Source of the DNA: Candidatus Bathyarchaeota archaeon
Lineage (GTDB): Archaea > Thermoproteota > Bathyarchaeia > Bathyarchaeales > Bathyarchaeaceae
Length of the DNA: 64,000 nt
Assembly (NCBI GenBank): GCA_963772765.1
Contig: CAVYYP010000006.1
Location: 26,091 to 90,090 of the forward strand
Direction: 5' to 3'
The stretch's first letter is position 1. Each line of letters begins with the position of its first letter. The translations under genes and the position numbers were made by a program. This document shows positions 1 through 64,000 of this stretch, piece after piece. The notes under the pieces are model-generated. The model ran no database searches, was not told the origin of the DNA, and saw only the letters and a list, made by a program, of their open reading frames with translations.

Positions 1-1060
1 GTAGTCCCATGATTGCGTACTCGATTTGTGATGGAAACACGTTGACTCCGCGGATTATCATCATGTCGTCTGAGCGTCCGCGTATTCTCATCATTCTGGA
101 GTGGGTTCTTCCGCACTCGCATGTTTCTGTTTGGACTACAGAGATGTCTCTTGTCCTGAATCTTAGAATGGGCAGACCAGTTTTGGTGAGTGTAGTAAAG
201 ACCAGTTCGCCTTCTTCGCCTGCTGGTATCACTTCACCTGTTTTCGGGTCTATTGTCTCGATAAGAAAGTGGTCTTCCCAGATGTGCAAGCCATTATGCT
301 CTGGACACTCTACAGATACTCCAGGACCGCACAGTTCGGTGAGTCCGTAAATGTCAAAGGCTTCAATTTTCAGCTCTTTTTCGATTCTTTCTCTTATTCT
401 TTCAGACCATGGCTCGGCTCCAAAGTGCCCCATCCTTATTTTTAGGTCTTTTTCTGGGTCAATTCCAATCTGTGCCATGGTTTCTGCAAGATATATTGCA
501 TAACTGGGAGTGCAGCACAGAACGGTTGAGCCGAGGTCTTTCATGAGTTTTATTTGTCGTTCTGTCATTCCGCCGCTGATGGGAAGTACTGTTGTTCCTA
601 TCTTTTTGGCGCCATAATGAAATCCTAAACCGCCTGTGAATAGCCCGTAGCCGTAGGCGTTATGCATGACGTCTTCTTTTCGTACTCCCGTGGCATAGAG
701 TGATCTTGCCATGAGTTCTGTCCATACGGTCATGTCGTTTGGGGTGTATGCTCCGACTACGGGGTTTCCTGTTGTTCCTGATGATGCGTGTAATTCGATG
801 ATGTCTACGAGGGGAACTGTTAGCATTCCGTAGGGATAGTTGTCTCTTAGGGCATTTTTTGATGTAAACGGAATCTTTTGTGCGTCTTCTAGCGTTTTTA
901 TGTCGTCTGGTGTTACGTTTGCTTCTTTGAATTGGCTGTTATAGAATTTTGAGTTTTCATAACAGTATTTGACTTGGGTTTTGAGCAGTTTTAGTTGCTG
1001 CTTTTCTATTTCGGTTCGGGTTGCGGTTTCAATTTTTTTGTTCCAGTACATGTTAGCCAT
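1..1060 (-). CDS. paaK: phenylacetate-CoA ligase family adenylate-forming enzyme (PaaK-like), 3' end cut by window edge
   Basis: Missing from the ORF track because it runs off the edge. My minus-strand translation from ATG 1060-1058 gives MANMYWNKKIETATRTEIEKQQLKLLKTQVKYCYENSKFYN...ELHASSGTTGNPVVGAYT...DIYGLTE...RFRTRDI, 353 uninterrupted codons with the SSGTTG AMP-binding loop. ORF 9..350(+) is its antisense shadow. Confidence 0.85.
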   Translation of the reverse strand, partial: MANMYWNKKIETATRTEIEKQQLKLLKTQVKYCYENSKFYNSQFKEANVTPDDIKTLEDAQKIPFTSKNALRDNYPYGMLTVPLVDIIELHASSGTTGNPVVGAYTPNDMTVWTELMARSLYATGVRKEDVMHNAYGYGLFTGGLGFHYGAKKIGTTVLPISGGMTERQIKLMKDLGSTVLCCTPSYAIYLAETMAQIGIDPEKDLKIRMGHFGAEPWSERIRERIEKELKIEAFDIYGLTELCGPGVSVECPEHNGLHIWEDHFLIETIDPKTGEVIPAGEEGELVFTTLTKTGLPILRFRTRDISVVQTETCECGRTHSRMMRIRGRSDDMMIIRGVNVFPSQIEYAIMGL

Positions 1061-1075
1061 GATAAAAGTCTCCAA

Positions 1076-1780
1076 TTATAGGCCCAAATAGACTTCCTTG
1101 ATGTGGCGGTTTGTTAGCAGTTCTCTCCCTTCGCCTTCTATAATAATTTTACCTTCTTCCAAGACGTAGCCTCTGTCTGCGATATTTAGTGAGTCGCGGA
1201 TGTTCTGCTCTACAAGTAGGACGGCTACGCCTTCATCATTTATCTGTCGTAGAGTGTCTAGGACTTTGGCTACAATTATTGGCGCCAAGCCCAGCGAGGG
1301 TTCGTCGAGAATTAGTAGTTCTGGTTTTGACATTAGGCTTCTGCCGATGACCAGCATTTGTTGTTCGCCGCCGCTTAGGGTCTGTGCCATTGCTTTTTCT
1401 TTCTTTTTTAGAACTGGAAAGATTTGGTAAATTCTTTCTTGGGTATCCTTGACTTGCTGTTTGTCTGATATTGTGTATGCGCCTAGCAGGATGTTTTCTT
1501 CGACTGTCATTCTGGGGAAGATTTCTCGTCCTTCTGGGATTAGGCTGATTTTTTTCTTTACAATTTGGTATGGGGGCAGGTTTTCGATGTTTTCGCCCTT
1601 GAACTGGATGGTTCCAGTGTTTGTGGGCAGTAGTCCGGTGATTGTTTTGACGAGTGTTGTTTTGCCTGCTCCGTTTGGACCTATTATGCTTACTATCTCT
1701 TTTTCTTTTATCTTAAAGGAGACGTTCCATAGGATTTGGATTAGTCCGTATCCTGAGGAGACATTTTTTGCTTCCAGCAT
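1076..1780 (-). CDS. livF: branched-chain amino acid ABC transporter ATP-binding protein (LivF type)
   Basis: Walker A GPNGAGKTT, signature LSGGEQQM, Walker B LLILDEPS, and the C-terminal KEVYLG typical of LivF. Its start overlaps the livG stop at 1780. Confidence 0.85.
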   Translation of the reverse strand: MLEAKNVSSGYGLIQILWNVSFKIKEKEIVSIIGPNGAGKTTLVKTITGLLPTNTGTIQFKGENIENLPPYQIVKKKISLIPEGREIFPRMTVEENILLGAYTISDKQQVKDTQERIYQIFPVLKKKEKAMAQTLSGGEQQMLVIGRSLMSKPELLILDEPSLGLAPIIVAKVLDTLRQINDEGVAVLLVEQNIRDSLNIADRGYVLEEGKIIIEGEGRELLTNRHIKEVYLGL

Positions 1781-2532
1781 TATAATTCCTCGTCAAATTG
1801 GAATTTTTTGCCCAAGTAGACTTTTATGACGTTTTCGTCGTTGCATACTTCTTTGGGGTTGCCTTCGCATATTTTTTCGCCGTGATGCAATACGGCTACG
1901 GTGTCGCAGAGTCCCATTATTACTCTCATGATGTGCTCTACTATGAGCACTGTTACTCCTTGCTTGTTGATTTTCTTTATCAATTTGATTGCTTCGTCGC
2001 TTTCTTTTGGCGTTAAACCAGTAAGAAGCTCATCCAAAAGCAGAAGTTTGGGTGATGTGGCTAAGGCTCTTGCGAGCTGTACTCGTCTTAGTTCGATTAC
2101 GTTCAGGTTTTTGGCTAGAGTATCGAACTTGTCTTCGCCTATACCTACAAAGTGTAGGAGTTCTTTTGCTTCGTTTAGATGGTCGTGATGTTCTTCTGTT
2201 TTTCTTCCAAACAGGGCGCCTAGGTACACGTTGTTTAATGCGGTCATTTCAGCGAAAGATTGGACGGTTTGGGATGTTTTTGTGATGCCTTTTGCGCAGA
2301 TTTGGTGTGGCGGAAGCTTTGAGATGTCTTCGTTTAGAAATTCGACTATGCCTGTGTCTGGTTTGTATACTCCGCTAATCACGTTCAGTAACGTGGATTT
2401 GCCTGAGCCGTTGGGTCCTACAAGCCCTGTTATCTGGTTCTCTTCAACGGTAAAGTTTACCTTTTTTAGGGCTTTTAGACCGCCAAACTCTTTTGAAACA
2501 TCAATGCACCGAAGCAAGTCTGTAGTCTCCAA
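1780..2532 (-). CDS. livG: branched-chain amino acid ABC transporter ATP-binding protein (LivG type)
   Basis: GPNGSGKST Walker A, LARALATSPKLLLLDE, and a C-terminal extension ending VIKVYLG. Translationally coupled to livF. Confidence 0.85.
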   Translation of the reverse strand: METTDLLRCIDVSKEFGGLKALKKVNFTVEENQITGLVGPNGSGKSTLLNVISGVYKPDTGIVEFLNEDISKLPPHQICAKGITKTSQTVQSFAEMTALNNVYLGALFGRKTEEHHDHLNEAKELLHFVGIGEDKFDTLAKNLNVIELRRVQLARALATSPKLLLLDELLTGLTPKESDEAIKLIKKINKQGVTVLIVEHIMRVIMGLCDTVAVLHHGEKICEGNPKEVCNDENVIKVYLGKKFQFDEEL

Positions 2533-2606
2533 AGTAGAGAATGAAATGTAAGCGACGTGAAAATATAAATATTGTTTGTAACCCTTTTGGTTTTAGGGGA
2601 TTTAGG

Positions 2607-3053
2607 TTGCCGATTAAACAGGTTAGTGTTTTCTTGGATAATAAGCCGGGTGCTTTGTCAGATGTTATTGAGCACATCGACAAGTTTCAAATCAAGATTT
2701 TTGCTTTGTCAATTGCAGATGCAGGAGAATTTGGGTTAATCAGAATGATAACAGAAGACCCGGACAGGGCAATCAAGAACTTGGAAGATGCAGATTTTAT
2801 TCTTGCAAAGTCAAAAAAGAACACCGAAGTAATAGTTGTGCTGATAACAGAAAACGGCAAAGTTTCAGAAATAGCAAAGCTCCTAGCAGACGAAGGGCTG
2901 AACATCGAATATGCGTACTCATCCGCAGTTCTGATAGATGGAAAACTTGCAGTAGTCCTCCGAGTAAACGACCTAGACAAAACAGAAAAAATCCTACTAA
3001 AAAACAGCATACCAATCCTAACACTAGAACAAATCAAAAAAAGCTTCCAATAA
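2607..3053 (+). CDS. ACT domain-containing (amino-acid-binding) protein
   Basis: Two ACT-like halves: VSVFLDNKPGALSDVIEHI... and VVLITENGKVSEIAKLLADEGLNIEYAY. The track ORF starts at 2541. An in-frame TTG at 2607 after a GGGGA/AGG motif gives the usual MxxKQVSVFL N-terminus. Divergent from livG. Confidence 0.7.
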   Translation: MPIKQVSVFLDNKPGALSDVIEHIDKFQIKIFALSIADAGEFGLIRMITEDPDRAIKNLEDADFILAKSKKNTEVIVVLITENGKVSEIAKLLADEGLNIEYAYSSAVLIDGKLAVVLRVNDLDKTEKILLKNSIPILTLEQIKKSFQ

Positions 3054-3348
3054 CAACGCCTCTAACAATCACGGGTTAAATTCGTGAGGAAATTATAGTA
3101 ATGTCGCCATCGGAACATAAGAGATGCTACCAGGGGAAGGATAAAGCAACCCGCGGATGATTTCATCAATCGAGATCGCCTTGAAACGAAGTTAGCGTAA
3201 TAGACGAGTAGATATTTGATTTCAGCATATCGCTTTCTAGATGATTAATCTGCATGCATTGTTAACGTATTCAAAATCGGATGTTTGAAGGCATACATCT
3301 TTAAAGCAGGATATCGATACAAAGATACAGTAAAACGGTGAAGAATTT

Positions 3349-3615
3349 TTGTCGCAGTCAATTTATGGAACTATACTAAACTTTAGGATTGGCATCAGAA
3401 CCCAAAATCCGAAAGAATGCTTAATCAAATTTGAACATATAAAATCCGCCTCTTTAGCAGACCAACTTATCAGCAGAAAAGTGGTTTGGAATCAGGGAGA
3501 CAACAGGATTGTAGGAAGAATTGCGGGATCTCACGGCAAGAATGGCGTAGTTAAGGTGAAGTTCACGAAAGGTGTGCCAGGACAAGCGTTAGGAACAACA
3601 GTTGAACTAATCTAG
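3349..3615 (+). CDS. rpl35ae: 50S ribosomal protein L35Ae (eL33)
   Basis: 88 aa with the characteristic C-terminus GSHGKNGVVKVKFTKGVPGQALGTTVELI. TTG start. Confidence 0.8.
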   Translation: MSQSIYGTILNFRIGIRTQNPKECLIKFEHIKSASLADQLISRKVVWNQGDNRIVGRIAGSHGKNGVVKVKFTKGVPGQALGTTVELI

Positions 3616-3659
3616 TTACAGCACAAAAATACACACGAAAAGTCGTATGCGTTGAAGAT

Positions 3660-3872
3660 TTATTTGGGCGATTGGTAATCTAGGTCTATATATAAATTTT
3701 CATAGCAATCGCTATGATATAGTTTTGATGTTCCCGCATTCCTGTGGCCTTTCACCAATTCACCCATCTTAAGATCGCCTCCACATTTTTTACAAACCAA
3801 TTTACCTTTGAGATGCAAAAGACGGTTGTAGACACCTTTTCTTAAAGTATATTGAATCATGATTTTCACCAA
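3660..3872 (-). CDS. small basic zinc-ribbon-like protein (hypothetical)
   Basis: 70-aa ORF with CKKCGG...HSDC metal-ligand pairs. The real start is probably the internal ATG (MIQYTL). Confidence 0.4.
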   Translation of the reverse strand: MVKIMIQYTLRKGVYNRLLHLKGKLVCKKCGGDLKMGELVKGHRNAGTSKLYHSDCYENLYIDLDYQSPK

Positions 3873-4239
3873 AAAAATTTTGAATGAGAAAGATATTTCG
3901 GGCTCATAGCTTTCCCACTAATCGTCTTCGTCTTCATCTTCATCGTCTTCTTCCCAATCGTCATCTTCTTCTTCAAACATCAAAACAATCCACACCTCTT
4001 ATAGTTGATTCAACAATAACATGAATATCTGGGTTTAGGTTGTAAAATAACCTTTTTTTGTGTCTTAAAACTTAAACTAAACCCATTTCTATCCTGTTTT
4101 AAGATTAATAAGCAAATTTAAGGCATGTGGGTTAAATTTTAACTTTTTATGGTATTCCCTACTGCTTTTTGTTTTTGCCTAGGTAATTTGCTTCTTGAAC
4201 ACAAAATTACCAAGGCAGCGTGCGCTATGTATCTTAGCC

Positions 4240-5223
4240 TTAACTAAAACTAACTACCAAAAATATTGCATAAATTATTAGTAACAGTATTCCTTCTTTT
4301 TTCCCGATTGCAGAATTCTGAATTATGTAACCCAGCACAATATTAGATATTAATGAAAATAATATCAAATCTGAAAAAGCTGGGACATTTACATTTAATG
4401 GTGCAAATATAAAAGTAAATCCTAAAATTAAGGTTATGTTAATGAAACAGCTTCCAATAACATTTCCAAGAGCAAGATCTATGAAACCCTTTCTTACAGA
4501 GTCTACACTTGTTACCAATTCTGGAAAACTAGTTCCAAAAGCTACTATTGTAGCACCCACAATAATTGGTGGGATGCCTGCAGTTAAAGCTAAAAATGAT
4601 GCTGATTCTATTATGAAAAACGAAGAACCCACAATTCCAATTATTCCGACAATAGATTTTATGATGTATTTTTTATGTTCAGATTTCTCGGCAGTATCAG
4701 AAATTTCCTGAACTGTTTCTCTTTTTCTAATAAGGTCATACATGTTAAAAATAAAAAGCCCTATCAAAATAATGCCCATTAGTTGTGTAGCGTATCCAAA
4801 ATAAAGCAGCAACAAGGGCACAATAGAAGCAACAAAAATTCCAAAATTTAAGTTTCCAACTTCATCTCGAGTCATTTTTGTAAAAAATCCTGAACTTTCA
4901 GGATATTTAATAGCCATTATGAGAAATGCGATTCCAAGAATTAAACATATATTCATTATGTTTGATCCTAAAATGTTACCGAGGGAAATACCAATAGTTT
5001 CTTGATTAATAATTGCAAAAGTCGCAACAAAAAGTTCTGGTAACGATGTCGAAAACGCAACTAGCAAAAAACCAACTTTTGTTTTTCCTAACCCAGTAAC
5101 ACTTGCCAAGTTAACTGAATTAGTAATCGTTAAGCCACTAGCTCTAATTAGAACTCCTAATGAAATAGTTAAAACAATAATATTTCCAACTATTCCAAGT
5201 TCTTCTAGAACCATTTCACACAA
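4240..5223 (-). CDS. Ca2+/cation antiporter (CaCA / sodium-calcium exchanger family)
   Basis: About 10 TM helices and two alpha-repeat motifs, GNILGSNIMNI and GNVIGSCFINI. Confidence 0.8.
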   Translation of the reverse strand: MCEMVLEELGIVGNIIVLTISLGVLIRASGLTITNSVNLASVTGLGKTKVGFLLVAFSTSLPELFVATFAIINQETIGISLGNILGSNIMNICLILGIAFLIMAIKYPESSGFFTKMTRDEVGNLNFGIFVASIVPLLLLYFGYATQLMGIILIGLFIFNMYDLIRKRETVQEISDTAEKSEHKKYIIKSIVGIIGIVGSSFFIIESASFLALTAGIPPIIVGATIVAFGTSFPELVTSVDSVRKGFIDLALGNVIGSCFINITLILGFTFIFAPLNVNVPAFSDLILFSLISNIVLGYIIQNSAIGKKEGILLLIIYAIFLVVSFS

Positions 5224-5395
5224 ATCCTATGACTTAAGTTATGTACTGAAAAAACTATTTAAATAGTAATTACGTTAAATTCAAAATAATTTTTATGCGC
5301 GCGTACAATTGAATAAATAGCTAATGATCCAATTATGTATAACGAGTTAGTTTAGATAGACTCGTAATGAAAATTTAAAGGGGAAGAATAAACTT

Positions 5396-5590
5396 TTGCC
5401 AAATAAAAAATGCCCAAAATGTAAACGTACCGTTAGCTTCACTCAATTTCAGTGGAATCTTGGTGCAGAACTACCCAAGGACTGTCCATGGTGCAACAAA
5501 CCAATAGAGAAAAAAGAAGAAAAACCCAAAGAATATTACCCTGAACAGTCCAAAAACAACTATCATTCTTGGCTTCCAAAAGGTGCATAA
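5396..5590 (+). CDS. small zinc-ribbon protein (hypothetical)
   Basis: CPKCKR...CPWCNK pairs; AAGGGGAAG SD-like motif upstream; TTG start. Confidence 0.35.
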   Translation: MPNKKCPKCKRTVSFTQFQWNLGAELPKDCPWCNKPIEKKEEKPKEYYPEQSKNNYHSWLPKGA

Positions 5591-5758
5591 AATTACAAAT
5601 CGGTATGAATAAAGATAATTATCTTAACGCGAGCTTTTTCCTCTTTTTGTTCCACCCAAAATTACACTACATGACACAAAACAACACAAAAAAAGAGAAA
5701 AATATCACAACAAAAGTGATTCCCAAGAATAGAATTCAATGTTCTTGAAATAGTCGTG

Positions 5759-5890
5759 TTATTTCTTCATTTCACCAACTTGCTTTAGTCCCCAGAAGAA
5801 GAGCCCCAAGAATATTCCCAATCCAATAAAGAATATAGCAAGACCAATTGGTGAACCCCAACCTAGCAATATTTCTAATTCTCCCACCAT
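5759..5890 (-). CDS. 43-aa single-TM micro-protein (hypothetical)
   Basis: Below the track cutoff. Own translation: MVGELEILLGWGSPIGLAIFFIGLGIFLGLFFWGLKQVGEMKK. Preceded by a strong SD-like AAGGGGGTGA. Confidence 0.3.
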   Translation of the reverse strand: MVGELEILLGWGSPIGLAIFFIGLGIFLGLFFWGLKQVGEMKK

Positions 5891-6183
5891 ATTTTCACCC
5901 CCTTCTTAAACAAATACTTCAAAGCAATGAAACTGAGATTATAAACTTTGTGAGCCAAATGACGATTCAGAATGTACATTCTAATCAATTAATTAAAAAA
6001 ATGGAAGAAAAAAAAGGTTAACCTTTAATCCAACCAACCAAGACAGGACGACAAAGGACGACAGTTAATTGACGGATCTATACAGATTGTCTCGAATTTT
6101 TTCCTAAATGGTTAATAAGAAATTGATTCTGATCAACGAAAAATAGTTAAATAAATGAATTGTTAAAAATTGGGTAGGTACGT

Positions 6184-8301
6184 TTGTACGTACTCTACAA
6201 AGGTAGGAAACAATCAATTTTGGGGCAAAAGACACTAGAAGATACGCTAAAGGCTTTCGGATTGACTGACAGAGAGACAGAAATATACATCTATTTAGCA
6301 AAGCAAGGAACCCAAAAGATTAGCCAAATTTCTAAGGCTTTGAAAGCCAACAAAGGACTGGTCTATAGGGTCCTAAACAGTTTACAAAATAAAGAGCTAG
6401 TCCAGGTTACTCTTGAATCCCCTACACGTTACATTGCAGTTCCTTTTGAAAAAATAATTGACAATTATATAAAAACAAAACGAGAAGAAGCAGCTCATAT
6501 TGAAGAAAAAAAACAAGATTTACTTTCAGATTGGAAAAAACTTAACCAAACAAATCTTGAACCAACCCTAGAAACATTTTCTGTAATTGAAGGAGAAAAA
6601 AAAGTATTCCGTAAAATATCTCAGATGGTTAAAGAAACAAGAAAGGAATTAGTCTCAATTGCAACAGTTAATGGTTTAATTCAAGCGGAAAAATATGGTG
6701 TCTTAGATACAATAGTAAATCATCCTTCAAAGTCAACGATAAAGTTTCGATATATAACTAATGTTAATAAAGAGAATATAACTTCAATCAAATTCCTGTT
6801 GAGAAGACATAATTCATTTTTTGCGTTAAAAGGAAAATATCCAGATTTACAAGATCATCTATTTACTAGATTGGTAATTAGAGACAAAGAAGAAATAATG
6901 CTATTCATAAATGATCAAAACCAAATAAATTCAACAAACTCGATAGATGCAGTCTTATGTACAAACTGTAAGTCAATCATTCATCCATTTTATGGACTGT
7001 TTGAAGAAATATGGAACAAATCATCAGATATTGAAGATGTTATTGAAGAAATTGAAAATGGAATAACACCAGCAACTATAGAACTAATTAAAGAACCAAG
7101 CAAAGTCAAAAAAGTATACACACAGGCTTTTAATGAAGGAAAAGATGTTTTAATTGTAACTTCATCTAAAGGGCTTCTTGAACTTGAAAAAAATATAAAC
7201 TTGGTAAAAGACCGGCATAAAAATGGGGCATCAACAAGAATATTAGCTCCAATCACAAGCCAAAATCTTGAAGTTGCAAATAAACTCATGCAATATTGTG
7301 AGATAAAGCACATACCTGATGGATATAAGGAGATTACCGTTGTTGATTCTCAAAAACTCTTCATCTTTAATGATTTTCCATTGACCACAAATGATGTCAA
7401 CAAAAGACTCACCTTCAATAATATTTTGTACACTGAGGAAAAAGAACGCATACTCAAAACTAAGAAACGGTTAGAGAATATTTGGCAAAACTCAATAAAT
7501 CCATCACACTTAGCACTGGAATCTATTATCGATCCAATAGAGTCAATCACCCGATCGAAACCAGCTTCAAAAAAACCCTCATCTGAAGTGATATATGATT
7601 ATTTATTGTCTAAACCAGTGATTTATCAAACAAGTCCAGGTGAATTGACTGAGAAAGAAGTTATAAAAGAAATTCTATCTCAAGAAGAGTCAACAAATTC
7701 AAAGAAATCCATCAAATGTTATTGTAAAATTGGACTTGCTGCCATTAATCCACCAATTCATCTTAATCTACCAAAGCTCTTAATTCAAATCACACAGATA
7801 GATAAAAAATCCTCTTTTGGAGCTGAAGATAGGTTAGTGTTCCATCTATGGAAAGAAACAGCGGACGGATTCAAGTATGTACCAGTGGCTATCATAGGAG
7901 ATAACCCCAATTTTCCTGTTGAAATATTAACCAAAGGTCAATATCGTAATACACCTGCAGCAAAGAATTTCCATTTACTTAAAAGAGAAGAAATTCAATT
8001 CCAAATGTACGGAAATACATTCCTTGCAAGTTGGCTTGTTCCTATAAAGCTTGATGACAAATTAGTCTTGCCACCAGGGACCATTATTCTTGAAACATAT
8101 GGAAAAGTTAACACAAAAAAAGTCGTCCTTGAATATCCAAACGGAGCTAAATATAAAATCCTCTACAATAGATTGGATTCATTTATCACATTCATGCATG
8201 GGTCCTCAAAATATGACGGACCAGGAACAGACGGTCTCTTGTTAAGAGATGCATTTATTGAAATATATCTTCCTGAGCAACAAAAGAATCTAAAAAAATA
8301 G
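6184..8301 (+). CDS. TrmB-family HTH transcriptional regulator with a very long C-terminal extension
   Basis: N-terminal LKAFGLTDRETEIYIYLAKQGTQKISQISKALKANKGLVYRVLNSLQNKELV matches the TrmB winged helix. At 705 aa it is about twice the usual length. The exact start is uncertain (TTG 6184 or a downstream TTG). Confidence 0.7.
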   Translation: MYVLYKGRKQSILGQKTLEDTLKAFGLTDRETEIYIYLAKQGTQKISQISKALKANKGLVYRVLNSLQNKELVQVTLESPTRYIAVPFEKIIDNYIKTKREEAAHIEEKKQDLLSDWKKLNQTNLEPTLETFSVIEGEKKVFRKISQMVKETRKELVSIATVNGLIQAEKYGVLDTIVNHPSKSTIKFRYITNVNKENITSIKFLLRRHNSFFALKGKYPDLQDHLFTRLVIRDKEEIMLFINDQNQINSTNSIDAVLCTNCKSIIHPFYGLFEEIWNKSSDIEDVIEEIENGITPATIELIKEPSKVKKVYTQAFNEGKDVLIVTSSKGLLELEKNINLVKDRHKNGASTRILAPITSQNLEVANKLMQYCEIKHIPDGYKEITVVDSQKLFIFNDFPLTTNDVNKRLTFNNILYTEEKERILKTKKRLENIWQNSINPSHLALESIIDPIESITRSKPASKKPSSEVIYDYLLSKPVIYQTSPGELTEKEVIKEILSQEESTNSKKSIKCYCKIGLAAINPPIHLNLPKLLIQITQIDKKSSFGAEDRLVFHLWKETADGFKYVPVAIIGDNPNFPVEILTKGQYRNTPAAKNFHLLKREEIQFQMYGNTFLASWLVPIKLDDKLVLPPGTIILETYGKVNTKKVVLEYPNGAKYKILYNRLDSFITFMHGSSKYDGPGTDGLLLRDAFIEIYLPEQQKNLKK

Positions 8302-8331
8302 CCTAGTTATAAGACAGTAAAAGGTGTTTGA

Positions 8332-8904
8332 ATGCAAAAAACAAGAGATATAACGTTGATTATCTTTTTTGCCGTTTTATCATTCATCTTTTATGCAACA
8401 ATAGGTCAATTGCCTGTCACCATAACTGGAATAAGAGGCATTGGATATGGTTTTCTTATTATTCATGGGATTCCTCAAGCAGTAGCAATGATGTTCTTTG
8501 AAGGTAGAAGATGGAGATTTTTTGCTATGCACACCCTCTTTGCATTTCTTAGTTTACCTACACAATTGGGTGGTGCACCCTTTGATATTATTGGAAGAAT
8601 CCCTTTAATTTTGGTGGGCTTCGTTGCCGATGTTGTAGTAAATAGTTTTTACAAAATAGCCAAGAAAAACGATAAAATCAAGTGGTGGATTACACTCGGC
8701 TCAGCTTTTCGTTGGGCAATTGACCCTTTTATTTTTCTTATCATTATAAACCTACACGTTGCAACTGACATTCTACCTATTTACCTTCCAATATTTCTAC
8801 TATTGACGCCCCTAATTGTTGTCGAAGGTGCAGCTACAGGATATATCGCATACAAAATCTACATTAGAGTCAACAAAACTAGTAATTTAAGAACGAAACA
8901 ATAA
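8332..8904 (+). CDS. polytopic membrane protein (hypothetical)
   Basis: 190 aa, 5-6 hydrophobic helices, AGGTG SD-like motif. Contains no cysteine. Confidence 0.5.
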   Translation: MQKTRDITLIIFFAVLSFIFYATIGQLPVTITGIRGIGYGFLIIHGIPQAVAMMFFEGRRWRFFAMHTLFAFLSLPTQLGGAPFDIIGRIPLILVGFVADVVVNSFYKIAKKNDKIKWWITLGSAFRWAIDPFIFLIIINLHVATDILPIYLPIFLLLTPLIVVEGAATGYIAYKIYIRVNKTSNLRTKQ

Positions 8905-9236
8905 TTATTTGAAGTCAAACGTCTGATTATGTAAAAGGCTGCATCAGCAAATTAGAACGACACACGATACGACTTTTTGCTAGTACACTTTTCTATCGAA
9001 CCATTCTTTTCTAAAGTATGACTTGATATCATTAACTTTTGCAACCTAAAGAAATCTTGGGAACTAGAAGTAAAAAGTTAGAACCATAGGTTGTACATTA
9101 AAATTACTCGTTCCGTGCTACCTCAGAATATGTGTTGTTCCCAGAACAGTGTCTTCTTGTTTTCTCTTGTCTTGTCTAGACTCTCAACTCTCCACTCTCT
9201 GCTCTCCACTCGTCTTTAGAAAACTCACGATCTCAA

Positions 9237-9302
9237 GTCAAAGATTCTTGACAAACAAAATCAGTTATGTTTAGTTAATGTTTCTTGACAAAAACCCTTT
9301 TC
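9237..9302 (+). promoter_or_regulatory. conserved ~65-nt upstream module, copy C
   Basis: GTCAAAGATTCTTGACAAACAAAATCAGTTATGTTTAGTTAATGTTTCTTGACAAAAACCCTTTTC, ending 22 nt before ATG 9325. About 85% identical to copy B in the same gene-relative orientation. Confidence 0.6.
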
Positions 9303-9324
9303 ATATCATCTGACTAAGGTATTA

Positions 9325-10384
9325 ATGGTGCCCATGGTGAGAATTAGCAGGGTAGTTCTCATTTTATTGTTTGTTCAAATGTTTCTTGTTGTGCATTTGC
9401 CTGTAGCATACGCGGTTGAGTTGACGGTACCAGAGAAGACCTTGGCTTTTTTGGAAGAAGTGGCAATGTTAGACATGACAAAATATAATGCAACATTAGA
9501 AATATTTGATGCTCGTTACCCCGACGAGTTAGATGGTTTGGTCCAGCATAATGTGTATTATATTCTTGTTTCCGATGAAAACGAAATGGAAGCAGCTTTT
9601 GGTTTCAAAAACGAATCCTTTGCACACTGTATGTTAGGAACCCTCACTTCCCCAATTTATTCTCAACCCCAACCAATCAACATAGTTGATTTTGCCAAAG
9701 GTTTTCTGCAGAGATACCAAAGTTACATTGGAGACGCAATCTTTGATGGTGTAAAAGATTATGATGAAGCAAGAAGTATACTAGACACGGTTGATGTAAC
9801 AAAAAATGTATCAATCAATTCCGATCGTGTAAAGCTTGAAGTGGTTAGCAGAACAGAGTATACTGCATTGATTTGGGATGTACGTTTTGAACGGTGTGCC
9901 ATTTCCATGGATGACCCTCGAGTTTCGTAATGGATCAGTTTGTGGTTTCGATGACAGCTGGCGCCTCTATACGGCTGGTAGCACAGACATAAAAATTTCT
10001 AGGGAAGAAGCTGTATACATTGCATTGGAATATTTAGAAGACTTCTCTTGGACTGTGGGAGATCAAGAGATAACAGATTTTGAGATACTAGAAGAACCAC
10101 GAAATATAGAATTGTTTGCAACTAGAAGCAGAGAACCTCTAACAGTATATCCCTATTGGCGTATTGAATTATATCTCGACACAGTTTACCCCGGAAACGT
10201 TAACCGTATATCCTTGGCAATCTGGGCCGACACAGGAGAAATAATTTCTTGCATTCCCCTAGGAGGAGGCGGAGTACCTCCAATCCCAGAATTTCCGTCA
10301 TGGACACCTCTGTTGATTACACTTGTTGTTGCTTTATTTTCTGTCATTTACAAAAAAATGAGTTGGAAAGAGCTGATGAAATGA
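9325..10384 (+). pseudogene. secreted PEF-CTERM protein (PepSY-like region), split by one frameshift
   Basis: ORF 9325..9930 carries only the signal peptide (MVPMVRISRVVLILLFVQMFLVVHLPVAYA). ORF 9878..10384, in another frame, carries only the C-terminal IPEFPSWTPLLITLVVALFSVIYKK sorting signal. The two overlap at 9878-9930. Confidence 0.65.
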
Positions 10385-11431
10385 ATAGAATCAAATCAAC
10401 AGTCGTTGTATTACTGATTCTTTCCCTTGCTTTGGTTACTTTTCCTCAAGTTAATTTAGTTAAAACTGAACCGAACACGATTGTTGTTCCAGATGATTAT
10501 GCTACTATTCAAGAAGCTATCAACAGTGCAACTGGGGGTGACACAGTTTATGTTAGGAAAGGTGTTTATCATGAAAACTTGGGAATAAACAAACCGATAT
10601 TTTTGATAGGAGAAGAAAGTTCAACAACAATCGATGGAAACACCTCACAAAGCTATAGGGTGCCAATAAACATCAACACCTCAAATGTTACTGTTTCTGG
10701 TTTTACTCTTAGTTATGGCTATGCAGGAATCCAATTTCATGGTGTAGGAAATTGTACTGTAGCGGAAACAGAATAACAAATGGTCAGTTTGGAATAGAGG
10801 GGAAACATGGAATAACATAACTGATAATATTTTTGAGAACATAGGAGTTGGAGGTGCTATACGATTTGACGGTTCAACTCACAATTTTGTTCATAAAAAT
10901 TATTTCAGTTCCTGTAATGAGGGTGTCCAAATTATGTGGGGTAGCAACTACAATACAGTTACCGAAAATACTATCGTAAACTGTAAGAATCAGGGTGTTA
11001 GGCTGCAAGAATCTGACTGGAATATAGTGACAGAAAATACAATAAAGAACAATGGAATTGGAATTAGCATTTACAGAGCTAATACCAATTTTATAGAAAA
11101 AAATAATTTCATTGATAATAACCAAGAAGTTGTAGCAAGTGAGTCATATGCACTTGCATGGGGATATGGTTATTCTTTAAACAGTTGGAAAGAAAACTAT
11201 TGGAGTAATTATACCGGTTCAGATAACGATGGAGATGGAATAGGAGACACCCCTTACGAAATTAATGAGGTTAATCGAGACAATTATCCACAAATAGAAC
11301 CAATTGACATGCTTGTACTAATCCCAGAGTTTCCATCATGGACACCTTTACTGATTATGATTGCCGTGGTAGCTCTTACTGTAATTTACAGGCGAAAGCT
11401 AACTCCAAAGAATCAGGGGATAAGAGACTAG
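10381..11431 (+). pseudogene. right-handed beta-helix (NosD-like) PEF-CTERM surface protein with two frame breaks
   Basis: ATG 10381 overlaps the previous stop (ATGA). MNRIKSTVVVLLILSLALVTFPQVNLVKTEPNTIVVPDDYATIQEAI runs in frame 1 to 10776. Homology continues in frame 3 (NRITNGQFGIEG), then frame 2 (WNNITDNIF...NYWSNYTGSDNDGDGIGDTPY...IPEFPSWTPLLIMIAVVALTVIYRRK). Confidence 0.7.
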
Positions 11432-13377
11432 TGAAATCGTCGTCTATAGTTGTTCTGTTACTTCTTTCTTCTATTGTTTTTGTTTCTCTTCAACAAATTA
11501 AAGCAGAGTCTAAAACGATTGTCGTTCCCGATGATCATGTCACTATTCAAGAGGCTATTGACAATGCATCTGAAGGTGACACAATTTTCGTGAAAAAAGG
11601 AAACTATGATGGACCTATAGGTGAAACCTTACTAATTGATAAGACAATCTCGCTAATAGGTGAAGGTTCTTCGGTAATTGGCGAAGACACTACAACATTA
11701 AATTTACATCCACTTTTACTCAATACAACCATCTTTGGTCAACCTTATCCAAAATATAACACATCACTTATTATAAAATCCAATAACGTTACAATCTCAG
11801 GTTTCACAATTAAAATTCCGCCTTCTCCATCTGGGGGAGGTGGAGGAGCCTCTGTAATCGGTAATGGAACTCAAATCGTCGATTGTATTATCAACATACC
11901 AGACATATCCTTGCAAGGTTCTTGCTCAAAAATCACAACAACACAGTTGTTTATTAGTAATCTAGCAATTAGAGGATCAAATCAGAGTATTACTAAAAAT
12001 ATACTTTTTAACGGAGATTTGGAAATAACCAGTTCCTTTAACAATATAATCGAAAATGACATTGGCAAAGAAATACGTTTGAATGGATCATATAACAAAA
12101 TTGTTGGCAACTCATTTTATAGAATTTTCTTGGAGCATTCAGATTTAAACACAATTTCTTACAATAATTTTAGCTGTATTTGGTTGGGTATTTATGGTCA
12201 TACTTGCTCAAATAACACAGTATTTGGAAACATCTTGGATGGAGGCTACATTTGGGGCGTTTTAATGGGTGACGGAGCCCATAACGTCTTTTATGACAAT
12301 ATTATCAAGAATTTTGGTGGAAGCCATGATGGGTATGGTGTGGCAATTGGCGGAAACCATTTAGTGGCTGAAAATAACACTTTTTTTCATAACATCTTTT
12401 TGGACAACAACAAGAATGTCGGATATAATTGGGACCAACTTGGAACAGGCAATTTCTGGGATAATGGAATTGAAGGTAATTATTGGGATGATTATACGGG
12501 TACAGATGCAAATGGAGATGGAATTGGGGACGCTCCTTACATTATTGATGACAAAAATCAAGATAATTTTCCATTAATGAAACCACCCATAATTCCGGAG
12601 TTTTATTCATGGTTACCTGAAGATCAAAATTATCAAGAAATTACCGTCAGGACTGATGGAAGTATTGAACCGGATACAAATTTGCTTGAAAGAAATGGGA
12701 ACACTTACACCTTTAAGGGAGACATTTTTGGCACTATTATGGTTCAAAAAGGTGGTATCACAATTGACGGCGCAGGATATACTCTTCAAGGAAAGAAAGA
12801 AGTTGGTAACGTTGATGAAAGGGGCGTATATTTGGTTGGACCTGACAGGTCTAGTCCGTTGTGTAGAAATGTTGTTGTAAAGAATTTGAGAATTGTTAAT
12901 TTTTGGGAAGGCATATTCTGTATTGGTTCAAGCAACAACAGCATAATAGGTAATTACTTTGAAAATGCAGGTATCCATCTTTTAGGTAGTCCAAACTATG
13001 GCCCAGACTTAATTAAGGGCAATATTTTCGACGGTTCTGTTATTTTTGTTGATTATAATACAGGAGGGACAGATGTTATTACTGAAAACAATTTTTTTGA
13101 TGGTTATGTAATTGTTGGTTTGTCTGTTGTCCCTATTGTGGAAAGAAATTATTGGAGTGATTACAACGGAACAGATAGTGATGGAGACGGCATAGGAGAT
13201 ACTCCATACGTTTCTTCATATGTTTTAGATGAACCAGTTCAAGATAATTATCCAATGATGTCTCCATTGTACATAGAAGTAATCTCAGAATTTCCCTCTT
13301 GGTTTCTATTTCCACTGTTCATCATATCAACGTTAGTTATGATTATTGTTAGGAATATGATTAGAAAGAAGGATTAA
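11431..13377 (+). CDS. double-module beta-helix PEF-CTERM surface protein
   Basis: In-frame GTG 11431 overlaps the previous TAG. Signal peptide, AESKTIVVPDDHVTIQEAIDNASEGDTIFV cap, two NYW(D/S)DYxGTDxxGDGIGDxPY modules, and a terminal ISEFPSWFLFPLFIISTLVMIIVRNMIRKKD. Confidence 0.8.
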   Translation: MKSSSIVVLLLLSSIVFVSLQQIKAESKTIVVPDDHVTIQEAIDNASEGDTIFVKKGNYDGPIGETLLIDKTISLIGEGSSVIGEDTTTLNLHPLLLNTTIFGQPYPKYNTSLIIKSNNVTISGFTIKIPPSPSGGGGGASVIGNGTQIVDCIINIPDISLQGSCSKITTTQLFISNLAIRGSNQSITKNILFNGDLEITSSFNNIIENDIGKEIRLNGSYNKIVGNSFYRIFLEHSDLNTISYNNFSCIWLGIYGHTCSNNTVFGNILDGGYIWGVLMGDGAHNVFYDNIIKNFGGSHDGYGVAIGGNHLVAENNTFFHNIFLDNNKNVGYNWDQLGTGNFWDNGIEGNYWDDYTGTDANGDGIGDAPYIIDDKNQDNFPLMKPPIIPEFYSWLPEDQNYQEITVRTDGSIEPDTNLLERNGNTYTFKGDIFGTIMVQKGGITIDGAGYTLQGKKEVGNVDERGVYLVGPDRSSPLCRNVVVKNLRIVNFWEGIFCIGSSNNSIIGNYFENAGIHLLGSPNYGPDLIKGNIFDGSVIFVDYNTGGTDVITENNFFDGYVIVGLSVVPIVERNYWSDYNGTDSDGDGIGDTPYVSSYVLDEPVQDNYPMMSPLYIEVISEFPSWFLFPLFIISTLVMIIVRNMIRKKD

Positions 13378-13378
13378 C

Positions 13379-14440
13379 ATGAGAAACCTATCAAATATAA
13401 TTGTGTTTCTTTGTTTGCTTCTTTTAATTCCTCCTTTATCTGTTGTTTACGCAATTCAAGATTCTTGGGAAACTTTAGCGCCATCACCAATAACTCATTT
13501 CATAGGTTCTGCTGAGATAGATGAAAAAATATACCTTGTTGGAAGTAATGTAAATTCGAAATATGATCCTGAAACAAACACTTGGACGCCATTGACTCCT
13601 CCACCAATTTCCAACTCTTGGAGTGATGTTGTTGTTTGTCAAAACAAAATCTATCTAATAGGTGGAAATGCGTCAAAACCAACCCAAGTTTATGATCCTA
13701 TTTCTGATACTTGGGAGAATAGAACTTCAATACCTACAACAAGAAGCGCACTGGAAGCTAATGTTGTAGATAACAAAATCTATGTAATAGGTGGACAAAT
13801 GCTTGCAGGTTTATACATTATTAATCCTTCGAGTGCAAATGATGTTTATGATCCAGCAACCGATTCATGGTCCAAAATGGCATCAATTCCTGTACCAGTT
13901 ATGGGGTATGCTTCTACAGTTTTAGATGGCAAAATTTACATAATCTCAGGAGGTAACACAGGAGGACCAGACTACGAACCTACAAATCTGGTTCAAATTT
14001 TTGATCCAAAAACAAACCAATGGACAAACGGTACAAATATTCCTACTGGTGTTGTCTCTGCTAAAGCATGTTCAACAACTGGATTATTTGCACTAAAACG
14101 GATCTATGTGTTGGGTGGGACAGTAACTTCTTATGCTCGTTGGGCTGCCTACAATGTCATTAACTTAATTCAAATATATGATCCAGAATCTGATATTTGG
14201 ACCAACGGTTTGGCTATGCCAAGTTCACGTTTCTTCTATGGGGCTATCTGTCTAAACGATGAAATCTATGTAATTGGAGGTATAAATGGAGAAAATTATT
14301 TGGATGTAAACGAAAAATATACACCACTTGATTACATCCCAGAGTTTCCTTCATTAACACTTTTGGTTGCTGGTTTCTTTGTTATCTCTGTAATATCGAT
14401 ATTTTATAGGCGCCATTTTAACCCGAGGAGGAGAAAATGA
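13379..14440 (+). CDS. Kelch-repeat beta-propeller protein with PEF-CTERM-like anchor
   Basis: Signal peptide; six blades marked by KIYLVGS/KIYLIGG/KIYVIGG/KIYIISG/RIYVLGG/EIYVIGG; C-terminal IPEFPSLTLLVAGFFVISVISIFYRRHFNPRRRK. Confidence 0.8.
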   Translation: MRNLSNIIVFLCLLLLIPPLSVVYAIQDSWETLAPSPITHFIGSAEIDEKIYLVGSNVNSKYDPETNTWTPLTPPPISNSWSDVVVCQNKIYLIGGNASKPTQVYDPISDTWENRTSIPTTRSALEANVVDNKIYVIGGQMLAGLYIINPSSANDVYDPATDSWSKMASIPVPVMGYASTVLDGKIYIISGGNTGGPDYEPTNLVQIFDPKTNQWTNGTNIPTGVVSAKACSTTGLFALKRIYVLGGTVTSYARWAAYNVINLIQIYDPESDIWTNGLAMPSSRFFYGAICLNDEIYVIGGINGENYLDVNEKYTPLDYIPEFPSLTLLVAGFFVISVISIFYRRHFNPRRRK

Positions 14441-16269
14441 AGAAACTCAAATTAACAGTCGTTGTATTATTGGTTTTTTCTCTTGTTTTAGTTACTTTTC
14501 CCCAAGTTAATTTAGTTAAAGCTGAACCGAACACGATTGTTGTTCCCGACGATTATGGTTCTATCCAAGAAGCTATTGACAATGCATCTGAAGGAGATAC
14601 AGTATATGTGGAAAGTGGAGTGTATATCGAAAATCTTGTTATTAACAAACTTATTTCACTAGTAGGCAAAAACAAAGATACAACAATAATTTACTGCAAT
14701 GACAACATTCATCCCACAATTCTGGTAAGCAAAAACGGAGTGAACATTACAGGTTTCACCATACAAAACAATGTTCCATCTCCTTCAAATACTCGTGGCG
14801 GACTTGCAGCCGTGCATTTGCTTCATGTGAGCTATTGCAACATATACCAAAACATTATGGTTACCAGTGGATATGGCGTCTGGCTCTATAACTCTCATTA
14901 CAACAACATATTTGACAATACCATAAAAAATACAAATTACGGAATTTTTGTCGAATCCTCCTTAAACAACACCATAACGCGAAATACAGCTTCAAAGGGT
15001 TGGAATGGAATCTGGCTACAGACATCCTCAAACAACATATTTAGAAACAACAATATGACAGATAATTATTGCAACTTTGCAGTCTCAGGTACTGAACTGT
15101 TGCACTATTATAATGATGTAGATAAGTCAAACCTAGTTAATGGAAAAAGAATTCATTATCTTACTGACCAAGAGAATATAGAAATAAGTTCTTCATTTTT
15201 TCCAGATTTAGGGCTCCTAGTTCTCGTAAATTGCAGAGAAATAACAGTCAAAAACTTGAACATCGTAGACAACTTTTTTGGAATTCTTCTCTTCAATACC
15301 TTAAACTCTACAATAACAAATAACTACATAGGAAACAACAAAAAGGGAATATGGCTCAAATCCTCCAACAGCATAACGATTTGCGATAACAATTTAGATT
15401 CAAACAGCGATGACGGAATTCGACTTGAAAATTCGAAGAACATACTCGTTAGAAACAACACGGTACAGAACACAGGATTTAATGGCATATACCTTGGAGG
15501 AGGGTCAGATAACAACTACATAATTGAAAACATAATGACCAAAAATGGTAACAAAGCCATCAATCTTGAGTCTTCCTCCAATAACAACATAATAAATAAC
15601 GAAGTGACCAACAGTTATTTCGCTGTCAGACTCTATACATCCACCTACAACAAGATAGAAACAAACAGAATAAATTCACCCAAATCTGAAAATGTAAACT
15701 TAATGCATTGTTATCAAGGTGTTGTTATTGACCATCATTCTGACAACAATATCATTGTTAGAAATGTAATTTCAAATAATTTGGAATACGGTATTAAAAT
15801 TCAGTCTTCATCTCAAATCATTATAAGTGAAAACATCATTTCAGCCAATAAGAAGGGTATCGACCTTAGTTCTTCTTCAAGTAACACTATCACAGCAAAT
15901 AACATTAGCGAGTCAAGTGAATTTGCCCTCGGCTTATTAAGTTCTAATGATACCGTTTTTCACAGCAACAATTTCATCAACAATGTGAAACAAATTTACC
16001 ATTATAGCACACGTACCACCTCAGTGAACCTTTGGGATAACGGTACAACAGGTAACTATTGGAGTGATTACGTTGGACAGGACGTCAATAACGATGGCAT
16101 AGGAGATTCGCCATATGTCATTAACGAATATAACCAAGACAACTATCCACTAATTCAACCCGTAATAGTTCCAGAATTTCCTTCATGGACAATTCTGCCT
16201 TTGATTTTAACCATTACACTATTTTCAATAATTTTCAAAAGAAAGCTACACAAAGCTAAGGTCTCTTGA
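14437..16269 (+). CDS. beta-helix repeat PEF-CTERM surface protein
   Basis: ATGA overlap with the Kelch gene and a GGAGGAG SD. The N-terminus is nearly identical to gene 10381. Many NxIxxN beta-helix rungs, NYWSDYVGQDVNNDGIGDSPY, and VPEFPSWTILPLILTITLFSIIFKRKLHKAKVS. Confidence 0.85.
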   Translation: MKKLKLTVVVLLVFSLVLVTFPQVNLVKAEPNTIVVPDDYGSIQEAIDNASEGDTVYVESGVYIENLVINKLISLVGKNKDTTIIYCNDNIHPTILVSKNGVNITGFTIQNNVPSPSNTRGGLAAVHLLHVSYCNIYQNIMVTSGYGVWLYNSHYNNIFDNTIKNTNYGIFVESSLNNTITRNTASKGWNGIWLQTSSNNIFRNNNMTDNYCNFAVSGTELLHYYNDVDKSNLVNGKRIHYLTDQENIEISSSFFPDLGLLVLVNCREITVKNLNIVDNFFGILLFNTLNSTITNNYIGNNKKGIWLKSSNSITICDNNLDSNSDDGIRLENSKNILVRNNTVQNTGFNGIYLGGGSDNNYIIENIMTKNGNKAINLESSSNNNIINNEVTNSYFAVRLYTSTYNKIETNRINSPKSENVNLMHCYQGVVIDHHSDNNIIVRNVISNNLEYGIKIQSSSQIIISENIISANKKGIDLSSSSSNTITANNISESSEFALGLLSSNDTVFHSNNFINNVKQIYHYSTRTTSVNLWDNGTTGNYWSDYVGQDVNNDGIGDSPYVINEYNQDNYPLIQPVIVPEFPSWTILPLILTITLFSIIFKRKLHKAKVS

Positions 16270-16295
16270 TGAAGCGCCCTGTTTTTAGGTCTCTG

Positions 16296-17015
16296 TATCG
16301 AATTTGTATTGTCTATGTAAATGCTGATGCCAACTCCATTATTCCTTACCGTATTTTCTGACACAGAGTTCCAATCAGATTCTTGTAATCTTATTTCAAC
16401 ATCATTACAATCCAAAATCGTGTTCTCAGTAATTGTATTGTAGTGGCTCCCCCACATGACTTGGACACCTTCAGGTACAGAAATTGATAAAATTTCTTTG
16501 AACAATATTATGGCTTGAACCATCAAACCTAATTGCACATCCAAGTCCAATTTTCTCAAAAATATTATCTGTTATTTTATTCCAATTACCACCTCGAATT
16601 CCAAATTGACCATTGGTTATCATGTTTTCCGAAATTGTGCAATTCTCTTCTCTTTGAAATTGGATTCCAGCATAACCATAGCTTAAGGTGAAACCTGAAA
16701 CTGTAACATTAGAGCAAAAGATGTTTATTGGCACCCTATAGCTCTGAGAAGTATTACCATCAATAATTGTTGAATACATATTTTCACCAATTAAACGAAT
16801 TGGAATACGAATGCCCAAATTTTCATGGTAAACACCATTCTTCACATAAATTGTGTCACCAGAATTGGCATTTTGAATTGCTTCTTAAATAGTGGAATAA
16901 TCGTCTGGAACAACAATTGTCCTCGGTTCTGCATTTACTACACCAATCTGTGGAAAAGTAACCATAACAAGAGAAAGAACCAGTAATGCAACGAATGTTG
17001 ATTTGATTCCTACAT
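16296..17015 (-). pseudogene. inverted, 3'-truncated remnant of a beta-helix PEF-family paralogue
   Basis: Minus-strand translation parallels gene 10381 (…TFPQIGVVNAEPRTIVVPDDYSTI*EAIQNANSGDTIYVKNGVYHENLG…ITNGQFGIRGGNWNKITDNIF…EGVQVMWGSHYNTITEN). The start is disrupted (ATGTAGGAATC versus ATGAATAGAATC). TAA at 16887-16885 replaces the conserved Gln. There is one frameshift near 16480. No DGDGIGD or PEF tail remains. Confidence 0.75.
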
Positions 17016-17044
17016 TTTACATGAATAAACTAGTCTGCAGGTAT

Positions 17045-17108
17045 GAAAAGGGGTTTTTGTTAAGAAACATTGACCAAAATCAAATCCTTTTGGTCAACAT
17101 AATTTGAC
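17045..17108 (-). promoter_or_regulatory. conserved ~65-nt upstream module, copy A
   Basis: Gene-sense: GTCAAATTATGTTGACCAAAAGGATTTGATTTTGGTCAATGTTTCTTAACAAAAACCCCTTTTC. Contains an exact 10-bp inverted repeat, TTGACCAAAA (17070-17079) / TTTTGGTCAA (17088-17097). Lies 29 nt upstream of the remnant's ancestral ATG. Confidence 0.6.
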
Positions 17109-17127
17109 TTGTGCTTAAGTAGGGTAA

Positions 17128-17580
17128 CTATGCTATAACTCCTTCTGTTCCTCTTATCTCAAAGTGTTTATCCAGAGCGATGTGAGTGATGTGGTTGAAT
17201 GTGAAATAAATCGATGTGTCAGTGCTATTGCTTGTCTGTATATAGTTGGCTTTGTCCATTATGTAGTATTTGTCGATTACTGTGAGTTCTCCCCAAATTA
17301 GGTCATTTGGAATTGTTATGTTACAAAAAGTATCTTCAGGGGGTCCTCTAAAATCAAATTCAACAATGTTAGCTGGGACTTGAGGTAGATTAACAGTTGG
17401 CGCAGAGGAGTAATTACTTCCAATAGTTACGATATATGTTTTCTCTCCAACTGAAAGAGGATATGTGTATAACGTACCTTCTACCACTCCATTCTCTAAA
17501 GGATTAAGAGCTACACCCAAAATTACAATCAATGAACTAAACAGGAGAATCGCAATAAGGACAATCGGAAACTTGCTCAC
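17128..17580 (-). CDS. secreted or membrane-anchored hypothetical protein
   Basis: GTG start after GGTGAT; N-terminal anchor MSKFPIVLIAILLFSSLIVILGVAL; no recognisable domain. Confidence 0.55.
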   Translation of the reverse strand: MSKFPIVLIAILLFSSLIVILGVALNPLENGVVEGTLYTYPLSVGEKTYIVTIGSNYSSAPTVNLPQVPANIVEFDFRGPPEDTFCNITIPNDLIWGELTVIDKYYIMDKANYIQTSNSTDTSIYFTFNHITHIALDKHFEIRGTEGVIA

Positions 17581-17612
17581 CTAATCACCAACATAAAACG
17601 CGTTTATACCCA

Positions 17613-17676
17613 GAAAAGGATTTTTGTCAAAAAACATTGACCAAATAACAGGTTTTGTTTGTCAATAATCTTTGAC
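17613..17676 (-). promoter_or_regulatory. conserved ~65-nt upstream module, copy B
   Basis: Gene-sense: GTCAAAGATTATTGACAAACAAAACCTGTTATTTGGTCAATGTTTTTTGACAAAAATCCTTTTC, ending 32 nt before GTG 17580. Confidence 0.6.
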
Positions 17677-18036
17677 CTGTTGTTGATGCAGTAAATGCAA
17701 AAGCGAGAGAGATTACATATACTAAAACTGATTTTAAAATGAAGAGCATTTTTAACCGAATGGCTAAAGCAGGTATGATTGAAAAAGTTCCAGGTACTAG
17801 AACAGCATCAACAGCAAGGCGTAAGAAAAAAAGTAATGTATAACTTTCTGATGAACTAAGAAAAACGGTACAGCAACCTTTATTCAAGAATAAAAATACC
17901 GAACTTCATGACAAATAACTTAACAGTATCGCTCAAATCCACACCAACTACAAACCCAAAGATCATTAGACTTTCTATACATCATTTTACATCTCCAAAT
18001 TATTTTCAAATGACTCAAAAAAAAGGGTGTTAAGAG

Positions 18037-18243
18037 TTAGGGTTTAGAAGAGTTAAAAATGGTGGTCTCCTCGTTTTGAATTTTTATGCTTAGGGGACGG
18101 ATTCCAAGTTTCCTTCCACAGCTTGGACATTTGCCGTCAGTCTTATTCCTAAGACGATACAAGGGAATCATATCCCTTCCTTCAAACAGGAGCTTTCCGC
18201 ATCCATGACAGAAAACACTAAAACCCAAACTCAACACCAACAA
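18037..18243 (-). CDS. small zinc-ribbon protein (hypothetical)
   Basis: CHGCGK...CPSCGRK pairs in a 68-aa ORF. Confidence 0.4.
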   Translation of the reverse strand: MLVLSLGFSVFCHGCGKLLFEGRDMIPLYRLRNKTDGKCPSCGRKLGIRPLSIKIQNEETTIFNSSKP

Positions 18244-18703
18244 AACAGATGGCAGAGTCTGAATTTACCGCTTTTCTCGATTAGAATATAAGAGAAGTGG
18301 AGAGACAACTGAAAATAATTGGCTAGCCTTAGACCTACAAAAACAGTTTCATCTTAGAAACAACGAACATAGCTTGGCTATCACCCAACCTGATGTCCAG
18401 AGTTTTATTCATGGATTTTTCTGCCAATATTCTCTTTTGCCACGTTATCTTCAATGTTAATTAGAAAAAAGATGTTTCATCAACGGACATAAGAACATTC
18501 AAAGTATATTTAACTAACCAACTATTCTTACTATGCCATCAAAAGCGAAATACAAACTGAAAAAGAAAGCTCCATTCTGTTTGTTCAATAGAAAGTGAAT
18601 TCATGTTTGTTTTTGAATTGGCTTTCCAACTTCATCCAAAATGAAATCGTAAAATATCAGTTATGATTACATTCAATTATAACCTTAATGCTGGGATGAA
18701 GAA

Positions 18704-19258
18704 GTGACAGAGGAACACTCTTTCTATATGGAGAGTCTTCCAGAGGGGAGCAGAATCGAACAATTATGCAATGAATTAAAGAAATTTCTGACATCTGATA
18801 TTGAGAATCTTCAGCGTTTCCTATTGAAATTATTTGAAACTTGTTATTGTTTTGTGTTTGAAAATCATCAACCATTATTTTCTCCTAAAATTGAAATCAA
18901 TCTAATCTATCAAACAAAGCTATATGAGAAAAAAGTTAAAGAAAACAGCGCAAAAATCAAAGAGCCAGCAAAAGACAAATCATTCGCATTTTATTTGGCA
19001 AATAATGCCAAAGGAACCATTTTCATCAATGTGGAAAAGCTACTATTTTTGTTAGATAAAAGTTATTCAACGTTCATACTAAATTTGGTAATGACCTATT
19101 TTCATGAGATTCTCCATTGTTGCTACCTAAATTTGAGGACCGAAAAAGAAATCTTTAGCATCGAATGTTTACTGGTTGAGAAGTTTTTGGGAATAAATCT
19201 TCCAGAAGAACTGGAGAAACTACAGTCAAAACACCTTCACAAACATGCGCGCGCCTGA
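18704..19258 (+). CDS. hypothetical protein with an HExxH motif
   Basis: 184 aa. The only recognisable element is LVMTYFHEILHCCY (HEILH), a possible minimal zinc-metallopeptidase motif. Confidence 0.4.
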   Translation: MTEEHSFYMESLPEGSRIEQLCNELKKFLTSDIENLQRFLLKLFETCYCFVFENHQPLFSPKIEINLIYQTKLYEKKVKENSAKIKEPAKDKSFAFYLANNAKGTIFINVEKLLFLLDKSYSTFILNLVMTYFHEILHCCYLNLRTEKEIFSIECLLVEKFLGINLPEELEKLQSKHLHKHARA

Positions 19259-19494
19259 ATCACATTCTTCTTAGAATGAGATCGTTTTATAACCGACCAT
19301 AAGAACTACAAATCTATAGTTAACTAATCCCAACTGAACAATATTTTCTACAGAAGCAAACCGAGAAAGGAAATAAAAATCCAAATTTAGCCTTCATAAT
19401 ATAATAACACTCGAATGAACTATTATTGTAACCTGCTGAGAGTGACAAATCTTGGAACAAATTCTAGAATTATTGAGGACAATATTAGATTCGG

Positions 19495-19740
19495 GTGGTA
19501 CTAATACCAGGTTTGGCTTTAGCCTTTGGATTTTACATAGCCTATGTCTTTTTATCAGCAAAAAACGATGTTCCAATGACAAAAGAAGAAGCTGAAACTC
19601 TTTGGAAATTTCATAAACAAAAAGATTGCTGCAAAGCTAAAACATGGCAGGAAATAACTAAGAAAAACAAACTAGTTGGATATGAATGTGAATGTGGATT
19701 TAAGCACATTCAGAAGAAGCATCTAGTAACTGTTGGCTAA
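19495..19740 (+). CDS. small membrane-anchored Cys-rich protein (hypothetical)
   Basis: N-terminal TM helix followed by CCKAK...ECECGFKH. Confidence 0.35.
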   Translation: MVLIPGLALAFGFYIAYVFLSAKNDVPMTKEEAETLWKFHKQKDCCKAKTWQEITKKNKLVGYECECGFKHIQKKHLVTVG

Positions 19741-19853
19741 AATTTTTGATTTACTTGCCTCTGTCTCATAAGAAAACTAAATCTATAGTGGACTCTGAGA
19801 GATTCAAATTTTATCAGAATGACTCTTACGTAACGAAGGAGACAGCATCACGT

Positions 19854-20366
19854 TTAATCTGCAGAACACCATCCACTTTTTTTTAGAAGAACCAAAGTTT
19901 TCTTTATTTCTTCACACCAATCTATCACCATTTTTTCTACTTCTCTTTTATCCTCAATAGTATTACTAACAGCCAATCCCTGTAATACGGAACAAAAACC
20001 AGTAGTTTTTCTCAAATTCTCAAAACTCTTCTCTGGCTTTTTACCACCCAACGTTATAAAAAAAGCTCCCTTTTTCTGAGAAAAATCATTCAAAGACAAA
20101 AATGTCCTAATTGCCGGAGTAATCTTACCAGCCCATACTGGAGAACCAACAACAATAAAATCATATTCATCAATAGACTTTGAAACTTCAATTTCAGTAA
20201 GTTTTTCTCTAAAAGAAGCTGCTCCACCTTTTAGATAAATTAATTTACCTTTTTTATGCCTCTTATCAACTACTTCACACAAATCTGCACCCAATTGATC
20301 AGCAATTATCTTGGCCACAAATTCAGTACTTCCAGTTAACGAAAAATAAACAACTAAACTTTTCAT
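19854..20366 (-). CDS. flavodoxin-fold protein
   Basis: MKSLVVYFSLTGSTEFVAKIIADQLGA... and FIVVGSPVWAGKITPAIRTFL are typical of flavodoxin-like FMN-binding proteins. Confidence 0.75.
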   Translation of the reverse strand: MKSLVVYFSLTGSTEFVAKIIADQLGADLCEVVDKRHKKGKLIYLKGGAASFREKLTEIEVSKSIDEYDFIVVGSPVWAGKITPAIRTFLSLNDFSQKKGAFFITLGGKKPEKSFENLRKTTGFCSVLQGLAVSNTIEDKREVEKMVIDWCEEIKKTLVLLKKSGWCSAD

Positions 20367-20514
20367 TAATCACCCTCACTTTACCTGTAATTTTTCCATA
20401 ATATCATCTTTTCCCAGAACAAACAAACTATCAAATCAAATTTCCTACCTGCTACTATGAAAGCTTGGTTCAAAAACTTTATTTCTAAAAATCACATTCT
20501 TGGTCTGATCCTTC

Positions 20515-20848
20515 ATGTTGGTTTATCTGGTTGCAACTTATTCTGTTTTAATCGGCGTTTTTATGTTTAGTTTTTGGATATATGCAGTTTATTCTGACAT
20601 AATACCTGAAGAGGAAAAACCTTGGGGAATAAGATTTCACTTATTTTCAGAATTTACGACCGCAACAATGTTGACACTTTCAGGAATAGCACAAATTCTC
20701 ATGTTTTGAATGGGCAAAATCAATCTCATTATTGACGTTAGGGATGCTAATGTACATTGTAATTTATAGTGCGCGCGCATTCATATCTGCAAAAATTGTT
20801 GGTGAATTATTTTTTATGTGTGAAAAAGCCAAAAGAGACAGATTTTAG
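20515..20848 (+). pseudogene. small polytopic membrane protein interrupted at a T-run
   Basis: ORF 20515..20709 stops at TGA inside ATGTTTTGA. Skipping one T of the run at 20704-20707 continues as EWAKSISLLLTLGMLMYIVIYSARAFISAKIVGELFF...* to 20848. Confidence 0.4.
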
Positions 20849-20864
20849 AATGAATTTGCTAAAG

Positions 20865-21351
20865 TCATCTAGGTAGGTCTATTCCATTGCATTTAATCGC
20901 AATTTTCGGAGCCAAGGAGAACGCAAAGTAGGTCTGCGCCAACAACAATGTTTCAATTCGGTCAATATTACCAAGGAGACGAATTTTACCGATAAGATGA
21001 GAAACCTGGGATAAGTTCTTGAACCTTGCCCAAACGAAGAAATCGTAATCTCCAACGAGTTCAACAATTAGATATAGTTCTGGCATCTGCATCAGGCTCT
21101 TCATTACATCTTCTTTTTTTACTTCTGGTGCAAGAGACAGCATAAAGAACGTTGTACCTTTGTCACCCAATTTCTTTCCATCTACCAACACCGAACACAC
21201 CTTAATTAGTTCCTTCTTTTTTCATTCTTTCATATCTTTTTCCAACGGTTTGGTGAGACACACCAATGTTCTTCGCTATCTGGGAAAAAGGCATCTGTGC
21301 ATCCCCCATCAGTTCCGTAAGAATCTTGATATCAACTTCGCCCATTGTCAT
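20865..21351 (-). pseudogene. Lrp/AsnC-family transcriptional regulator, one frameshift
   Basis: HTH half from own translation: MTMGEVDIKILTELMGDAQMPFSQIAKNIGVSHQTVGKRYERMKKEG, which stops at TAA 21204-21202. Removing one A near 21210 joins it to LIKVCSVLVDGKKLG...LIVELVGDYDFFVWARFKNL (RAM domain, ORF 20865..21200). Confidence 0.75.
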
Positions 21352-21832
21352 CGACCTTTGCTATGTCTACTTGATTTAATGTTTTAGAGTAATTGTAATA
21401 CGGCTCTCCAGTCCATATGTTAACGGCGACTCGTTTTACCCCCTTAATGTTCTTAATGATCGCGGTAATCTTCTTGAGGTCCTCAATGTCGCTGTGCCCT
21501 AATGAGAGCACATAAATTATACCGTCCGATGCTCTCCGCACAAACAATCACTTTTGCCATCGTTCTTATTTTCTGCTTTATTTGAGGTTCTAGTGAATCT
21601 GTCACATCAATAAGTAGAGTCGCATAGAACGGAAGACCGAATATTTTAGGATCGACCAAAGGCAGGTCCCTACGATAACGCCCTCTTGCCTTAACAGTTT
21701 TATTCTTCTGAGAACTGCGCTTGATGTTAATCCACACTTCTTTGATATTTCTTTGAGACTTGACCGCGCATCTTCGATCAAAATACTCAAAATCATTAAG
21801 TCGAGTTTATCAAGTTGAAATCCATTAGTCAT
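21332..21832 (-). pseudogene. Lrp/AsnC-family transcriptional regulator, two frameshifts
   Basis: Three consecutive fragments in three frames: LDKLDLMILSILIEDARSSLKEISKKCGLTSSAVLRRIKLLRQEGVIVG, then LVDPKIFGLPFYATLLIDVTDSLEPQIKQKI, then IIYVLSLGHSDIEDLKKITAIIKNIKGVKRVAVNIW. Confidence 0.7.
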
Positions 21833-21883
21833 AGTTCTAAGAAAGTGAACCTTTTCATATATTCTTTATGTAGTTGAATTGTG

Positions 21884-21897
21884 CCAATTTAAATTGG
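21884..21897. promoter_or_regulatory. perfect 14-bp palindrome CCAATTTAAATTGG in a divergent intergenic region
   Basis: Read directly. Lies between the Lrp/AsnC gene start (21832, minus) and the surface-protein gene start (22027, plus). Confidence 0.3.
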
Positions 21898-22026
21898 AAA
21901 TATGACAAAAATTGCGTTAAAACTATTATTTAACTAATTATTTCAATTTTTTTGTTTAAATCATGACAAAGTTTAAAAAGTAATTGCGCCAAAAACAGAT
22001 GCTTTAGGGCAGGGTGGAGATAAAAA

Positions 22027-24678
22027 ATGGGAAATTTTAAAAGTCAAAAAAATACTTGCAGTTGCATTTGCTTTTGCATTTGTTATAGCTTCGTTAACAT
22101 CAATACAAATTCTAGTGAATGCTCAAGGGAGTGAAATCACAGGTGGACCTTTACCTGCAGGAGTAACACCAGAATGGACCGTTGAGACTGTCGCCTATCT
22201 CAGCTTTAGCCCGAACCCAATAGGAGTAAATCAGGAGCTCCTTATCAACCTGTTGACAACACCCGCACCAGGAGCAAATCGTGCACACACTGGATACACT
22301 GTAACAATTACGAAACCAGATGGATCAATCGAAGTAATTGGTCCCGTGAATTCCTATGTAGCAGATGGAACATACTGGTTCACATACGTTCCCGACCAAG
22401 TTGGCACATGGAAACTCAAGTTTGATTTCGCAGGAGATTATTACCCAGCTGGACGTTATGTCGATGGTGTATTGGACAATTCAGCTCCACCAGGATTTTC
22501 TCTTTTCGTACGTGATTACCCTGAAACATACTATTTGCCTGCATCTACTCCAGAACAAGAACTTGTTGTACAAGAAGATATAGTGTATTCATGGCCTCCT
22601 TCAGCTCTTCCAACCGACTACTGGACTAGACCAATATCGGTTGAAAACAGGGAATGGTTCATGATCGGAGGAAACTACCCCTACTCGTACTACAACAGCA
22701 TTCAAAACTACGCTGGTCCATTTGTGCATTAGGACCCAACACAGCACATATCCTTTGGAAACAACTAGGTGCACTGTCAGGATTAATCGGCGGCGAAACT
22801 GGAATCTATGGCATAGAAAGCGGAGGTGGCACTCCCAGCGTAATTTACATGGGACGATGCTATGAAACCAAGACGGTGCCAATCAATGGTGTCCCTACAA
22901 GCTGTGCTGTATGCTATGATTTGCGAACTGGAGAGCAGTACTATGCGATACCAATAGCCCAAGGCGGAGTAACCCCGTCATATCTATCATACTACAGAGG
23001 AACAGCAACCGGGGGACTTGGAGGAGAATCTGGCAGTTTCACAGTGGATTTGCTTACTATAAGTGATGGAAAGCTCTATAAAATAAATCCATTAACTGGA
23101 GCTGTCACTCTCGATGCGTCGATTTCACCAGTTACTACAGGTAGCTTTTACCACAACAATTTTGTGTTAAGCGTTCAAACAATTGGTTCTGGCCCCACCC
23201 GCGAATACCGCCTAATTAATTGGACAACAGAAGGAACCAGCACCAACTTCGCTAGCAGAGTACTTGGGAATGTGAGTTGGCCAGTTAGCACTGCACCCGG
23301 ATCACTTGGTCTGATTGCCGATTACGATACAGGTATCTGCGTTGGAACAATAGCTGGCATCTTCGGTGCAGGTTCAGGAGGAAAAGCTGTAACTGGAGAC
23401 TTTGGATTAGCTGGTGGAGCATATGGAACACGCATTGTAGGTATAAGCATGGTAACTGGAGCAGTGCTTTACAACTTCACCGTCGACGACACATCATTTT
23501 ACCCCTTGTCTGATACAGTTGGAGAAGGAAAAATCGCCATACCTATGGACAATAGAAAGCTATATTGTTTCGATCTGATCAGCGGAGATTTGGAGTGGAT
23601 AAGCACAGAGCTTGACTATCCATGGGGAGGTTATGGAGCTTATTCGGCAGCATCAGCCTATGGTAACTTCTATTGGCCAACATACGATGGAGTAGTTGCT
23701 TTTGACTGGGAGACTGGAGAAAGAGTTTGGCACTTCCAATATGTAAGTGTTCCATTTGAAAGTTCTTATTCTATGGCTAACGGCACTGCGCAAAACCCAT
23801 TCTTCGGCCGACCACTTGTTGCAGATGGAAAAATCTACGTAGCAAATACTGAACACACTCCAACACAGCCCGTTAAAAGGGGTTGGAGAATTTTCGCTCT
23901 TGACGCAATTACAGGTGAAGAGATTTGGAACGTAACAGGCTTGATGACACCTGGTACAGTAGCCGATGGATATCTTACAGCCAGCAACTCCTACGATGGA
24001 TATATGTACGTTTTCGGCAAGGGATTAACCGCTACAACAGTTACTGCACCTGACCTTTCAGTACCTAAAGGAACAGCTTTCACAATAAAGGGAACAGTCT
24101 TAGATCAGTCTCCTGCTCAACCAGGAACTCCTTGTGTTTCTAAAGACTCAATGACAATACAAATGGAATACTTACACATGCAGCATCCAATTGATGGACT
24201 TTATCACGACCAAATAATTACTGGTGTTCCAGTAACACTATCAGCCATAGCTGAGGACGGCACCTATGTCGACATTGGCACTGTAACTTCAGATGGATAT
24301 ACAGGCGCTTTCGGAGCATCATGGATCCCAACAACAGAAGGCACATACAAAATTATTGCATCTTTTGATGGAGACGATTCATACGGCAGCTCAAATGCAG
24401 CAACATATGTAACAGTTGGTCCAGCAGCTTCAGCAGCAGCTCCAATTGAACCAGAACAACCTACGCCAACTGAACCTACACAACCAACACCAAGTGAACC
24501 TACACCAGAAGAACCAACACCTGAACAGCCCACACCCGAAGAGCCAACACCAGAAGAACCCGAACCAACAGTACCAGAACACCCACTCATCAGCGCAGAA
24601 CTAACAATCGCCATAGCAGTAGTAGCTGCATGCACTATTGGTGCAGTAGCCTACATCGCACTAAGACGACGAAAATAA
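22027..24678 (+). pseudogene. large secreted beta-propeller (PQQ/BamB-like repeat) surface protein, decayed paralogue of 49672..52302
   Basis: ATG 22027 after GGTGGAG gives MGNFKSQK. The frame breaks in the A7 run at 22046-22052 and resumes as ILAVAFAFAFVIASLTSIQILVNAQG. A second break near 22725 joins PFV(H*) to GPNTAHILWKQ. Collinear with the intact paralogue along its whole length. Confidence 0.75.
24442..24582 (+). repeat. Pro/Thr/Glu-rich tandem-repeat linker
   Basis: PIEPEQPTPTEPTQPTPSEPTPEEPTPEQPTPEEPTPEEPEPTVPEH, made of degenerate 15-nt units. Absent from the paralogue. Confidence 0.8.
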
Positions 24679-24695
24679 ACAGAGGAACTCATCTT

Positions 24696-24713
24696 CCTCC
24701 CACTTTTTTGGGA
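24696..24713 (+). terminator. T-rich hairpin or oligo-T terminator candidate
   Basis: CCTCCCACTTTTTTGGGA lies 18 nt after the stop. The same TCCC-T6-GGGA structure follows the paralogue at 52314-52333. Confidence 0.45.
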
Positions 24714-25084
24714 AAAAAGAATTGGATGAAGGAACTGAAAAAAGTTGAAGATTTGAAGGATTGCACTATTATCCCCCCTACTCATGGATACCTGTGCTCA
24801 TTAACAACTTCAACTTCACGTTTCAGAAAAGCCTTCCTCCAAAAGCATGGATGGAATGGACTGAAAGAGCTTTGAAAGAATGGAAATAGTGGCAATATAA
24901 TTGTTGATATTTTCATTTCTTTCTCCTTTTAGTTGGTTTCAAAGCTTCAGAAACCCATTCCTTCCAAAAAACAACCAATATTCGCGTATGTCCACTGGAC
25001 CAAAAAACCATCCGCGCGCGGTCGCCAGCAGCCCTTGAGCTGAACTGAAAGTTGCACTGTTTTGTTTCACCCAAAATTACATAG

Positions 25085-25522
25085 GTAAAAACCAAAAACA
25101 GCAGGGAATACCATAAAAGGTTAAATATTAGACCCAAAACCAAACGTACCTATTTTCTTGTTCTTTGGAGCTTCAGAATAAAAATTGTCGTTGTTGTAAC
25201 TTTAGTAATATCGGTTGTTCCATTTATTTACGTTTTTTCTGACCACATCAATTTCATATATGTTGCACAAATCATAGAGGTGATAGGAAGTGGCATGGTT
25301 TTCCCCTCATGGATGGCTATCTGGGCTAGAAACGCTGATATTAATAACAGAAGTTTTGAATGGAGCCTATATTCCACATTAACAGGAATAGGAACTGGAG
25401 CAGCCGCACTAATTGGGGCTACAATCGCATAATTGTCTGGATTTGTTTACACATTCGTCATCGTTGGTGCAATATCACTTTTTGGATGCTTCATTCTGAT
25501 TGGCTTAGAAAGCAAACAATAG
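25085..25522 (+). pseudogene. C-terminal remnant of an MFS-type transporter with an in-frame TAA
   Basis: Own translation: ...IVVVVTLVISVVPFIYVFSDHINFIYVAQIIEVIGSGMVFPSWMAIWARNADINNRSFEWSLYSTLTGIGTGAAALIGATIA*LSGFVYTFVIVGAISLFGCFILIGLESKQ*. TAA at 25430-25432. No N-terminal half lies upstream. Confidence 0.5.
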
Positions 25523-25601
25523 CTATCCAAGAATAAGACATGGAAAGAATCAAGATATTTAAAGAAAACAATATTTAGGCTTCAGTACATTCCAATGTTG
25601 C

Positions 25602-26889
25602 GTGGAAAATTTGGGTTTCGAAAAAAGGACAAATTATCATGTGTGCCATATCGCTTCCAGTGATTCAGTAAAACAGCACAAACTGCGAAAAAGGATAGCT
25701 TGGCTGTCAAGCAAAGAAGGACGAGAAAATGAACTGATTTCAATTTACATTCCCTCAAAGTACAGCAGTAGAGAATGTGCTCAGCAAACTCAAGAACAAG
25801 TCTAAAAGCATACACAAAGAACGGGAAAGTGACGGTCTTCAAGATGCAATTAAGAATACAATCCAGCATCTGAAACAATAAAATGAAATCCCAGAGAACG
25901 GACTGGCACTGTTTGCTGGAAACATAGTTGAGGACAATCAGGAAGTGTTTGTTGTAGAAGAGATTGTTCCGCCAGAAAATATTGGTACGTATGTTTGTGA
26001 GATTTCTCATCGTTTCCATTTGGAGCCTTTAAGGCAGATGGTACGAAATCCAAGAATCGTTGGGTTTATAGTTCTGGACTCAAAGGAAGCAAGTTTTGGT
26101 TTACTAAATGGTGAAGTTTTTGAAGTAGTCAAAAAAATTTCATCGGGCATTTCAGGAAAGTCTGGAAAAGGCGGGCAGAGCCAACGACGTTACGAACGAG
26201 AACGTGACATGGAACTTGTAGCCTTTTTTCATCGAGTCGCAGAATATGCATCGAAAGAATTTCTTGAAAAGATAGAGGTCATGGCTCTGATAGTAGGTGG
26301 TCCAAGCACTACAAAAAACGGTTTTGTAAATGGCAGTTATCTTCATTATCAGCTAAAAGATGGTCTCTTGAGTGTAGTTGATACCCAAACTGTTGGAAAA
26401 GAAGGCTTGAATGAGATGCTTGACAAGTCCTCTGAAACCTTGAAGAACATGTGTTTCCCTGAAGAAAGAATGCTAATGCAGCGACTTTTACAAGAATTAC
26501 ACAAACAAAACGGTTTGATATCATACGGACTACAACCCGTGCTAACTGCAATAAACAAGGGAGCAGTGGAAATTGTGCTGGCAACAGACACCACAGAATT
26601 CATTGAAATCGCTGTTACATGCAAAATGTGTGGCTTGTCTAAAAAGAGGATAGTAACTAGTAGCGAGAAGATTCAAGCAATAAACGAAATGGCATCTGCG
26701 TCCTGTGGTCAATGCAATTCAAAGGAATATGAAGTTGAAGAAAAAGACATCATAGACGTCTTAGAAGACGCAGCCTCAAAAACTGACGCAAAAGTTGAAG
26801 TCATATCTACAGACTCGGAAGAAAAAAATCAGCTCACTCTTCTAGGAGGAGTTGCAGCGCTTCTAAGATACAGACCGACAGAAAATTAA
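25602..26889 (+). pseudogene. prf1: peptide chain release factor aRF1 homologue, interrupted as written (one frameshift plus one in-frame TAA)
   Basis: Frame 3 gives KQHKLRKRIAWLSSKEGRENELISIYIP. Frame 1 from about 25757 gives STAVENVLSKLKNKSKSIHKERESDGLQDAIKNTIQHLKQ, then TAA at 25879-25881, then NEIPENGLALFAG...YVCEISHRFHLEPL...SGKGGQSQRRYERERD (GGQ) and a CxxC...CxxC insert in domain 3. Track ORFs 25602..25805 and 25945..26889 are the fragments. Confidence 0.75.
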
Positions 26890-26897
26890 CCTTTGAG

Positions 26898-27893
26898 CTA
26901 TATTACAGCAATTAGAACTATGTAAATGACATATCCGAAAACAGCTGATAGAGGCGCAGACAGAATCCATGCCCAGATGATTCTTCGCATTGTTCCCCAT
27001 TTTACTGCTCTTTTTCCACGGGTTAACCCTGCACCGATTAGAGTTCCGTTGTCAACGTGAGTTGAGCTCATAGGAATTCCAAAAAAGGCTGCTGCACCCA
27101 AGACTAAAGAGCTTGACAGGTCGCTAGCAAAGCCTTGGTATGGTCGGACACGCATAATTTTTGTTGCCATTGTTTTTACTATGCGCCATCCTCCGAACAC
27201 GACTCCTGATGATAGAATCACGTATGATACGATGATGACCCAGAAGGGTATAACAAATTCGGATATGTAGCCGTAGTAGAACAGAATCATGGTGATTATG
27301 CCCATGACTTTTTGGGCGTCGTTTGTGGCGTCGGTTACTGAAAACAAAAACGTGGCAACAATCTGCAGCCGCTTGAAGCGTCTGTTCATTTTGCTTGCAG
27401 GCTGGTTTCGGAAGGCTCGTATTATCATACTTGTTATGGCAAAGGCTACCAGAATGGCGATAAACGGTGAAGTGATTAGCGGGATTACTATTTTGTTTAT
27501 GATTCCATCAACTTGTATTATTTCCCAGCCTCCAGCCGCAACGCCTGCTCCGATGAGTCCCCCGATTAGGACGTGGGTTTCAGAAATTGGCAGGGCGTAT
27601 ACCCAAGAGAATATTACATCAAAAATTAGGGCACCCAGAAGTGTTGCAACAATTACTTCTCCTGAAGCAAAGCCTTCGGTTATGATTCCTGTTCCTATGG
27701 TTTGGGCAACAGCAGACCCGAATATTGTCATGCCGATCAAGGAACCGACAGTGGAGATGACTATGGCTTGGTTGGTTTTTACTGCTCGTGTTGCAATTAT
27801 TCCTGCTGTGGCATATGCTGCGTCAGTGAATCCTGTCCAGAACCCGAAAATTATGGCTAGAATTACGGCGAAGATTACGATTAGGTCTATCAT
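26898..27893 (-). CDS. inorganic phosphate transporter, PiT family
   Basis: FWTGFTDAAYATAGIIATR and SVTDATNDAQKVMGII match the two PiT signature regions. About 10 TM helices. Confidence 0.85.
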   Translation of the reverse strand: MIDLIVIFAVILAIIFGFWTGFTDAAYATAGIIATRAVKTNQAIVISTVGSLIGMTIFGSAVAQTIGTGIITEGFASGEVIVATLLGALIFDVIFSWVYALPISETHVLIGGLIGAGVAAGGWEIIQVDGIINKIVIPLITSPFIAILVAFAITSMIIRAFRNQPASKMNRRFKRLQIVATFLFSVTDATNDAQKVMGIITMILFYYGYISEFVIPFWVIIVSYVILSSGVVFGGWRIVKTMATKIMRVRPYQGFASDLSSSLVLGAAAFFGIPMSSTHVDNGTLIGAGLTRGKRAVKWGTMRRIIWAWILSAPLSAVFGYVIYIVLIAVI

Positions 27894-27896
27894 AGA

Positions 27897-28523
27897 TCAT
27901 GCATTCTTTAAAACTATGTCTTGAATAACAAGGCAGACGTCTTCGCATTTGTCTGTGATTCCTTCAAGAAAGTCGTAGATTTCTTTCATGATAATTATTC
28001 GGATTGGGTCTTTTTCTTTGAAAAGCATAACCATGGAGTCGTCGTGCAGATCGTCGGCGATGTTTTCTAGGCTGTGGACTTTTTTGAAGCTTTTTTCGAT
28101 TTCGTCTTTTTTCATTTTCTGTATTTGCTTCAGGGCTTCGTTGACTTCTCTGACCTGTTTTTCGATTATGTCAGCAAATTTGATTATTGTATCGTCTCTT
28201 TTTTTTATTTCAAAAATGAAAATTCGATTTGCAACCGAGTCTATGAAGTCCAACACGTCGTCATACAGTGAAGTGAGTTTGGAGAGGTCTTCTTGGTCTA
28301 TGGGTGTAATGAAGGACTTGTGGAGTTTGTGTATCATCTTGTGGACGATTTCGTCGCCTTCATGTTCGATTCTGTGCATCTTTTTGATGTTTTCATCATA
28401 GTCGTTTGGCTGGTCTAGCATTTCTTTGAAAAGGGTAGCTGCTTCTAGAACGAGTTTCGATTGTTCTTTTAAAATATTGTAGAAGACCTTGTCCTGTGGT
28501 ATAATCCACTCTTTAAAGCTCAT
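27897..28523 (-). CDS. DUF47 / PhoU-like phosphate-transport accessory protein
   Basis: 208-aa helical protein (…FYNILKEQSKLVLEAATLFKEML…) immediately upstream of PiT, the standard DUF47-PiT pair. Confidence 0.75.
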   Translation of the reverse strand: MSFKEWIIPQDKVFYNILKEQSKLVLEAATLFKEMLDQPNDYDENIKKMHRIEHEGDEIVHKMIHKLHKSFITPIDQEDLSKLTSLYDDVLDFIDSVANRIFIFEIKKRDDTIIKFADIIEKQVREVNEALKQIQKMKKDEIEKSFKKVHSLENIADDLHDDSMVMLFKEKDPIRIIIMKEIYDFLEGITDKCEDVCLVIQDIVLKNA

Positions 28524-28823
28524 GAGTTTACGTAAGTTCTCTATTGATTATTTAACGATTTGGACAAAAAACATAGCAAAAACCGAAACTATAAAGATAC
28601 GACCACAAGAAGAAAGGATTCTTGCTTTGGGAGAGTGTTTACCGATTTTTTATGTTTGGGGCTAAAATGTTATCCCAACAATATCATTGTTTATTTTCTA
28701 AACAAAAAATTTTAATTTAGATTAATTCATAAACTGTTTATAAAAGTGCGCACCTCTTTGAGAACTAAAATTAAGTAATTAGCGCACTTGGATTATACAC
28801 AAAAGGGGGTAATATGATTTTCA

Positions 28824-29093
28824 ATGGAAAGAAGTACAATTGATCTGCAGATTCATATGGCAGTTAAATCTTTAGCGATTTTCCAAGGAGAAATAAATTG
28901 TAAAATTGAGGAACTGATTAAGAAATTGAAGGTTCTTCAAGAAAAAGAGGAAATGGGAGAAGATACAGATCAACTTCTGAAAATGATTTTTGAGAATTGG
29001 GACGATTTGAAAGAGCTCATAAATCAACGTAATAATTTGCAGACTCAAATCAAAAAACTAGAAAAAACAGAAAATGACCTAATTCAGAATTGA
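28824..29093 (+). CDS. coiled-coil hypothetical protein
   Basis: 89 aa with heptad-rich sequence; GGGGGTAAT SD-like motif upstream. Confidence 0.4.
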   Translation: MERSTIDLQIHMAVKSLAIFQGEINCKIEELIKKLKVLQEKEEMGEDTDQLLKMIFENWDDLKELINQRNNLQTQIKKLEKTENDLIQN

Positions 29094-29234
29094 TAACTTA
29101 GTTTTAGGTCATGAATGGAAGTTTGCTTCCCATAGTTCTGATGATAATTTAACCAAAAATAGTGCAATCGTTTGTGTTTCTTTGTATACGTTAATGTTTT
29201 AAAAACAACGGCATTACCTTATTTGGGGTTTATT

Positions 29235-29702
29235 TTGAATGCAAAATATCAAGTATATAGAGATAAGGCAGGAAAATTTAGGTTTCGACTCAGAGCAGCG
29301 AACAATAAAATTGTAGCTGTTAGCGAGGCATACGAAAGCAAAACTGGATGCATGAACGGAGTCAAATCTGTTCAAAAAAACTGTGACGCTCATGTCGAAG
29401 ACAAAACAAAACCCATGGAAAAACTATCTAATCCAAAATACGAGGTCTTCACAGACACAGCAGGCGAGTTTCGGTTCAATCTAAAAGCATCCAACGGAGA
29501 GATCATAGCAGCAAGTGAAGGATATGAAACGAGAGAAGGAGTAATGAATGGAATTGAAGCAGTTCAACGAAGCTGTGACGCCGAAATCGAAGATTTCACT
29601 GTAGAGAAAGCTACAAAAGAGATGGATGAGACAGCAAGAATTGAAGAAGTCTGCAAAGAACCAACAACATGGACTACACAATACAGTCCTACTATTGGAT
29701 GA
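29235..29702 (+). CDS. tandem DUF1508 (YegP-like) domain protein
   Basis: Two repeats: YQVYRDKAGKFRFRLRAANNKIVAVSEAYESKTGCMNGVKSVQKN and YEVFTDTAGEFRFNLKASNGEIIAASEGYETREGVMNGIEAVQRS. The in-frame TTG at 29235 is a more plausible start than the track start at 29172. Confidence 0.75.
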   Translation: MNAKYQVYRDKAGKFRFRLRAANNKIVAVSEAYESKTGCMNGVKSVQKNCDAHVEDKTKPMEKLSNPKYEVFTDTAGEFRFNLKASNGEIIAASEGYETREGVMNGIEAVQRSCDAEIEDFTVEKATKEMDETARIEEVCKEPTTWTTQYSPTIG

Positions 29703-30024
29703 CTTACCAGCCTCTGTTAAATCAGACACCACAGTAACATTTACTGGAAAATTGACCGATCACGATACAGTAGAAGGCGTCGGATGCGCTGAAATATACA
29801 TCTATGAACAAGACCGCTCATTTATGAGAGATGACTTACTGGTATCCGGAGCAACAAACAATGACGGAACCTTCGGGATTGATTGGGCAGCAAAACAAAA
29901 AGACTTCTGGGACGACAAAATACAAGTCTACGCATTATTCAAAGGCACTGAAAATTACAACCCAGCAAAAAGCGACATAAAAAACCTAAAAGTCCTATGG
30001 TATGCCAAAGACCACCTAAAATAA
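29626..30024 (+). CDS. hypothetical beta-rich protein; possibly the frameshifted C-terminus of the DUF1508 gene
   Basis: Overlaps the preceding ORF by 77 nt in another frame. TVTFTGKLTDHDTVEGVGCAEIYIYEQD...GTFGIDW looks like an Ig/CarboxypepD_reg-like sandwich. Confidence 0.4.
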   Translation: MRQQELKKSAKNQQHGLHNTVLLLDDLPASVKSDTTVTFTGKLTDHDTVEGVGCAEIYIYEQDRSFMRDDLLVSGATNNDGTFGIDWAAKQKDFWDDKIQVYALFKGTENYNPAKSDIKNLKVLWYAKDHLK

Positions 30025-30053
30025 GATGCAGTCTACTAAACTTAGCTTTTAGG

Positions 30054-30605
30054 TTACACTAGGTTACCTACGAGCTTTACGTTTTTTCTTTTTAGTACTT
30101 CTTCTCCGTGAGGGGCGACCTCAAGTTCGTCTGTTATGTCTTTTCCTGCTTGGTGGCTGCCCATGTGGTTACCGTTGCCCCAGAGGTCGCTCTGCGAGAC
30201 ATCATACACTTTTCCTTGATATGCCACATATGCTGGATTGCCGTCTTTCCCATTGTATTCTTCAAGCTCTTTAACCGTGAGCTTTTTGAGTTCCGTCAAA
30301 ACTGTCACCTGTGTATCTTTCTTACTGATTTCTTTGGTATCAATCTTTTCTTCATTTTCTGAAATGGTGAAGCGACCTTCACCTAAATACTTGAAAAGCC
30401 CATGAAGTCTTCTTGTGGAAGGCCAATGTCCACTGAAAGGATGATTAGGAGCCATCGCTAAAACGTATGAACGTATAGTCACATCAGGAATTCTAGAATC
30501 TTTTTGCTTAACCTTTCTGATAATATCAACTGCTGTAAAAGTTCCATCGATTTCTTTTGCCGCCTCAAAAACATACTGCCAGACAGGCTTTCCGTACTTT
30601 GGCAT
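30054..30605 (-). CDS. cytochrome b5-like heme/steroid-binding domain protein with an N-terminal winged-helix-like domain
   Basis: The C-terminal LTVKELEEYNGKDGNPAYVAYQGKVYDVSQSDLWGNGNHMGSHQAGKDITDEL matches the cyt-b5/MAPR-like fold. Confidence 0.65.
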   Translation of the reverse strand: MPKYGKPVWQYVFEAAKEIDGTFTAVDIIRKVKQKDSRIPDVTIRSYVLAMAPNHPFSGHWPSTRRLHGLFKYLGEGRFTISENEEKIDTKEISKKDTQVTVLTELKKLTVKELEEYNGKDGNPAYVAYQGKVYDVSQSDLWGNGNHMGSHQAGKDITDELEVAPHGEEVLKRKNVKLVGNLV

Positions 30606-30671
30606 ACAATCACCTATTCAAGCAAGCAAACAAGCAATTATTTTTAGAGCATAAAATGACTGTTTTAAGGG

Positions 30672-31361
30672 TTAGAGTAAACTTGGCAGCTCTGTAATTT
30701 TGGAGATAACATAGTCTGGTTGAATGTTTGTCGGTTCTTCGTCTCCTTTTATCCATACTGTATTCATTCCAGCATCTTTGGCTCCTTGGACATCGTCCTT
30801 TAAGGAGTCGCCAACATGAACTGTCTCGCTGGCTTTGATCCACATGCTCCGCAAAGCATAGATAAAAATTTCGGGATCAGGTTTTCTTACGCCTAAATCT
30901 CGAGACAGAATGATATAATCGAAATATTTTGCAAGCTCAAGTTTCTCCAAGGCAAGTTTTGAGACGGTAGTGATAGCATTAGCGACTATTGCCAGATGGT
31001 ATTTCTTGCTCAATTCTTCTAGCATTTCTCTTACGCCTGGAAGCAGTTCAATTCTGTAGAAACGATTATAGAGACTTTCGATATGGTCGAGCCGTTCTTG
31101 TGTAATTTCCAATCCAAGATCATGCAACAAAATGCTGTAAAGCAAATCAAACCGTAATTCAATATTTCTTGCCTGAGACTTGTTCATTTTTTCAAGCATT
31201 GCGTGTCTGGCTTTGTTAATTTTAGCACGTTTTCCAGAGTACCCAATCTTTTTGAGGTAACCGATCAATGCTTTCTCGTAACTTTCACTATCAAGTGCAC
31301 CATGAGCTAGGGTGCCATCAAGATCAAAGGTTATTGCTTTTATTTGCTCCATAACTAACAA
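30672..31361 (-). CDS. HAD-superfamily hydrolase (subfamily IA)
   Basis: Motif I ITFDLDGTL and motif IV VGDSLKDDVQGAKDAGMNTVWI. Confidence 0.8.
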   Translation of the reverse strand: MLVMEQIKAITFDLDGTLAHGALDSESYEKALIGYLKKIGYSGKRAKINKARHAMLEKMNKSQARNIELRFDLLYSILLHDLGLEITQERLDHIESLYNRFYRIELLPGVREMLEELSKKYHLAIVANAITTVSKLALEKLELAKYFDYIILSRDLGVRKPDPEIFIYALRSMWIKASETVHVGDSLKDDVQGAKDAGMNTVWIKGDEEPTNIQPDYVISKITELPSLL

Positions 31362-31388
31362 TAAGTAATTGATAAATATAAGTTAACA

Positions 31389-31467
31389 GAGTGGCTGGGT
31401 CAAATTTTCTTGACAAATAAAGACCATTTTTTTAGATTTTTTGAAAAAATTTTTGGTCAACAAAACC
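31389..31467 (+). promoter_or_regulatory. diverged fourth copy (D) of the upstream module
   Basis: GTCAAATTTTCTTGACAAATAAAGACC...TTTTTGGTCAACAAAACC shares the GTCAAAnnTTCTTGACAAA head and the TTGGTCAA...AAAACC tail. It faces an ORF-free 600 bp. Confidence 0.35.
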
Positions 31468-32063
31468 TATAAGATAGAAAAGAACCATTTTTAGTGGCAA
31501 GGGACAAGTAGCTTTTGGTAACGGAAGTATGGTTAGTGACTATGTCCAATCAGAATCTGTTGGCTTTGGCTGACCGAACCTGAAATAATGTGACTAGCAT
31601 TTGACTAACTGAAACAGGGAGGAGCGTGTAACCTCTCGACACCGAACTTTGCTATTTATGACCTAGAAGCACGCTGGTCGTATTACCTTGCCAAAGTTCA
31701 TTTTAATTAGCAAAGTATTGAAACATATCATTTCTAGAATAGTCTTCTACGTTTTAGCCAAAACGTAATATTGTTGTTTATTATTGACTGCCTTTTCGTT
31801 CTACCGCATAGTTCTGTAATCAATTTCAAATACCTGTTGCCAACTGACTTGTATTTTTAAGTTGTTCCTAGCAGTTCTCAATTTATAGTATATGCTTTCA
31901 CATAGATGAAGTAGAAGCTGATAGTTTGTTCAGTGAAAATGTCGAAGGAAAAAAGTTCGTTCTCGTTTTTATAGGCTTATTGTTTGGTTCATTAGTCGTT
32001 TACCCTTTAATTCCTGTGTTACTGATAATGAAATTGGCTTGCAGATTGGAGAAATAACCAGTT

Positions 32064-32561
32064 TTAGGTTTCCTTTAGGTCTATTTCTGCTATAATCTCA
32101 TTTTTTGCTCCTGAAAATAGGCTTTTTAGGGCATTTGCAAAATAATACCAAACAACGATGGGGTTATTTCCTGACCTTCTTATATTGTGATTTGTTCTTA
32201 TTGATGGTGCATCAGTGAAAACGTGGCGCAATAGATTAGAAAAAGTATAAGGTGTCCATCCGTATAAGTGGTATCTGTATTCCGTGAATCCTTCAAAATA
32301 TTTCTCGTTTGGAACTTTTAAGATTATTTTGTTTTTTGCTACTCGTTTAAGTTCGTTTAGCACTGCAATTGGGTTGTTACAGTGTTCGATGACATGGCTT
32401 ATGTAAATGGTGTCAAAGCTTTTGTCTGTAAATGGTAGTTTGTGGCAGTCTCCCTGACATTCGATACAGTGTGCATTTTTATCAATGTCGAAGTGTATAG
32501 CTTCTCTTAGGTGTTTTGATTGTGGTGTGTTTCCTGAACCAATTTCGAGAATATTTGTCAT
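32064..32561 (-). CDS. class I SAM-dependent methyltransferase
   Basis: ILEIGSGNTPQ (motif I) and FDTIYISHVIEHCNNPIAVLNELKRVAKNKIILKVPN. Start taken at the second ATG. Confidence 0.75.
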   Translation of the reverse strand: MTNILEIGSGNTPQSKHLREAIHFDIDKNAHCIECQGDCHKLPFTDKSFDTIYISHVIEHCNNPIAVLNELKRVAKNKIILKVPNEKYFEGFTEYRYHLYGWTPYTFSNLLRHVFTDAPSIRTNHNIRRSGNNPIVVWYYFANALKSLFSGAKNEIIAEIDLKET

Positions 32562-32950
32562 TGTTATATCTCCTAGATTATTGCGCATGCACCATAACGC
32601 AATATAATATGTGATTATTTATTTTTATCCCAATTTTGTGGTTAATTAGAGGTTTTAGATTTTCGGCGGTTTTTAGTTGTAAATTGTGCGCGCCCAGACA
32701 TAGAAGACTAGAACACATAAAATTGGTTTAGGAGGTTAAAATTTAATTGACACAGCATAATTTTCACCTCCAACATATTCAGTAGAAAGGTAAATTGCTT
32801 ATAGACAAATCTGTTTAAACAAAATTTGAGTCGCAAGACTTCGCGCATTACACAAAAAAGCTAACACCAAAAAAAAGAGGTGGGTTCAGTTATTTATGTC
32901 TGGATAAGGATAACAACTTAATTTGTGTTGATTGAACAAATGCTCTTAAT

Positions 32951-33151
32951 TTATTCAGAAATTGGTTTAACGTTGACAGCTTTCAGTCCTTTATCTCCCT
33001 CTGTCACTTCAAACTCTACTTTTTCTCCTTCTCTAAGGCTGTTTCTGCCTTGAATCTCAGAGTTGTGAACAAAGATGTCTTTTCCATCTTCGCCTTTAAT
33101 GAACCCGAAGCCTTTTCCGTCGAGCCATCTCGCAACTGTACCATTTACCAT
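32951..33151 (-). CDS. cold-shock domain protein (CspA family)
   Basis: MVNGTVARWLDGKGFGFIKGEDGKDIFVHNSEIQ...EGEKVEFEV carries RNP1 (KGFGFI) and RNP2-like (VFVH) motifs. Confidence 0.85.
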   Translation of the reverse strand: MVNGTVARWLDGKGFGFIKGEDGKDIFVHNSEIQGRNSLREGEKVEFEVTEGDKGLKAVNVKPISE

Positions 33152-33461
33152 GTATTTCACCTCTTGTTCGTGTAGCTTTACCTTCTGCTCCGACTATATA
33201 TAGCTTGCATTTGCATGAGCACCAATAGATGCATCCTCTCAAGACACATAGTATTTTACTAGAGTTTATAGTCAAGTTTCCAGAATACACAACCTCATTG
33301 TTCACATCATAAGCCAACGCATAAACGTAAGCTGACAGAAGCCAAACAAAAACGCCAACCTTAAGTAACCTTGATTTCTGCACGTTCCCACAACTAGAAA
33401 ACCATTACGTGAAATTATATTAAAAGTTGTGACACAAAAAACCAACCAGATGTTAGTTTGG

Positions 33462-34919
33462 CTAACGGCGTAGCCGCTTCCACAACACAGCAACTATCAC
33501 AATAACGGCTGCTGCAAGCACAGCATACAAGACAATGTCAGTAACGTCCACTGTTGATGTGGTTTCGGGTTCATTTTCTGTATAGTCCCATGTTATGCTT
33601 GGAGTCGGGGCAGATACCGTGTATCCGTTTGCCTCAGGATGAGTAAGGTCGATCACTGTCCATGAGCGTTCACCCGAAGTACCATAAGATGGATTAAAGC
33701 TTATCCAGCCAGTTTCATTCGTTATGTAATCTGTTCCATTTACATACACCTTGGCACCCACAACATCATCTCCACTGTTTTGCCAGCTAACATGAAAACC
33801 CACAGACTGCCCCTCATTGAGATTTGCTGTCGTCGCACTTGTAAACGACTGGTCTACAACAGCAAACTTTCTGTCCATAGAATACCATTCAGTTATTGTT
33901 TCCTGGGATGGCTTGTTTTGTGGCGTGTGGCTAGAATCGTCTACTCCGCCTTTTGTGGGGTCATGTATCCATGTCCACCAGTAGAAGCCATAGAACCAGC
34001 TCCTGTCCCATAATACCTGAAAGGCTGCATCGTAGCAGTCATTTTGTTCTTCCAGGTCAACGGGCATGTCTGTCCAATAGTTGGAGGGAGCCATGTTTGT
34101 TCCATCACCGCTCCTGTACCCGATCTCTGTAAATATCACAGGCTTATTGACCGTTGAAACCCATTCCTCAATAACATTCGCATGATTTGTCCATGCGCTT
34201 TTCAGCTCTTCATCTGTGGGATCATAATCAAAGAATGACAAAGGAAAATACGCGTCAATTCCCACGTAATCTAGGGAATTCCACCACTCAATGTTCTGAT
34301 AGTTTGTCCAATCCGCCGCATAGGTTAACGGACCAGAATAGTGCTCTCTTACACCAGAAATGATAGTTTCCCATTGCTCTTTTTCACTTGTTGTTGCTTT
34401 GAATTCACAACCAACACAGAAAAGCTCCACACCATACTGCTCAGCAACATCAGCAAAATAGTTAATGAAACTGGAGTAGCTGTCAAACCAGCTTTCTGAC
34501 GGCAATATTTCTCCCCGCCACACAGTCGGATAGCCCTGCGTCTTTTCCTCTTCCAGCGTGTCAACCATGGGCTTTAGCATAACCTTTAGACCCAGACTGT
34601 GAGCAACCGTTATGGCATGTTTCACTGAATCAGTTGTCGGAGTCCTGTCAGGGTCAACATAAATATCACTTGACCTTGTACTGGACTGAGCCCACGAAAA
34701 ACAAATCGAAACCCATTCCGTGTTCGTTTCTGTCAGCAGGGACAAGGACTCATCAGACTCCGAGGTACCAAACGCATCACTTGACCATGCAGAATAAGAC
34801 AAGCCCTTCTGGAAGCTGGGCGTCCACTCGTCCGATATGGCTGCAGAAAAAACAGGAAAAGAAAGCAACTCTAAAACAAGCAACACAACTAGCGAAAAGA
34901 ACTTCAATTTTTTAGTCAT
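33462..34919 (-). CDS. secreted clan GH-A (GH5/GH113-like) TIM-barrel glycoside hydrolase with a C-terminal TM anchor
   Basis: Signal peptide MTKKLKFFSLVVLLVLELLSFPVFSAA. Candidate acid/base in FCVGCEF and nucleophile in VIFTEIGY, plus LDYVGIDAYFPL. Ends in a beta-sandwich region and then IVLYAVLAAAVIVIVAVLWKRLRR. Confidence 0.6.
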   Translation of the reverse strand: MTKKLKFFSLVVLLVLELLSFPVFSAAISDEWTPSFQKGLSYSAWSSDAFGTSESDESLSLLTETNTEWVSICFSWAQSSTRSSDIYVDPDRTPTTDSVKHAITVAHSLGLKVMLKPMVDTLEEEKTQGYPTVWRGEILPSESWFDSYSSFINYFADVAEQYGVELFCVGCEFKATTSEKEQWETIISGVREHYSGPLTYAADWTNYQNIEWWNSLDYVGIDAYFPLSFFDYDPTDEELKSAWTNHANVIEEWVSTVNKPVIFTEIGYRSGDGTNMAPSNYWTDMPVDLEEQNDCYDAAFQVLWDRSWFYGFYWWTWIHDPTKGGVDDSSHTPQNKPSQETITEWYSMDRKFAVVDQSFTSATTANLNEGQSVGFHVSWQNSGDDVVGAKVYVNGTDYITNETGWISFNPSYGTSGERSWTVIDLTHPEANGYTVSAPTPSITWDYTENEPETTSTVDVTDIVLYAVLAAAVIVIVAVLWKRLRR

Positions 34920-34952
34920 GTTTTTTCCACCCATTGTTTGTCTAAAAAGCTT

Positions 34953-35378
34953 CTATTTCCATGAAGCTATTACTGTAGCTGATATCGCTAATATTACTCC
35001 TACCCAACCAATAGACTGTGTAATCAAGAGCAAGAAATTGATTGTGTTTGCCCAGCCATGGATCAGAGAAGATGCCAAGGTTATCAGGAAACCGAACAGC
35101 CCCATTCCTGCCCCAAGAATTATCATTAATTTGCCTGTTGTTCTTCTGTCATTAAGAATAAGAGAACCGCCTATAATCACGGCTACTCCGCCCAGATCAG
35201 CAATAAACTGCAATATCTGCAAGATTACGGACAGAATGCCTGCTGTGGCTCCGCCTAACGTGTCCATGATGTACACTATTATTGTTCCGATAATTCCTAC
35301 TGAGCCAGTTGTTCCTGCAAGAAGCATCAAAGTGCCTCCAACATAAGCTAAAAGTGCAGCAATTTTTGAGGAAACCAT
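34953..35378 (-). CDS. four-TM Gly-rich membrane protein (hypothetical)
   Basis: 141 aa and hydrophobic throughout. Confidence 0.5.
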   Translation of the reverse strand: MVSSKIAALLAYVGGTLMLLAGTTGSVGIIGTIIVYIMDTLGGATAGILSVILQILQFIADLGGVAVIIGGSLILNDRRTTGKLMIILGAGMGLFGFLITLASSLIHGWANTINFLLLITQSIGWVGVILAISATVIASWK

Positions 35379-35489
35379 ACTCTTCTAGTAAGCTGGTCAT
35401 CATAAAAAAGTTATCACATAATCTTCAAAAAATTATTAGCCCACATACACACATATTATTGTGACAATCTCCTTGGAGGTGATTCTGTT

Positions 35490-35693
35490 TTGTTTAAGAA
35501 ACTGAAAAAGAAAACTGAGGAAGTTGCCAAAAAGACTTCTGATGCTGGAAAGAAAGTCGGAGAGAAGGGCGTTGATGTCGGCAAAGACGTTGGCAAAAAA
35601 GGTTTGAAAGTAGGCAAGAAAGCAGGAAAAGAAGGAATCAAACTAGGTAAGAAAGGAGTCAAAAAGACCAAGAAAGCAATCGAAGATGCATAA
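35490..35693 (+). CDS. small Lys/Gly-rich repetitive basic protein
   Basis: MFKKLKKKTEEVAKKTSDAGKKVGEKGVDVGKDVGKKGLKVGKKAGKEGIKLGKKGVKKTKKAIEDA. TTG start after GGAGGTGA. Confidence 0.4.
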   Translation: MFKKLKKKTEEVAKKTSDAGKKVGEKGVDVGKDVGKKGLKVGKKAGKEGIKLGKKGVKKTKKAIEDA

Positions 35694-35842
35694 TATGAGT
35701 GTAGGGTTCTACAACAAAAAGAACCCTTGTTATTTTTTTGTGTGCACTAAGACATTTTGTATCTGTATTCTGAATTCATCAAAACTAAATAGTGCTTTTT
35801 TGAAAGGTTACAGCATTCGAGGATTTAGAGCGAGGAGACGAT

Positions 35843-36424
35843 ATGTCAGAAGAATCACTAATGTCAAAATTGGATTTTCTACGGTCTTTGCCGAACGTTA
35901 TAACACTAGCTTTGGTTGTAGTAGGCTCGATTGTTTTAGCGTGGGTTATTCAGCTAACATGGACTGACGTTTCTGTGTGGAACAAAGACATAGGCACGAT
36001 ATTGCTCGGCTCCAGAACAGGCGAAGCAATAAGCCTAGGAATAGGAATGACTGTTATGTATTACATGTTGATTGGTGTTGCATTGATTGCGGCAGGTTCA
36101 GTGCTTTTCATAAAAGAACATATCTTGACAGCAGAGCCCAAACAGAAAGTGCCAAAGATGCCAAAGGCGCCTAACAAGATTAAAGCTCAGAAGGTAAAAT
36201 CTGCTCCTATAAAGAGCGCTAAGGTTGACGGCAAACCTAAATCTGTGACTAAACCTGACGCCGCCGCAGCTCAAGAAGAACGATTCTTCTCTGGATGCCT
36301 TCATCACTTCGGTTACTTGTCAAGTAGACCAAAAGATTCGCCAATTCCACAAGAGTGCATACTTTGCCAGAGACTAGGCGACTGCATGGTAGCAACCGTC
36401 TACGTCAACAAAGTCAACGAGTAA
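35843..36424 (+). CDS. membrane protein with a Lys-rich linker and a C-terminal Cys/His cluster
   Basis: Three TM helices, a KVPKMPKAPNKIKAQKVKSAPIK linker, then FFSGCLHHFGYLSSRPKDSPIPQECILCQRLGDCM. Confidence 0.5.
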   Translation: MSEESLMSKLDFLRSLPNVITLALVVVGSIVLAWVIQLTWTDVSVWNKDIGTILLGSRTGEAISLGIGMTVMYYMLIGVALIAAGSVLFIKEHILTAEPKQKVPKMPKAPNKIKAQKVKSAPIKSAKVDGKPKSVTKPDAAAAQEERFFSGCLHHFGYLSSRPKDSPIPQECILCQRLGDCMVATVYVNKVNE

Positions 36425-36486
36425 AAAGAAAAAGCGTAGAGGAGAATTTTGCTCCTCAATATCCTATTTTATTTACTAAATTTTTG

Positions 36487-37516
36487 TTAGCCTGAGAATA
36501 CTTTGGCTGTCTTGTAAAGTTCTAGGTCAACTTTTTTGCGTTTGCCAATCACGTCTTTTAGGGGCACAGAAACGATTTTGTTTCCCTGAAGAGCAACCAT
36601 TTTTCCAAATTTTTGTTGATTAACAAGGTCTATTGCTGCTACGCCGTATCTTGTTGCCAGGTACTCTGTCAAATGCTGTTGGAGAGCCTCCACGCTGAAG
36701 GTGTCCAAGAACAACAACACGTGTTTCAACCCCAGTGCATTTTTCGATTTCTCTCCCAAGATAGTAGCCTACACCTCCTAGCCGCGGATTGCCAAACTCA
36801 TCTTGGCCTGCGCCGTAGACTATTTCGTTGCAGCCCTTGGGTTTTGATCCCTCGGCAACTACAACAAGACTGAAAAGTTTGCCCCGCTCAAGTCTCTGCC
36901 CAATATATCTACAGACTTCATTTATGTCAAATGGCTCTTCTGGAATCAAGATTATGTCTGCGCCGCCCGCGATTCCAGCTTCTAGTGCAATCCAGCCTGT
37001 GTATCTGCCCATCACTTCAACAATCATAACGCGGTGGTGCGCCTCAGCAGTGGTGTGGAGCCTATCTATTGCTTCGCATGCAATGTGAACTGCTGTGTTA
37101 AAACCAAATGTGTAGTCGGTTAATCCTAAGTCGTTGTCAATTGTTTTGGGAACTCCAACACACTTGAGTCCAAGCTCGCCCATCCTGTTGGCAACTCCAA
37201 GAGTGTCATCGCCTCCAATGACAACAACAGCATCTATGCCCTGTTTTTGGGCGTTGTCAAGAACTTGTTCTGGTCCACCATCCCGTTTGAAGGGGTTTGT
37301 TCTGGATGTTCCCAAAATTGAGCCTCCACGTGGAAGTAGCCCAGATATTGTGTCCAGAGTTAACGGCATACAGGAGTCTTCTAGTAGGCCTTTCCAGCCA
37401 TCTTTGATTCCGATCAGTTCATAGTTATAGTTACGAATGCCTTTGCGCACTACCGCACGAATAACGGCGTTGATTCCCGGAGCATCGCCGCCTCCACTTA
37501 ACACGCCAACCTTCAA
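36487..37516 (-). pseudogene. pfkA: 6-phosphofructokinase (PfkA family), one frameshift near 36655
   Basis: TTG start, then KVGVLSGGGDAPGINAVIR...GVPKTIDNDL...MGRYTGW...GHLQRGGSPTAFDRV. The frame then changes to LATRYGVAAIDLVNQQKFGKMVALQGNKIVSVPL (ORF 36487..36759). Confidence 0.8.
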
Positions 37517-37727
37517 AGTTTCTTCCTTCTAAACAGAACGTCTCTCTGATTGAATAATTGTTACAACCGTTTTTATTTTTTCCTTCTATTAATTTCAGCT
37601 CATTTTAACTTCACAGTAATTTAATCCGTGGTATCCTTGGATTTGGGGCTAAAATCTGACATAATTTGTTGTACGATTTAATATTCAAATAATAGAGTTT
37701 CATAGTACTAAAGTATTGACTTGAAGG

Positions 37728-38996
37728 TTGGCGCGTATTATGAACTCCAAATCGTTTGACATTGAAAAAACGGTTATTGAATTAGTCATGGCCGACAAAA
37801 TAGAAGTAAAAAAACAGCTTGCAAAACAAATTCGTGAAAAAGCAAAAGAAAATGGGATTTATCCCGCAAGCATTTACAATTTCTATATGGCTCGGGGTAG
37901 GGGCGAATTTCATGGATTTGCCGTTCCAGCCATAAACTTAAGAACATTAACCTACGATTTGGCTTGTGCCATATTTCGAGTGGCAAAAAAGCACAGTTCA
38001 GGTGCTTTCATTTTTGAGATTGCAAAATCAGAAATTGGCTACACCAACCAACCTCCAGTTGAATTTGCAAGTATGATTTTGGCAGCCGCCATAAAAGAAA
38101 ATTATTCAGGACCAGTTTTCATTCAAGGAGACCACTTCCAAGTAAATGCCGCTAACTTTAAGGAAAATCCAGACAAAGAAATTGAAGGCTTAAAAAACTT
38201 AATCAAAGATTCCATAAATGCAGGCTTCTACAACATCGATATCGACTCTTCAACCATTGTTGATTTATCTAAACCAACCATAAAAGAGCAGCAACTGTTA
38301 AACTATGAAGTCTGTGCAAAACTCACACAATACATTCGTAGTATAGAACCAAAAGAGGTTACAGTTTCTGTGGGCGGAGAAATTGGCGAGATAGGCACTC
38401 AAAATTCGACGCCTGAGGACCTGGAAGTGTACATGAAAGGTCTTGAAGAACATCTAGGACAGGGCGTAACAGGAATAAGTAAAGTTTCAGTTCAAACAGG
38501 TACAACCCATGGTGGCATTGTTTTGCCTGATGGCTCAATAGCCCAAATTAAGCTTGATTTTAACACACTGAAAACACTCTCTGAGGAAGCTCGGAAAAAA
38601 TATGGAATGGCAGGAGCAGTCCAACACGGCGCATCAACCCTACCTCCAGAATTTTTCCACAAATTTGTTGAATGTGAAGCCGCAGAAGTCCATTTGGCTA
38701 CAGCCTTCCAAAACATAATTTATGACTCAAAACACTTCCCCGAAGACCTTAAACAAAAAATGTATACCTGGCTAAAAAGTAACCTTGCAAACGAACGAAA
38801 AGAAGACCAAACCGAAGAGCAATTCATTTACAAAACACGCAAAAAAGCCCTCGGACAATTCAAAAAAGAAATCATGTCATTACCCCAACAAATCCGAGCA
38901 ATCATTGCCGCTGAAGTTGAAGCACACTTCGAATTCTTGTTCAAACAACTAAACGTAATAAACACAAAAGCACTAGTAGAAAAATACTGTAACTAA
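37728..38996 (+). CDS. fba: class II fructose-bisphosphate aldolase family protein
   Basis: FAVPAINLRT..., PVFIQGDHFQ, FYNIDIDSS, VQTGTTHG and AVQHGAST correspond to the conserved class II aldolase blocks. Divergent from pfkA. Confidence 0.75.
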   Translation: MARIMNSKSFDIEKTVIELVMADKIEVKKQLAKQIREKAKENGIYPASIYNFYMARGRGEFHGFAVPAINLRTLTYDLACAIFRVAKKHSSGAFIFEIAKSEIGYTNQPPVEFASMILAAAIKENYSGPVFIQGDHFQVNAANFKENPDKEIEGLKNLIKDSINAGFYNIDIDSSTIVDLSKPTIKEQQLLNYEVCAKLTQYIRSIEPKEVTVSVGGEIGEIGTQNSTPEDLEVYMKGLEEHLGQGVTGISKVSVQTGTTHGGIVLPDGSIAQIKLDFNTLKTLSEEARKKYGMAGAVQHGASTLPPEFFHKFVECEAAEVHLATAFQNIIYDSKHFPEDLKQKMYTWLKSNLANERKEDQTEEQFIYKTRKKALGQFKKEIMSLPQQIRAIIAAEVEAHFEFLFKQLNVINTKALVEKYCN

Positions 38997-39009
38997 AAAT
39001 AGTCTGCTG

Positions 39010-39345
39010 GTGACTGGAATGGAGATACCGTTTGAGGAGTTCATGAAGGTTGAGATTCAGGTCGGCGAAGTTGAGACGGCAGAGAAGGTTCCTGAATCAA
39101 GAAATCTGCTTAAACTGATTGTTGATTTTGGTTCTGAAAAGCGGCAGTGCGTTGCTGGGCTTCAGAAATATTATGAGCCTGAAGAGTTGGTTGGCAAGAA
39201 ATTTGCTTTTGTTATGAATCTGCAGAAAAGAAAGCTGATGGGCATCGAGTCTCAGTGCATGATTTTGGCTTCAGAAGATGACATGGGCAATGTGGCTTTG
39301 ATTGGACCTGAACGCGACATTTCTGCGGGCAGCAAAGTCGGATAA
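39010..39345 (+). CDS. tRNA-binding domain protein (Trbp111/CsaA-like)
   Basis: FMKVEIQVGEVETAEKVPESRNLLKLIVDFGSEKRQCVAGLQKYYEPEELVGKKFAFVMNLQKRKLMGIESQCMILA. Confidence 0.8.
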   Translation: MTGMEIPFEEFMKVEIQVGEVETAEKVPESRNLLKLIVDFGSEKRQCVAGLQKYYEPEELVGKKFAFVMNLQKRKLMGIESQCMILASEDDMGNVALIGPERDISAGSKVG

Positions 39346-39349
39346 GCTT

Positions 39350-40186
39350 CTATATTGTGCCTAGTATGAATGCTAAAAGTCCGGTGACAAACCATGCTAG
39401 GCTCAGATTTTTTATTTTTTTAGCGTTTTCTCGGGAATAGTTTCTAAGAAGCATTATCGAGGAGATTGTCAGTCCTAGGTCTGTTATTATTACGGGCGGA
39501 AGGAACCAGTTTGAGACAAGTCCCCATATCCATGGCAGTGGGCTAAGGCAGACGGCTAGAATGGAGAATGTGGCTGCGATTATGGCTGCTGCTTTTGGTC
39601 CATAGCTGACTGCGATTGTTTTTATGTTGTGTGCTTTGTCTCCTTCGACGTCTACTATGCCTTTTGTTATTTCTCTTCCTGTGTTTGAAAGAAATACGAT
39701 TGCAACAAAAAGCAGCGTTGACATTTCCAGTTGTCCTACTGCTAGCCCGCCGTAAATGAAGGGAATCACAACTGTTGCGCTGACCAAAAAGTTTCCTGGA
39801 AGCCCTGTTCCTTTTCCCTTTGTGATGTATGCAACTGAAATTATTAGGGCTATTATGGCTACGAGTAGGCTGGGCAGGTTTGTTTGGGATGCAGATAAGA
39901 GTCCTAGCAGGCTAAGTATCGCGGCGTAGACCAATGCTTGGTTTGGGGTGACATCGCCTCGGGGTATTGGACGGTTTGGTTCGTTGATTGCGTCGATTTT
40001 TCTGTCATAATAGTCGTTTATCACCATGGATGCGGCAGTTAAGGAGAAGGATGTTACAAAACCTAGGATTAGGTTCTGTGTGAAGCTGAGCTGGGAGACC
40101 AGTGATGCTCCTACAATTACTGCAAAGCCCATCATTATGCAGTTCAGCGGGCGAATTATCTGGAGGAATCCTTTGATTTTTGTCAT
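39350..40186 (-). CDS. UbiA-family prenyltransferase, digeranylgeranylglyceryl phosphate synthase-like
   Basis: NCIMMGFAVIVG... and VINDYYDRKIDAINEPNRPIPRGDV; 8-9 TM helices. Confidence 0.8.
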   Translation of the reverse strand: MTKIKGFLQIIRPLNCIMMGFAVIVGASLVSQLSFTQNLILGFVTSFSLTAASMVINDYYDRKIDAINEPNRPIPRGDVTPNQALVYAAILSLLGLLSASQTNLPSLLVAIIALIISVAYITKGKGTGLPGNFLVSATVVIPFIYGGLAVGQLEMSTLLFVAIVFLSNTGREITKGIVDVEGDKAHNIKTIAVSYGPKAAAIIAATFSILAVCLSPLPWIWGLVSNWFLPPVIITDLGLTISSIMLLRNYSRENAKKIKNLSLAWFVTGLLAFILGTI

Positions 40187-40357
40187 AGTAGGGTTTCAGC
40201 TCAGTATGATGTTTGATGTAGAGACCAGTTATGATTCGCACATTTTTAGATTTTGTCCATTTGACGTAAGGAATAATGAGTGTTCTAAGGAGTAGAACGT
40301 GATGTTCTAATGCATGGTAATAAGTAAACTGGGTTGGCATCTGATTAGTGATGAAAA

Positions 40358-40777
40358 ATGATTTCACAAAAGAAAATTGCAGTAATTGCAGTTTGCGCTG
40401 CTGTTTTTGTTTGCCTCAGCGGAGTAAGCTGGGCACTGGTAGACTCTCATTTCAGAGAAGGAACACCTGAACAAATACGCGATTCTACAATGCAGTACAT
40501 TTCAGATAACCATCCGGAGACGGTGCAGTTCATGGACAACTTTGAGTGGACGGGCGGAATATTACAAACAGGACTGCTGGGCGCAGGACAATACATCTAT
40601 GAAAGCCAAGGCTGGACAGTAACAATCAGTTATCCAATAGTTGCAAACCCAACATATGATATAGAAGTCAATTACTCGGTTCCATCAGGAATGATTTCGA
40701 TACCTTACTCAGTCAATTGGGCAGGCACATGGGAAAACAGCGCACTAACAGAAACAGATTATGTTTTTGCGCAATAA
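40358..40777 (+). CDS. secreted hypothetical protein
   Basis: N-terminal anchor KIAVIAVCAAVFVCLSGVSWA; no recognisable domain. Confidence 0.5.
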   Translation: MISQKKIAVIAVCAAVFVCLSGVSWALVDSHFREGTPEQIRDSTMQYISDNHPETVQFMDNFEWTGGILQTGLLGAGQYIYESQGWTVTISYPIVANPTYDIEVNYSVPSGMISIPYSVNWAGTWENSALTETDYVFAQ

Positions 40778-40819
40778 CTGCGCCCCCTCCTTTCTTTTTT
40801 GCTAAATACAGAGAACCAT

Positions 40820-41479
40820 TTAACTTATGTGTAGTCCATAGGCAAGAAACAACATTATGAACCAGATTCCCAACGCTAGCAAAATTGTGAATAAAAGTTC
40901 TGGAATTCTTTTTGGATGCTTTACTGGAAACAGAAACGGAACATTCTGCCTGTATTCAGTATATTCGCTGCTGTTCTCTTTTTGAAGCTTCCAATCTTCA
41001 TATTTAGCTATAGCAATATAGCCAAAAACTTGGATTAACCAATAATTTGTAGTTTGAAACAGCCCCACATTTCCCATCGGACTTGATCTTACGGTCATCA
41101 AAGATAATCCTAAAGTTATTGTGATTATTCCAGTAAATTGGGGGTGCCTAATTTTGGAATACAAACCCGACTGGATAAGCGTGTTTCCTCTGTGTCTGTT
41201 TCGTAAATATTGTGCGAAAGAGAGAAAGAAAACAATAGTTCCTATGAGTGCAATTATTCTGCCAACCCAGTATTCTTTAGCGAAAAGAATGAATTCCATG
41301 TTGAACAAAAAACTATTTGCAAAATTGATGTCTGTTAAAACATACCAGATGTAAGGCAGAAGAGGCATTGACATGATGCCAAAAAATACTCCCATGGCAA
41401 ATATGGTCTGCATGCTGAACAATAGGCTTGCGAGCAAGGCTTCAAAGATGTGCCTTATTCTCTGGGAAATGTTGGTCAT
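40820..41479 (-). CDS. ICMT/PEMT-family membrane methyltransferase
   Basis: LIQSGLYSKIRHPQFTGIITITLGL matches the GLYxxxRHPxYxG core; multi-TM. Confidence 0.7.
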   Translation of the reverse strand: MTNISQRIRHIFEALLASLLFSMQTIFAMGVFFGIMSMPLLPYIWYVLTDINFANSFLFNMEFILFAKEYWVGRIIALIGTIVFFLSFAQYLRNRHRGNTLIQSGLYSKIRHPQFTGIITITLGLSLMTVRSSPMGNVGLFQTTNYWLIQVFGYIAIAKYEDWKLQKENSSEYTEYRQNVPFLFPVKHPKRIPELLFTILLALGIWFIMLFLAYGLHIS

Positions 41480-41582
41480 TATTTTTTGCCAGCACAGAAC
41501 TATGTTGACAGATGTGAAAAGGTTTTGCTAAAAAAGAATGAATGCTTTGATAAATTAAAAAAATATACTTAAAATGGAGAAT

Positions 41583-41927
41583 TTATTGTAGGATTTTTTG
41601 TATCTTGTTGTGGTCAGTATCTTTTTCCATGAATATGCTTAGCTGGTTGTCGTCGATTTTCAGTGAGAGCAGTTTTGTTTCTTCGCTTTCTACTACAATT
41701 GTGTCTGCTTCGTCCATCTGTAGTGAGTCTGTCATGCTGTCAGTTAAGTCGATGATTGCAGAAGAAAGAACGGCATAATCGATTATTTTTGTGGGGTCAC
41801 TTAGGTCTATTGCTGCAGATTTTGTGTCCCTTAAAATGTATCCGATGACGCCTTCTTGTTCCTTTATTTCTTGGAGTTTTTCTTGCAATTCTTCATTTTC
41901 TTCGTTTTGCTCTTTGTCATCTGTCAT
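41583..41927 (-). CDS. Roadblock/LC7 (MglB-like) domain protein
   Basis: Acidic N-terminus, then EGVIGYILRDTKSAAIDLSDPTKIIDYAVLSSAIIDLTDSMTDSLQMDEADTIVVESEETKLLSLKIDDNQLSIFM, which fits the Roadblock pattern. Confidence 0.65.
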   Translation of the reverse strand: MTDDKEQNEENEELQEKLQEIKEQEGVIGYILRDTKSAAIDLSDPTKIIDYAVLSSAIIDLTDSMTDSLQMDEADTIVVESEETKLLSLKIDDNQLSIFMEKDTDHNKIQKILQ

Positions 41928-41938
41928 GTGCTTCCCTT

Positions 41939-42784
41939 CTATAGTAATGGTTTAACCTTTACCTTGTCGCCTTTTCTTAGCGCCAAAGTGTTACAGATTT
42001 TTTCTGGAATTCTAACCTTGCTTTTTCTCTTCATCCTGCCGTCGCTGATTTCTTTCACTTTGCAAAGCGTGGAATTGCCTGCAAACGTTTCAACCCTAAC
42101 ATGATCAATCGGCACTTTTGTTTTTCCTTTTCCTGAGGCTTCATTTGTCCATTCCATCAATGTTTCTGCATCAACCTGCACCGAATCTCCGGCAAAAAAG
42201 CCAGTTAGCACATCAACTACCAGCTCTTTTTCCAGCGAAGGCTCTTCTTCAGGTTCTTCTTCGAGGTCTTCCTCTGATTCTTCTGTTTCTTCTCCGATTT
42301 CTTCGTCAGGTTCTTCCTCAGTTTCTTCGGGTTCTTCTTCAGGTTCTTCCGTTTCTTCCTCGGTATCTTCTTCGGTTTCTTCTTGTTCTGTATCAGATAG
42401 GGTTTGGAGGTGATTGGAACTTATTTGTTCCACAGATTTCAGGATTATTGGCAGAATCACGTCTTTTATGGAATGAATTTGATTTTCATCGGCTTCCTCG
42501 GATGTAGCCAAAACAAGGTACATGTCATCAAGGCTTGAGATGACGAGTTTGCCCTTTTCTGTTGTGGCACTAAAGTTTTTGAGACCGCCGATGGCTTCTG
42601 TTTTCTCTTTTAGTTCCTCAAAAGCCTCGAGAACGTTGTCGATGGTTTCTTCGTCAGTTTCTGGATCTTTGCTTATTATTGATCCAGTGTTTGTAAAAAG
42701 GAAAGAGTGGTGGATGCCAGGGTACGCTTTTTGGATTTCTGTGAGCGCGGTGTCTAATGCGATAGCGTAGGGTTCCCTGTTCAT
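41939..42784 (-). CDS. Roadblock-like N-domain + poly-acidic linker + SpoVT/AbrB-like C-terminal domain
   Basis: N-terminal ALTEIQKAYPGIHHSFLFTNTGSIISKD...GKLVISSLDDMYLVLATS; 53-aa E/D/T/P tract; C-terminal KSKVRIPEKICNTLALRKGDKVKVKPLL. Confidence 0.6.
   Translation of the reverse strand: MNREPYAIALDTALTEIQKAYPGIHHSFLFTNTGSIISKDPETDEETIDNVLEAFEELKEKTEAIGGLKNFSATTEKGKLVISSLDDMYLVLATSEEADENQIHSIKDVILPIILKSVEQISSNHLQTLSDTEQEETEEDTEEETEEPEEEPEETEEEPDEEIGEETEESEEDLEEEPEEEPSLEKELVVDVLTGFFAGDSVQVDAETLMEWTNEASGKGKTKVPIDHVRVETFAGNSTLCKVKEISDGRMKRKSKVRIPEKICNTLALRKGDKVKVKPLL
42236..42394 (-). repeat. low-complexity acidic coding repeat (GAA/GAG-rich)
   Basis: DTEQEETEEDTEEETEEPEEEPEETEEEPDEEIGEETEESEEDLEEEPEEEPS. 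Confidence 0.8.
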
Positions 42785-42806
42785 TTTTTCACGTCCTGCA
42801 CATGAT

Positions 42807-43232
42807 CTAGGAGATCTTTAGCAGAATTTGTTCTGGAACCCCGTCGTTTTGCAGCACCAGATATTTGAGTCCCTCTGTGTCTCCTATTTGGTCAACCCAG
42901 TTAAGTGCATCACGAGCCTTCTGCAGTACCAGGAGTCTGTCCTGTTGGCTGCGGACAACCTGCTCGATTGCTGTTAGTTCGTGGAATGGGTTTGCGTCTA
43001 GGATTACGCTTAGGTCCCCGACAGTTATTTCTCCAAGACTACTTTGGGCAGATTTCTTGCCTGCGAGCTTGAAGACTACCTCTCGTATCTTCTTTGACCT
43101 CTCAGCCAAATTCCTTATGGAATCGAGCCTGCGAAGGTACTCGCCTAGTATGCTTTTTGTCTTGGATATATCTTCATCCATTGCTTTTGCGATATCGACC
43201 GCGGATTCATATTCTTTCAGTTCAATTACCAT
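42807..43232 (-). CDS. coiled-coil hypothetical protein, first gene of the Roadblock operon
   Basis: 141 aa with no P-loop or known motif; GGAGGTG SD-like motif upstream. Confidence 0.5.
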   Translation of the reverse strand: MVIELKEYESAVDIAKAMDEDISKTKSILGEYLRRLDSIRNLAERSKKIREVVFKLAGKKSAQSSLGEITVGDLSVILDANPFHELTAIEQVVRSQQDRLLVLQKARDALNWVDQIGDTEGLKYLVLQNDGVPEQILLKIS

Positions 43233-43315
43233 ATTTACACCTCCAAAGATGGTGAAAGAGGGAGGACTAGCCTACCCCCAAATTTTGTTTAAACAAAGCT
43301 CAAAGTTCAGTCTTC

Positions 43316-43757
43316 TTATGCAGTTGCTGTGTAGGTGAATGCGTTGCCCTTTGACGTTATTAGTTTGACATTGTAGGATGTACCGCTTTCGAAACCTGTA
43401 ACATCGATCACAGATACTTAGTGTATGAAGTCAGTCTTGCAGGTAAGCGTCAACAGCTGTAACTCCATGGCAGTCCAGTAAGCAGTTATACTGTATTCCC
43501 GCCTCCAGTAATTGCTGATGCAACAATGTAACATCTGTTGTTCCAGTGTTATAATTAGTATTGAGCAGTTGTCAGTATCATTGCCGTGTTCTAAGAGCAA
43601 CGTTGGTGATCTTCATTCTTCTGTTGTCCATGAATTGGAAGGTCATGTTGCCCATCCATGCTGCTACGGCGATGGAGACTGCTACTGTTACTGCGATGAG
43701 TATGATGGCTGCGACTACTGGGCTGAGAGCTTTCTTATTTTTTAGGAGTCTTTTCAT
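43316..43757 (-). pseudogene. archaeal type IV pilin-like (class III signal peptide) gene, multiply disrupted
   Basis: MKRLLKNKKALSPVVAAIILIAVTVAVSIAVAAWMGN is a canonical prepilin N-terminus. After ...MKITNVAL the frame stops at 43578. Pilin-like sequence is spread over other frames (NTGTTDVTL; EHGNDTDN...). The tail VSVIDVTGFESGTSYNVKLITSKGNAFTYTATA* follows an in-frame TAA at 43420-43418. Confidence 0.55.
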
Positions 43758-43882
43758 TTTTGTGTTCTTCCCTCCTGTATTTGTCACACTGTGAATTGTA
43801 CAGTAAAGAGATTTAAATCTTACGACTTAAGACAACATATTAGAAAATACGAAAACAAAAACATAAAAAACAAAAAAAGATG

Positions 43883-44215
43883 CTACTCTAAAGCAGCAAA
43901 CAAATCCAAAAGAAGATCAGCTATCTTCTCGCCAAGCTCAGTAATCACATAATACTTCTTCAACGGGTCAATAGCAACGCTCTTAGCCAAGCCAAGATGC
44001 TCCATCTCCATCATCCTAGAACGAAAAGTACCGTCGCTAAGAGTAAGCTTCAACTCGTTCATGAAAGCCTTGGCATTTTTCCATCGCCCATTCTCTAGTT
44101 TCAAAAGAAATATGCAGTCAATGGCATGGTCTTTTTCTAGAGCCGCCTTTATACCAGAAAGTTTCTCACCCGTAAGAATATTCTTAATTTGTTCTTCAGA
44201 CATCTGGTTACACAA
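43883..44215 (-). CDS. winged-helix DNA-binding protein (hypothetical regulator)
   Basis: …LTLSDGTFRSRMMEMEHLGLAKSVAIDPLKKYYVITELGEKIADLL resembles a PadR/MarR-type wing. Confidence 0.45.
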   Translation of the reverse strand: MCNQMSEEQIKNILTGEKLSGIKAALEKDHAIDCIFLLKLENGRWKNAKAFMNELKLTLSDGTFRSRMMEMEHLGLAKSVAIDPLKKYYVITELGEKIADLLLDLFAALE

Positions 44216-44374
44216 CCATTTACATTTAATGGATTATAACAACACGTATTTAGCATTTAACTATATATTACGATTTTTGACATAATACTGCACATATGTA
44301 CTACAAGTCATGACATTTCATCCGCAAAAAACACAAACACCCAAAAACACGAGTGGTGGTGGGCTCACGCATTC

Positions 44375-45499
44375 TTGAAAGCAACAGCACAACCTGTACG
44401 CCTTTCTCAAGATCTCAATCACTTATTCAGTGGGTCAAAAATCGTCATCGCCCACCAAACAACACTAAAGAGCAACACACATAAAAATATACTCAAAACA
44501 AACAGCAGGAAAACAGCATTGCCAAAAAACATCAAAGTAACACCACTAGCAGAAGAAAGCTTCGGAGTACGCTCAATGTGCACCCTCGTAGAAACAGAGG
44601 ACACAACAATACTCCTAGACGCCAGCGCAGCATTAGCCCCAAAAAGACAAGGATATCCTCCGCATCCCAAAGAATACCGCGCCCTAGCAAAATGCCGTGA
44701 AAGAATAAGCGCGGCAGCAGAGCGTGCAGAAATAGTGACCATCAGTCATTATCATTTCGATCATCACACACCCTCATACACGGACTGGTTCACAAACTGG
44801 TCCTCAGCAGAGGCAGCAGAGCAGATTTATGGTCAAAAGATTGTTCTTGCCAAGAGCTACCGCTCCAAGGTTAATGCAAGTCAGCGGCGCAGGGGCTGGA
44901 TGTTTCACAAAAACGGGGGCGACTGTGCACGACGGTTTGAGTTTGCAGATGGAAGAGTCTTTGAGTTTGGAGCAACAAGAATATGCTTTTCTGAGCCCGT
45001 TTTTCATGGTTCAAAAGATTCTGATTTGGGCTGGCTTATAATGGCAACTGTTGAGGTTGGGGATGAGCGGTTTGTTTTTGCGTCTGATGTTCAGGGTCCA
45101 ATGTGCACTCCTACGTTGGAAAAGATATTGGAGAATCGTCCGCAGTTGGTGTTTGTGGGTGGTCCTCCAACATATTTGGCGGGATTTCGAGTAAAAGAAG
45201 AAGATATCGAGAAGGGCTTACAGAACTTGAGGACGCTTGCTGAAAATGTGCCATTGACTATTTTGGGTCATCATTTGTTGCGGGATGAACAGTGGAGAAG
45301 CCATGCTGAGCGTATATTTGATGCTGCAGATGATGCGGGCAACAGGGTCGTTACTGCTGCTGAGTATGTGGGTAAAGAAAATGATTGTTTAGAGTACAGA
45401 AGAAGGCAGCTTTTTGAGTTTGAGCCTCCTAGCCCAGAGTTTAGGGCGTGGATGGGGCTTCCGTTGCATGAAAGAAGACTCACGATGCCGCCAATCTAA
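44375..45499 (+). CDS. metallo-beta-lactamase-fold protein (archaeal UPF0282-like)
   Basis: KVTPLAEESFGVRSMCTLVETEDTTILLDA...TISHYHFDHHTP. The true start is probably the in-frame TTG at 44519, because the first 48 codons are low-complexity. Confidence 0.65.
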   Translation: MKATAQPVRLSQDLNHLFSGSKIVIAHQTTLKSNTHKNILKTNSRKTALPKNIKVTPLAEESFGVRSMCTLVETEDTTILLDASAALAPKRQGYPPHPKEYRALAKCRERISAAAERAEIVTISHYHFDHHTPSYTDWFTNWSSAEAAEQIYGQKIVLAKSYRSKVNASQRRRGWMFHKNGGDCARRFEFADGRVFEFGATRICFSEPVFHGSKDSDLGWLIMATVEVGDERFVFASDVQGPMCTPTLEKILENRPQLVFVGGPPTYLAGFRVKEEDIEKGLQNLRTLAENVPLTILGHHLLRDEQWRSHAERIFDAADDAGNRVVTAAEYVGKENDCLEYRRRQLFEFEPPSPEFRAWMGLPLHERRLTMPPI

Positions 45500-45511
45500 T
45501 TTCTAAAAATG

Positions 45512-45649
45512 TTAGTCCATTTGTTGTTTTACGAGCATTTTTCGGAATTGCTTGGCGTAGACGTAGTCGGATCGTAGGCGTTTTAGTTCGTCTGCCTCTT
45601 TTTCGAGTTTTGCCATTTTTTTTCTAATTTCTTGAATTTTCGGATTCAT
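45512..45649 (-). CDS. 45-aa coiled-coil micro-protein (hypothetical)
   Basis: Own translation: MNPKIQEIRKKMAKLEKEADELKRLRSDYVYAKQFRKMLVKQQMD. Below the track cutoff. Confidence 0.25.
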   Translation of the reverse strand: MNPKIQEIRKKMAKLEKEADELKRLRSDYVYAKQFRKMLVKQQMD

Positions 45650-45774
45650 TGTCGAACACGAGCATCACTTCGCGGTTTTAATAAAAAGGAGTTATGAAAG
45701 GGGAATATGTACTCAGAATTCATAATTACTATAAGTAAAATTGATCAATACGAGCGGTTGGAGACGGATAAAAC

Positions 45775-45879
45775 GTGGAATGCCCCAACTGCAATGAAGA
45801 AACGATTTCAAGACGGTTCAGTTTTGAAAGAAATTTTTCGCATTGTGAGAATTGTGGCGCCATAATTTATCTACAATGA
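45775..45879 (+). CDS. 34-aa zinc-ribbon micro-protein (hypothetical)
   Basis: GTG after GGAG; MECPNCNEETISRRFSFERNFSHCENCGAIIYLQ. Confidence 0.35.
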   Translation: MECPNCNEETISRRFSFERNFSHCENCGAIIYLQ

Positions 45880-45898
45880 TAAGAGGTGAAAAAGGAAA

Positions 45899-46198
45899 AT
45901 GGAAGACTTGATCGCTCCCGTGTTGCTTACGCTTGTGATAGGTGGATTAGCAGGCTATTTCTCAGGAACTCTACTGAAGAGGGCGGCTGGCATGACTTTG
46001 GCCATCGTTGTCTTTGTGGCTATATTGGTGGTTCTGGCGTACACTGGAAATCTTAACATAAATCTTGACATGATAACTGCAAACCTTTCCAATGTTCTGG
46101 GTGTTCTTGCTCCGTTAGGAGTTGTAGCTTTGATATCCAGCATTCCTTTCGTAGCTAGCTTCGTTGCTGGTCTATTCATAGGATACAGAAGATACTAA
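45899..46198 (+). CDS. three-TM membrane protein (hypothetical)
   Basis: GAGGTGA SD; 99 aa and hydrophobic. Confidence 0.5.
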   Translation: MEDLIAPVLLTLVIGGLAGYFSGTLLKRAAGMTLAIVVFVAILVVLAYTGNLNINLDMITANLSNVLGVLAPLGVVALISSIPFVASFVAGLFIGYRRY

Positions 46199-46306
46199 AA
46201 GATGCTAAGGTTTAGGATATACTAATTCCTCATGTTTGTTTCTAAACCTTAGTATCCAATTTTATCCATTTTTCGTATTTTTCGATAGCTACTACGGCGT
46301 TAATGC

Positions 46307-47587
46307 TTATTTTTTCATGTAGTCAACGAGCATAGGTATGAGCTGTGTTCCTTTAGTTAGCGTTCCTAGTTCACCTTGCTTACATTCTGTCTCAGAGAAG
46401 CTTTGGACTTTGTCAGGTTGCAGTTTGTTACCCGCAATAAGGACGGGTACGGGGTCGTCGCTGTGGGCTTTCAGGTTGCATGGCGTTGAGTGGTCTGCGG
46501 TTATGCATACGAGGTGGTCGTCTAGGTTTATGTGTTTGAGCATTTCTCCTACAAAATGTTGGTCGATGATTTCGAGGAGTTCTGCTTTGAGTTTGTAGTC
46601 GCCGTCGTGTCCGGGTTCGTCTGGTCCCTTAATATGAATGTAGAAGCAGTCGTAGTTTGGTAGTGTTTCTAGAAGTTTTTTGATTCGTAGTTTACAGTCG
46701 CTTACTAAGTCTTTTGAGGGCAACGGCAGGTCTACTAGGCTCATTCCTGCAAGTTTGGATATGCCTCTTTCGACGTTCATGTCTGCTAGGCACACAAAGT
46801 CTAAGCCGTAAATGTCACGCAGTAATGGAAAGTCGGGTATCATGCTACCTGCGTCTCGGCTGAGGATAACATTTGCTTTGAGTTTTCCTTCCTTTACGCG
46901 CTTCTGGTTTACTTCATGATTATCCAAAACCTGGGTTGCTTTGATTGTGAATTCGTTTACTAGTTTGGCAGAAACTTTTGCAGCTTCAGTATCATCAAGT
47001 GGATTGCATATTTTTAGCACCATTTCGGCGTCTAGGTCGGCAACGCCTATGCTGTTTATTCGTTTGTATGCAGGGTCAGTGTTACTTATGTTTCCTGAAA
47101 GCGGACTGTTCTCTGTTCGGATAACAAGCGCTGCACGGTACGCTACAGTGCTTTTGATTTCAAGGCTTACAGGATGCGCCTCAAGCTCCACCTGCTCATT
47201 TATTGCATCCGCTAGTTTGTCTGCTTCTTCTTGGGTCAGGTTCCTGCCTGCTCGCCTGTCTATTATTGAGCTGTTGTCTGGAGCTAACGTTCCAAAGTTG
47301 CAGCGGATTGCCAGATCGCCGCTTTTCATGTCCATTCCTGCGCCAACACTTTCAAGAGCGCCTCTGCTCACGTGATACTGGAAGGGGTCATAGCCTAAAA
47401 CTGAAACAACTGCAACGTCGCTTTCGGGGGCCATGCCCTTGCCGACGGTGTACATGAGTCCTGTTTTTCCATTCTTGGCTAGCGAGTCCATGTACGGAGT
47501 TTTTGCAGCTTCGAGCGGAGTTTTGCCACCCAATTCTTTTACAGGTTGGTCCCCCATTCCGTCAATGATGATATAGATCAATTTCAA
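46307..47587 (-). CDS. apgM: 2,3-bisphosphoglycerate-independent phosphoglycerate mutase, archaeal type
   Basis: KLIYIIIDGMGDQPVKELGGKTPLEAAKTPYMDSLAKNGKTGLMYTV...GYDP...ITADHSTP. A TTG at 47587 after GGAG gives the usual MKLIY start; the track start at 47626 is probably too long. Confidence 0.85.
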   Translation of the reverse strand: MKLIYIIIDGMGDQPVKELGGKTPLEAAKTPYMDSLAKNGKTGLMYTVGKGMAPESDVAVVSVLGYDPFQYHVSRGALESVGAGMDMKSGDLAIRCNFGTLAPDNSSIIDRRAGRNLTQEEADKLADAINEQVELEAHPVSLEIKSTVAYRAALVIRTENSPLSGNISNTDPAYKRINSIGVADLDAEMVLKICNPLDDTEAAKVSAKLVNEFTIKATQVLDNHEVNQKRVKEGKLKANVILSRDAGSMIPDFPLLRDIYGLDFVCLADMNVERGISKLAGMSLVDLPLPSKDLVSDCKLRIKKLLETLPNYDCFYIHIKGPDEPGHDGDYKLKAELLEIIDQHFVGEMLKHINLDDHLVCITADHSTPCNLKAHSDDPVPVLIAGNKLQPDKVQSFSETECKQGELGTLTKGTQLIPMLVDYMKK

Positions 47588-47653
47588 CGTCAAGCATCTC
47601 CAAACAGGACGTAAAATACTGCACACATCAAAAAAAGGTTTTCACAAAAAAGG

Positions 47654-48193
47654 CTAAACAACAGAAGACTTCGATGCATCTTTCTTGGCTTTGCGGTCAG
47701 CCAGTTCCGCCAAAAGGATATAGCCCAAAACAAGAACAACCCCAACAACAAGTGCTAGATTGATTCCAGATATTGCTAGTTGGGTTCCGAACAAAGCGAG
47801 AAACAGTTCATTGAATAGAAAATTGGGAAATGTAAACAGGGAGATAATGACAAGAACGTAGTTTTCTCCGTTTATTTGTGTTCTTTTGTCGAGATATTGT
47901 ATTAGCCATCCTCCAAATTTGGCTATGGCATAAAAGGTGACAAGGGCTACAGGTATCAGAAAAAGGAAGTATTCTAAACCAAAGACTCCGGCAAAAAATG
48001 CGTGAACAGGATTGCCTTCATATGCTCTAGCGTGCTCACTCAAGAAAATGTATGTGAAGACAAGGTCAAAAACGGTAATGCACGCCGCTATCAGATACAG
48101 CACCCAAAACGGAATCTTGGCAGTCAACTGATTGATATCCATTGCAGCATCACATGCATTAATTAATACATCAATATTTTCCACAGATAACAT
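47654..48193 (-). CDS. membrane protein (DUF5658-like)
   Basis: FDLVFTYIFLSEHARAYEGNPVHAF fits the DxxxT...ExNP pattern; 5 TM helices. Confidence 0.5.
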   Translation of the reverse strand: MLSVENIDVLINACDAAMDINQLTAKIPFWVLYLIAACITVFDLVFTYIFLSEHARAYEGNPVHAFFAGVFGLEYFLFLIPVALVTFYAIAKFGGWLIQYLDKRTQINGENYVLVIISLFTFPNFLFNELFLALFGTQLAISGINLALVVGVVLVLGYILLAELADRKAKKDASKSSVV

Positions 48194-48299
48194 TTACTCA
48201 TTAGAACTTAGTACAACGAATCTTTCAGAGACGAATCAGAATCAGAACAAGAATGTCTATCTGATGATGAAAAACATCAAACTTGATAAAAACATGCAT

Positions 48300-48593
48300 C
48301 TATTTGGCGTGATCTTTTTGCCATTTTTTGATTATTTTTTCAGTTTCCTCTTCTGAAGGATGGCTTATGGCGCCCACTGGACAAATGTCTTCGCAGCCCC
48401 TGCAAAACACTACACAGTTATAGGGATTCTTTACGACAGTCTTCTTTTTTCCGTCTTCCTCTACAAAGTCAAAAGCGCGATTGTGGCAGAAGTCTACACA
48501 TTTTCCGCAAGTAATGCATTTGTCGTAGTCAATTATTGGATACCAAGGTATTTCTTTTCGGGGGACTCCTTTGTATGTTTTTTCTATCACCAA
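48300..48593 (-). CDS. 4Fe-4S dicluster ferredoxin-domain protein
   Basis: CITCGKCVDFC and CRGCEDICP cluster motifs. Confidence 0.75.
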   Translation of the reverse strand: MVIEKTYKGVPRKEIPWYPIIDYDKCITCGKCVDFCHNRAFDFVEEDGKKKTVVKNPYNCVVFCRGCEDICPVGAISHPSEEETEKIIKKWQKDHAK

Positions 48594-48751
48594 TTATATC
48601 GCCTTTTCACTATCAACAATTTTAAATCAATAAATAAAAAGATATAGATAACAAAAACTTTCATCGGACTCATTTTTGTAGTTTAAAAAAGCAACTTTGA
48701 CAAAGGCTTATATTCGCTCTGAGACATATGCGCTTTCTCTGGTGAACCATA

Positions 48752-49336
48752 ATGAGTCTTGGTTGGAAGGATTGGAACCGAAACGACATAATATATGGAG
48801 CCGTTTTTCCCACTGCTGCAGTTTTGCTTATTGTATTTCTCTCCAAACTGGATACGCTCATTGGCGGCGGATTCAATGCCGTAACAGGAATCATAATGGA
48901 ACTCGAAGAACTCCTTCTCATAGTTGCAGTTCCTCTGCTGCTTGGTCTAGCATGGAACAAATGGGCAGGCGGCGTCTCAGGATTCATCATGGGAAGCTTA
49001 TATGCGCTCTACTGGGCTGACAGCTACAGGTCACCATTTTCAGGTGCAATGTCGGGAGCCAACACACTTCTACTAGGTTACGTCCTGAGCGCAATGCTCA
49101 TTGGCTACATGGCAGGCGCATTGAACAAACGGTCAGACAACTTCAAAAGAATGATACTAATAGGAACAACCACAACAACAATCGGAGGCATCCTTCTTTT
49201 CGGAATCTTCCAGCTCTCACCCGTCAACGTCGTAACAGGAATTGATGGCTTTCTACTTACAGTAATAACACGAACAGCCTGCGGCGCAATAATACCAATA
49301 GTAGCAAAAGTTTTCATGTGGTACGAAGGAAAATAA
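48752..49336 (+). CDS. polytopic membrane protein (hypothetical)
   Basis: 194 aa with 5-6 TM helices. Confidence 0.5.
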   Translation: MSLGWKDWNRNDIIYGAVFPTAAVLLIVFLSKLDTLIGGGFNAVTGIIMELEELLLIVAVPLLLGLAWNKWAGGVSGFIMGSLYALYWADSYRSPFSGAMSGANTLLLGYVLSAMLIGYMAGALNKRSDNFKRMILIGTTTTTIGGILLFGIFQLSPVNVVTGIDGFLLTVITRTACGAIIPIVAKVFMWYEGK

Positions 49337-49671
49337 TCATCCTCGAGTTCGGATTGTTTTTCCTTTTTGATTTTGTTTTTGTGAATATTTGTTGTCAATC
49401 CTGTTTTGCAGATTAAACAATGATCGTAATGAGTCCTTCGTTATCGCATGATATTACTTCAGTGTTACAACTAAGTTGTAGTACTTCAGAAAAACTACAA
49501 ATAGATTTTTAAAAAAATCATAATTTTGTACCAAATATGTTGTGATTTTACAACAAATTAAGTTTTCAAATTGAAAATACATTAATTTCATCCATAACAA
49601 AGCTGTTTCATAGCAAAATATTAAATAGACTTCTTCATAACCATACGCGATATAAGGAGAAAAGAAAAAAA

Positions 49672-52302
49672 TTGAAAATTCTAATAAACAAAACCAAAAC
49701 AACAACTACACTTTTAGCAATTCTATTGATGACAAGCACATTCATGATCTTAGCAAACACTGCAGTGCAAGCACAAGACCAGCAGATCACTGGACCGCTC
49801 CCAGCAGGAGTAACTCCTGATGCAACAGTTGACACACAGATTTACCTAAGCTTCAGACCTAACCCCGTAGGTGTAGGTCAAACATTCCTGGTAAACCTGT
49901 ATACCGTACCTGCACCAGGAGCAAACAGGCTGCACAAAGACTTCACAATAACCATCACAAAACCAAGCGGAGAAACAACCTTCACCATGGATTCATATCC
50001 AGACGACGGAACCGCATGGTTCGAATGGATAGCCGACGAAGTAGGCGAATGGACAATCAAATTCGATTTCCTAGGAACCTACTACCCAGCAGGAATCTAC
50101 ATGGACGGAGAAATGGTACCAGAACCAATTGGAAGATCAACAACAACATACACAGAATCAGTCTACTACAAACCAGCATCCACTGGCGAACAAACTCTAA
50201 CAGTACAAGAAGAAATGGTTTATTCTTGGCCAGCAGATTCACTTCCGACAGACTACTGGACAAGACCCGCAGCCTACGAACACCGAGAATGGTGGCCAAT
50301 CCTGGGAGACTATCCATGGAGAGGACCAGCAACAAACCCACTCTTTGAAGAAATGTATCCAAACACCAACCCAATTGGCAGAGGAGGAGGAGTAGTTAAT
50401 TTCTTCACTGCATGGGTACAAGGACCAGAAAGTGCACACATTGCATGGAAACGTGAATGTCAAATAGCAGGACTCCTAGGTGGAGACCAAGGAGTAAAAC
50501 CTGCAGAAGCAAACCTATTTGCAGGTGAGGGCATGGGATCAGGAGCATTTTCCAATGGAAAACCCAACGTAATTTATCAAGGAAAAGCCTACGAAGTTGT
50601 CACAAAAAGCAATCCACAAATGGTTGATGGTGAAATCAAATACATTCCATCTACCATGATACAATGCTACGACATACGCACAGGAGAAATTTTCTGGGAA
50701 ATAAGCACCGATATTGCTCAATTGGGAGGAGGTCCACGTCCAACAGTTTACTATGCACCAACAGAAATCGAGTATGAAGGAATAGCAAATCCAGGAGGTG
50801 GTGGTGACGAACAGCAATCAGCCTCAGTATCATTGATATTTATCGGTCAAGGACATTTGATGAAGTGGCGACCAATGACAGGCGAAGTATTCATGGATGT
50901 TTCACTTGATCCAGTTTCTGATGGAACATACTACAGAAATGGCTATTGTTTGAGTGTTCAGAATCTCGGTGGAGGCGAGTACCGTTTGATTAATTGGACA
51001 ACATTTGGAAGCAGCGCAGACTTTGCTAGTAGGGTAGTGAGCAACGTGACTTTTCCGTGGAGTAGCATTCCTGCTACAACTGATTATAATGTTGGAATTG
51101 CTTCAATGCAATCAACGGTGAGTGAAGGTGGAGCTTACATTGGTCTAACCATTAGTGCAGCTAGTATAACAACAGGTCAACTTCTATGGGAAAAGACTTT
51201 CACGGATATTACTCAGTATAGTGGAAATTGTAACAATGCCGATCATGGAAAAATTGCAGTCTTAACAGAACAGGGTACAATTAAAGCATGGAACCTTGCG
51301 GACGGCAGTTTAGCTTGGACAAGTGAACCGCTAGAATATCCTTGGGATGAACCTGGCTTTGGAGCTTATGCAATTCACTCTGCTTACGGAAAACTGATTC
51401 GACCAGCCTATTCTGGAATCTATGCCTACAACTGGAATGACGGAAGCCTAGCTTGGAAGTATGAGTCGCTAGCTGAGTTCCCGTATGAAACACCTTACAT
51501 TGACGAAGACGGCAACACTGTATATTCATGGAACGTTGGTGGAACAATCGCTGATGGAAAATTGTACATCTATAACACTGAGCACTCTGCAACTGTTCCA
51601 ATAACTCGTGGTTGGAAGATGAACGCTATCGACATTGAAACTGGTGAACCAGTATGGAATGTTATGATTGCTGGTGGATCATCAAAACACACAACTGATG
51701 TTGGTCCTGTGGCTGATGGTTACTTGACAATGGCAGCCAGTGACGGATACATGTATGTTTTTGGTAAAGGTAAGAGTGAGACTACTGTAACTGGACCTGA
51801 TGTTGCAGTGCCTAAGGGATCAGGTATTGTAATTAAAGGCTCAGTACTTGATATGTCTCCAGCTCAGCCAGGAACTCCGTGTGTATCCGTAGATTCTATG
51901 GCAGCACAAATGGAATATATACACCATCAAATGCCCTTGGAAGGAATCCATGGTAACAGAACAATGACAGGTGTTCAAGTCCTATTAACGGCAATAGGCG
52001 ACGACGGAAGCTGCACAGACATAGCAACAGTAGTCACAAGCGGATACTATGGCACCTTCAGTTATGTCTGGACACCAGAAAACGAAGGCACCTACGAAAT
52101 CATTGCATCATTTGCAGGCGATGCATCATATGGCAGTTCAGCAGCATCAACAGCAGTAGCAGTAGGACCAGCTGCAACAGCAGGCGGAACAATACAACCA
52201 GAACAACCACTGATCAGCACAGACATGGCAATCATAATCGCAGTCATCGCAGTAGCAATCATCGCAGCAGTAGCATACCTCGCACTAAGGAGACGAAAAT
52301 AA
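49672..52302 (+). CDS. large secreted beta-propeller (PQQ/BamB-like repeat) surface protein with a C-terminal TM anchor, intact paralogue
   Basis: TTG after AAGGAG; signal peptide …MILANTAVQA; N-terminal Ig-like module ITGPLPAGVTPDATV…; repeated G.L(A)W blades; C-terminal Ig-like module; ends QPEQPLISTDMAIIIAVIAVAIIAAVAYLALRRRK. Confidence 0.7.
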   Translation: MKILINKTKTTTTLLAILLMTSTFMILANTAVQAQDQQITGPLPAGVTPDATVDTQIYLSFRPNPVGVGQTFLVNLYTVPAPGANRLHKDFTITITKPSGETTFTMDSYPDDGTAWFEWIADEVGEWTIKFDFLGTYYPAGIYMDGEMVPEPIGRSTTTYTESVYYKPASTGEQTLTVQEEMVYSWPADSLPTDYWTRPAAYEHREWWPILGDYPWRGPATNPLFEEMYPNTNPIGRGGGVVNFFTAWVQGPESAHIAWKRECQIAGLLGGDQGVKPAEANLFAGEGMGSGAFSNGKPNVIYQGKAYEVVTKSNPQMVDGEIKYIPSTMIQCYDIRTGEIFWEISTDIAQLGGGPRPTVYYAPTEIEYEGIANPGGGGDEQQSASVSLIFIGQGHLMKWRPMTGEVFMDVSLDPVSDGTYYRNGYCLSVQNLGGGEYRLINWTTFGSSADFASRVVSNVTFPWSSIPATTDYNVGIASMQSTVSEGGAYIGLTISAASITTGQLLWEKTFTDITQYSGNCNNADHGKIAVLTEQGTIKAWNLADGSLAWTSEPLEYPWDEPGFGAYAIHSAYGKLIRPAYSGIYAYNWNDGSLAWKYESLAEFPYETPYIDEDGNTVYSWNVGGTIADGKLYIYNTEHSATVPITRGWKMNAIDIETGEPVWNVMIAGGSSKHTTDVGPVADGYLTMAASDGYMYVFGKGKSETTVTGPDVAVPKGSGIVIKGSVLDMSPAQPGTPCVSVDSMAAQMEYIHHQMPLEGIHGNRTMTGVQVLLTAIGDDGSCTDIATVVTSGYYGTFSYVWTPENEGTYEIIASFAGDASYGSSAASTAVAVGPAATAGGTIQPEQPLISTDMAIIIAVIAVAIIAAVAYLALRRRK

Positions 52303-52313
52303 ACAAAAATTTT

Positions 52314-52333
52314 CCCTCCCTCTTTTTTGGGAG
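52314..52333 (+). terminator. T-rich hairpin or oligo-T terminator candidate
   Basis: CCCTCCCTCTTTTTTGGGAG lies 12 nt after the stop. Conserved with 24696-24713. Confidence 0.45.
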
Positions 52334-52879
52334 TAAATATAGTTTAGAAGAATTATGGAGAGCTGAAAATGACTCAATCACAGAGAAAAAAGCATCTTTC
52401 TCATCCTTTAAAAAATGCTTTTTCATTATTGCTCACTAATCAACAATGATTGAATCTCAGCAAATCTCCATCATTTAAAAAATATAATATGGTTTTTTCA
52501 TCTTTCTCTCTCCTTTCGTTAACCTTGTTGAGTTCCAGCAAACCATTTCCATCAAAAAATCAATGTAAATCACAATTAAGTGCGCACAGTTTTGGTTATT
52601 ATTCTTGAAAAAACATTTCAATTAAATAAGTGAAGAAATTGAGCAAAATGCGTGTGCATCAGCAAACTTCATCTTTTATTTGATATTTAATTTTATTTAT
52701 TTACGACCATCTCCACCCCCTAATACAAAATCCAAAAAAGTCTTTCAGTTCAAGTTTTATTTGTACTAAAATCAATATTAAATGGTAAGTTGTAACTTAA
52801 GAATAGCATAATAGCAGTACATTGTTGAAAAATATTCTTTTTCAGAAAACAGCAGCACAGCACACATCTGGAAAAAAGT

Positions 52880-53743
52880 TCACAAGCACCTGCTATGCTT
52901 TTGGATTGTCCATGAACCATCGCATACACCAGAATTCAAATTGAAACCTTCTCGGCAACAACCAAACGTTAGACTGTTTTTTTCAGCTAATTCTTTAGCT
53001 TTTCTCATCAACTCAAACCGCAAGTTTTTTGCCAAATAAATGGAACGTCCCACACGTTCTCCATCGCGGAAATAATATGGCTGTAGTTTTTCTGCAAGGT
53101 CAGGAAATACTGCCCTAAACCGTTTCCAATTGTCAGGTTTTATCTTGTATGTTGAGCAGGTAACGTGCAAGGCGCCCAAATCTGCAATCTTGTTCATCAA
53201 GTCCGCTAGGTCGTCGTTGAGAAAAGGAATAACAGGGTCAATCCGAACAGTAGTCGGAATACCTGCATCAACCAGAGTTTCTATGGCTTTAAGCCGCCTA
53301 GAAGAAACAGGAGCACCAGGCTCAAGCCTCCTCGAAAGCCTATCATCTCGGGTCAAAACGGTTACCGAAACCGCACAAGGAACATTCTGCAAAACATCGA
53401 TGTCTCGTGTCACCAAATCCGATTTCGTGATAATCTGAACCCTGCAACGACTGTTTGCCAATACCTCCAAGCATTTTCTGGTCAACTCCATCTTTTGGTC
53501 TAGCCGAGGATACGGATCAGAAGAATTAGACATCGACACCAACTCACCTCCCAGTTTAGCAGCTTCTCTTCTGAGTCTGGAGATTAGATTCTTTTTTGGT
53601 CTGCAATCACAAAAATTCGAAATATACGAGGAGGCATAACAGTAAAGGCAGGCATGGTCGCATCCAGTGTAAGGATTGAAGGTCAACTTGGACGGGCAAG
53701 TGCAAAGCGGAGAATTCCAAGGATCAAACACTGAAAGCAGCAT
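52880..53743 (-). CDS. radical SAM protein (SplB / DNA-photolyase-like COG1533 type)
   Basis: CDHACLYCYASSY (CxxxCxxC) preceded by FNPYTG. Start taken at the internal ATG (MLLSVFDPW). Confidence 0.75.
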   Translation of the reverse strand: MLLSVFDPWNSPLCTCPSKLTFNPYTGCDHACLYCYASSYISNFCDCRPKKNLISRLRREAAKLGGELVSMSNSSDPYPRLDQKMELTRKCLEVLANSRCRVQIITKSDLVTRDIDVLQNVPCAVSVTVLTRDDRLSRRLEPGAPVSSRRLKAIETLVDAGIPTTVRIDPVIPFLNDDLADLMNKIADLGALHVTCSTYKIKPDNWKRFRAVFPDLAEKLQPYYFRDGERVGRSIYLAKNLRFELMRKAKELAEKNSLTFGCCREGFNLNSGVCDGSWTIQKHSRCL

Positions 53744-53805
53744 AGTAAGCTCGACAAAGAAACTGTGCAAAACACACCTTATTTCTGATTCGATAAAGGG
53801 GGCGC

Positions 53806-54894
53806 TTAGGCGATGCCGATTGTGTTGCCTACGCCAACCACAAACAGTGTGTCGCCTTCTTTTGTTCTCTCCTGAATAACCCGCCTGATCCTTTTGATTA
53901 CCTCATCAACAGAGTTTGTCACAACATCAGTAATCGGAGCTAGAACCTCTTTCAGAGACTGCCTAACAATCATAGCATACACAGGAATCCCCGATTTGGT
54001 GGCATGCTCCTCTATCTTGAACTGTTCAATCCCTGGTCCACCGATCGCAGCGCCGACACCTTCCACAACATATCCCGAGTCTTCGCCTTCCAGCTTAAGC
54101 CCAGCATCAACCATCACAATCAACGAAACATTACTCTCATACTCGTCAATCAGTGTGCACACTGCATCTCCAGATTTGCCAACGTTGCCGCCCGGACCTT
54201 TAGCCTTTGTAACAACAACACGTCTATCATCAATCGTCACTTCCGCAGCAATCGTATCCTCTGCAACCTCACGCACATCTGCATCCGAAATCAACCTGGA
54301 GGCAACCATAGGACCGATTCCATCGCCGATTGGTTTGCCCTGCTTGAAAGCATCAATAAACGAAAAGTACGCTTCCGCCTCTTCCATTATCATGGGCAAT
54401 TCCATCTGAATCTGGGTCATACTATAGATTGAGCCACTCTTCTTTCCTGCCAAATAATGATGACGAACAGTACGATAAAGCGAATTAATTCCCCGCGCTG
54501 TCTCAACCAGATTCTGCAAATTACGCACCTGAGCCTCGTCAGCATTAGGCGCCAACAACTTTATCTCATCCTTGACCCTTTCGTCAGCCGCATCCACCAA
54601 ACATTCAAGACGTTTGACGACCCCATTCGGATCCATTGTGGATGGACTAATTGTAAAGAAATGAAGAAGCGAATCAAGTCTGGGCTTTGGATCAAAATCT
54701 GGTTCTCCCAGAGCAATTATTGCGGAGGCTGCTTCATCTTTGGCTTTGTCACGCATATGTTGCAGCCGAGTCAAAGATTTGGATATCTTGCCCAAAACTA
54801 GATTGATTTGTAGTTTCTGTGAGAAGAAGGAAAAACCGAAAATGAATACGATGTAAGCTATGTTCAGAATGTATGGTATTATGCTTTCGTCCAA
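53806..54894 (-). CDS. conserved archaeal membrane-anchored protein (DUF1512-like)
   Basis: One N-terminal TM helix plus a 330-aa soluble part. The family assignment is from memory of the architecture only. Confidence 0.45.
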   Translation of the reverse strand: MDESIIPYILNIAYIVFIFGFSFFSQKLQINLVLGKISKSLTRLQHMRDKAKDEAASAIIALGEPDFDPKPRLDSLLHFFTISPSTMDPNGVVKRLECLVDAADERVKDEIKLLAPNADEAQVRNLQNLVETARGINSLYRTVRHHYLAGKKSGSIYSMTQIQMELPMIMEEAEAYFSFIDAFKQGKPIGDGIGPMVASRLISDADVREVAEDTIAAEVTIDDRRVVVTKAKGPGGNVGKSGDAVCTLIDEYESNVSLIVMVDAGLKLEGEDSGYVVEGVGAAIGGPGIEQFKIEEHATKSGIPVYAMIVRQSLKEVLAPITDVVTNSVDEVIKRIRRVIQERTKEGDTLFVVGVGNTIGIA

Positions 54895-54899
54895 CCCAG

Positions 54900-55514
54900 T
54901 TAAGCCTCCGTTTTTTCCTCTTGTCCCATTGACTTGGAAGGATATTCACTTTTCTCTTTTTGCCCTTTAAACTTAGCTAATCGCCGATTCACAGATTCTA
55001 ATTCTTCCTGCATCTTCTGTATCCGATGTTTGATGTGGTCGCGTCTATTTTGAAGCGCATCTTTTCTGTTCCTTGCCTCTTCTACGAGAAATGGTCTGAA
55101 AGGATTTGGTATTCTGGGTGCTGATACAGCGTCTGTTTCTAGATTCAGCACAGTTTTTGAGTATTCGTCAAAAAGCGCATTCATGTTGTCTGAAATTTGT
55201 CTATGCTTTAGTAGAGCTTGGTCAAGAACAAGTTTTCCTGACTCTGTTATACGATATATTTTGCGTTTTCTTTTCTGTGGACTCCATTCGCCTTTTATGT
55301 ATCCAGACTTTTCTAGGCTCTGAAGCACCGGATAGACTCCTCCCGCGGTTGGTTTCCAGAAGCCTTCTGTTCGGTCTTCGACATCTTTCATCATCTCGTA
55401 GCCGTGGCAGGGTTTTTTGCTTAACAGTATGAGGATTACTATTTTCATGTAGCCTTTTTGTGCTTCTTTGAGCCATTTGTTGGCTGTTTTTTCGTCATGT
55501 TCGGGGTGCATCAT
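54900..55514 (-). CDS. PadR-family transcriptional regulator with a coiled-coil C-terminus
   Basis: KIVILILLSKKPCHGYEMMKDVEDRTEGFWKPTAGGVYPVLQSLEKSGYIKGEW...KIYRITESGK. Confidence 0.8.
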   Translation of the reverse strand: MMHPEHDEKTANKWLKEAQKGYMKIVILILLSKKPCHGYEMMKDVEDRTEGFWKPTAGGVYPVLQSLEKSGYIKGEWSPQKRKRKIYRITESGKLVLDQALLKHRQISDNMNALFDEYSKTVLNLETDAVSAPRIPNPFRPFLVEEARNRKDALQNRRDHIKHRIQKMQEELESVNRRLAKFKGQKEKSEYPSKSMGQEEKTEA

Positions 55515-55598
55515 TTCACAGTTTCTTAGATGTAAAGGTAATATTTATATTTTGGTGCGATATATTGCACAGAAATATATTGTATTGGTGAGGAGAAA

Positions 55599-56612
55599 AT
55601 GGAAAACAAAGTAATGATAGACGTAAAAGACCTCACAAAAAACTTCAACGGGTTCACAGCAGTAGACCACATTTCATTTGACGTAAAAGAGAGCGAAATT
55701 TTTGGTCTACTTGGACCTAACGGTGCAGGTAAAACCACAACAATACGAATGCTGTCTACGCTGACCAGACCTTCTGGGGGCACCGCCACAATCGGCGGAT
55801 ATGACATAGTGAAAAAAGACAACAAAGTCAGGCAGCTCATTGGCTTGGTTTCTGAAAAGATGATAATGTATGACCGGTTGACCGCAAAAGAGAACCTGAT
55901 GTTCTTTGGAAAACTCTACAACATACCCAAAGCTACTCTTGAAGAACGAATCGATGAACTGTTAGAACTGGTTCAGCTTACTAAATGGAAGAACGCAAAA
56001 GTTGGTACATTTTCCACGGGAATGAGACAAAGAATGAATGTTGTAAGGGCACTGCTTAACCTGCCCAAGGTGCTGTTTCTTGATGAACCAACATTAGGTT
56101 TGGACCCTCAATCTACAGTCGAAGTGCGAGAGTTTATCAAGAAAATCAATCAGGAAAACAAAACAACCATCATTCTTACAACACACATGATGAACGAAGC
56201 AGACATACTATGTAACCGCATAGGAATAATCGATCATGGAAAAATTGCTGCACTTGACAACTCATGTAATCTTAAAAAGATGGTTTCAGGAGAAGACTCA
56301 ACTGTCCTTAAGCTAGAAACTCCAAACATAACCAAAAAAGCAATCAACAAACTGGAGTCCATGGATAATGTCACGTCTGTATCTCAGGAAAATGCTTCTC
56401 ATATTAAGATTCATGCAACTGGAGACAACGCATTTGACACAATAGTAGATACTTTGCGGGCAGATAAAATCAAAATAAATTCCATCGAGAGCCTGCAGCC
56501 CACACTTGAGGATGTTTTCTTGCAAATAACTGGACGTGCAATGAGAGACAAAGCAGACAACAAAATCAAGATGCCAAATCATAGATTCAAAGCACAAAAG
56601 AGGATAAGGTGA
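55599..56612 (+). CDS. ABC transporter ATP-binding protein (ABC-2/DrrA type)
   Basis: GPNGAGKTTT, FSTGMRQRMNV, VLFLDEPTLGLDP. Confidence 0.85.
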   Translation: MENKVMIDVKDLTKNFNGFTAVDHISFDVKESEIFGLLGPNGAGKTTTIRMLSTLTRPSGGTATIGGYDIVKKDNKVRQLIGLVSEKMIMYDRLTAKENLMFFGKLYNIPKATLEERIDELLELVQLTKWKNAKVGTFSTGMRQRMNVVRALLNLPKVLFLDEPTLGLDPQSTVEVREFIKKINQENKTTIILTTHMMNEADILCNRIGIIDHGKIAALDNSCNLKKMVSGEDSTVLKLETPNITKKAINKLESMDNVTSVSQENASHIKIHATGDNAFDTIVDTLRADKIKINSIESLQPTLEDVFLQITGRAMRDKADNKIKMPNHRFKAQKRIR

Positions 56613-57919
56613 TAAAAATGGGAGCAAAAAATATGATTTCTCACAGCTTGAGAATTGCTTGGAAAGATTTGATGGAACTCTTCAGAAACAGAATGGGCTT
56701 AGTCCTGCTAATACTTATGCCCCTCTTCATGATGACTATGGTTGGCTTCATTTATCCAACTGATACGTCACTGAACAATGTTCCAATTGCGCTAGTAAAC
56801 GAGGATAACGGATACGGGGGCTACAATTTAAGCTCAACATTCATTTCAACATTAAATGCCATAAACGATAATGCCAATATGGTGACGCTTACCAATGCTT
56901 CCAGCCTTGCAGACATACGGGAATTGATACAAACCGGAGAAGCAGAAGGCGGCATAATAATTTCCAGCAACTTCACATCAGATATAATGAACGGACAGCA
57001 GGGAACGGTCACTATCGTAACTGACCAGTCCAATCCACAATTGTCTGCAATGATACAGGCAGTTTTGGGCGAGGTTTTCAGTCAAATGGGAACATCACTA
57101 GCACAACACAACATTGCACAGCAGATGGGAATCGACCCAAGCGCTGCATTAGTTATAGTGAAGCCATATAATATTCAAACAGAAGGCTCAGTTGAAGGAA
57201 CTTTCAGCTACTTCGATTTTATCGCACCCGGAATAATGGCTATGACAGTTATGATGAGCGTCATGACTGGACTTCCAGCAGCAATCTCTCAGGAACGCGA
57301 AGTAGGCACACTCGACGGAATGATGGTGGCACCCATTAACAGGCTCTCTGTCATTCTTGGAAAAACACTTGCACAGATGGCACGAGGAATACTACAGGGC
57401 GTCCTTATACTGTTCTTGGCTATCACGTTGTTTGGGGTTACTGTCCACGGAAACATACTGCTAGTCTTTGCGCTGTTGCTGCTCGGAGTATTCAGCTTTG
57501 TAGGACTAGGAGTCGTACTAACGTCGTTCGCTAAAGACCAAGAAACTGCAGTAATGATGATGACAACCATAATGTTCCCGATGATGTTCCTTAGCGGAGT
57601 CTTCTTCCCAATAGAACAAATGCCATGGTTCATGCAAACAATATCAAAATTCCTGCCATTAACATACGTCGCAGACTCGCTAAGAAAAGTTATGGTACTA
57701 GGAGCAGGCATACCCGAACTAAGCTTCGAACTCTCCATACTCATAATCTTCGGAATAGTCATGACCGCAATCGCAGTGACCAGTATTCAAAAGAGCAATG
57801 ACCCGCTAAAAACGGTCAAAGCTTCCCTTTTTCCCATTTTTATTTTTTTCAAATTTTTTCTAAAGTCCCAAAATAGACAGTCAATAATTGTTCCATGCCC
57901 AGACCTAACTAGGCTTTGA
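56609..57919 (+). CDS. ABC-2 type transporter permease (3' end probably mis-framed)
   Basis: N-terminal TM helix, a large extracytoplasmic loop and five C-terminal TM helices. The start overlaps the ATPase stop. The last ~45 codons run through a T-rich tract (see findings). Confidence 0.8.
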   Translation: MIKMGAKNMISHSLRIAWKDLMELFRNRMGLVLLILMPLFMMTMVGFIYPTDTSLNNVPIALVNEDNGYGGYNLSSTFISTLNAINDNANMVTLTNASSLADIRELIQTGEAEGGIIISSNFTSDIMNGQQGTVTIVTDQSNPQLSAMIQAVLGEVFSQMGTSLAQHNIAQQMGIDPSAALVIVKPYNIQTEGSVEGTFSYFDFIAPGIMAMTVMMSVMTGLPAAISQEREVGTLDGMMVAPINRLSVILGKTLAQMARGILQGVLILFLAITLFGVTVHGNILLVFALLLLGVFSFVGLGVVLTSFAKDQETAVMMMTTIMFPMMFLSGVFFPIEQMPWFMQTISKFLPLTYVADSLRKVMVLGAGIPELSFELSILIIFGIVMTAIAVTSIQKSNDPLKTVKASLFPIFIFFKFFLKSQNRQSIIVPCPDLTRL

Positions 57920-57998
57920 ACTTTACAAAAAATAAGAAAAAGAATGAGTTTTTGGCAGCTAACAAGAAAGTGTTAGTTGCCTTGTTTGTTGTTGGGGT

Positions 57999-60209
57999 TT
58001 ATACTGTGTCGATGTATTTGTTGGCTCGGGGTATTTCTTCGGGTAGTCCGCGTCTTTTTCGTATTCCTGCGATGACTTCCGCGGATATGCTTTCGGGGAC
58101 TTTTTCCCAGTGGTCAAATTGTGTTTGCCAGAATGCGTGACCTGAGGTTGCGCCTCTCATGTCTGCTGAGAGTCCAAAGGTTTCTGATACTGGCAGGAAT
58201 CCTGTGATGTTGGTTATTGGTCCTTTCTGTTCTGAGGATACTATTCTTCCTCTATTGCGTGTGATTAAGCCTGTTACGTCGCCAACGAATTGTTGAGGTA
58301 CAGAAACGCCTATCTTGTATATTGGTTCCGTCAGAACTGGCGTTGATGTCAAAAAGCTTCCCCAAATTGCTCGCTTGATTGCAGGCATGAGTTGTGCTGG
58401 TCCACGGTGTACTGGGTCTTCGTGAAGTTTTGCGTCTAACAGTTTTACTTTGACTCCTCGTATTGGCTCGTCTGCAAGAGGACCACTCTTTACTGCCCAC
58501 CTGAAACCTGACGCAACAGTCTCTTTGGATTCTCGAAGATACTGAACACCCTTAGTCAAGTCAACAAGAATGTTTCTGTGCTCTTCTAGCGCCCAAACGT
58601 TCTTCGCATCTTGAGCTGGCCAGCCGCCTTCTTCACGTAGAGTAGTGGTTATTCGTTTGTTGCCCATGGCTTCAAACAGTGCACCGCTCTCCATGAGGTC
58701 GACAACGTTCTGTTCAAGAGGTTCAACTTGCACCCAGAATTTGCTGTGCTTGTTGGGGCTCTTTGCCATCGCAACTACACCTGCTCCAGATGCAGTTTCT
58801 CTGTAGACGACAAGTGGCTGAGAAGTTATGAGTTCTATTCCGCCACCAGTTTGTCTTAGGAATTTGACGGCAATTTCTAGGTGAAGCTCACCCATTCCGC
58901 TTAGAAGGTATTCACCTGTTTCTTTGTTGATGCTAGTTACCAAGTTCGGGTCATCAATTGCTAATCTGTCCATCAATTCGATGAGACGGGGTAGCTCTCG
59001 TGGGTGTTTTGGTTCAATTGCGATGGTGATGACTGGTTCAGAAACGTATTGGATGTTTTCGAATGGAACCATTTCATCTTTTTCTTCAATACTAACGAGT
59101 GTTTCTCCTGCTCTTGCAAGGTCCATTCCCAGTACTGCAGCGATGTTTCCTGCTGCTATTTTGCCGACTACTTCTCGGAATGCGCCCATATACATAGATA
59201 CTTGCTGAACACGGTAATCTTTCTTGGCTCCTACCAGATAGACACGGTCGCCTTCATTTACACAACCTGAGAATATACGACCAGTTGCTACTAGTCCTGC
59301 ATGTGGGTCCATCATTGCTGATGTCAAGCACATGACTGTTGGACCGTTCTCGTCACAGTTTTCCATGGCTTTTCCAATCTTGGAGTCTATTTCGCCCTTC
59401 CAGACTTTGGGAACACGATATTTCTGTGCAATAACGGGGTTTGGCAGATTCTTTACTGCCATGTCAAGGATTGCAGTGTGAAGAGGAACAATTTCTGTAA
59501 GTTCTTCTTCTTTGCCGTTGTGATATGCGTCTACAATGTCGCTGAATTTTATTCCCTTTTGTTGGGCAATGTCTAGTGTGAAGCCCCATTTGTGAAGAGC
59601 AGAACCGAAAGCGACAGTTCCTTTGGTTGCGTCAACTTTCCATTGGTCCTTGTGGTCTTTTTCTCCGTAAATGGAAATCAGGTTGTTGAAGTCCCTGATT
59701 ATTCGCAGAAGTTTTGTTTGCATCTGTTCTGCGTTAAGTTTCAGTTCTTTGATTAGACGGTCTACTTTGTTGATGAAAAGAATAGGTTTTACGCGCTCGT
59801 TTAGGGCTTGTCTTGTGACTGTTTCTGTTTGAACCATTACTTCTTCGACGGCGTCTACGACTACTACTGCTCCGTCAATGGCTCTTAGGGCGCGTGTTAC
59901 TTTTCCTGTAAAGTCTACGTGTCCAGGGGTGTCTATGAGGTTAACTACATGTGACGTTTTGTCTACCTCGTGCAAAAGGGAAATGTTTGCTGTTTTGATT
60001 GTGATTCCCCTTTTCTGTTCTTCTTCAAGATAGTCAAGGGCTCTTGCTGCTCCTGCAATTTTAGGTGACAGAAGTCCTGCCTCAGCCAGCAGGGAGTCAG
60101 ACATGGTTGTCTTACCATGGTCTATGTGCGCAATTATGCCGATATCCCTGATGTCTTCTTTTTTGTTCATGAGCTTTACAATCTCGCTCGTTTGCCTAAA
60201 TTTTGGCAC
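57999..60209 (-). CDS. fusA: translation elongation factor 2 (aEF-2)
   Basis: IRDIGIIAHIDHGKTT, DTPGHVDF, NKVDR, and the diphthamide loop HEDPVHRGPAQ. GTG at 60209 after AGGAG gives MPKFRQTSEIVKLMNKKEDIRDIG. The track start at 60314 adds an implausible 35-aa leader. Confidence 0.92.
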   Translation of the reverse strand: MPKFRQTSEIVKLMNKKEDIRDIGIIAHIDHGKTTMSDSLLAEAGLLSPKIAGAARALDYLEEEQKRGITIKTANISLLHEVDKTSHVVNLIDTPGHVDFTGKVTRALRAIDGAVVVVDAVEEVMVQTETVTRQALNERVKPILFINKVDRLIKELKLNAEQMQTKLLRIIRDFNNLISIYGEKDHKDQWKVDATKGTVAFGSALHKWGFTLDIAQQKGIKFSDIVDAYHNGKEEELTEIVPLHTAILDMAVKNLPNPVIAQKYRVPKVWKGEIDSKIGKAMENCDENGPTVMCLTSAMMDPHAGLVATGRIFSGCVNEGDRVYLVGAKKDYRVQQVSMYMGAFREVVGKIAAGNIAAVLGMDLARAGETLVSIEEKDEMVPFENIQYVSEPVITIAIEPKHPRELPRLIELMDRLAIDDPNLVTSINKETGEYLLSGMGELHLEIAVKFLRQTGGGIELITSQPLVVYRETASGAGVVAMAKSPNKHSKFWVQVEPLEQNVVDLMESGALFEAMGNKRITTTLREEGGWPAQDAKNVWALEEHRNILVDLTKGVQYLRESKETVASGFRWAVKSGPLADEPIRGVKVKLLDAKLHEDPVHRGPAQLMPAIKRAIWGSFLTSTPVLTEPIYKIGVSVPQQFVGDVTGLITRNRGRIVSSEQKGPITNITGFLPVSETFGLSADMRGATSGHAFWQTQFDHWEKVPESISAEVIAGIRKRRGLPEEIPRANKYIDTV

Positions 60210-60415
60210 CTTATCGTTTCTCCTGATTGTTATTGGACAGCATGCTAGACTAAAAGCACACCTATAAGCATTATTGTATGAAAGACGATTTATGTTAAAG
60301 TTGTAATAATGCAAAGAACGTTGAATATACCGAGTGAATTGCTCAAAACGCTAAACTCAACTCTTTGCTTTCTTCGTGTCTAAACTATAGATGCAAATTA
60401 TGTATATGGAAACAA

Positions 60416-60856
60416 TCATGATTTGTGGTTAAGTTTCTTTCTGAACCGAAAGCCTTCAATTATGAAAATGGATGCGGCAACGATTGTTACAATTGTTAGA
60501 AGCCAAAAGGAGCCCTCAACCGAGGCACCGACAATCAAGTGAGGAAACAAAATTACTATTTCCGCGATTATGGCGCCAATAAAGATAAATCCAAAAATCA
60601 TGAAGCGTGGGATAAGCTTTTTTCCTATCCAAACATATCCTTTAAGACCAACACGTTTCTCAACGCCATAGTTGCCTGCAGAGTCTTTGACCACCAAGTC
60701 AAGGTCAATGAGTTTCTGCAGATTCCGGTAGGCTACACTGGGGCTGCTGAGACCAGCACCTCGCATCACATTCCTGGGACCAACAAATTTTCCGACTTTT
60801 ACTAAGTATATATAAGTTTCAAAAGTGGACGAATTTATCTTATCTTCGTCTTCCAA
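60416..60856 (-). CDS. winged-helix domain protein with two C-terminal TM helices
   Basis: TFETYIYLVKVGKFVGPRNVMRGAGLSSPSVAYRNLQKLIDLDLVVKD followed by two hydrophobic helices. Confidence 0.5.
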   Translation of the reverse strand: MEDEDKINSSTFETYIYLVKVGKFVGPRNVMRGAGLSSPSVAYRNLQKLIDLDLVVKDSAGNYGVEKRVGLKGYVWIGKKLIPRFMIFGFIFIGAIIAEIVILFPHLIVGASVEGSFWLLTIVTIVAASIFIIEGFRFRKKLNHKS

Positions 60857-61117
60857 AGTTCATGTTACCCCAAACCATATTTTTGTAGTTGTTCATTTAA
60901 TAATTCTTTGATTTTGCTGTACAAATGAATTTCATTTACTAAAAAGATGCATTTGTCTTCGCATTAACTTTGACATTCTTCTCAAATATGTTTTTTAAAA
61001 AAATGATTGAAAGGTGTTAAATAAAATGATAATGGACTGAAAAAAAGAGTGAGTGGATTGACATATTGCGTTCCCATTTTTAACTCAGGTTACCAGTGAT
61101 TGCATTGAAGTTTAGCT

Positions 61118-61848
61118 TTAACTTTGTGAAAACCAAATACGGTCTGCCATTATGTCGTTATATGTGCAATTACCTCCCATTGATGTGGTACATCCGACTG
61201 CAACATATGGATACTCATTCGACGTGTAACCGATGTATACGTTTGATGAACCATAATCCTCTGTACGGGTATGTTACCTCTGCATAACCAATGAAATTGT
61301 CCCACCAATCAGGATCATCAGGATCTGGATCGTCATTTCCAAAAACGGTAAAATAATTTCCATTTTGTCCATCTCCAGTGGGTCCGAGTTTAGCCGCAAT
61401 TAACACTGATCCATGTGCAGTAGAGCTCCACATGACCGACCACAGTCGCTACTGTGTTTGTGTTTACAACTGGCAAAACATAACATATTAATGCCTACGA
61501 TATAACTTGGATTGTAGATTGTTGCTCCTGTTCCATATATCTCCGTATCCAATAATTGAGACATGTAACTTCCAGACTTGGTTCCTGAAGGGTCTTTTAT
61601 GTCTGCGATATGCTCTTCGTTCAGCTTTAGTTGGTTTATCCATATTGTTCTAATTAGGTCTAGCTCAGCAGGACTTGCTTTTGGAAGCGATGAGACCAAA
61701 AGGTTCTCAAGAAAATCAGGTAAGGATTCTTTGTTGGTAGTTAGATTCGCATATACAACTCCTGAGTAACTGGTTAACATCAGTGTGGTAAGACAGACGA
61801 TAAAGTAGAGAAGTTTATGACCTTGTGTTTTTCTTTTAATTTTTTCAC
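61118..61848 (-). pseudogene. secreted hypothetical protein spread over three reading frames
   Basis: Candidate GTG near 61848 (MKKLKEKHK...), then signal-like LLYFIVCLTTLMLTSYSGVVYA. The body lies in ORF 61400..62482, then ORF 61215..61433 (…GNDDPDPDDPDWWDNFIGYAEVTYPY), then a third frame (EDYGSSNVYIGYTSNEYPYVAVGCTTSMGGNCTYNDIMADRIWFSQS* ending at 61118). Confidence 0.4.
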
Positions 61849-61879
61849 ATCTTTTAAGCCTTTTTTGAAAAAAGCAAAT

Positions 61880-62482
61880 CAATGTTCTTGATAGATTTTT
61901 ACAGATCAAAACTAGAGCAATTGACAAAATAGCTAATGGTAGTAGTATCCATGATTGAAACTCTGGAATATGAGATGTTTCTGAATTAGTATTGATGTTA
62001 AAAAATATGGTGGCATTATCTTGCCCTATGATGGTATTGGCAGTGTAATTGGCATAAACAACTATTTTGTGTGATCCTTCAGATAATTCAGAAAGTGACG
62101 TTACTCCATTCAGAACAGAAGGAACATTCAGTGTCGAATTGACAATGATGACTGTTCCATTTTCATAAGTTCTTGTTACTTCTCTCGGTTCTCTAATTCC
62201 TGTTATCGGAAGTGTAACATTGTTTGTTCCATCCAAACAATAATAATAATTCGCATACTCCGGACCTAATAGGAAACTAGAACTAACGTTTAGAATAATG
62301 CTGTTTGTATTGTATGTTGTGTTCTTAGGAGAAATGATTTTCAGGGATCCAGCAAGAGGAAAAATTGATCCATTTGGTGTGTAAGGTGCCTTTACAGCGG
62401 TAACTCCGAAAAAGGAAGTAAACATTGAAAAGAACAATATGAACAACATTGAAGTAATCAATGGTTTTCTCATTGAATTCAC
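61880..62482 (-). CDS. secreted PEF-CTERM-type protein (3' boundary approximate)
   Basis: Signal peptide MNSMRKPLITSMLFILFFSMFTSFFGVTAVKA and, at aa 172-195, IPEFQSWILLPLAILSIALVLICK. As written the ORF has no stop there and runs on into the next gene. Confidence 0.55.
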
Positions 62483-62523
62483 ATATCATTTAAAAAGATA
62501 ATCCGTTATTTAGTTCTATTTAT

Positions 62524-62538
62524 GGAACATTTTGTTCC
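62524..62538. promoter_or_regulatory. inverted repeat GGAACATTTTGTTCC upstream of the 62482 gene
   Basis: Read directly. A third GGAACA half-site lies at 62545-62550, about 45 nt upstream of the ATG at 62482. Confidence 0.25.
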
Positions 62539-62762
62539 AATTCTGGAACAATAAGCATTAGAACACATTTTATTGTAACATAATTCTTGAGCAGCTGACT
62601 TATTTAATCAACTAACATTTTTGGGTTATCGTCCATGCAACATTTTTGCCAATCTAACATGGAACCATAAGTGCTGGCTTCGATTCTTGTGATCGACTAA
62701 TCATCTGTGCTATGTAACGAGTATTCATAAAGGGTTTATTAGATGTTCATGACCTGATTGAC

Positions 62763-63143
62763 ATGGATCCCAACCACTTTTACTATCTAATTCTCCCGCT
62801 GGGCGTTATGGTGTTCTCTCTTGTAGGGCTGGTTGTTTTTTACGCGCGAAAAGAAGAAGATAACTACCAGAAAGAAGTGAAAAAACTAAGACGCATGCTG
62901 CTTCGTGGAAAAATTAACAGAAAGACATACGTAAATCTCAGCAACAGACTAAAATACGCAAAACATTTCAATGACGAATCAAAGAAGCTGCTCACTCTTT
63001 TGTCTGACGAAAAAATTGATCAAAACACATACGATCGGTTAAGGCACATTCTTGAAACAACATTCAGGGAGCGCTTAGATAAAATAGATCAACACACAAG
63101 TGAACCGAACAAAGAAAAGCCCTTTGAGGCGTCTAAATTCTGA
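62763..63143 (+). CDS. membrane-anchored helical protein (hypothetical)
   Basis: One TM helix, then repeated (K/E)I(N/D)xxTYxxL helices. Confidence 0.45.
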   Translation: MDPNHFYYLILPLGVMVFSLVGLVVFYARKEEDNYQKEVKKLRRMLLRGKINRKTYVNLSNRLKYAKHFNDESKKLLTLLSDEKIDQNTYDRLRHILETTFRERLDKIDQHTSEPNKEKPFEASKF

Positions 63144-63237
63144 TCTAGAGAAAAACACAATAGTCATCAATACATCTCATTCTAAAGAGTTGAAAAAGGC
63201 ATTGAAGATCGAGGCAAACCACAGCACAAAACACAAG

Positions 63238-63744
63238 ATGGTCGAACTAAAAGCACGCGTCAACGATCTTGATAGTCTAAGAAAAAGATTGGCTGACATA
63301 GGAGCAGAGTATAAATGTACATTTCATCAGAGAGATCAATACTTTGTTGTTCCTGAAGGAAGACTGAAACTAAGAACATTACAGGATTCAGAGTCAGCAG
63401 AATTGATCTATTATGAAAGAGAAAACATTTTGGGACCAAAAAGTGACGATGCATACATTCTCAGCGTTCATCAACATGAGGATTTGAAGCATATTCTTAC
63501 AAAGATACTAAAACCGCTTATTGTAGTAGAAAAAAATCGTGAAATCTACCAATATAAAGGGACACAGATTCATCTCGACCGTGTTAAGAAACTGGGGGAC
63601 TTCATCGAATTTGAAAGAGAGGTAGCAGATACCCAAGAAAGTATAGAAAAGGGTCTTCAAGTTCTAGAAAACCTGACTACATTATTGAAGATTCATTCTA
63701 GCAATCTTGAATCGCTTTCATATAGTGATCTTCTCGAAAAATGA
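63238..63744 (+). CDS. CYTH-domain protein (class IV adenylate cyclase CyaB / triphosphatase-like)
   Basis: MVELKARV (ExK start motif) ...RLKLRT...AELIYYERE...THLDRVKKLGDFIEFE. The upstream part of the track ORF from 63100 is probably not translated. Confidence 0.75.
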   Translation: MVELKARVNDLDSLRKRLADIGAEYKCTFHQRDQYFVVPEGRLKLRTLQDSESAELIYYERENILGPKSDDAYILSVHQHEDLKHILTKILKPLIVVEKNREIYQYKGTQIHLDRVKKLGDFIEFEREVADTQESIEKGLQVLENLTTLLKIHSSNLESLSYSDLLEK

Positions 63745-63875
63745 ACACTACATAAGACCAGTAAACAAAAACGTTCCAAACTGAAGCGGTTCTGATAATT
63801 AGCTGAGCTCCATAAACCCTTTTAGGGAAACTAGTTCTTGTCATTCAAACTCAACATTCCACTAGTGGACATTGA

Positions 63876-64000
63876 TATGGTACAAAAGAGCAAATACCGA
63901 TTTATCACAAGTAGGTCACATCTCTTCAGAGACTTGATCATAATTGGAAGCATATTCATTCTCACTTTTGTTGTAGCCACACAGTTTGACACCTTCGAAA
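63876..64000 (+). CDS. 5' fragment of a membrane protein gene, cut by the window edge
   Basis: ATG 63876; MVQKSKYRFITSRSHLFRDLIIIGSIFILTFVVATQFDTFE. Confidence 0.25.

Follow-up and report, generated by a model that had tools for sequence, protein, structure and literature searches.

Bathyarchaeia rank with the most abundant archaea of anoxic sediments. To our knowledge, micrographs of an S-layer and sheath are nearly all that has been learned of their cell surface, and descriptions of archaeosortase systems come mainly from Euryarchaeota. The PEF-CTERM tail (TIGR03024) and archaeosortase C (ArtC; TIGR03762) were defined in that group, e.g. in Methanosarcinales and ANME-2, while PEFG-CTERM (TIGR04296) and thaumarchaeosortase (TIGR04297) are partners in ammonia-oxidising Nitrososphaeria. 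The sole archaeosortase that has been studied experimentally, as far as we know, is ArtA of Haloferax volcanii. ArtA removes tail helices, also at an internal tripartite site that arose by a strain-specific gene fusion (PMC6098224). For a cultivated relative, an S-layer and an outer sheath were reported (PMC10477458).

Here, we describe an island of tail-bearing genes within a 64-kb stretch of DNA (the window) from a Candidatus Bathyarchaeum-like archaeon, whose EF-2 is 83-90% identical to that of Bathyarchaeum MAGs and whose window also encodes a UbiA prenyltransferase of the digeranylgeranylglyceryl-phosphate-synthase type; neither tRNA genes nor Rfam families were found in the window. The region, a cluster of genes for exported cell-surface proteins, is changing fast and has decayed in part. 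With a probability of roughly 0.6, we read it as a birth-and-death array of such genes whose tails are processed by an archaeosortase encoded elsewhere and whose expression belongs to a palindrome-controlled regulon.

Layout and cargo of the island

The island appears to consist of two convergent blocks with three transcription units. The plus-strand unit comprises five genes that start at 9325, 10381, 11431 (GTG), 13379 and 14437 and are joined by ATGA (10381-10384), TAGTG (11429-11433), a 1-nt spacer (13377/13379) and ATGA (14437-14440). A sequence-only reading of this DNA had described them as five co-oriented, coupled genes; the starts and junctions were borne out, but not the intactness, with two genes interrupted and one a fusion. 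All five units encode an N-terminal hydrophobic leader and, at the extreme C-terminus, a tripartite layout of motif, hydrophobic helix and basic K/R cluster, in agreement with the proposal that the products are exported surface proteins with such a tail.

Gene 1 (9325-10384, plus strand) encodes a signal peptide, three PepSY-like domains and an IPEFPSW tail (motif at 10286). Compared to an intact 352-aa homologue of 95% identity (P0133), it has a single additional T at 9879, which breaks it into two ORFs (9325-9930 and 9878-10384). Neither fragment matched Pfam, and PepSY membership by sequence model was rejected because none of the 57 family members matched PepSY models at E<=0.01. The AlphaFold model of the family (pLDDT 87.5) contains three helix-plus-sheet units, corresponding to tandem copies of the PepSY fold, in which one helix packs against a sheet of four strands, and Foldseek matched it to the C-terminal PepSY domains of YpeB (5boi, E 1e-6, probability 1.00) and to the vibriolysin propeptide (3nqy_A, E 8e-6). 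Judging from this predicted structure, gene 1 encodes a triple PepSY-like fold that is visible only at the structural level. Gene 2 (10381-11431, plus strand) encodes a parallel beta-helix with Pfam NosD and Beta_helix matches and an IPEFPSW tail (motif at 11324), and lies in three pieces through 1-nt losses at the A-run 10766-10768 and the G-run 10799-10802, as judged against its inverted paralogue (see below).

Gene 3 (11431-13377, plus strand) ends in an ISEFPSW tail (13285) and contains an internal IPEFYSW (12595) that is dead, having no helix after it. Its N-terminal half aligns end to end with stand-alone PEF proteins of 356-406 aa and its C-terminal half aligns from about residue 35 of the stand-alone proteins; from these alignments the gene is read as an in-frame fusion of two beta-helix genes. 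Gene 4 (13379-14440, plus strand) combines a signal peptide, a Kelch beta-propeller and an IPEFPSL tail (14339), with Kelch_1 matching in six stretches (E 3.6e-37, 125.9 bits), Kelch_6 reaching 105.7 bits and multiple Kelch_1 repeats scoring above the Pfam gathering score. Gene 5 (14437-16269, plus strand) encodes an intact 610-aa parallel beta-helix protein (NosD 1.3e-56, Beta_helix 1.8e-40) with a VPEFPSW tail (16171). It also gave the best match to TIGR04247, the model for NosD of nitrous-oxide reductase maturation, at 178.8 bits compared to a cutoff of 300; on this score, and with no nos genes nearby, the beta-helix genes were rejected as NosD orthologues. Homologues of gene 5 numbered 1192, and a gene-5 scan of species-representative genomes returned no relative. 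The cargo domains read from the sequence were all recovered, namely Pfam Beta_helix/NosD in genes 2, 3 and 5, Kelch_1 in gene 4 and a PepSY-like fold in the gene-1 family, while the N-terminal cap and the NYWSDY...DNYP module, which had been taken as traits of the island, are both general to the whole protein family.

The flanks of the island hold further remnants. An inverted remnant had been named as a sixth member of the system, and was confirmed on the minus strand at about 16285-17020 as a pseudogene paralogous to gene 2, with 73-77% DNA identity to it (segments I1-I4, complementary to 10388-11106). It carries a TAA directly after the ATG, an in-frame TAA (STI-stop-EAI) and a frameshift near 16470, and is truncated at its 3' end before any tail. 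A 150-aa gene (17128-17580, minus strand) encodes a leader and a beta-rich 'stalk' domain, which longer family members have ahead of their tail, but no tail: compared to C-termini of the P0009/P0033 type ('…EIIGTDAIPEFPSW'), it stops after …EIRGTEGVIA, exactly where IPEF would start. On the plus strand, an orphan tail (PEFYSW, helix and RKK) remains at 18397-18492, with a stop two codons upstream and the gene body gone. A seventh PEF protein had been placed at 61880-62482; no stop exists at 61880, and the ORF is instead one of 360 aa (61400-62482, minus strand), with a leader, a beta-rich domain and an IPEFQSW motif plus helix that are internal (aa 173-200) and not C-terminal. Past the helix the frame stays open through a basic linker rich in A/T homopolymers to a Cys-rich domain, which is preceded by a second signal-like helix. 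A weak homologue of this ORF (L015_9152_9733; 193 aa) stops right after its own tail.

Tails, candidate enzyme and promoter element

The motif [PS]EFxS[WL] occurred eight times in the six-frame translation of the window, compared to 0.34 expected from Markov shuffles (maximum 2). The expected ending [IV]PEFPS[WL] was present on genes 1, 2, 4 and 5, whereas gene 3 departs from it with I-S-E-F-P-S-W. Scanned as full-length proteins against TIGR03024 (curated cutoff 23 bits), gene 2 scored best (22.0 bits), followed by gene 1 (13.9 bits), and genes 3, 4 and 5 were unreported. Isolated tails scored 25.7, 17.2, 15.9, 13.3 and 12.9 bits, and the ISEF tail had no match; the 25.7-bit tail is that of gene 2, the sole one above the cutoff and only when scanned alone. 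The assignment to PEF-CTERM thus held in that this was the closest NCBIfam model, but only one of six tails reached its cutoff. Among 77 isolated tails of homologues, 33 matched TIGR03024 at E<=0.01, and fewer matched the PEFG-, Heimdall- and Loki-CTERM models. PEF plus helix was present in 82/120 homologues of gene 5 and 57/92 of gene 1, and the residues flanking PEF in the PEF-bearing tails of the gene-5 homologues were I (95%), P (83%), S (81%) and W (73%). The homologues in Bathyarchaeia bear a distinct putative sorting-tail consensus (IPEFPSW, helix and KKRL). The same tail was found on unrelated ectodomains, which indicates that Bathyarchaeum-like genomes put a lineage-specific IPEFPSW tail on many unrelated exported proteins. 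The literature consulted contained no report of experimental cleavage or lipidation of any PEF-type tail.

Archaeosortase models matched none of the ten multi-TM ORFs of the window and tblastn for an archaeosortase homologue gave a best E of 0.4, so the earlier statement that the window has no sortase stands. The 190-aa multi-TM protein beside the island (8332-8904) was rejected as a cryptic sorting enzyme, having no Cys and no family match; a large TrmB-family gene accompanies every one of its homologues, in arrays without PEF genes. Other multi-TM ORFs proved instead to encode a Na/Ca exchanger, the UbiA prenyltransferase, a PHO4 transporter and an ICMT-like protein. An archaeosortase-family gene was found in a syntenic relative (L009, 17729-18880; product P0225) and in 43 metagenome loci, and the L009 contig also encodes at least four PEF-tail proteins. 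P0225 reached 49.7 bits on TIGR04178, the exosortase/archaeosortase signature (cutoff 23), and has eight predicted hydrophobic segments (hydropathy scan). Its 39 full-length relatives all match family models, and WPC257AG, NxLR302 and FH322 are invariant in 39 sequences. By analogy with ArtA (PMC6098224), C257, R302 and H322 would be the catalytic residues. The best specific model for this clade was TIGR04297 (39/39 match, best E 4.4e-25), on which P0225 scored 63.8 bits compared to an equivalog cutoff of 250, while it reached 39.1 bits on the ArtC model TIGR03762 (cutoff 100). By these scores the enzyme is closest to thaumarchaeosortase and ArtC, below both cutoffs, indicating that Bathyarchaeia have their own archaeosortase-family clade with intact putative catalytic residues. 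A literature search combining archaeosortase or exosortase with Bathyarchaeia returned nothing relevant.

A PEF-tail ORF lies about 1 kb or less from the sortase gene in four of the 43 loci (L068, L078, L084 and L098), three of which share one arrangement, and no sortase was found in the PEF-gene neighbourhoods of L049-L051. The full-length sortase gene adjoins psmB in 25 of 38 loci, usually along with glycosyltransferase genes, and the absence of an archaeosortase near the island, earlier singled out as notable, is therefore unremarkable.

The palindrome GTCAA-N6-TTGAC occurred five times in the window compared to 0.16 expected. Two copies (9237-9252, exact; 9274-9289, one mismatch) lie in the promoter region of the plus-strand unit (9237-9324), a region that L047, L052 and L053 have also kept in front of the homologous genes. 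The same two-palindrome promoter stands upstream of all three units of the cluster, its second copy (17059-17108, minus strand) in front of the inverted pseudogene and its third, with both sites exact, at 17626-17676 (minus strand). In 1.34 Mb of Bathyarchaeum-like loci the exact palindrome was present 25 times, 23 of them 10-140 nt upstream of leader-bearing genes and 16 of those directly before PEF-tail genes. These counts indicate that the element is common to most PEF-tail gene units and to clustered related exported-protein genes in the loci examined, and the palindromes may be the binding sites of a dimeric regulator of a surface-protein regulon.

Cargo turnover, decay and rival explanations

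The combination of beta-helix, Kelch and PepSY proteins had been interpreted as a dedicated module. Close relatives (93-95% DNA identity) carry other combinations, and because the cargo set differs between them it is not a fixed module. One relative (L053) is colinear with the window over 9270-10576 at 94.5% identity until divergence begins inside the gene-2 cap, and in another (L052) the junction between gene-2 tail and gene-3 leader (89% identity) is joined to the gene-5 body (93% identity). Recombination breakpoints in the relatives thus fall inside conserved leader/cap and tail sequences. In the birth-and-death model, the conserved sequences at the two ends of the genes (5' leader/cap, 3' pre-anchor/tail) would serve as homology arms, and therefore bodies would be exchanged, fused, duplicated, inverted and lost. 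Such events would explain why cargo sets differ, how the fusion gene and the truncated and orphan remnants arose and, possibly, the frameshifts. Each protein has a Sec-type leader, an ectodomain that is a Kelch propeller, a right-handed parallel beta-helix or a set of three PepSY-like domains, and a tail of IPEFPSW, about 20 hydrophobic residues and K/R. The tail helix most likely keeps the exported protein in the membrane until IPEF is most likely recognised, and the helix removed, by an enzyme of the archaeosortase family whose gene lies elsewhere in the genome, leaving a lipid anchor if the PGF-CTERM work on Haloferax ArtA is a guide.

An alternative explanation of the tail is that IPEFPSW, helix and K/R form a permanent, never-processed anchor, with a juxtamembrane motif for S-layer or lipid-headgroup packing and an archaeosortase that has other substrates. 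PEF tails are missing from 35 of the 92 gene-1 homologues, most of which carry a linker, a plain helix and KKK without the motif, so that evidently the PEF tail can be replaced by a helix that anchors permanently; that most tails miss the TIGR03024 cutoff, and that psmB and glycosyltransferase genes rather than PEF genes are the usual neighbours of the sortase gene, would also fit. However, the motif is very strongly conserved across the class and across unrelated cargo domains, its weak model matches are all to known sorting-signal families, PEF-tail genes directly adjoin the sortase gene in the four loci above, and the putative catalytic Cys, Arg and His are kept in the lineage enzyme, and we consider a permanent anchor unlikely.

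The interrupted genes allow two further explanations. To the possibility that they are assembly errors, i.e. that the five genes are intact and the seventh is two normal genes run together by a missing stop in the 61.4-62.5 kb ORF, we give somewhat less than even odds. Frameshifts also interrupt two unrelated conserved genes of the window, one at 29172-30024 (its homologues being single proteins of 266-272 aa, 67-77% identity) and one at 22115-24678, of which 49672-52302 is a paralogue. The two indels of gene 2 fall in A3 and G4 runs, the linker at 61.88-61.95 kb is rich in T6, A6 and A5 runs such that a one-base change produces a stop where expected, P0133 is intact at 95% identity to gene 1, and the length of the contig (160.7 kb) suggests long reads. 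On the other hand, neither the T at 9879 (GGGA[T]GTA) nor the frameshift around 29660 lies in a homopolymer, the same family has undoubtedly decayed nearby (nonsense codons, truncations, orphan tail), and in L052, an independent JGI metagenome contig, the gene-5 homologue is broken as well. That genes 1 and 2 undergo programmed frameshifting or phase variation is unlikely, as their runs span no more than 3-4 nt and one indel lies outside any run; both genes may be non-functional in this host. A wider form of decay, in which the island is mostly genomic debris, a graveyard of paralogues without current role where at most genes 4 and 5 are expressed, would account for two interrupted genes and a fused one among five, the inverted pseudogene, the tail-less 150-aa gene and the orphan tail. 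It seems quite improbable to us, since the two-palindrome promoter is kept at all three units and in relatives, genes 3, 4 and 5 retain long open frames complete with leader and tail, and the tight start/stop overlaps are kept. Similarly improbable, although of wider consequence, is a surface-diversification locus in which ectodomain cassettes are exchanged via the homology arms among expressed genes, silent fragments (the inverted pseudogene and the orphan tail) and copies elsewhere, within one IPEFPSW regulon under a tandem-operator regulator and served by an unnamed Bathyarchaeial archaeosortase subfamily. If true, it would mean programmed cell-surface variation in a group that ranks among the most abundant sediment archaea, possibly in answer to viruses or substrates.

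Comparison with known systems

With tail, enzyme clade and palindrome together, the surface proteins of these uncultivated archaea can be catalogued, and a candidate triad of enzyme, substrates and regulator emerges. Similar to PEF-CTERM/ArtC, the system described here has a tripartite C-terminus with a P-E-F signature, hydrophobic helix and basic cluster, many unrelated secreted proteins per genome carry the tail, the enzyme is encoded apart from most substrates, and TIGR03024 is the best-scoring model for the island tails. It differs in its host, which belongs to Bathyarchaeia (Thermoproteota) and not to Euryarchaeota, in a consensus extended to I-P-E-F-P-S-W with most tails below the 23-bit cutoff, and in an enzyme to which the thaumarchaeosortase model gives a higher score than does the ArtC model (39 bits, cutoff 100). 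The pair of PEFG-CTERM and thaumarchaeosortase comes from the nearest related phylum-level lineage, and its tail model matches four of the 77 tails (best E 6.9e-07), but the residue after PEF is P here and not G, and P0225 lies outside the equivalog (63.8 bits compared to 250). In the cargo, NosD, Beta_helix and Kelch domains of CASH-type beta-helix and Kelch proteins are clearly present, although the island beta-helix proteins are not orthologues of NosD, and the likeness of the gene-1 family to PepSY proteins (YpeB, M4 protease propeptides) is structural only.

ArtA and PGF-CTERM provide the mechanistic template, with export by Sec or Tat, temporary anchoring by a helix, motif-dependent cleavage and a lipid anchor, and the internal, fusion-derived site cleaved by ArtA (PMC6098224) resembles the 61400-62482 ORF. 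Motif (PGF compared to IPEF), enzyme subfamily and phylum are different. Overall, the island extends a known sorting principle rather than revealing a new one.

Layout and cargo of the island

Judged from its sequence, the window belongs to a Bathyarchaeia archaeon: the EF-2 it encodes (57999-60314, minus strand) shares 83-90% identity with its counterparts in Candidatus Bathyarchaeum MAGs, and an archaeal UbiA-type prenyltransferase is also present. ORF reading on the plus strand gave five units with starts at 9325, 10381, 11431 (GTG), 13379 and 14437 (genes 1 to 5), and we confirmed their co-orientation, starts and junctions (ATGA, TAGTG, a 1-nt spacer and ATGA). As the sequence-only reading had claimed, all five carry a hydrophobic N-terminal leader and all five close with a motif, a hydrophobic helix and a K/R tail. 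The tail-bearing cluster is real and not due to chance, because [PS]EFxS[WL] occurred eight times in the six-frame translation of the window compared to 0.34 expected. Overall, the observation made in that reading was partly confirmed and its interpretation partly supported.

Pfam NosD and Beta_helix repeats were found in genes 2, 3 and 5, which had been called NosD-like, but their scores on the NosD subfamily model (at most 179 bits) remained below its cutoff of 300, and they are generic parallel beta-helix surface proteins. Their cap (TIVVPDDYxxIQEAI) and NYWSDY...DGIGD...DNYP module are present but family-wide rather than island-specific. Gene 4 is a Kelch propeller (Pfam), as proposed. The gene-1 family comprises 92 homologues, every source-named one assigned to Bathyarchaeia, and gave no Pfam or NCBIfam match. 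Its description as PepSY-like is valid for the fold only, because none of the 57 members scanned matched PepSY sequence models, yet the predicted structure (pLDDT 87.5; three helix and sheet units) matched the YpeB PepSY array and the vibriolysin propeptide in structure comparison.

Elsewhere in the window, 22115-24678 and 49672-52302 (both plus strand) encode paralogous large PQQ-type beta-propeller surface proteins with a non-PEF C-terminal anchor (P/T/E-rich linker, PLIS, helix, LRRRK); the former copy has a frameshift near 22700 and no recognisable leader. A 190-aa membrane protein (8332-8904) was rejected as an island partner, as it goes with the upstream TrmB-family gene. Such pairs, a TrmB-family protein (~700 aa) followed by a ~190-aa multi-TM protein without Cys or family match, were seen at 6184-8904 (plus strand) and in five fetched loci (L054-L058), and form multi-copy arrays in relatives.

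Turnover, decay and possible assembly errors

The island is a changeable array of paralogues, in part decayed, and its conserved gene ends seem to behave as recombination arms. A dedicated beta-helix and Kelch module had been suggested, but the cargo combination is no fixed module because related loci carry other arrangements. L053 (94.5% to the window over 9270-10576) has gene 1 and then a different 361-aa beta-helix gene, with the break inside the conserved cap; L052 (93% to gene 5) has the order Kelch (377 aa), beta-helix (449 aa) and gene 5 homologue, with a gene-2-type tail/gene-3-type leader junction kept at 89%; and in L047 (84% to gene 5) the gene 5 homologue comes after a pair of gene-1-like genes.

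Gene 3 is a fusion, as its alignments show. Residues 1-394 align end-to-end with stand-alone PEF proteins of 356-406 aa and are followed by IPEFYSW without a helix, the remainder can be aligned to other stand-alone proteins from about their residue 35 onward, just past their leaders, and the terminal tail reads ISEFPSW. The sixth, inverted copy (~16285-17020) was confirmed as a true pseudogene, paralogous to gene 2; it has a stop behind its ATG and an in-frame TAA, is frameshifted, and is truncated. Next to it, a 150-aa gene (17128-17580, minus strand) has a leader and the "stalk" domain that precedes the tail in longer family members, and terminates exactly at the expected IPEF start. Motif scanning also located an orphan tail (18397-18492, plus strand; PEFYSW, helix and RKK) without a gene body; just upstream, in a different frame, the pre-anchor motif is faintly recognisable.

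The seventh PEF protein placed at 61880-62482 was not borne out as described: there is no stop at 61880, and the ORF runs from 62482 to 61400 (minus strand, 360 aa) with PEF and helix internal, in mid-ORF. The helix is followed by a basic linker with many A/T runs (T6, A6, A5), then by another signal-like helix and a domain rich in Cys. Altering a single base would yield a stop codon where one is expected, and a nearby GTG would provide a second gene with a normal leader. In L015, a weak homologue in syntenic position terminates directly after its own tail. The ORF is either a real fusion or an indel artefact.

Gene 1 consists of two overlapping ORFs (9325-9930 and 9878-10384), and DNA alignment with L053, which encodes the intact homologue P0133 (352 aa, 95% identical), located one extra T at 9879. 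Gene 2 has two frame changes relative to the inverted paralogue, at an A-run (10766-10768) and a G-run (10799-10802). That these frameshifts and the missing stop at 61.4-62.5 kb are assembly errors is an explanation to which we give somewhat less than even odds. It is favoured by the position of the gene-2 indels in short homopolymers, by the length of the source contig (160.7 kb) and by two unrelated genes of the window that are likewise frameshifted (29172-30024 and 22115-24678). The first of these (plus strand) bears on the question of indel errors as a conserved gene split near 29660, outside any homopolymer, whose homologues in relatives are single proteins of 266-272 aa (67-77% identical). 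However, the indels of both this gene and gene 1 fall outside homopolymers, unambiguous decay occurs nearby in the same family, and the gene 5 homologue is also interrupted in L052, an independent JGI metagenome contig.

A palindromic promoter element

Sequence comparison revealed three island promoters (9237-9324, 17059-17108 and 17626-17676) that have ~90 nt in common, each with two GTCAA-N6-TTGAC palindromes 34-37 nt apart. The exact palindrome occurs five times in the window, compared to 0.16 expected, and 25 times in 1.34 Mb (window and 101 loci); 23 of the 25 precede leader-bearing genes by 10-140 nt, with 16 of these directly before PEF-tail genes. Within the window the tandem of the first promoter spans 9237-9289. 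Sites, usually in tandem ~35 nt apart, are also present in L009, L010, L014, L015 and L047-L053; in Bathyarchaeum-like loci they are placed almost exclusively in front of PEF-tail or leader-bearing surface-protein genes. The two exceptions among the 25 precede a gene in L027 and a 229-aa HAD-like gene without leader (30672-31361, minus strand); the latter palindrome (31399-31414, ~40 nt upstream) may be a chance match or mark an extra regulon member. No exact palindrome was found at the 61400-62482 ORF or at the PEF genes that neighbour the sortase gene in more distant lineages. We infer that a putative dimeric regulator governs a surface-protein regulon via these palindromes; the upstream TrmB-family gene showed no consistent linkage to palindrome-bearing surface-protein genes.

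Putative sorting tails and a candidate archaeosortase

The assignment of the tails to PEF-CTERM held in part: on TIGR03024 (cutoff 23 bits), one of six isolated tails passed (25.7 bits), four scored 17.2, 15.9, 13.3 and 12.9 bits and the ISEF tail gave no match, while full-length proteins reached at best 22.0 bits. Weak tail matches were also obtained to the Loki-, Heimdall- and PEFG-CTERM models. Among the gene-5 homologues listed, 82 of 120 have PEF and helix, with the consensus [AIV]-I-P-E-F-P-S-W...K-K-R-L, and 33 of 77 isolated homologue tails matched TIGR03024 at E≤0.01. A PEF-type tail closes 57 of the 92 gene-1 family members, and the majority of the remaining 35 end in a plain linker, helix and KKK. 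Because most tails stay below the TIGR03024 cutoff and the homologues have their own consensus, the tail appears to be a lineage-specific relative of PEF-CTERM, partly captured by current models.

No archaeosortase was found in the 64-kb window, and, as the sequence-only reading had stated, none matched among its multi-TM ORFs. Screening the multi-TM ORFs of fetched Bathyarchaeia loci identified P0225, a 383-aa archaeosortase-family protein (L009 17729-18880, minus strand). It scored 49.7 bits on the exosortase/archaeosortase signature (cutoff 23), 63.8 on the thaumarchaeosortase model (cutoff 250) and 39.1 on the ArtC model (cutoff 100); its clade is nearest to the latter two, yet below both cutoffs. 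L009 and the window are colinear over the stretch between EF-2 and window position 52895. Synteny breaks there, and at the site of the window's PQQ-propeller surface gene L009 carries the enzyme gene instead (window 49672-53743 vs L009 16528-18880). At least four PEF-tail proteins are encoded on the 358-kb L009 contig.

A metagenome scan for this enzyme type gave 43 loci (L059-L101), on contigs of Bathyarchaeia type, and an exhaustive search gave 285 cluster representatives at E≤0.001. All 39 full-length relatives match family models, with WPC257AG, NxLR302 and FH322 invariant among them. Customary neighbours are psmB (enzyme usually upstream), AMMECR1 and glycosyltransferases (GT2, GT4), none of which was found in the window, and in L068, L078, L084 and L098 (three of the four in one arrangement) the enzyme gene has a PEF-tail ORF no more than ~1 kb away. 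Given the family matches, invariant residues and PEF-tail adjacency in relatives, it is plausible that the lineage has a candidate cognate enzyme, of an unnamed subfamily and known here from relatives' loci.

The system is best filed as a Bathyarchaeia variant of the archaeosortase/C-terminal sorting-signal system. By analogy with ArtA/PGF-CTERM work (PMC6098224), its proteins would be exported, transiently anchored by the helix, and then cleaved with lipid attachment. The 61400-62482 ORF, if a real fusion, would be comparable to the substrate of Haloferax ArtA whose site is internal.

Follow-up and report, generated by a model that had tools for sequence, protein, structure and literature searches.

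Three genes in a 64,000-nucleotide stretch of a Candidatus Bathyarchaeota contig (the window, here the whole of the DNA analyzed) are preceded by copies of one block of about 65 nucleotides, and the question is what this block does, for which genes, and through which protein. We found the copies at 9237-9303 on the forward strand and at 17108-17045 and 17676-17612 on the reverse strand, in agreement with the coordinates given in the preliminary description, which had proposed a shared operator, promoter or 5' leader. The approximate 85% identity reported there also held, with 57 of 66 columns (86%) identical between 9237-9302 and 17676-17613; the copy at 17108-17045 is 75-76% identical to either of the others. 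The 100-nt flanks on both sides align at 51-55% identity, which is the baseline for such a global alignment. From the end of the module to the start codon we counted 22 nt for the 9237 copy, 22 nt for the 17045 copy and 31 nt for the 17613 copy, close to the earlier 22-32 nt.

The module had been said to hold two direct TTGAC(A/C)AA boxes. This sequence is present, but each box is really one half, the right one, of a 16-bp palindrome, GTCAA-N6-TTGAC; every window module has two such palindromes, which start 34-37 bp from each other. The second palindrome abuts AAAAAyCCyTTTTC, and the start codon follows 35-45 nt after the box. An exact inverted repeat, TTGACCAAAA-N8-TTTTGGTCAA, is indeed found in the copy at 17045-17108 and consists of the two box halves that face each other, the right one of box 1 and the left one of box 2.

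With up to three mismatches, the 19-mer GTCAAAGATTNTTGACAAA matched six times in the window against 0.22 expected, and none of 100 shuffles gave as many. A 34-nt position matrix built solely from the sequences of other genomes scored the three window modules at 31.5-34.4 bits, compared with a shuffle maximum of 13.3, and found no further site above 12 bits in the 64 kb. GTCAA-N6-TTGAC boxes with no more than one mismatch numbered 12 against a chance mean of 3.6; seven fall within the four reported copies, and five are one-mismatch matches elsewhere. The fourth of those copies, described as a weaker one at 31389-31467, does hold one perfect box and face ORF-free DNA, but the remainder is degenerate and fails the 34-nt matrix. 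The modules and their genes are as follows.

9237..9252, forward strand: module 1 distal box GTCAAAGATTCTTGAC, a perfect GTCAA-N6-TTGAC
9274..9289, forward strand: module 1 proximal box GTTAATGTTTCTTGAC, one mismatch; matrix match 9270-9303, 33.7 bits
9290..9303, forward strand: module 1 tail AAAAACCCTTTTCA, matching the Bathyarchaeia consensus AAAAAnnCTTTTA directly 3' of the proximal box
9325..16269, forward strand: downstream array, operon-like, with overlapping or abutting ORFs
9325-10384, forward strand: PepSY-type secreted protein, frameshift near 9876-9881
13379-14440, forward strand: Kelch propeller, in the array behind module 1
14437-16269, forward strand: NosD-like protein, in the array behind module 1
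16155..17022, reverse strand: NosD-like pseudogene behind module 2, paralogue of 14437-16269
17045..17058, reverse strand: module 2 tail AAAAACCCCTTTTC
17059..17074, reverse strand: module 2 proximal box GTCAATGTTTCTTAAC, one mismatch; matrix match 17045-17078, 31.5 bits
17093..17108, reverse strand: module 2 distal box GTCAAATTATGTTGAC
17128..17580, reverse strand: 150-aa signal-peptide protein, no family assigned; GTG start (17580) with GGTGA before it
17612..17625, reverse strand: module 3 tail AAAAATCCTTTTCT
17626..17641, reverse strand: module 3 proximal box GTCAATGTTTTTTGAC; matrix match 17612-17645, 34.4 bits
17661..17676, reverse strand: module 3 distal box GTCAAAGATTATTGAC
31399..31414, strand not assigned: lone perfect box GTCAAATTTTCTTGAC, no full module

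The preliminary description counted three secreted-protein genes behind these modules. Module 3 heads the 150-aa gene, after which module 2 comes at once. Behind module 2 (the 17045 copy) we found a pseudogene, in which the ATG (17022-17020) is followed by a TAA (to 17017) and by more in-frame stops and frame changes, and the gene behind the 9237 copy is frameshifted. The latter has in-frame ATGs at 9325 and 9334 and a GGTG at 9327-9330. Its array further holds NosD-like beta-helix proteins, and five array proteins end in IPEFPSW, a TM helix and a basic tail. The window also encodes secreted or anchored proteins that lack the module, for example at 49672-52302 and 61400-62482. GC content is 0.32-0.37 over 4-22 kb versus 0.36-0.46 (mostly at least 0.39) in the rest of the window. 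The lone box lies 37 nt upstream of a divergent HAD-hydrolase start (31361) and on its other side faces about 600 nt without ORFs; this region showed no homology by blastn or tblastx against all loci, and 31362-32064 had no Rfam match in E-value mode. No tRNAs were found in the 64-kb window, and no Rfam match at the gathering threshold.

We scanned 185,579 species-representative genomes with the pattern GTCAA-N6-TTGAC-N15-25-GTYAA-N6-TTRAC, in which the half-sites were fixed and the two box starts could be 31-41 bp from each other. The pattern did not prescribe the tighter spacing, the base at position six, the flanking bases or the tail, nor third boxes, the distance to the start codon or the taxonomic concentration. 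The scan returned at least 119 loci, with 56 Bathyarchaeia (MAGs or genomes) among the matches listed. At 30 of these 56 Bathyarchaeia loci the tail, with up to two mismatches, comes right after the matched pair, and at most of the others it comes after a third box; even with up to three mismatches it was found at none of the 63 non-Bathyarchaeia loci among the matches listed. The bacterial matches are unrelated GC-rich palindromes. Searched on this scale, the motif proved to be tied to gene starts, oriented to the gene and class-wide in Bathyarchaeia.

The Bathyarchaeia box has the consensus GTCAAG-(AAAC/GTTT/AAAT)-CTTGAC, with flanks TTR and YAA. Two or three boxes (up to four) make up a cluster; their starts are spaced by 33-37 bp, and a further box may sit at +42 to +46. 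Directly 3' of the promoter-proximal box the consensus reads AAAAAnnCTTTTA, an SD-like G-run (GGTG or GGAG) follows at +37 to +40, and in the Bathyarchaeia loci the commonest position of the start codon is +45 to +49. The window boxes are relaxed relative to the class consensus, reading GTCAA[A/T].

The conserved A5-N2-CTTTT(A/C) that the promoter-proximal box abuts is taken here as a putative BRE plus TATA box. This reading of A5-N2-CTTTTA rests on its composition, its place beside the operator and its distance to the SD and start codon; in module 1 the BRE would be the A5 run and the TATA-like element CTTTTCA. With the TATA box at +7 to +14, transcription would start at about +34 to +38, on or near the SD-like G-run, which implies an unusually short leader, and the boxes are then predicted to lie at about -37 to -87. 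We considered whether AAAAAnnCTTTTA is the generic promoter of these genomes and rejected this, since just 8 of 186 box-less genes have a tail match of 10 bits or more, against a median of 15.9 bits for module tails. The tail could therefore be an extra specific element and not a plain BRE/TATA. A crude k-mer profile of the box-less upstream regions gave only SD enrichment (-15 to -10) and diffuse TTTAAA/TAAATA.

Several features of the boxes bear on whether they work as DNA or as RNA. The asymmetric box centre is found either way round, A-rich versus T-rich in a ratio of 36:16 at the proximal and 57:13 at the distal position; the half-sites are invariant and do not covary; and at many loci one box cluster sits between divergent genes. 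An orientation-free centre, invariant half-sites, divergent use and a lack of covariation together indicate a double-stranded DNA site, and we suggest that the boxes are recognized in this form by a symmetric protein, presumably a dimer. The opposite reading, in which the block is the start of the transcript and acts as a structured leader RNA (riboswitch or attenuator), is the least credible of all that we weighed: as RNA the palindromes can fold into hairpins (z = -1.1 to -2.3), but against it stand all of these features, the lack of any Rfam match in the window, weak folds that differ among the three window copies, adjacent boxes without covariation (30 of 71 Watson-Crick pairs, p = 0.46), and an SD and start codon already within about 45 nt.

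We then looked at which proteins are encoded behind the module. A signal-peptide-like N-terminus, called by a crude hydrophobicity heuristic, was present in all 34 complete ORFs of 150 aa or more that lie behind a module, versus 68 of 255 other ORFs at the same loci (Fisher p = 6e-18). By Pfam the downstream proteins include NosD/beta-helix (7), Kelch (5-6), Ig-like, NHL and PQQ propeller proteins, and many are without a match. Most end in a TM helix and a basic tail of the IPEFPSW type or the PFPTT...YFKKRKH type. The ending IPEFPSW + TM + K/R tail is shared by several orthologues of the island proteins; NCBIfam reported no PEF-CTERM (TIGR03024) domain at E <= 0.01. Orthologues of the 150-aa window protein were found at 59% identity in locus L030 and 44% in locus L047, with the module upstream of both, and the Kelch and 9325 proteins also have module-bearing orthologues (in the locus set L030, L047, L085).

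These data bear on a further reading, in which the block regulates nothing and either was copied along as genes duplicated or is a small, MITE-like mobile repeat. The island is rich in paralogues and pseudogenes, and the 9237 and 17613 copies keep the same inter-box spacer (86%), which orthologous modules elsewhere do not; this spacer points to some local promoter copying, which in part accounts for the roughly 85% identity first noticed. A mere duplication by-product is nevertheless ruled out by the unrelated, non-homologous families downstream together with the module-bearing orthologues. The preliminary description had named random genomic positions, or a mobile repeat without positional bias, as what would speak against its proposal. 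Instead, of 61 box clusters 56 fall outside ORFs of 100 aa or more, though these ORFs cover 78% of the DNA; boxes and tail occur class-wide at a fixed distance from start codons; the flanks are unrelated; and, apart from the boxes themselves, neither terminal repeats nor target duplications are present. The strict two-box pattern matched twice among 2.9 million viral contigs, both matches being unrelated and of 64-68% GC. We regard a by-product or mobile repeat as highly improbable.

The proposal of a shared operator or promoter that co-regulates envelope genes was thus borne out in both its parts, with a palindrome array and a BRE/TATA-like element found class-wide, and an almost exclusively intergenic module directly 5' of genes for signal-peptide, C-terminally anchored proteins. 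We are highly confident that the module is a class-wide promoter-operator of a surface-protein regulon in Bathyarchaeia.

As to the protein that binds it, the long TrmB-family neighbor (6184-8301) had been named as one candidate. Its gene precedes module 1 by about 1 kb, and it has a TrmB wHTH at residues 22-89. TrmB and TrmBL1 of Thermococcales recognize a palindrome, the TGM, and activate or repress according to where this lies relative to BRE/TATA; they govern a sugar-metabolism regulon; the likeness to the module is that of an archaeal wHTH regulator on a palindromic site, but both motif and regulon differ, and TGM sites do not resemble the module motif. Moreover, the window gene has no box upstream of it and no linkage to boxes elsewhere: homologues are absent from the 56 Bathyarchaeia module loci and from all 201 related loci, and it is another regulator family that shows tight linkage. 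It is very unlikely that the TrmB-like protein binds the module.

That other family is a protein of about 426-430 aa, the top recurrent family among clustered non-secreted module neighbors (found at loci L016, L094, L076 and L100); no other DNA-binding family recurred among the clustered neighbors. Its N-terminus matches Pfam HTH_5 and HTH_20 above cut-offs and also DUF7347, and PDB profile matches of the wHTH are PH1932, ArsR and NolR. The nearest NCBIfam models, a metalloregulator and the SdpR autorepressor, are both below cut-offs. An AlphaFold2 model (pLDDT 73.8) shows a wHTH at 5-85, a long helix at 101-147 and an alpha/beta ectodomain, and a hydrophobic segment, WKAVLAALAIGLILVASMSYW, sits inside this helix after the wHTH. 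We infer from the model a single membrane helix with the PepSY side extracellular. In Foldseek the N-terminus matched SmtB, CzrA and HlyU (TM 0.6-0.77), also NolR, and the ectodomain matched the C-terminal tandem PepSY domains of YpeB (E = 1e-6) and the vibriolysin propeptide. The family is uniform in length and comprises at least 1859 Bathyarchaeia clusters that bear the name ArsR/wHTH. The gene for this ArsR-PepSY protein is not in the 64-kb window. Its C-terminal region is 28-40% identical to the window protein at 9325-10384, which on this evidence is an HTH-less, signal-peptide, PEF-tailed surface paralogue of the candidate's sensor domain.

For a test free of ascertainment, we fetched 80 metagenome loci by the candidate's N-terminal 125 aa alone and sought boxes within 400 nt of the start in the 74 loci whose upstream DNA reached 300 nt or more. 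Boxes were found upstream of the candidate gene at 44 of these 74 loci, with stereotyped starts at -70, -102 to -105 and -137 to -148; canonical boxes were absent at the other 30. The box loci are usually divergent promoters, in which the candidate side has its own conserved core, AAACAAAAGTTTTCTAAGG, and the opposite side has the canonical tail leading to a secreted protein or a radical-SAM/SPASM enzyme. No radical-SAM homologue was found in the window.

Comparison with known systems places the module in a familiar type. The closest is ArnR of Sulfolobus acidocaldarius, whose boxes in the flaB promoter lie at -43 to -84, both being needed, and have the 15-bp consensus TCGAC-N5-GTCGA (PMC6396743). 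Both ArnR boxes and the module are pairs of inverted repeats of about 15-16 bp just 5' of BRE/TATA (putative in the module), both systems serve cell-surface targets in TACK archaea, and ArnR, like the candidate, is membrane-bound with an N-terminal HTH. However, the module box is GTCAA(G)-N4-6-(C)TTGAC, of 16 bp; ArnR has a cytoplasmic HAMP and sensor and two C-terminal TM segments, as opposed to one central TM and extracellular tandem PepSY domains in the candidate; and ArnR targets type IV pili and the archaellum, whereas the module targets NosD, Kelch, Ig-like, NHL and PQQ proteins. Since box sequence, regulator architecture and targets all differ, this is not a member of the ArnR system, which has been studied experimentally, whereas the module system is a computational prediction. 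Ptr2, an Lrp-family protein of Methanocaldococcus jannaschii, binds paired sites upstream of a weak core promoter and activates by recruiting TBP. Its paired palindromic sites directly upstream of the core promoter resemble the module, but Ptr2 is cytoplasmic, has another motif and serves single operons, not a class-wide surface regulon. Judged by layout, with palindromes directly 5' of the putative core promoter, intergenic and gene-oriented, the module appears to have the architecture of the ArnR/Ptr2 type.

The candidate itself, as modelled, resembles the bacterial regulators ToxR, TcpP and CadC in being a single-pass membrane one-component protein with a cytoplasmic DNA-binding domain and an extracytoplasmic sensor, and in its proposed role, the control of envelope or secreted-protein genes from the membrane. 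Those proteins differ in having an OmpR-type wHTH and direct repeats, as against an ArsR-type wHTH and palindromes. With ArsR/SmtB (12-2-12 operators), HlyU and NolR it shares the wHTH fold, and these proteins recognize palindromic operators as dimers, as proposed for the candidate, but ArsR/SmtB repressors are soluble metal or redox sensors whose operators usually overlap the promoter, and we know of none with a membrane anchor or a PepSY ectodomain. A survey of transmembrane transcription regulators in archaea does not describe this family and does not mention ArsR, PepSY or Bathyarchaeota in its text (PMC10269533). On the inferred topology the candidate combines a DNA-binding domain and at least one transmembrane segment in one protein, which is the definition used in that survey.

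Whether the bound regulator activates or represses is a separate matter. As repressor operators, the boxes would let the regulator block TFB/TBP at the adjacent BRE/TATA until a signal derepresses. The proximal box does abut the BRE-like A-run, most ArsR/SmtB proteins are repressors, and the nearest NCBIfam models named above, though below cut-offs, point the same way. Against this, the TATA-like element is non-canonical, suggesting a need for help, and the candidate promoters work without boxes at 30 of 74 loci. The module sites lie wholly upstream of the BRE/TATA-like element, a position typical of archaeal activators such as ArnR (PMC6396743). Ptr2 sites, likewise, are upstream of the core promoter. 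Repression thus seems rather unlikely. As the proximal site touches the BRE, recruitment of TFB/TBP is the most likely action of the bound regulator, and we lean toward activation.

The alternative that survives best keeps the cis-module but gives it to another regulator, Lrp/AsnC-type or other cytoplasmic, with the ArsR-PepSY gene merely a conserved target. Tandem AT-centred palindromes about 33-35 bp apart would also fit Lrp-type arrays (PMC6396743, discussion), the candidate, a membrane protein with an ectodomain like the targets, could be one more member of the regulon, and 30 of 74 candidate promoters lack boxes. On the other side, no second DNA-binding family recurs near modules, the candidate's recognition helix is invariant, as is the half-site, with S46, H48, T50, Y51 and H52 among the protein's invariant residues, and the boxes at its promoter are highly stereotyped and usually divergent, the classic layout of a local autoregulator. 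We consider another regulator a serious possibility, if the less probable one. Because the layout fits a conserved target equally well and canonical boxes are absent at 30 of 74 loci, we give the ArsR-PepSY protein an even chance of being the binder.

Taken as a whole, the data are likely to reflect a composite archaeal promoter-operator with a class-wide regulon, in which winged-helix dimers sit on the palindromes and ArsR-PepSY is the best candidate for the regulator. The regulon would consist of secreted, C-terminally anchored surface proteins of unrelated folds and some radical-SAM/SPASM enzymes. Dimers of one dedicated winged-helix regulator would occupy the palindromes cooperatively and most likely help to recruit TFB/TBP. 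This regulator may be the ArsR-PepSY protein, a one-component protein predicted to cross the membrane once, with its ArsR/SmtB-type wHTH at the N-terminus and its tandem PepSY domains outside the cell, in which case the boxes at its own promoter would mean autoregulation.

More tentatively, and with the odds against so specific a scheme, the membrane-tethered ArsR-PepSY protein may use its extracellular PepSY domains to sense the state of the envelope and directly activate the class-wide surface regulon together with radical-SAM maturases, with HTH-less PepSY paralogues as partners or decoys. Activation from the membrane would bring regulon genes there, coupling transcription, translation and secretion. 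Anchored HTH-less PepSY paralogues such as the 9325-10384 protein, being regulon members, would feed back on the sensor extracellularly.

In the full-text literature that we searched, in which journal coverage is incomplete, neither the motif nor the regulon nor the candidate regulator is described, and we found nothing on transcriptional regulation in Bathyarchaeia. The kind of element is already known; the class-wide reach of the module is much larger than could be seen from the window.

In anoxic sediments Bathyarchaeia rank among the most abundant archaea, yet they are barely cultivated and without genetics. For such organisms the conserved module opens an entire regulon to study from sequence: with it, cell-surface proteins can be predicted among the hypothetical ones, their start codons can be placed, and maturases under the same control can be recognized. 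Cultivation is not needed to put the regulator-site pair to the test, as a recombinant wHTH of about 95 aa can be assayed against a 16-bp palindrome. If the candidate is the true binder, ArsR-PepSY would add a new architecture to the small number of membrane-bound regulators in archaea whose target site is known; ArnR is the only close precedent that we found. The interest of the module lies in its breadth, its clean link to the surface proteome and the testable regulator-site pair that it offers in an uncultivated lineage.

The island of secreted and surface-protein genes and its neighbours (window 4001-22000) have a GC content of 0.32-0.37, compared with 0.36-0.46 elsewhere in the window, where most values are at least 0.39; this suggests a compositionally distinct region. 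Each module consists of two palindromic boxes followed by an A5-N2-CTTTTA-type tail, and the two best window copies, at 9237-9302 and 17613-17676, also have in common the inter-box spacer AAACAAAAyCwGTTAT. In the orthologous modules of related genomes (L030:4815-4930 and L047:1316-1432), by contrast, only the boxes, the tail and the SD are kept. Because the spacer is shared by the window copies and not by these orthologues, the comparison points to copying of the promoter within the genome, or to gene conversion of the promoter.

Several paralogues within the island are in decay (window 9325-17022):

9876-9881, approximate site of a +1 frameshift in a PepSY-type gene
10249-10776 and 10934-11431, NosD-like fragments
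17022-17017, ATG-TAA start of a NosD-like pseudogene, with more stops further on

Despite the decay of this pseudogene, its module remains intact, scoring 31.5 bits on the position matrix built from other genomes' modules. Five island proteins end in IPEFPSW, a hydrophobic helix and a K/R tail (10280-10384, 11330-11431, 13280-13377, 14340-14440 and 16170-16269), and by sequence these C-termini look like a PEF-CTERM archaeosortase signal. NCBIfam reported no PEF-CTERM domain in the island proteins at E <= 0.01, and no archaeosortase gene was identified within the window. The 705-aa protein encoded at 6184-8301 has a TrmB-type wHTH at residues 22-89, no Pfam domain in its remaining ~600 aa, and no relatives among the 201 fetched loci.

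A single perfect box lies at 31399-31414, 37 nt upstream of a divergent HAD-hydrolase start. On its other side are ~600 nt without ORFs (region 31362-32064). Neither Rfam (E <= 1) nor a comparison with all the fetched loci gave a match for this stretch, which may represent either a target gene in decay or an RNA that has escaped annotation.

The two-box pattern also matched unrelated paired palindromes in other organisms (L005, L093, L007, L024 and others). Among them are paired TGTCAAG-N6-CTTGACA sites in front of Actinomycetota genes; a Pacearchaeota MAG and a Methanoculleus MAG have ~40-bp repeats in tandem. The tail was absent from all unrelated matches listed.

Genes for radical-SAM enzymes, in some cases with SPASM domains, are found repeatedly beside modules, in 16 further loci and in the following five:

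L123:2-841
L197:2852-3928
L039:2096-3226
L047:187-1212
L085:2472-4430

In several loci the radical-SAM gene is directly downstream of the module. Radical-SAM genes are also often divergent from the gene for the candidate regulator, ArsR-PepSY. These enzymes, which have no homologue in the window, may be maturases of surface proteins.

Some regulator promoters are box-less and retain a conserved core, TTTATGACAAAGCTTTCTAAGG ... TAGTTGAAGGTG, found upstream of the regulator gene in L125, L131, L135, L139, L147, L148, L151, L152 and L156. For some of them (L148, L185, L190) canonical modules occur elsewhere in the locus. Since the core is kept and some of the loci have modules elsewhere, it seems that some lineages have given up autoregulation but still carry the regulon motif.

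Follow-up and report, generated by a model that had tools for sequence, protein, structure and literature searches.

In bacteria, prfB has its frameshift site at an in-frame UGA, a position that different species share, and the bacterial aeRF1 homologue Balon reportedly occupies the A site independently of mRNA. In a/eRF1 proteins, the NIK and YxCxxxF motifs are universal, save in ciliate eRF1s and for a YxTxxxF variant in some Crenarchaeota (PMC2613156). Tetrahymena and Paramecium harbor second release-factor copies with a variant NIKS (eRF1-2) beside the main factor, while aPelota/Dom34, an a/eRF1-family paralogue without NIKS and YxCxxxF, works on ribosomes without stop-codon reading (PMC2613156). 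A literature search found no paper linking aRF1 or eRF1 with Bathyarchaeota, and a survey of release factors (PMC6514570) makes no mention of a paralogue of the kind described below; the family appears to be undescribed.

The locus studied here lies in a 64-kb stretch of DNA from Candidatus Bathyarchaeota, the whole of which is referred to as the window. At 25602-26889 (+), it carries an aRF1-type gene that has a single extra base at 25756-25758 and a TAA in frame at 25879-25881. In our judgment, this gene probably belongs to a divergent aRF1 paralogue family of Bathyarchaeia, of which the window copy has been knocked out.

An aRF1-type gene interrupted twice

Translation of frame 1 from the GTG at 25602 gives VENLGFEKRTNYHVCHIASSDSVKQHKLRKRIAWLSSKEGRENELISIYIPS, beyond which homology is lost. 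The +1 frame takes over with STAVENVLSKLKNKSKSIHKER (in its longer form, STAVENVLSKLKNKSKSIHKERESDGLQDAIKNTIQHLKQ), runs to HLKQ, meets the TAA, and continues with NEIPENG to the stop at 26887-26889. Owing to the +1 insertion and the TAA, the window copy thus lacks an uninterrupted reading frame. The repaired protein matches the aRF1_eRF1 profile TIGR03676 from end to end, scoring 349 bits where the cutoff is 234.7, and Pfam detects eRF1_1 weakly (25.8 bits), eRF1_2 at 117 bits, and eRF1_3 at 66 bits. Pfam, TIGR03676, and structure prediction (AF2 with Foldseek) agree on this three-domain architecture.

A preliminary description, made from the sequence alone, had reported an intact GGQ, a missing NIKS with KNKSKSIHKER in the place of TASNIKS, a +1 frame change near 25755-25760, and a TAA inside the gene. 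All of these were borne out, by the presence of GGQ at 26170-26178, by alignments to canonical aRF1, by an extra base relative to three relatives (L001, L157, and L158), and by translation, respectively. Comparison with profiles gave an aRF1 family match in a protein that has neither NIKS nor YxCxxxF. The parts of the gene, together with a transporter remnant upstream, are as follows.

25085-25429 (+): remnant of an MFS_1 transporter, covering positions 62 to 145 of the 347 of the Pfam MFS_1 profile
25602-25757 (+): 5' segment read in frame 1, GTG start through ...ELISIYIPS, by translation; aligns collinearly with the beginning of the P0001 gene, which is uninterrupted in L001
25644-25721 (+): family-specific N-terminal motif CHIASSDSVKQHKLRKRIAWLSSKEG, nearly invariant in 114 nonredundant family members
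25756-25758 (+): frameshift lesion, an extra base in an AAA run, from DNA alignments to L001, L157, and L158
25759-25878 (+): N-domain segment in the +1 frame, STAVENV...HLKQ, from translation and homologue alignment
25792-25824 (+): loop equivalent to TASNIKS, KNKSKSIHKER, from alignments to canonical aRF1 and the family conservation profile
25879-25881 (+): in-frame TAA nonsense codon; Lys (AAA) or Ala in the closest relatives
25882-26889 (+): remainder of the gene, comprising the last part of the N domain, the M and C domains, and the terminal TAA (26887-26889), from Pfam and 92% amino acid identity to P0001
25996-26016 (+): positions equivalent to YxCxxxF, C-E-I-S-H-R-F, ungapped against YRCDSRF of canonical Bathyarchaeia aRF1
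26170-26178 (+): GGQ, inside the family-invariant block GKGGQSQRRYERERDM (26164-26211)
26620-26715 (+): zinc-ribbon-like CxxC...CxxC insert of the C domain, also present in canonical Bathyarchaeia aRF1
26845-26871 (+): C-terminal GGVAALLRY motif of the aRF1/Pelota type, from alignment and PMC2613156

The aRF1 form of the last motif is AFGGIAAILRY (PMC2613156). At the position of the transporter remnant, relatives also have only MFS_1 fragments, of 80 to 187 amino acids (L001, L157, and the P0005 contig).

Comparison of the two lesions with relatives

A protein search returned five uninterrupted homologues of 423 to 431 amino acids (P0001 to P0005), with identities of 92, 88, 89, 87, and 83%. 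Scans of genome and metagenome contigs gave a best match of 75% identity; the closest DNA was obtained via the protein homologues instead and consists of four relatives (L001, L157, L158, and L159) with 87 to 92% nucleotide identity, in all of which the gene is uninterrupted. At the frameshift site, the window reads CTCAAAGTACA, versus CTCAACTACA in L001, L157, and L158, a net change of +1. At the TAA, L001 has CAAAAAAATG, versus CAATAAAATG in the window. Given the AAA of L001 and the Lys or Ala codon found at this position in the closest homologues, we conclude that a lysine codon, AAA, became TAA in the window. Neither lesion occurs in the four relatives or in about 150 other loci.

One other family member, L064, is frameshifted (10100-10120) about two codons from the place of the window shift, both sites lying just past a conserved LYIP strand. 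The two events are independent and opposite in direction, -1 in L064 and +1 in the window, and their proximity could be a coincidence or could reflect a local hotspot of mutation or error.

A family with a divergent N domain

Two collection scans yielded about 155 paralogue loci, nearly all of them in Bathyarchaeia MAGs and nearly all with uninterrupted genes. NIKS is absent from every homologue aligned. In an alignment of 114 nonredundant sequences, the loop equivalent to TASNIKS is 1 to 3 residues shorter and unconserved, the window residues aligned to NIKS being SIHK, and another residue takes the place of Thr in the G-T-E-L loop across the family. At the YxCxxxF positions, most members have Y-E-V-D-D-H-F and the subclade of the window has C-E-I-S-H-R-F, so that Val or Ile stands in for the Cys. 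The window sequence YVCEISHRF had been taken for an expanded YxCxxxF. However, the alignment to canonical aRF1 is ungapped and places C-E-I-S-H-R-F on Y-x-C-x-x-x-F with nothing inserted, showing that the expansion was a misregistration and that the upstream Y-V-C is coincidental.

Other parts of the protein are nearly invariant, namely, the N-terminal consensus C-Q-x-A-T-T-N-S-V-K-Q-H-K-L-R-K-x-I-A-W-L-S-D-K-E-G, the M-domain tip KGG-x-SQRRYERERDM, and the C-terminal GG(V/F)AALLRY. The family signature, C-[QH]-x-A-[TS]-[TS]-x-S-V-K-Q-H-K-L-R-K combined with GG-x-SQRRYERERDM, is present in the window as CHIASSDSVKQHKLRKRIAWLS and GKGGQSQRRYERERDM. Within the tip, 58 of 134 full-length members have a different residue in place of the Gln of GGQ (GGS, 42; GGW, 9; GGE, 3; GGA, 3; GGM, 1), while the flanking residues are invariant. 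The unusual N domain is a fixed trait of a selectively maintained Bathyarchaeia paralogue family and is not a sign of decay. One member, L074, has lost the zinc-ribbon insert as well.

Clustering at 50% reduced the family to one representative, and the next-best proteins were NIKS-bearing aRF1s with at most 44% identity. Among other cluster representatives, the aRF1-like proteins P0277, P0305, P0355, P0364, and P0375, one of them labeled bacterial, lack NIKS, YxCxxxF, or both, indicating that further divergent aRF1-like lineages exist. Others (P0241 to P0243, P0245, P0251, and more) are aRF1 representatives of 650 to 1450 amino acids with two or three separated match stretches; the breaks lie near the GGQ region, which suggests intein-containing aRF1 genes.

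Coexistence with canonical aRF1 and purifying selection

The relationship to canonical aRF1 is seen most directly on L051, the one contig on which both genes were observed together, which is 146 kb long and belongs to a Bathyarchaeota MAG. It carries the paralogue at 9974-11248 and, 7.6 kb apart, a canonical aRF1 at 18857-20131 with TASNIKS, YRCDSRF, and GGQ. Further canonical matches (P0132, P0125, P0127, P0182, P0172, and P0218) come from records other than the paralogue-bearing MAGs that were recovered. Canonical Bathyarchaeia aRF1 is highly conserved, the best 120 clusters all being at least 86% identical and several being named Bathyarchaeia or Bathyarchaeota by NCBI, and it stands in a conserved synteny downstream of FTR. 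Identities within the divergent family span 47 to 92%. Against TIGR03676, canonical aRF1 scores 517 bits and the paralogues 331 to 378 bits; since both types exceed the cutoff of 234.7, public annotation names both "aRF-1."

Several observations show that the family does not supply a sole essential terminator. Besides the co-occurrence on L051, five MAGs have two paralogue copies, and in the four pairs compared the copies are 69 to 91% identical and both are GGS. Proteins in which the Gln of GGQ is replaced are not plausibly the sole release factor of a cell. In addition, L148 combines an in-frame stop, GGS, and a frameshift, and L064 is frameshifted; such decayed members indicate that the gene is dispensable. 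A neighbor-joining tree placed the paralogue beside the canonical aRF1s P0244 and P0269 and not beside the L051 type, a placement that we distrust because of the long branch.

The paralogue family is nevertheless under purifying selection, with an omega of 0.15 to 0.22 (about 0.17) compared to 0.03 to 0.07 (about 0.05) for canonical aRF1. By domain, the omega of the paralogue is 0.24 (N), 0.10 (M), and 0.23 (C).

Recoding, altered code, inactivation, or assembly error

If the gene were the only aRF1 of the organism, its N domain would reflect changed stop-codon recognition or a reassigned TAA, and we consider this very improbable. A search of the 64-kb window by tblastn with four family members as queries found no second aRF1, and the repaired protein passes the equivalog cutoff of TIGR03676, both as expected of a sole factor. 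Yet L051 has a canonical aRF1 alongside the paralogue, and members with GGS, GGW, GGE, or GGA cannot be sole release factors. The N-domain changes, which had been proposed to track altered stop-codon recognition, are shared by a whole family that coexists with canonical aRF1 and do not carry that meaning. Stop-codon usage argues in the same direction. Among the 34 ORFs of at least 200 amino acids in the window, 19 end in TAA, 8 in TGA, and 7 in TAG, and EF-2 ends in TAA; TAA, the commonest terminator, is thus a real stop codon here and not a sense codon. The window contains no tRNA gene and no Rfam match, and the position of the TAA is a Lys or Ala codon in relatives. We give even less credence to a programmed +1 frameshift with readthrough that would autoregulate the factor as in bacterial prfB, an idea that the preliminary description had itself ranked last. 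The analogy suggests itself for a +1 shift in a release-factor-like gene, and L064 is broken at nearly the same place, but its shift goes the other way, both lesions are missing from the four relatives and the roughly 150 other loci, and a conserved signal is absent. A prfB-type site would, moreover, lie on an in-frame stop, whereas the shift site here is off any frame-0 stop, the next one being 45 nt downstream at 25803-25805. Since the lesions are unshared by relatives, recoding is unsupported.

For the lesions themselves, the explanation that we favor, and hold to be the probable one, is that the window gene is a recently inactivated accessory paralogue. Two recent mutations, a net +1 insertion after codon 52 and the change of a lysine codon, AAA, to TAA at about codon 93, would have inactivated the copy and left a young pseudogene in a stretch with several other frameshifted accessory genes. 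The earlier suggestion of a decaying second aRF1 paralogue is therefore the best supported of the three readings then offered, except that the odd motifs are fixed family features and not products of decay. The competing explanation, that the gene is intact in the organism and that errors of consensus or assembly, e.g., in a low-coverage long-read assembly, produced the extra base and the A-to-T change, strikes us as possible but clearly the less probable; errors had been considered before in what was thought to be an essential gene, whereas this one is probably not the essential release factor. The omega of the window copy versus its relatives (0.17 to 0.22) equals that of the relatives among themselves, and its private changes (9 synonymous and 10 nonsynonymous) are like those of sister lineages. 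The rest of the repaired gene is thus free of relaxed constraint, so that the lesions are either very recent or artifactual, and this is one point in favor of error. Others are the small insertions relative to intact orthologues in three neighboring genes within 8 kb, a clustering that would fit a poorly supported assembly region equally well; the finding that all 8 of the 8 indels versus L157 are insertions in the window; and the origin of the frameshifted L064 in a MAG of the MFD series, which we take to be nanopore assembled. Against error, the lesions compared (C to AG, a TT insertion, and a substitution) are not plain homopolymer-length errors, and about 9 kb of conserved genes (PHO4, PhoU, and the block from radical-SAM to EF-2) shows no frameshift relative to relatives. 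Under a uniform error rate, the chance that 4 lesions would all fall in 4.7 of 13.7 kb is about 0.014. Real decay is also favored by the clearly decayed family members L148 and L064. Finally, only accessory types are among the broken genes. At least four other accessory genes are frameshifted at 9 to 30 kb, while housekeeping genes (PHO4, PhoU, HAD, EF-2, ABC transporter genes, PFK, UbiA, aldolase, and phosphoglycerate mutase) are intact.

Broken genes and a possible variable island around the locus

A PQQ_2-type surface-protein gene at 21977-24675 (+) is split by a 2-nt insertion (TT) at 22729; its orthologue in L157 is intact (882 amino acids), and an intact paralogue lies in the window at 49546-52302. 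Downstream of the aRF1-type gene, a gene with two DUF1508 domains (29245-30021, +) has a 1-nt insertion at 29669 versus L158 and L159, the L159 gene being intact (252 amino acids). A cluster of NosD/right-handed beta-helix surface-protein genes at 9289-16884 encodes proteins whose tail, IPEFPSW...TM...RRK, resembles a sorting signal of the PEF-CTERM type, and includes split NosD-like genes at 10204-10773 with 10763-11428 (+) and at 16474-16884 with 16158-16571 (-). An Lrp/AsnC regulator at 20868-21865 (-) appears fragmented, with HTH_AsnC at 21605-21865, the ligand-binding domain at 20868-21221, and small ORFs in other frames between them.

L001 matches window positions 3825-4143 and 25167-26877 at sites about 1.1 kb apart, leaving an extra 21 kb or so in the window (4143-25167). 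Being rich in surface-protein genes and broken genes, this extra DNA looks like a variable island. L001 also lacks the PHO4/PhoU pair at 26898-28523, which L158 has.

Structure, gene neighborhood, and possible function

P0001 was modeled with AF2 (pLDDT, 76.5) and adopts the complete eRF1/aRF1 fold in the model. Foldseek ranked 4AF1 and eRF1 as its top matches, with Balon and Pelota weaker, and superposition of its N domain on that of eRF1 (2LLX) gave a TM-score of 0.81 (normalized to the target). The profiles of neighboring families fit poorly: the window protein scores 72.4 bits against the aPelota profile TIGR00111 (cutoff, 177.65) and 28.8 bits against the Balon/Rv2629 profile NF052289, where the range is 28 to 41 bits (cutoff, 320).

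No gene neighbor is conserved, the commonest one occurring at 17 of the 155 loci, and the gene neighborhood thus gives no support for the function proposed below. Local arrangements were seen in subclades. In one of them, the paralogue is preceded at a distance of a few tens of bases by a gene for tRNA-Leu(CAG) (L071, 9860-9947; L075, 2973-3060; L076, 9859-9946). Adjacency to EF-2 is limited to another, made up of more distant relatives (L002 to L004, the P0008 type), in which the paralogue has EF-2 on one side and a CYTH gene on the other. The window has 2.8 kb of unrelated ORFs between its EF-2 (57999-60314, -) and CYTH (63100-63744, +) genes, and its paralogue has moved beside the MFS remnant.

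aRF1 binds aEF1alpha, and the region involved also seems to be kept in the family. More generally, the family seems to have kept the aRF1 regions for docking on the ribosome and reaching the peptidyl-transferase center and to have lost those for reading stop codons. From motif loss alone, we infer, as the most economical reading, a stop-codon-independent function: family members would occupy the ribosomal A site with no stop codon being read and would serve as an accessory factor of the rescue or hibernation type, and not as a terminator, with the catalytic Gln being optional. In the window subclade, which has GGQ, the role may be catalytic. Termination would be carried out by a canonical NIKS/YxCxxxF/GGQ aRF1 encoded elsewhere in the genome. 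It is conceivable, though we would put it at slightly less than an even chance, that the family constitutes a third archaeal a/eRF1-type factor beside aRF1 and aPelota, acting in the A site without stop reading, in rescue or in Balon-like hibernation. Were this so, the window would hold a lineage that has just lost the factor.

Discussion

For the window itself, the outcome is negative, in that it holds no altered genetic code and no recoded release factor but either a broken accessory gene or an assembly error. The remaining interest is in the paralogue family and not in the lesions, which are ordinary damage or error in a probably nonessential gene. A large family of Bathyarchaeia proteins is annotated "peptide chain release factor aRF-1" without having any stop-codon recognition motif and, in 43% of cases, without the catalytic Gln. 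Through such annotation, marker-gene counts and inferences on termination in Bathyarchaeia can mislead. A codon-independent A-site factor, if confirmed, would be an archaeal counterpart to the rescue and hibernation factors derived from eRF1.

Of the known systems, prfB resembles the window gene in that a release-factor-type frame is broken by a +1 shift, but the shift of the window is absent in all close relatives and lies off any stop codon. Unlike the paralogue family, the eRF1-2 copies of ciliates keep YxCxxxF and GGQ and belong to lineages with reassigned stops, whereas all three stops are used here. With canonical aRF1 (TIGR03676; PDB 4AF1 and 3AGK), the family shares the eRF1_1, eRF1_2, and eRF1_3 domains, the GG of the M-domain tip, GGxAAxLRY, and the zinc-ribbon insert. 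It differs from canonical aRF1 in lacking TASNIKS, the Cys of YxCxxxF, and the Thr of the GTEL loop; in the Gln of GGQ, which is dispensable in 43% of its members; in evolving 3 to 4 times faster; and in coexisting with the canonical factor and being open to duplication or loss. The absence of NIKS and YxCxxxF is common to the family and aPelota/Dom34, but the N domain of Pelota is Sm-like, and a GGQ tip is entirely missing from it. Balon and Rv2629, the bacterial aeRF1 homologues (PDB 8RD8 and 8V9J), likewise combine the aeRF1 fold with loss of the stop-codon motifs and are among the structural matches; they are, however, bacterial and far more divergent (14 to 17% identity), while the GG tip and the residues flanking it do not vary in the Bathyarchaeia family.
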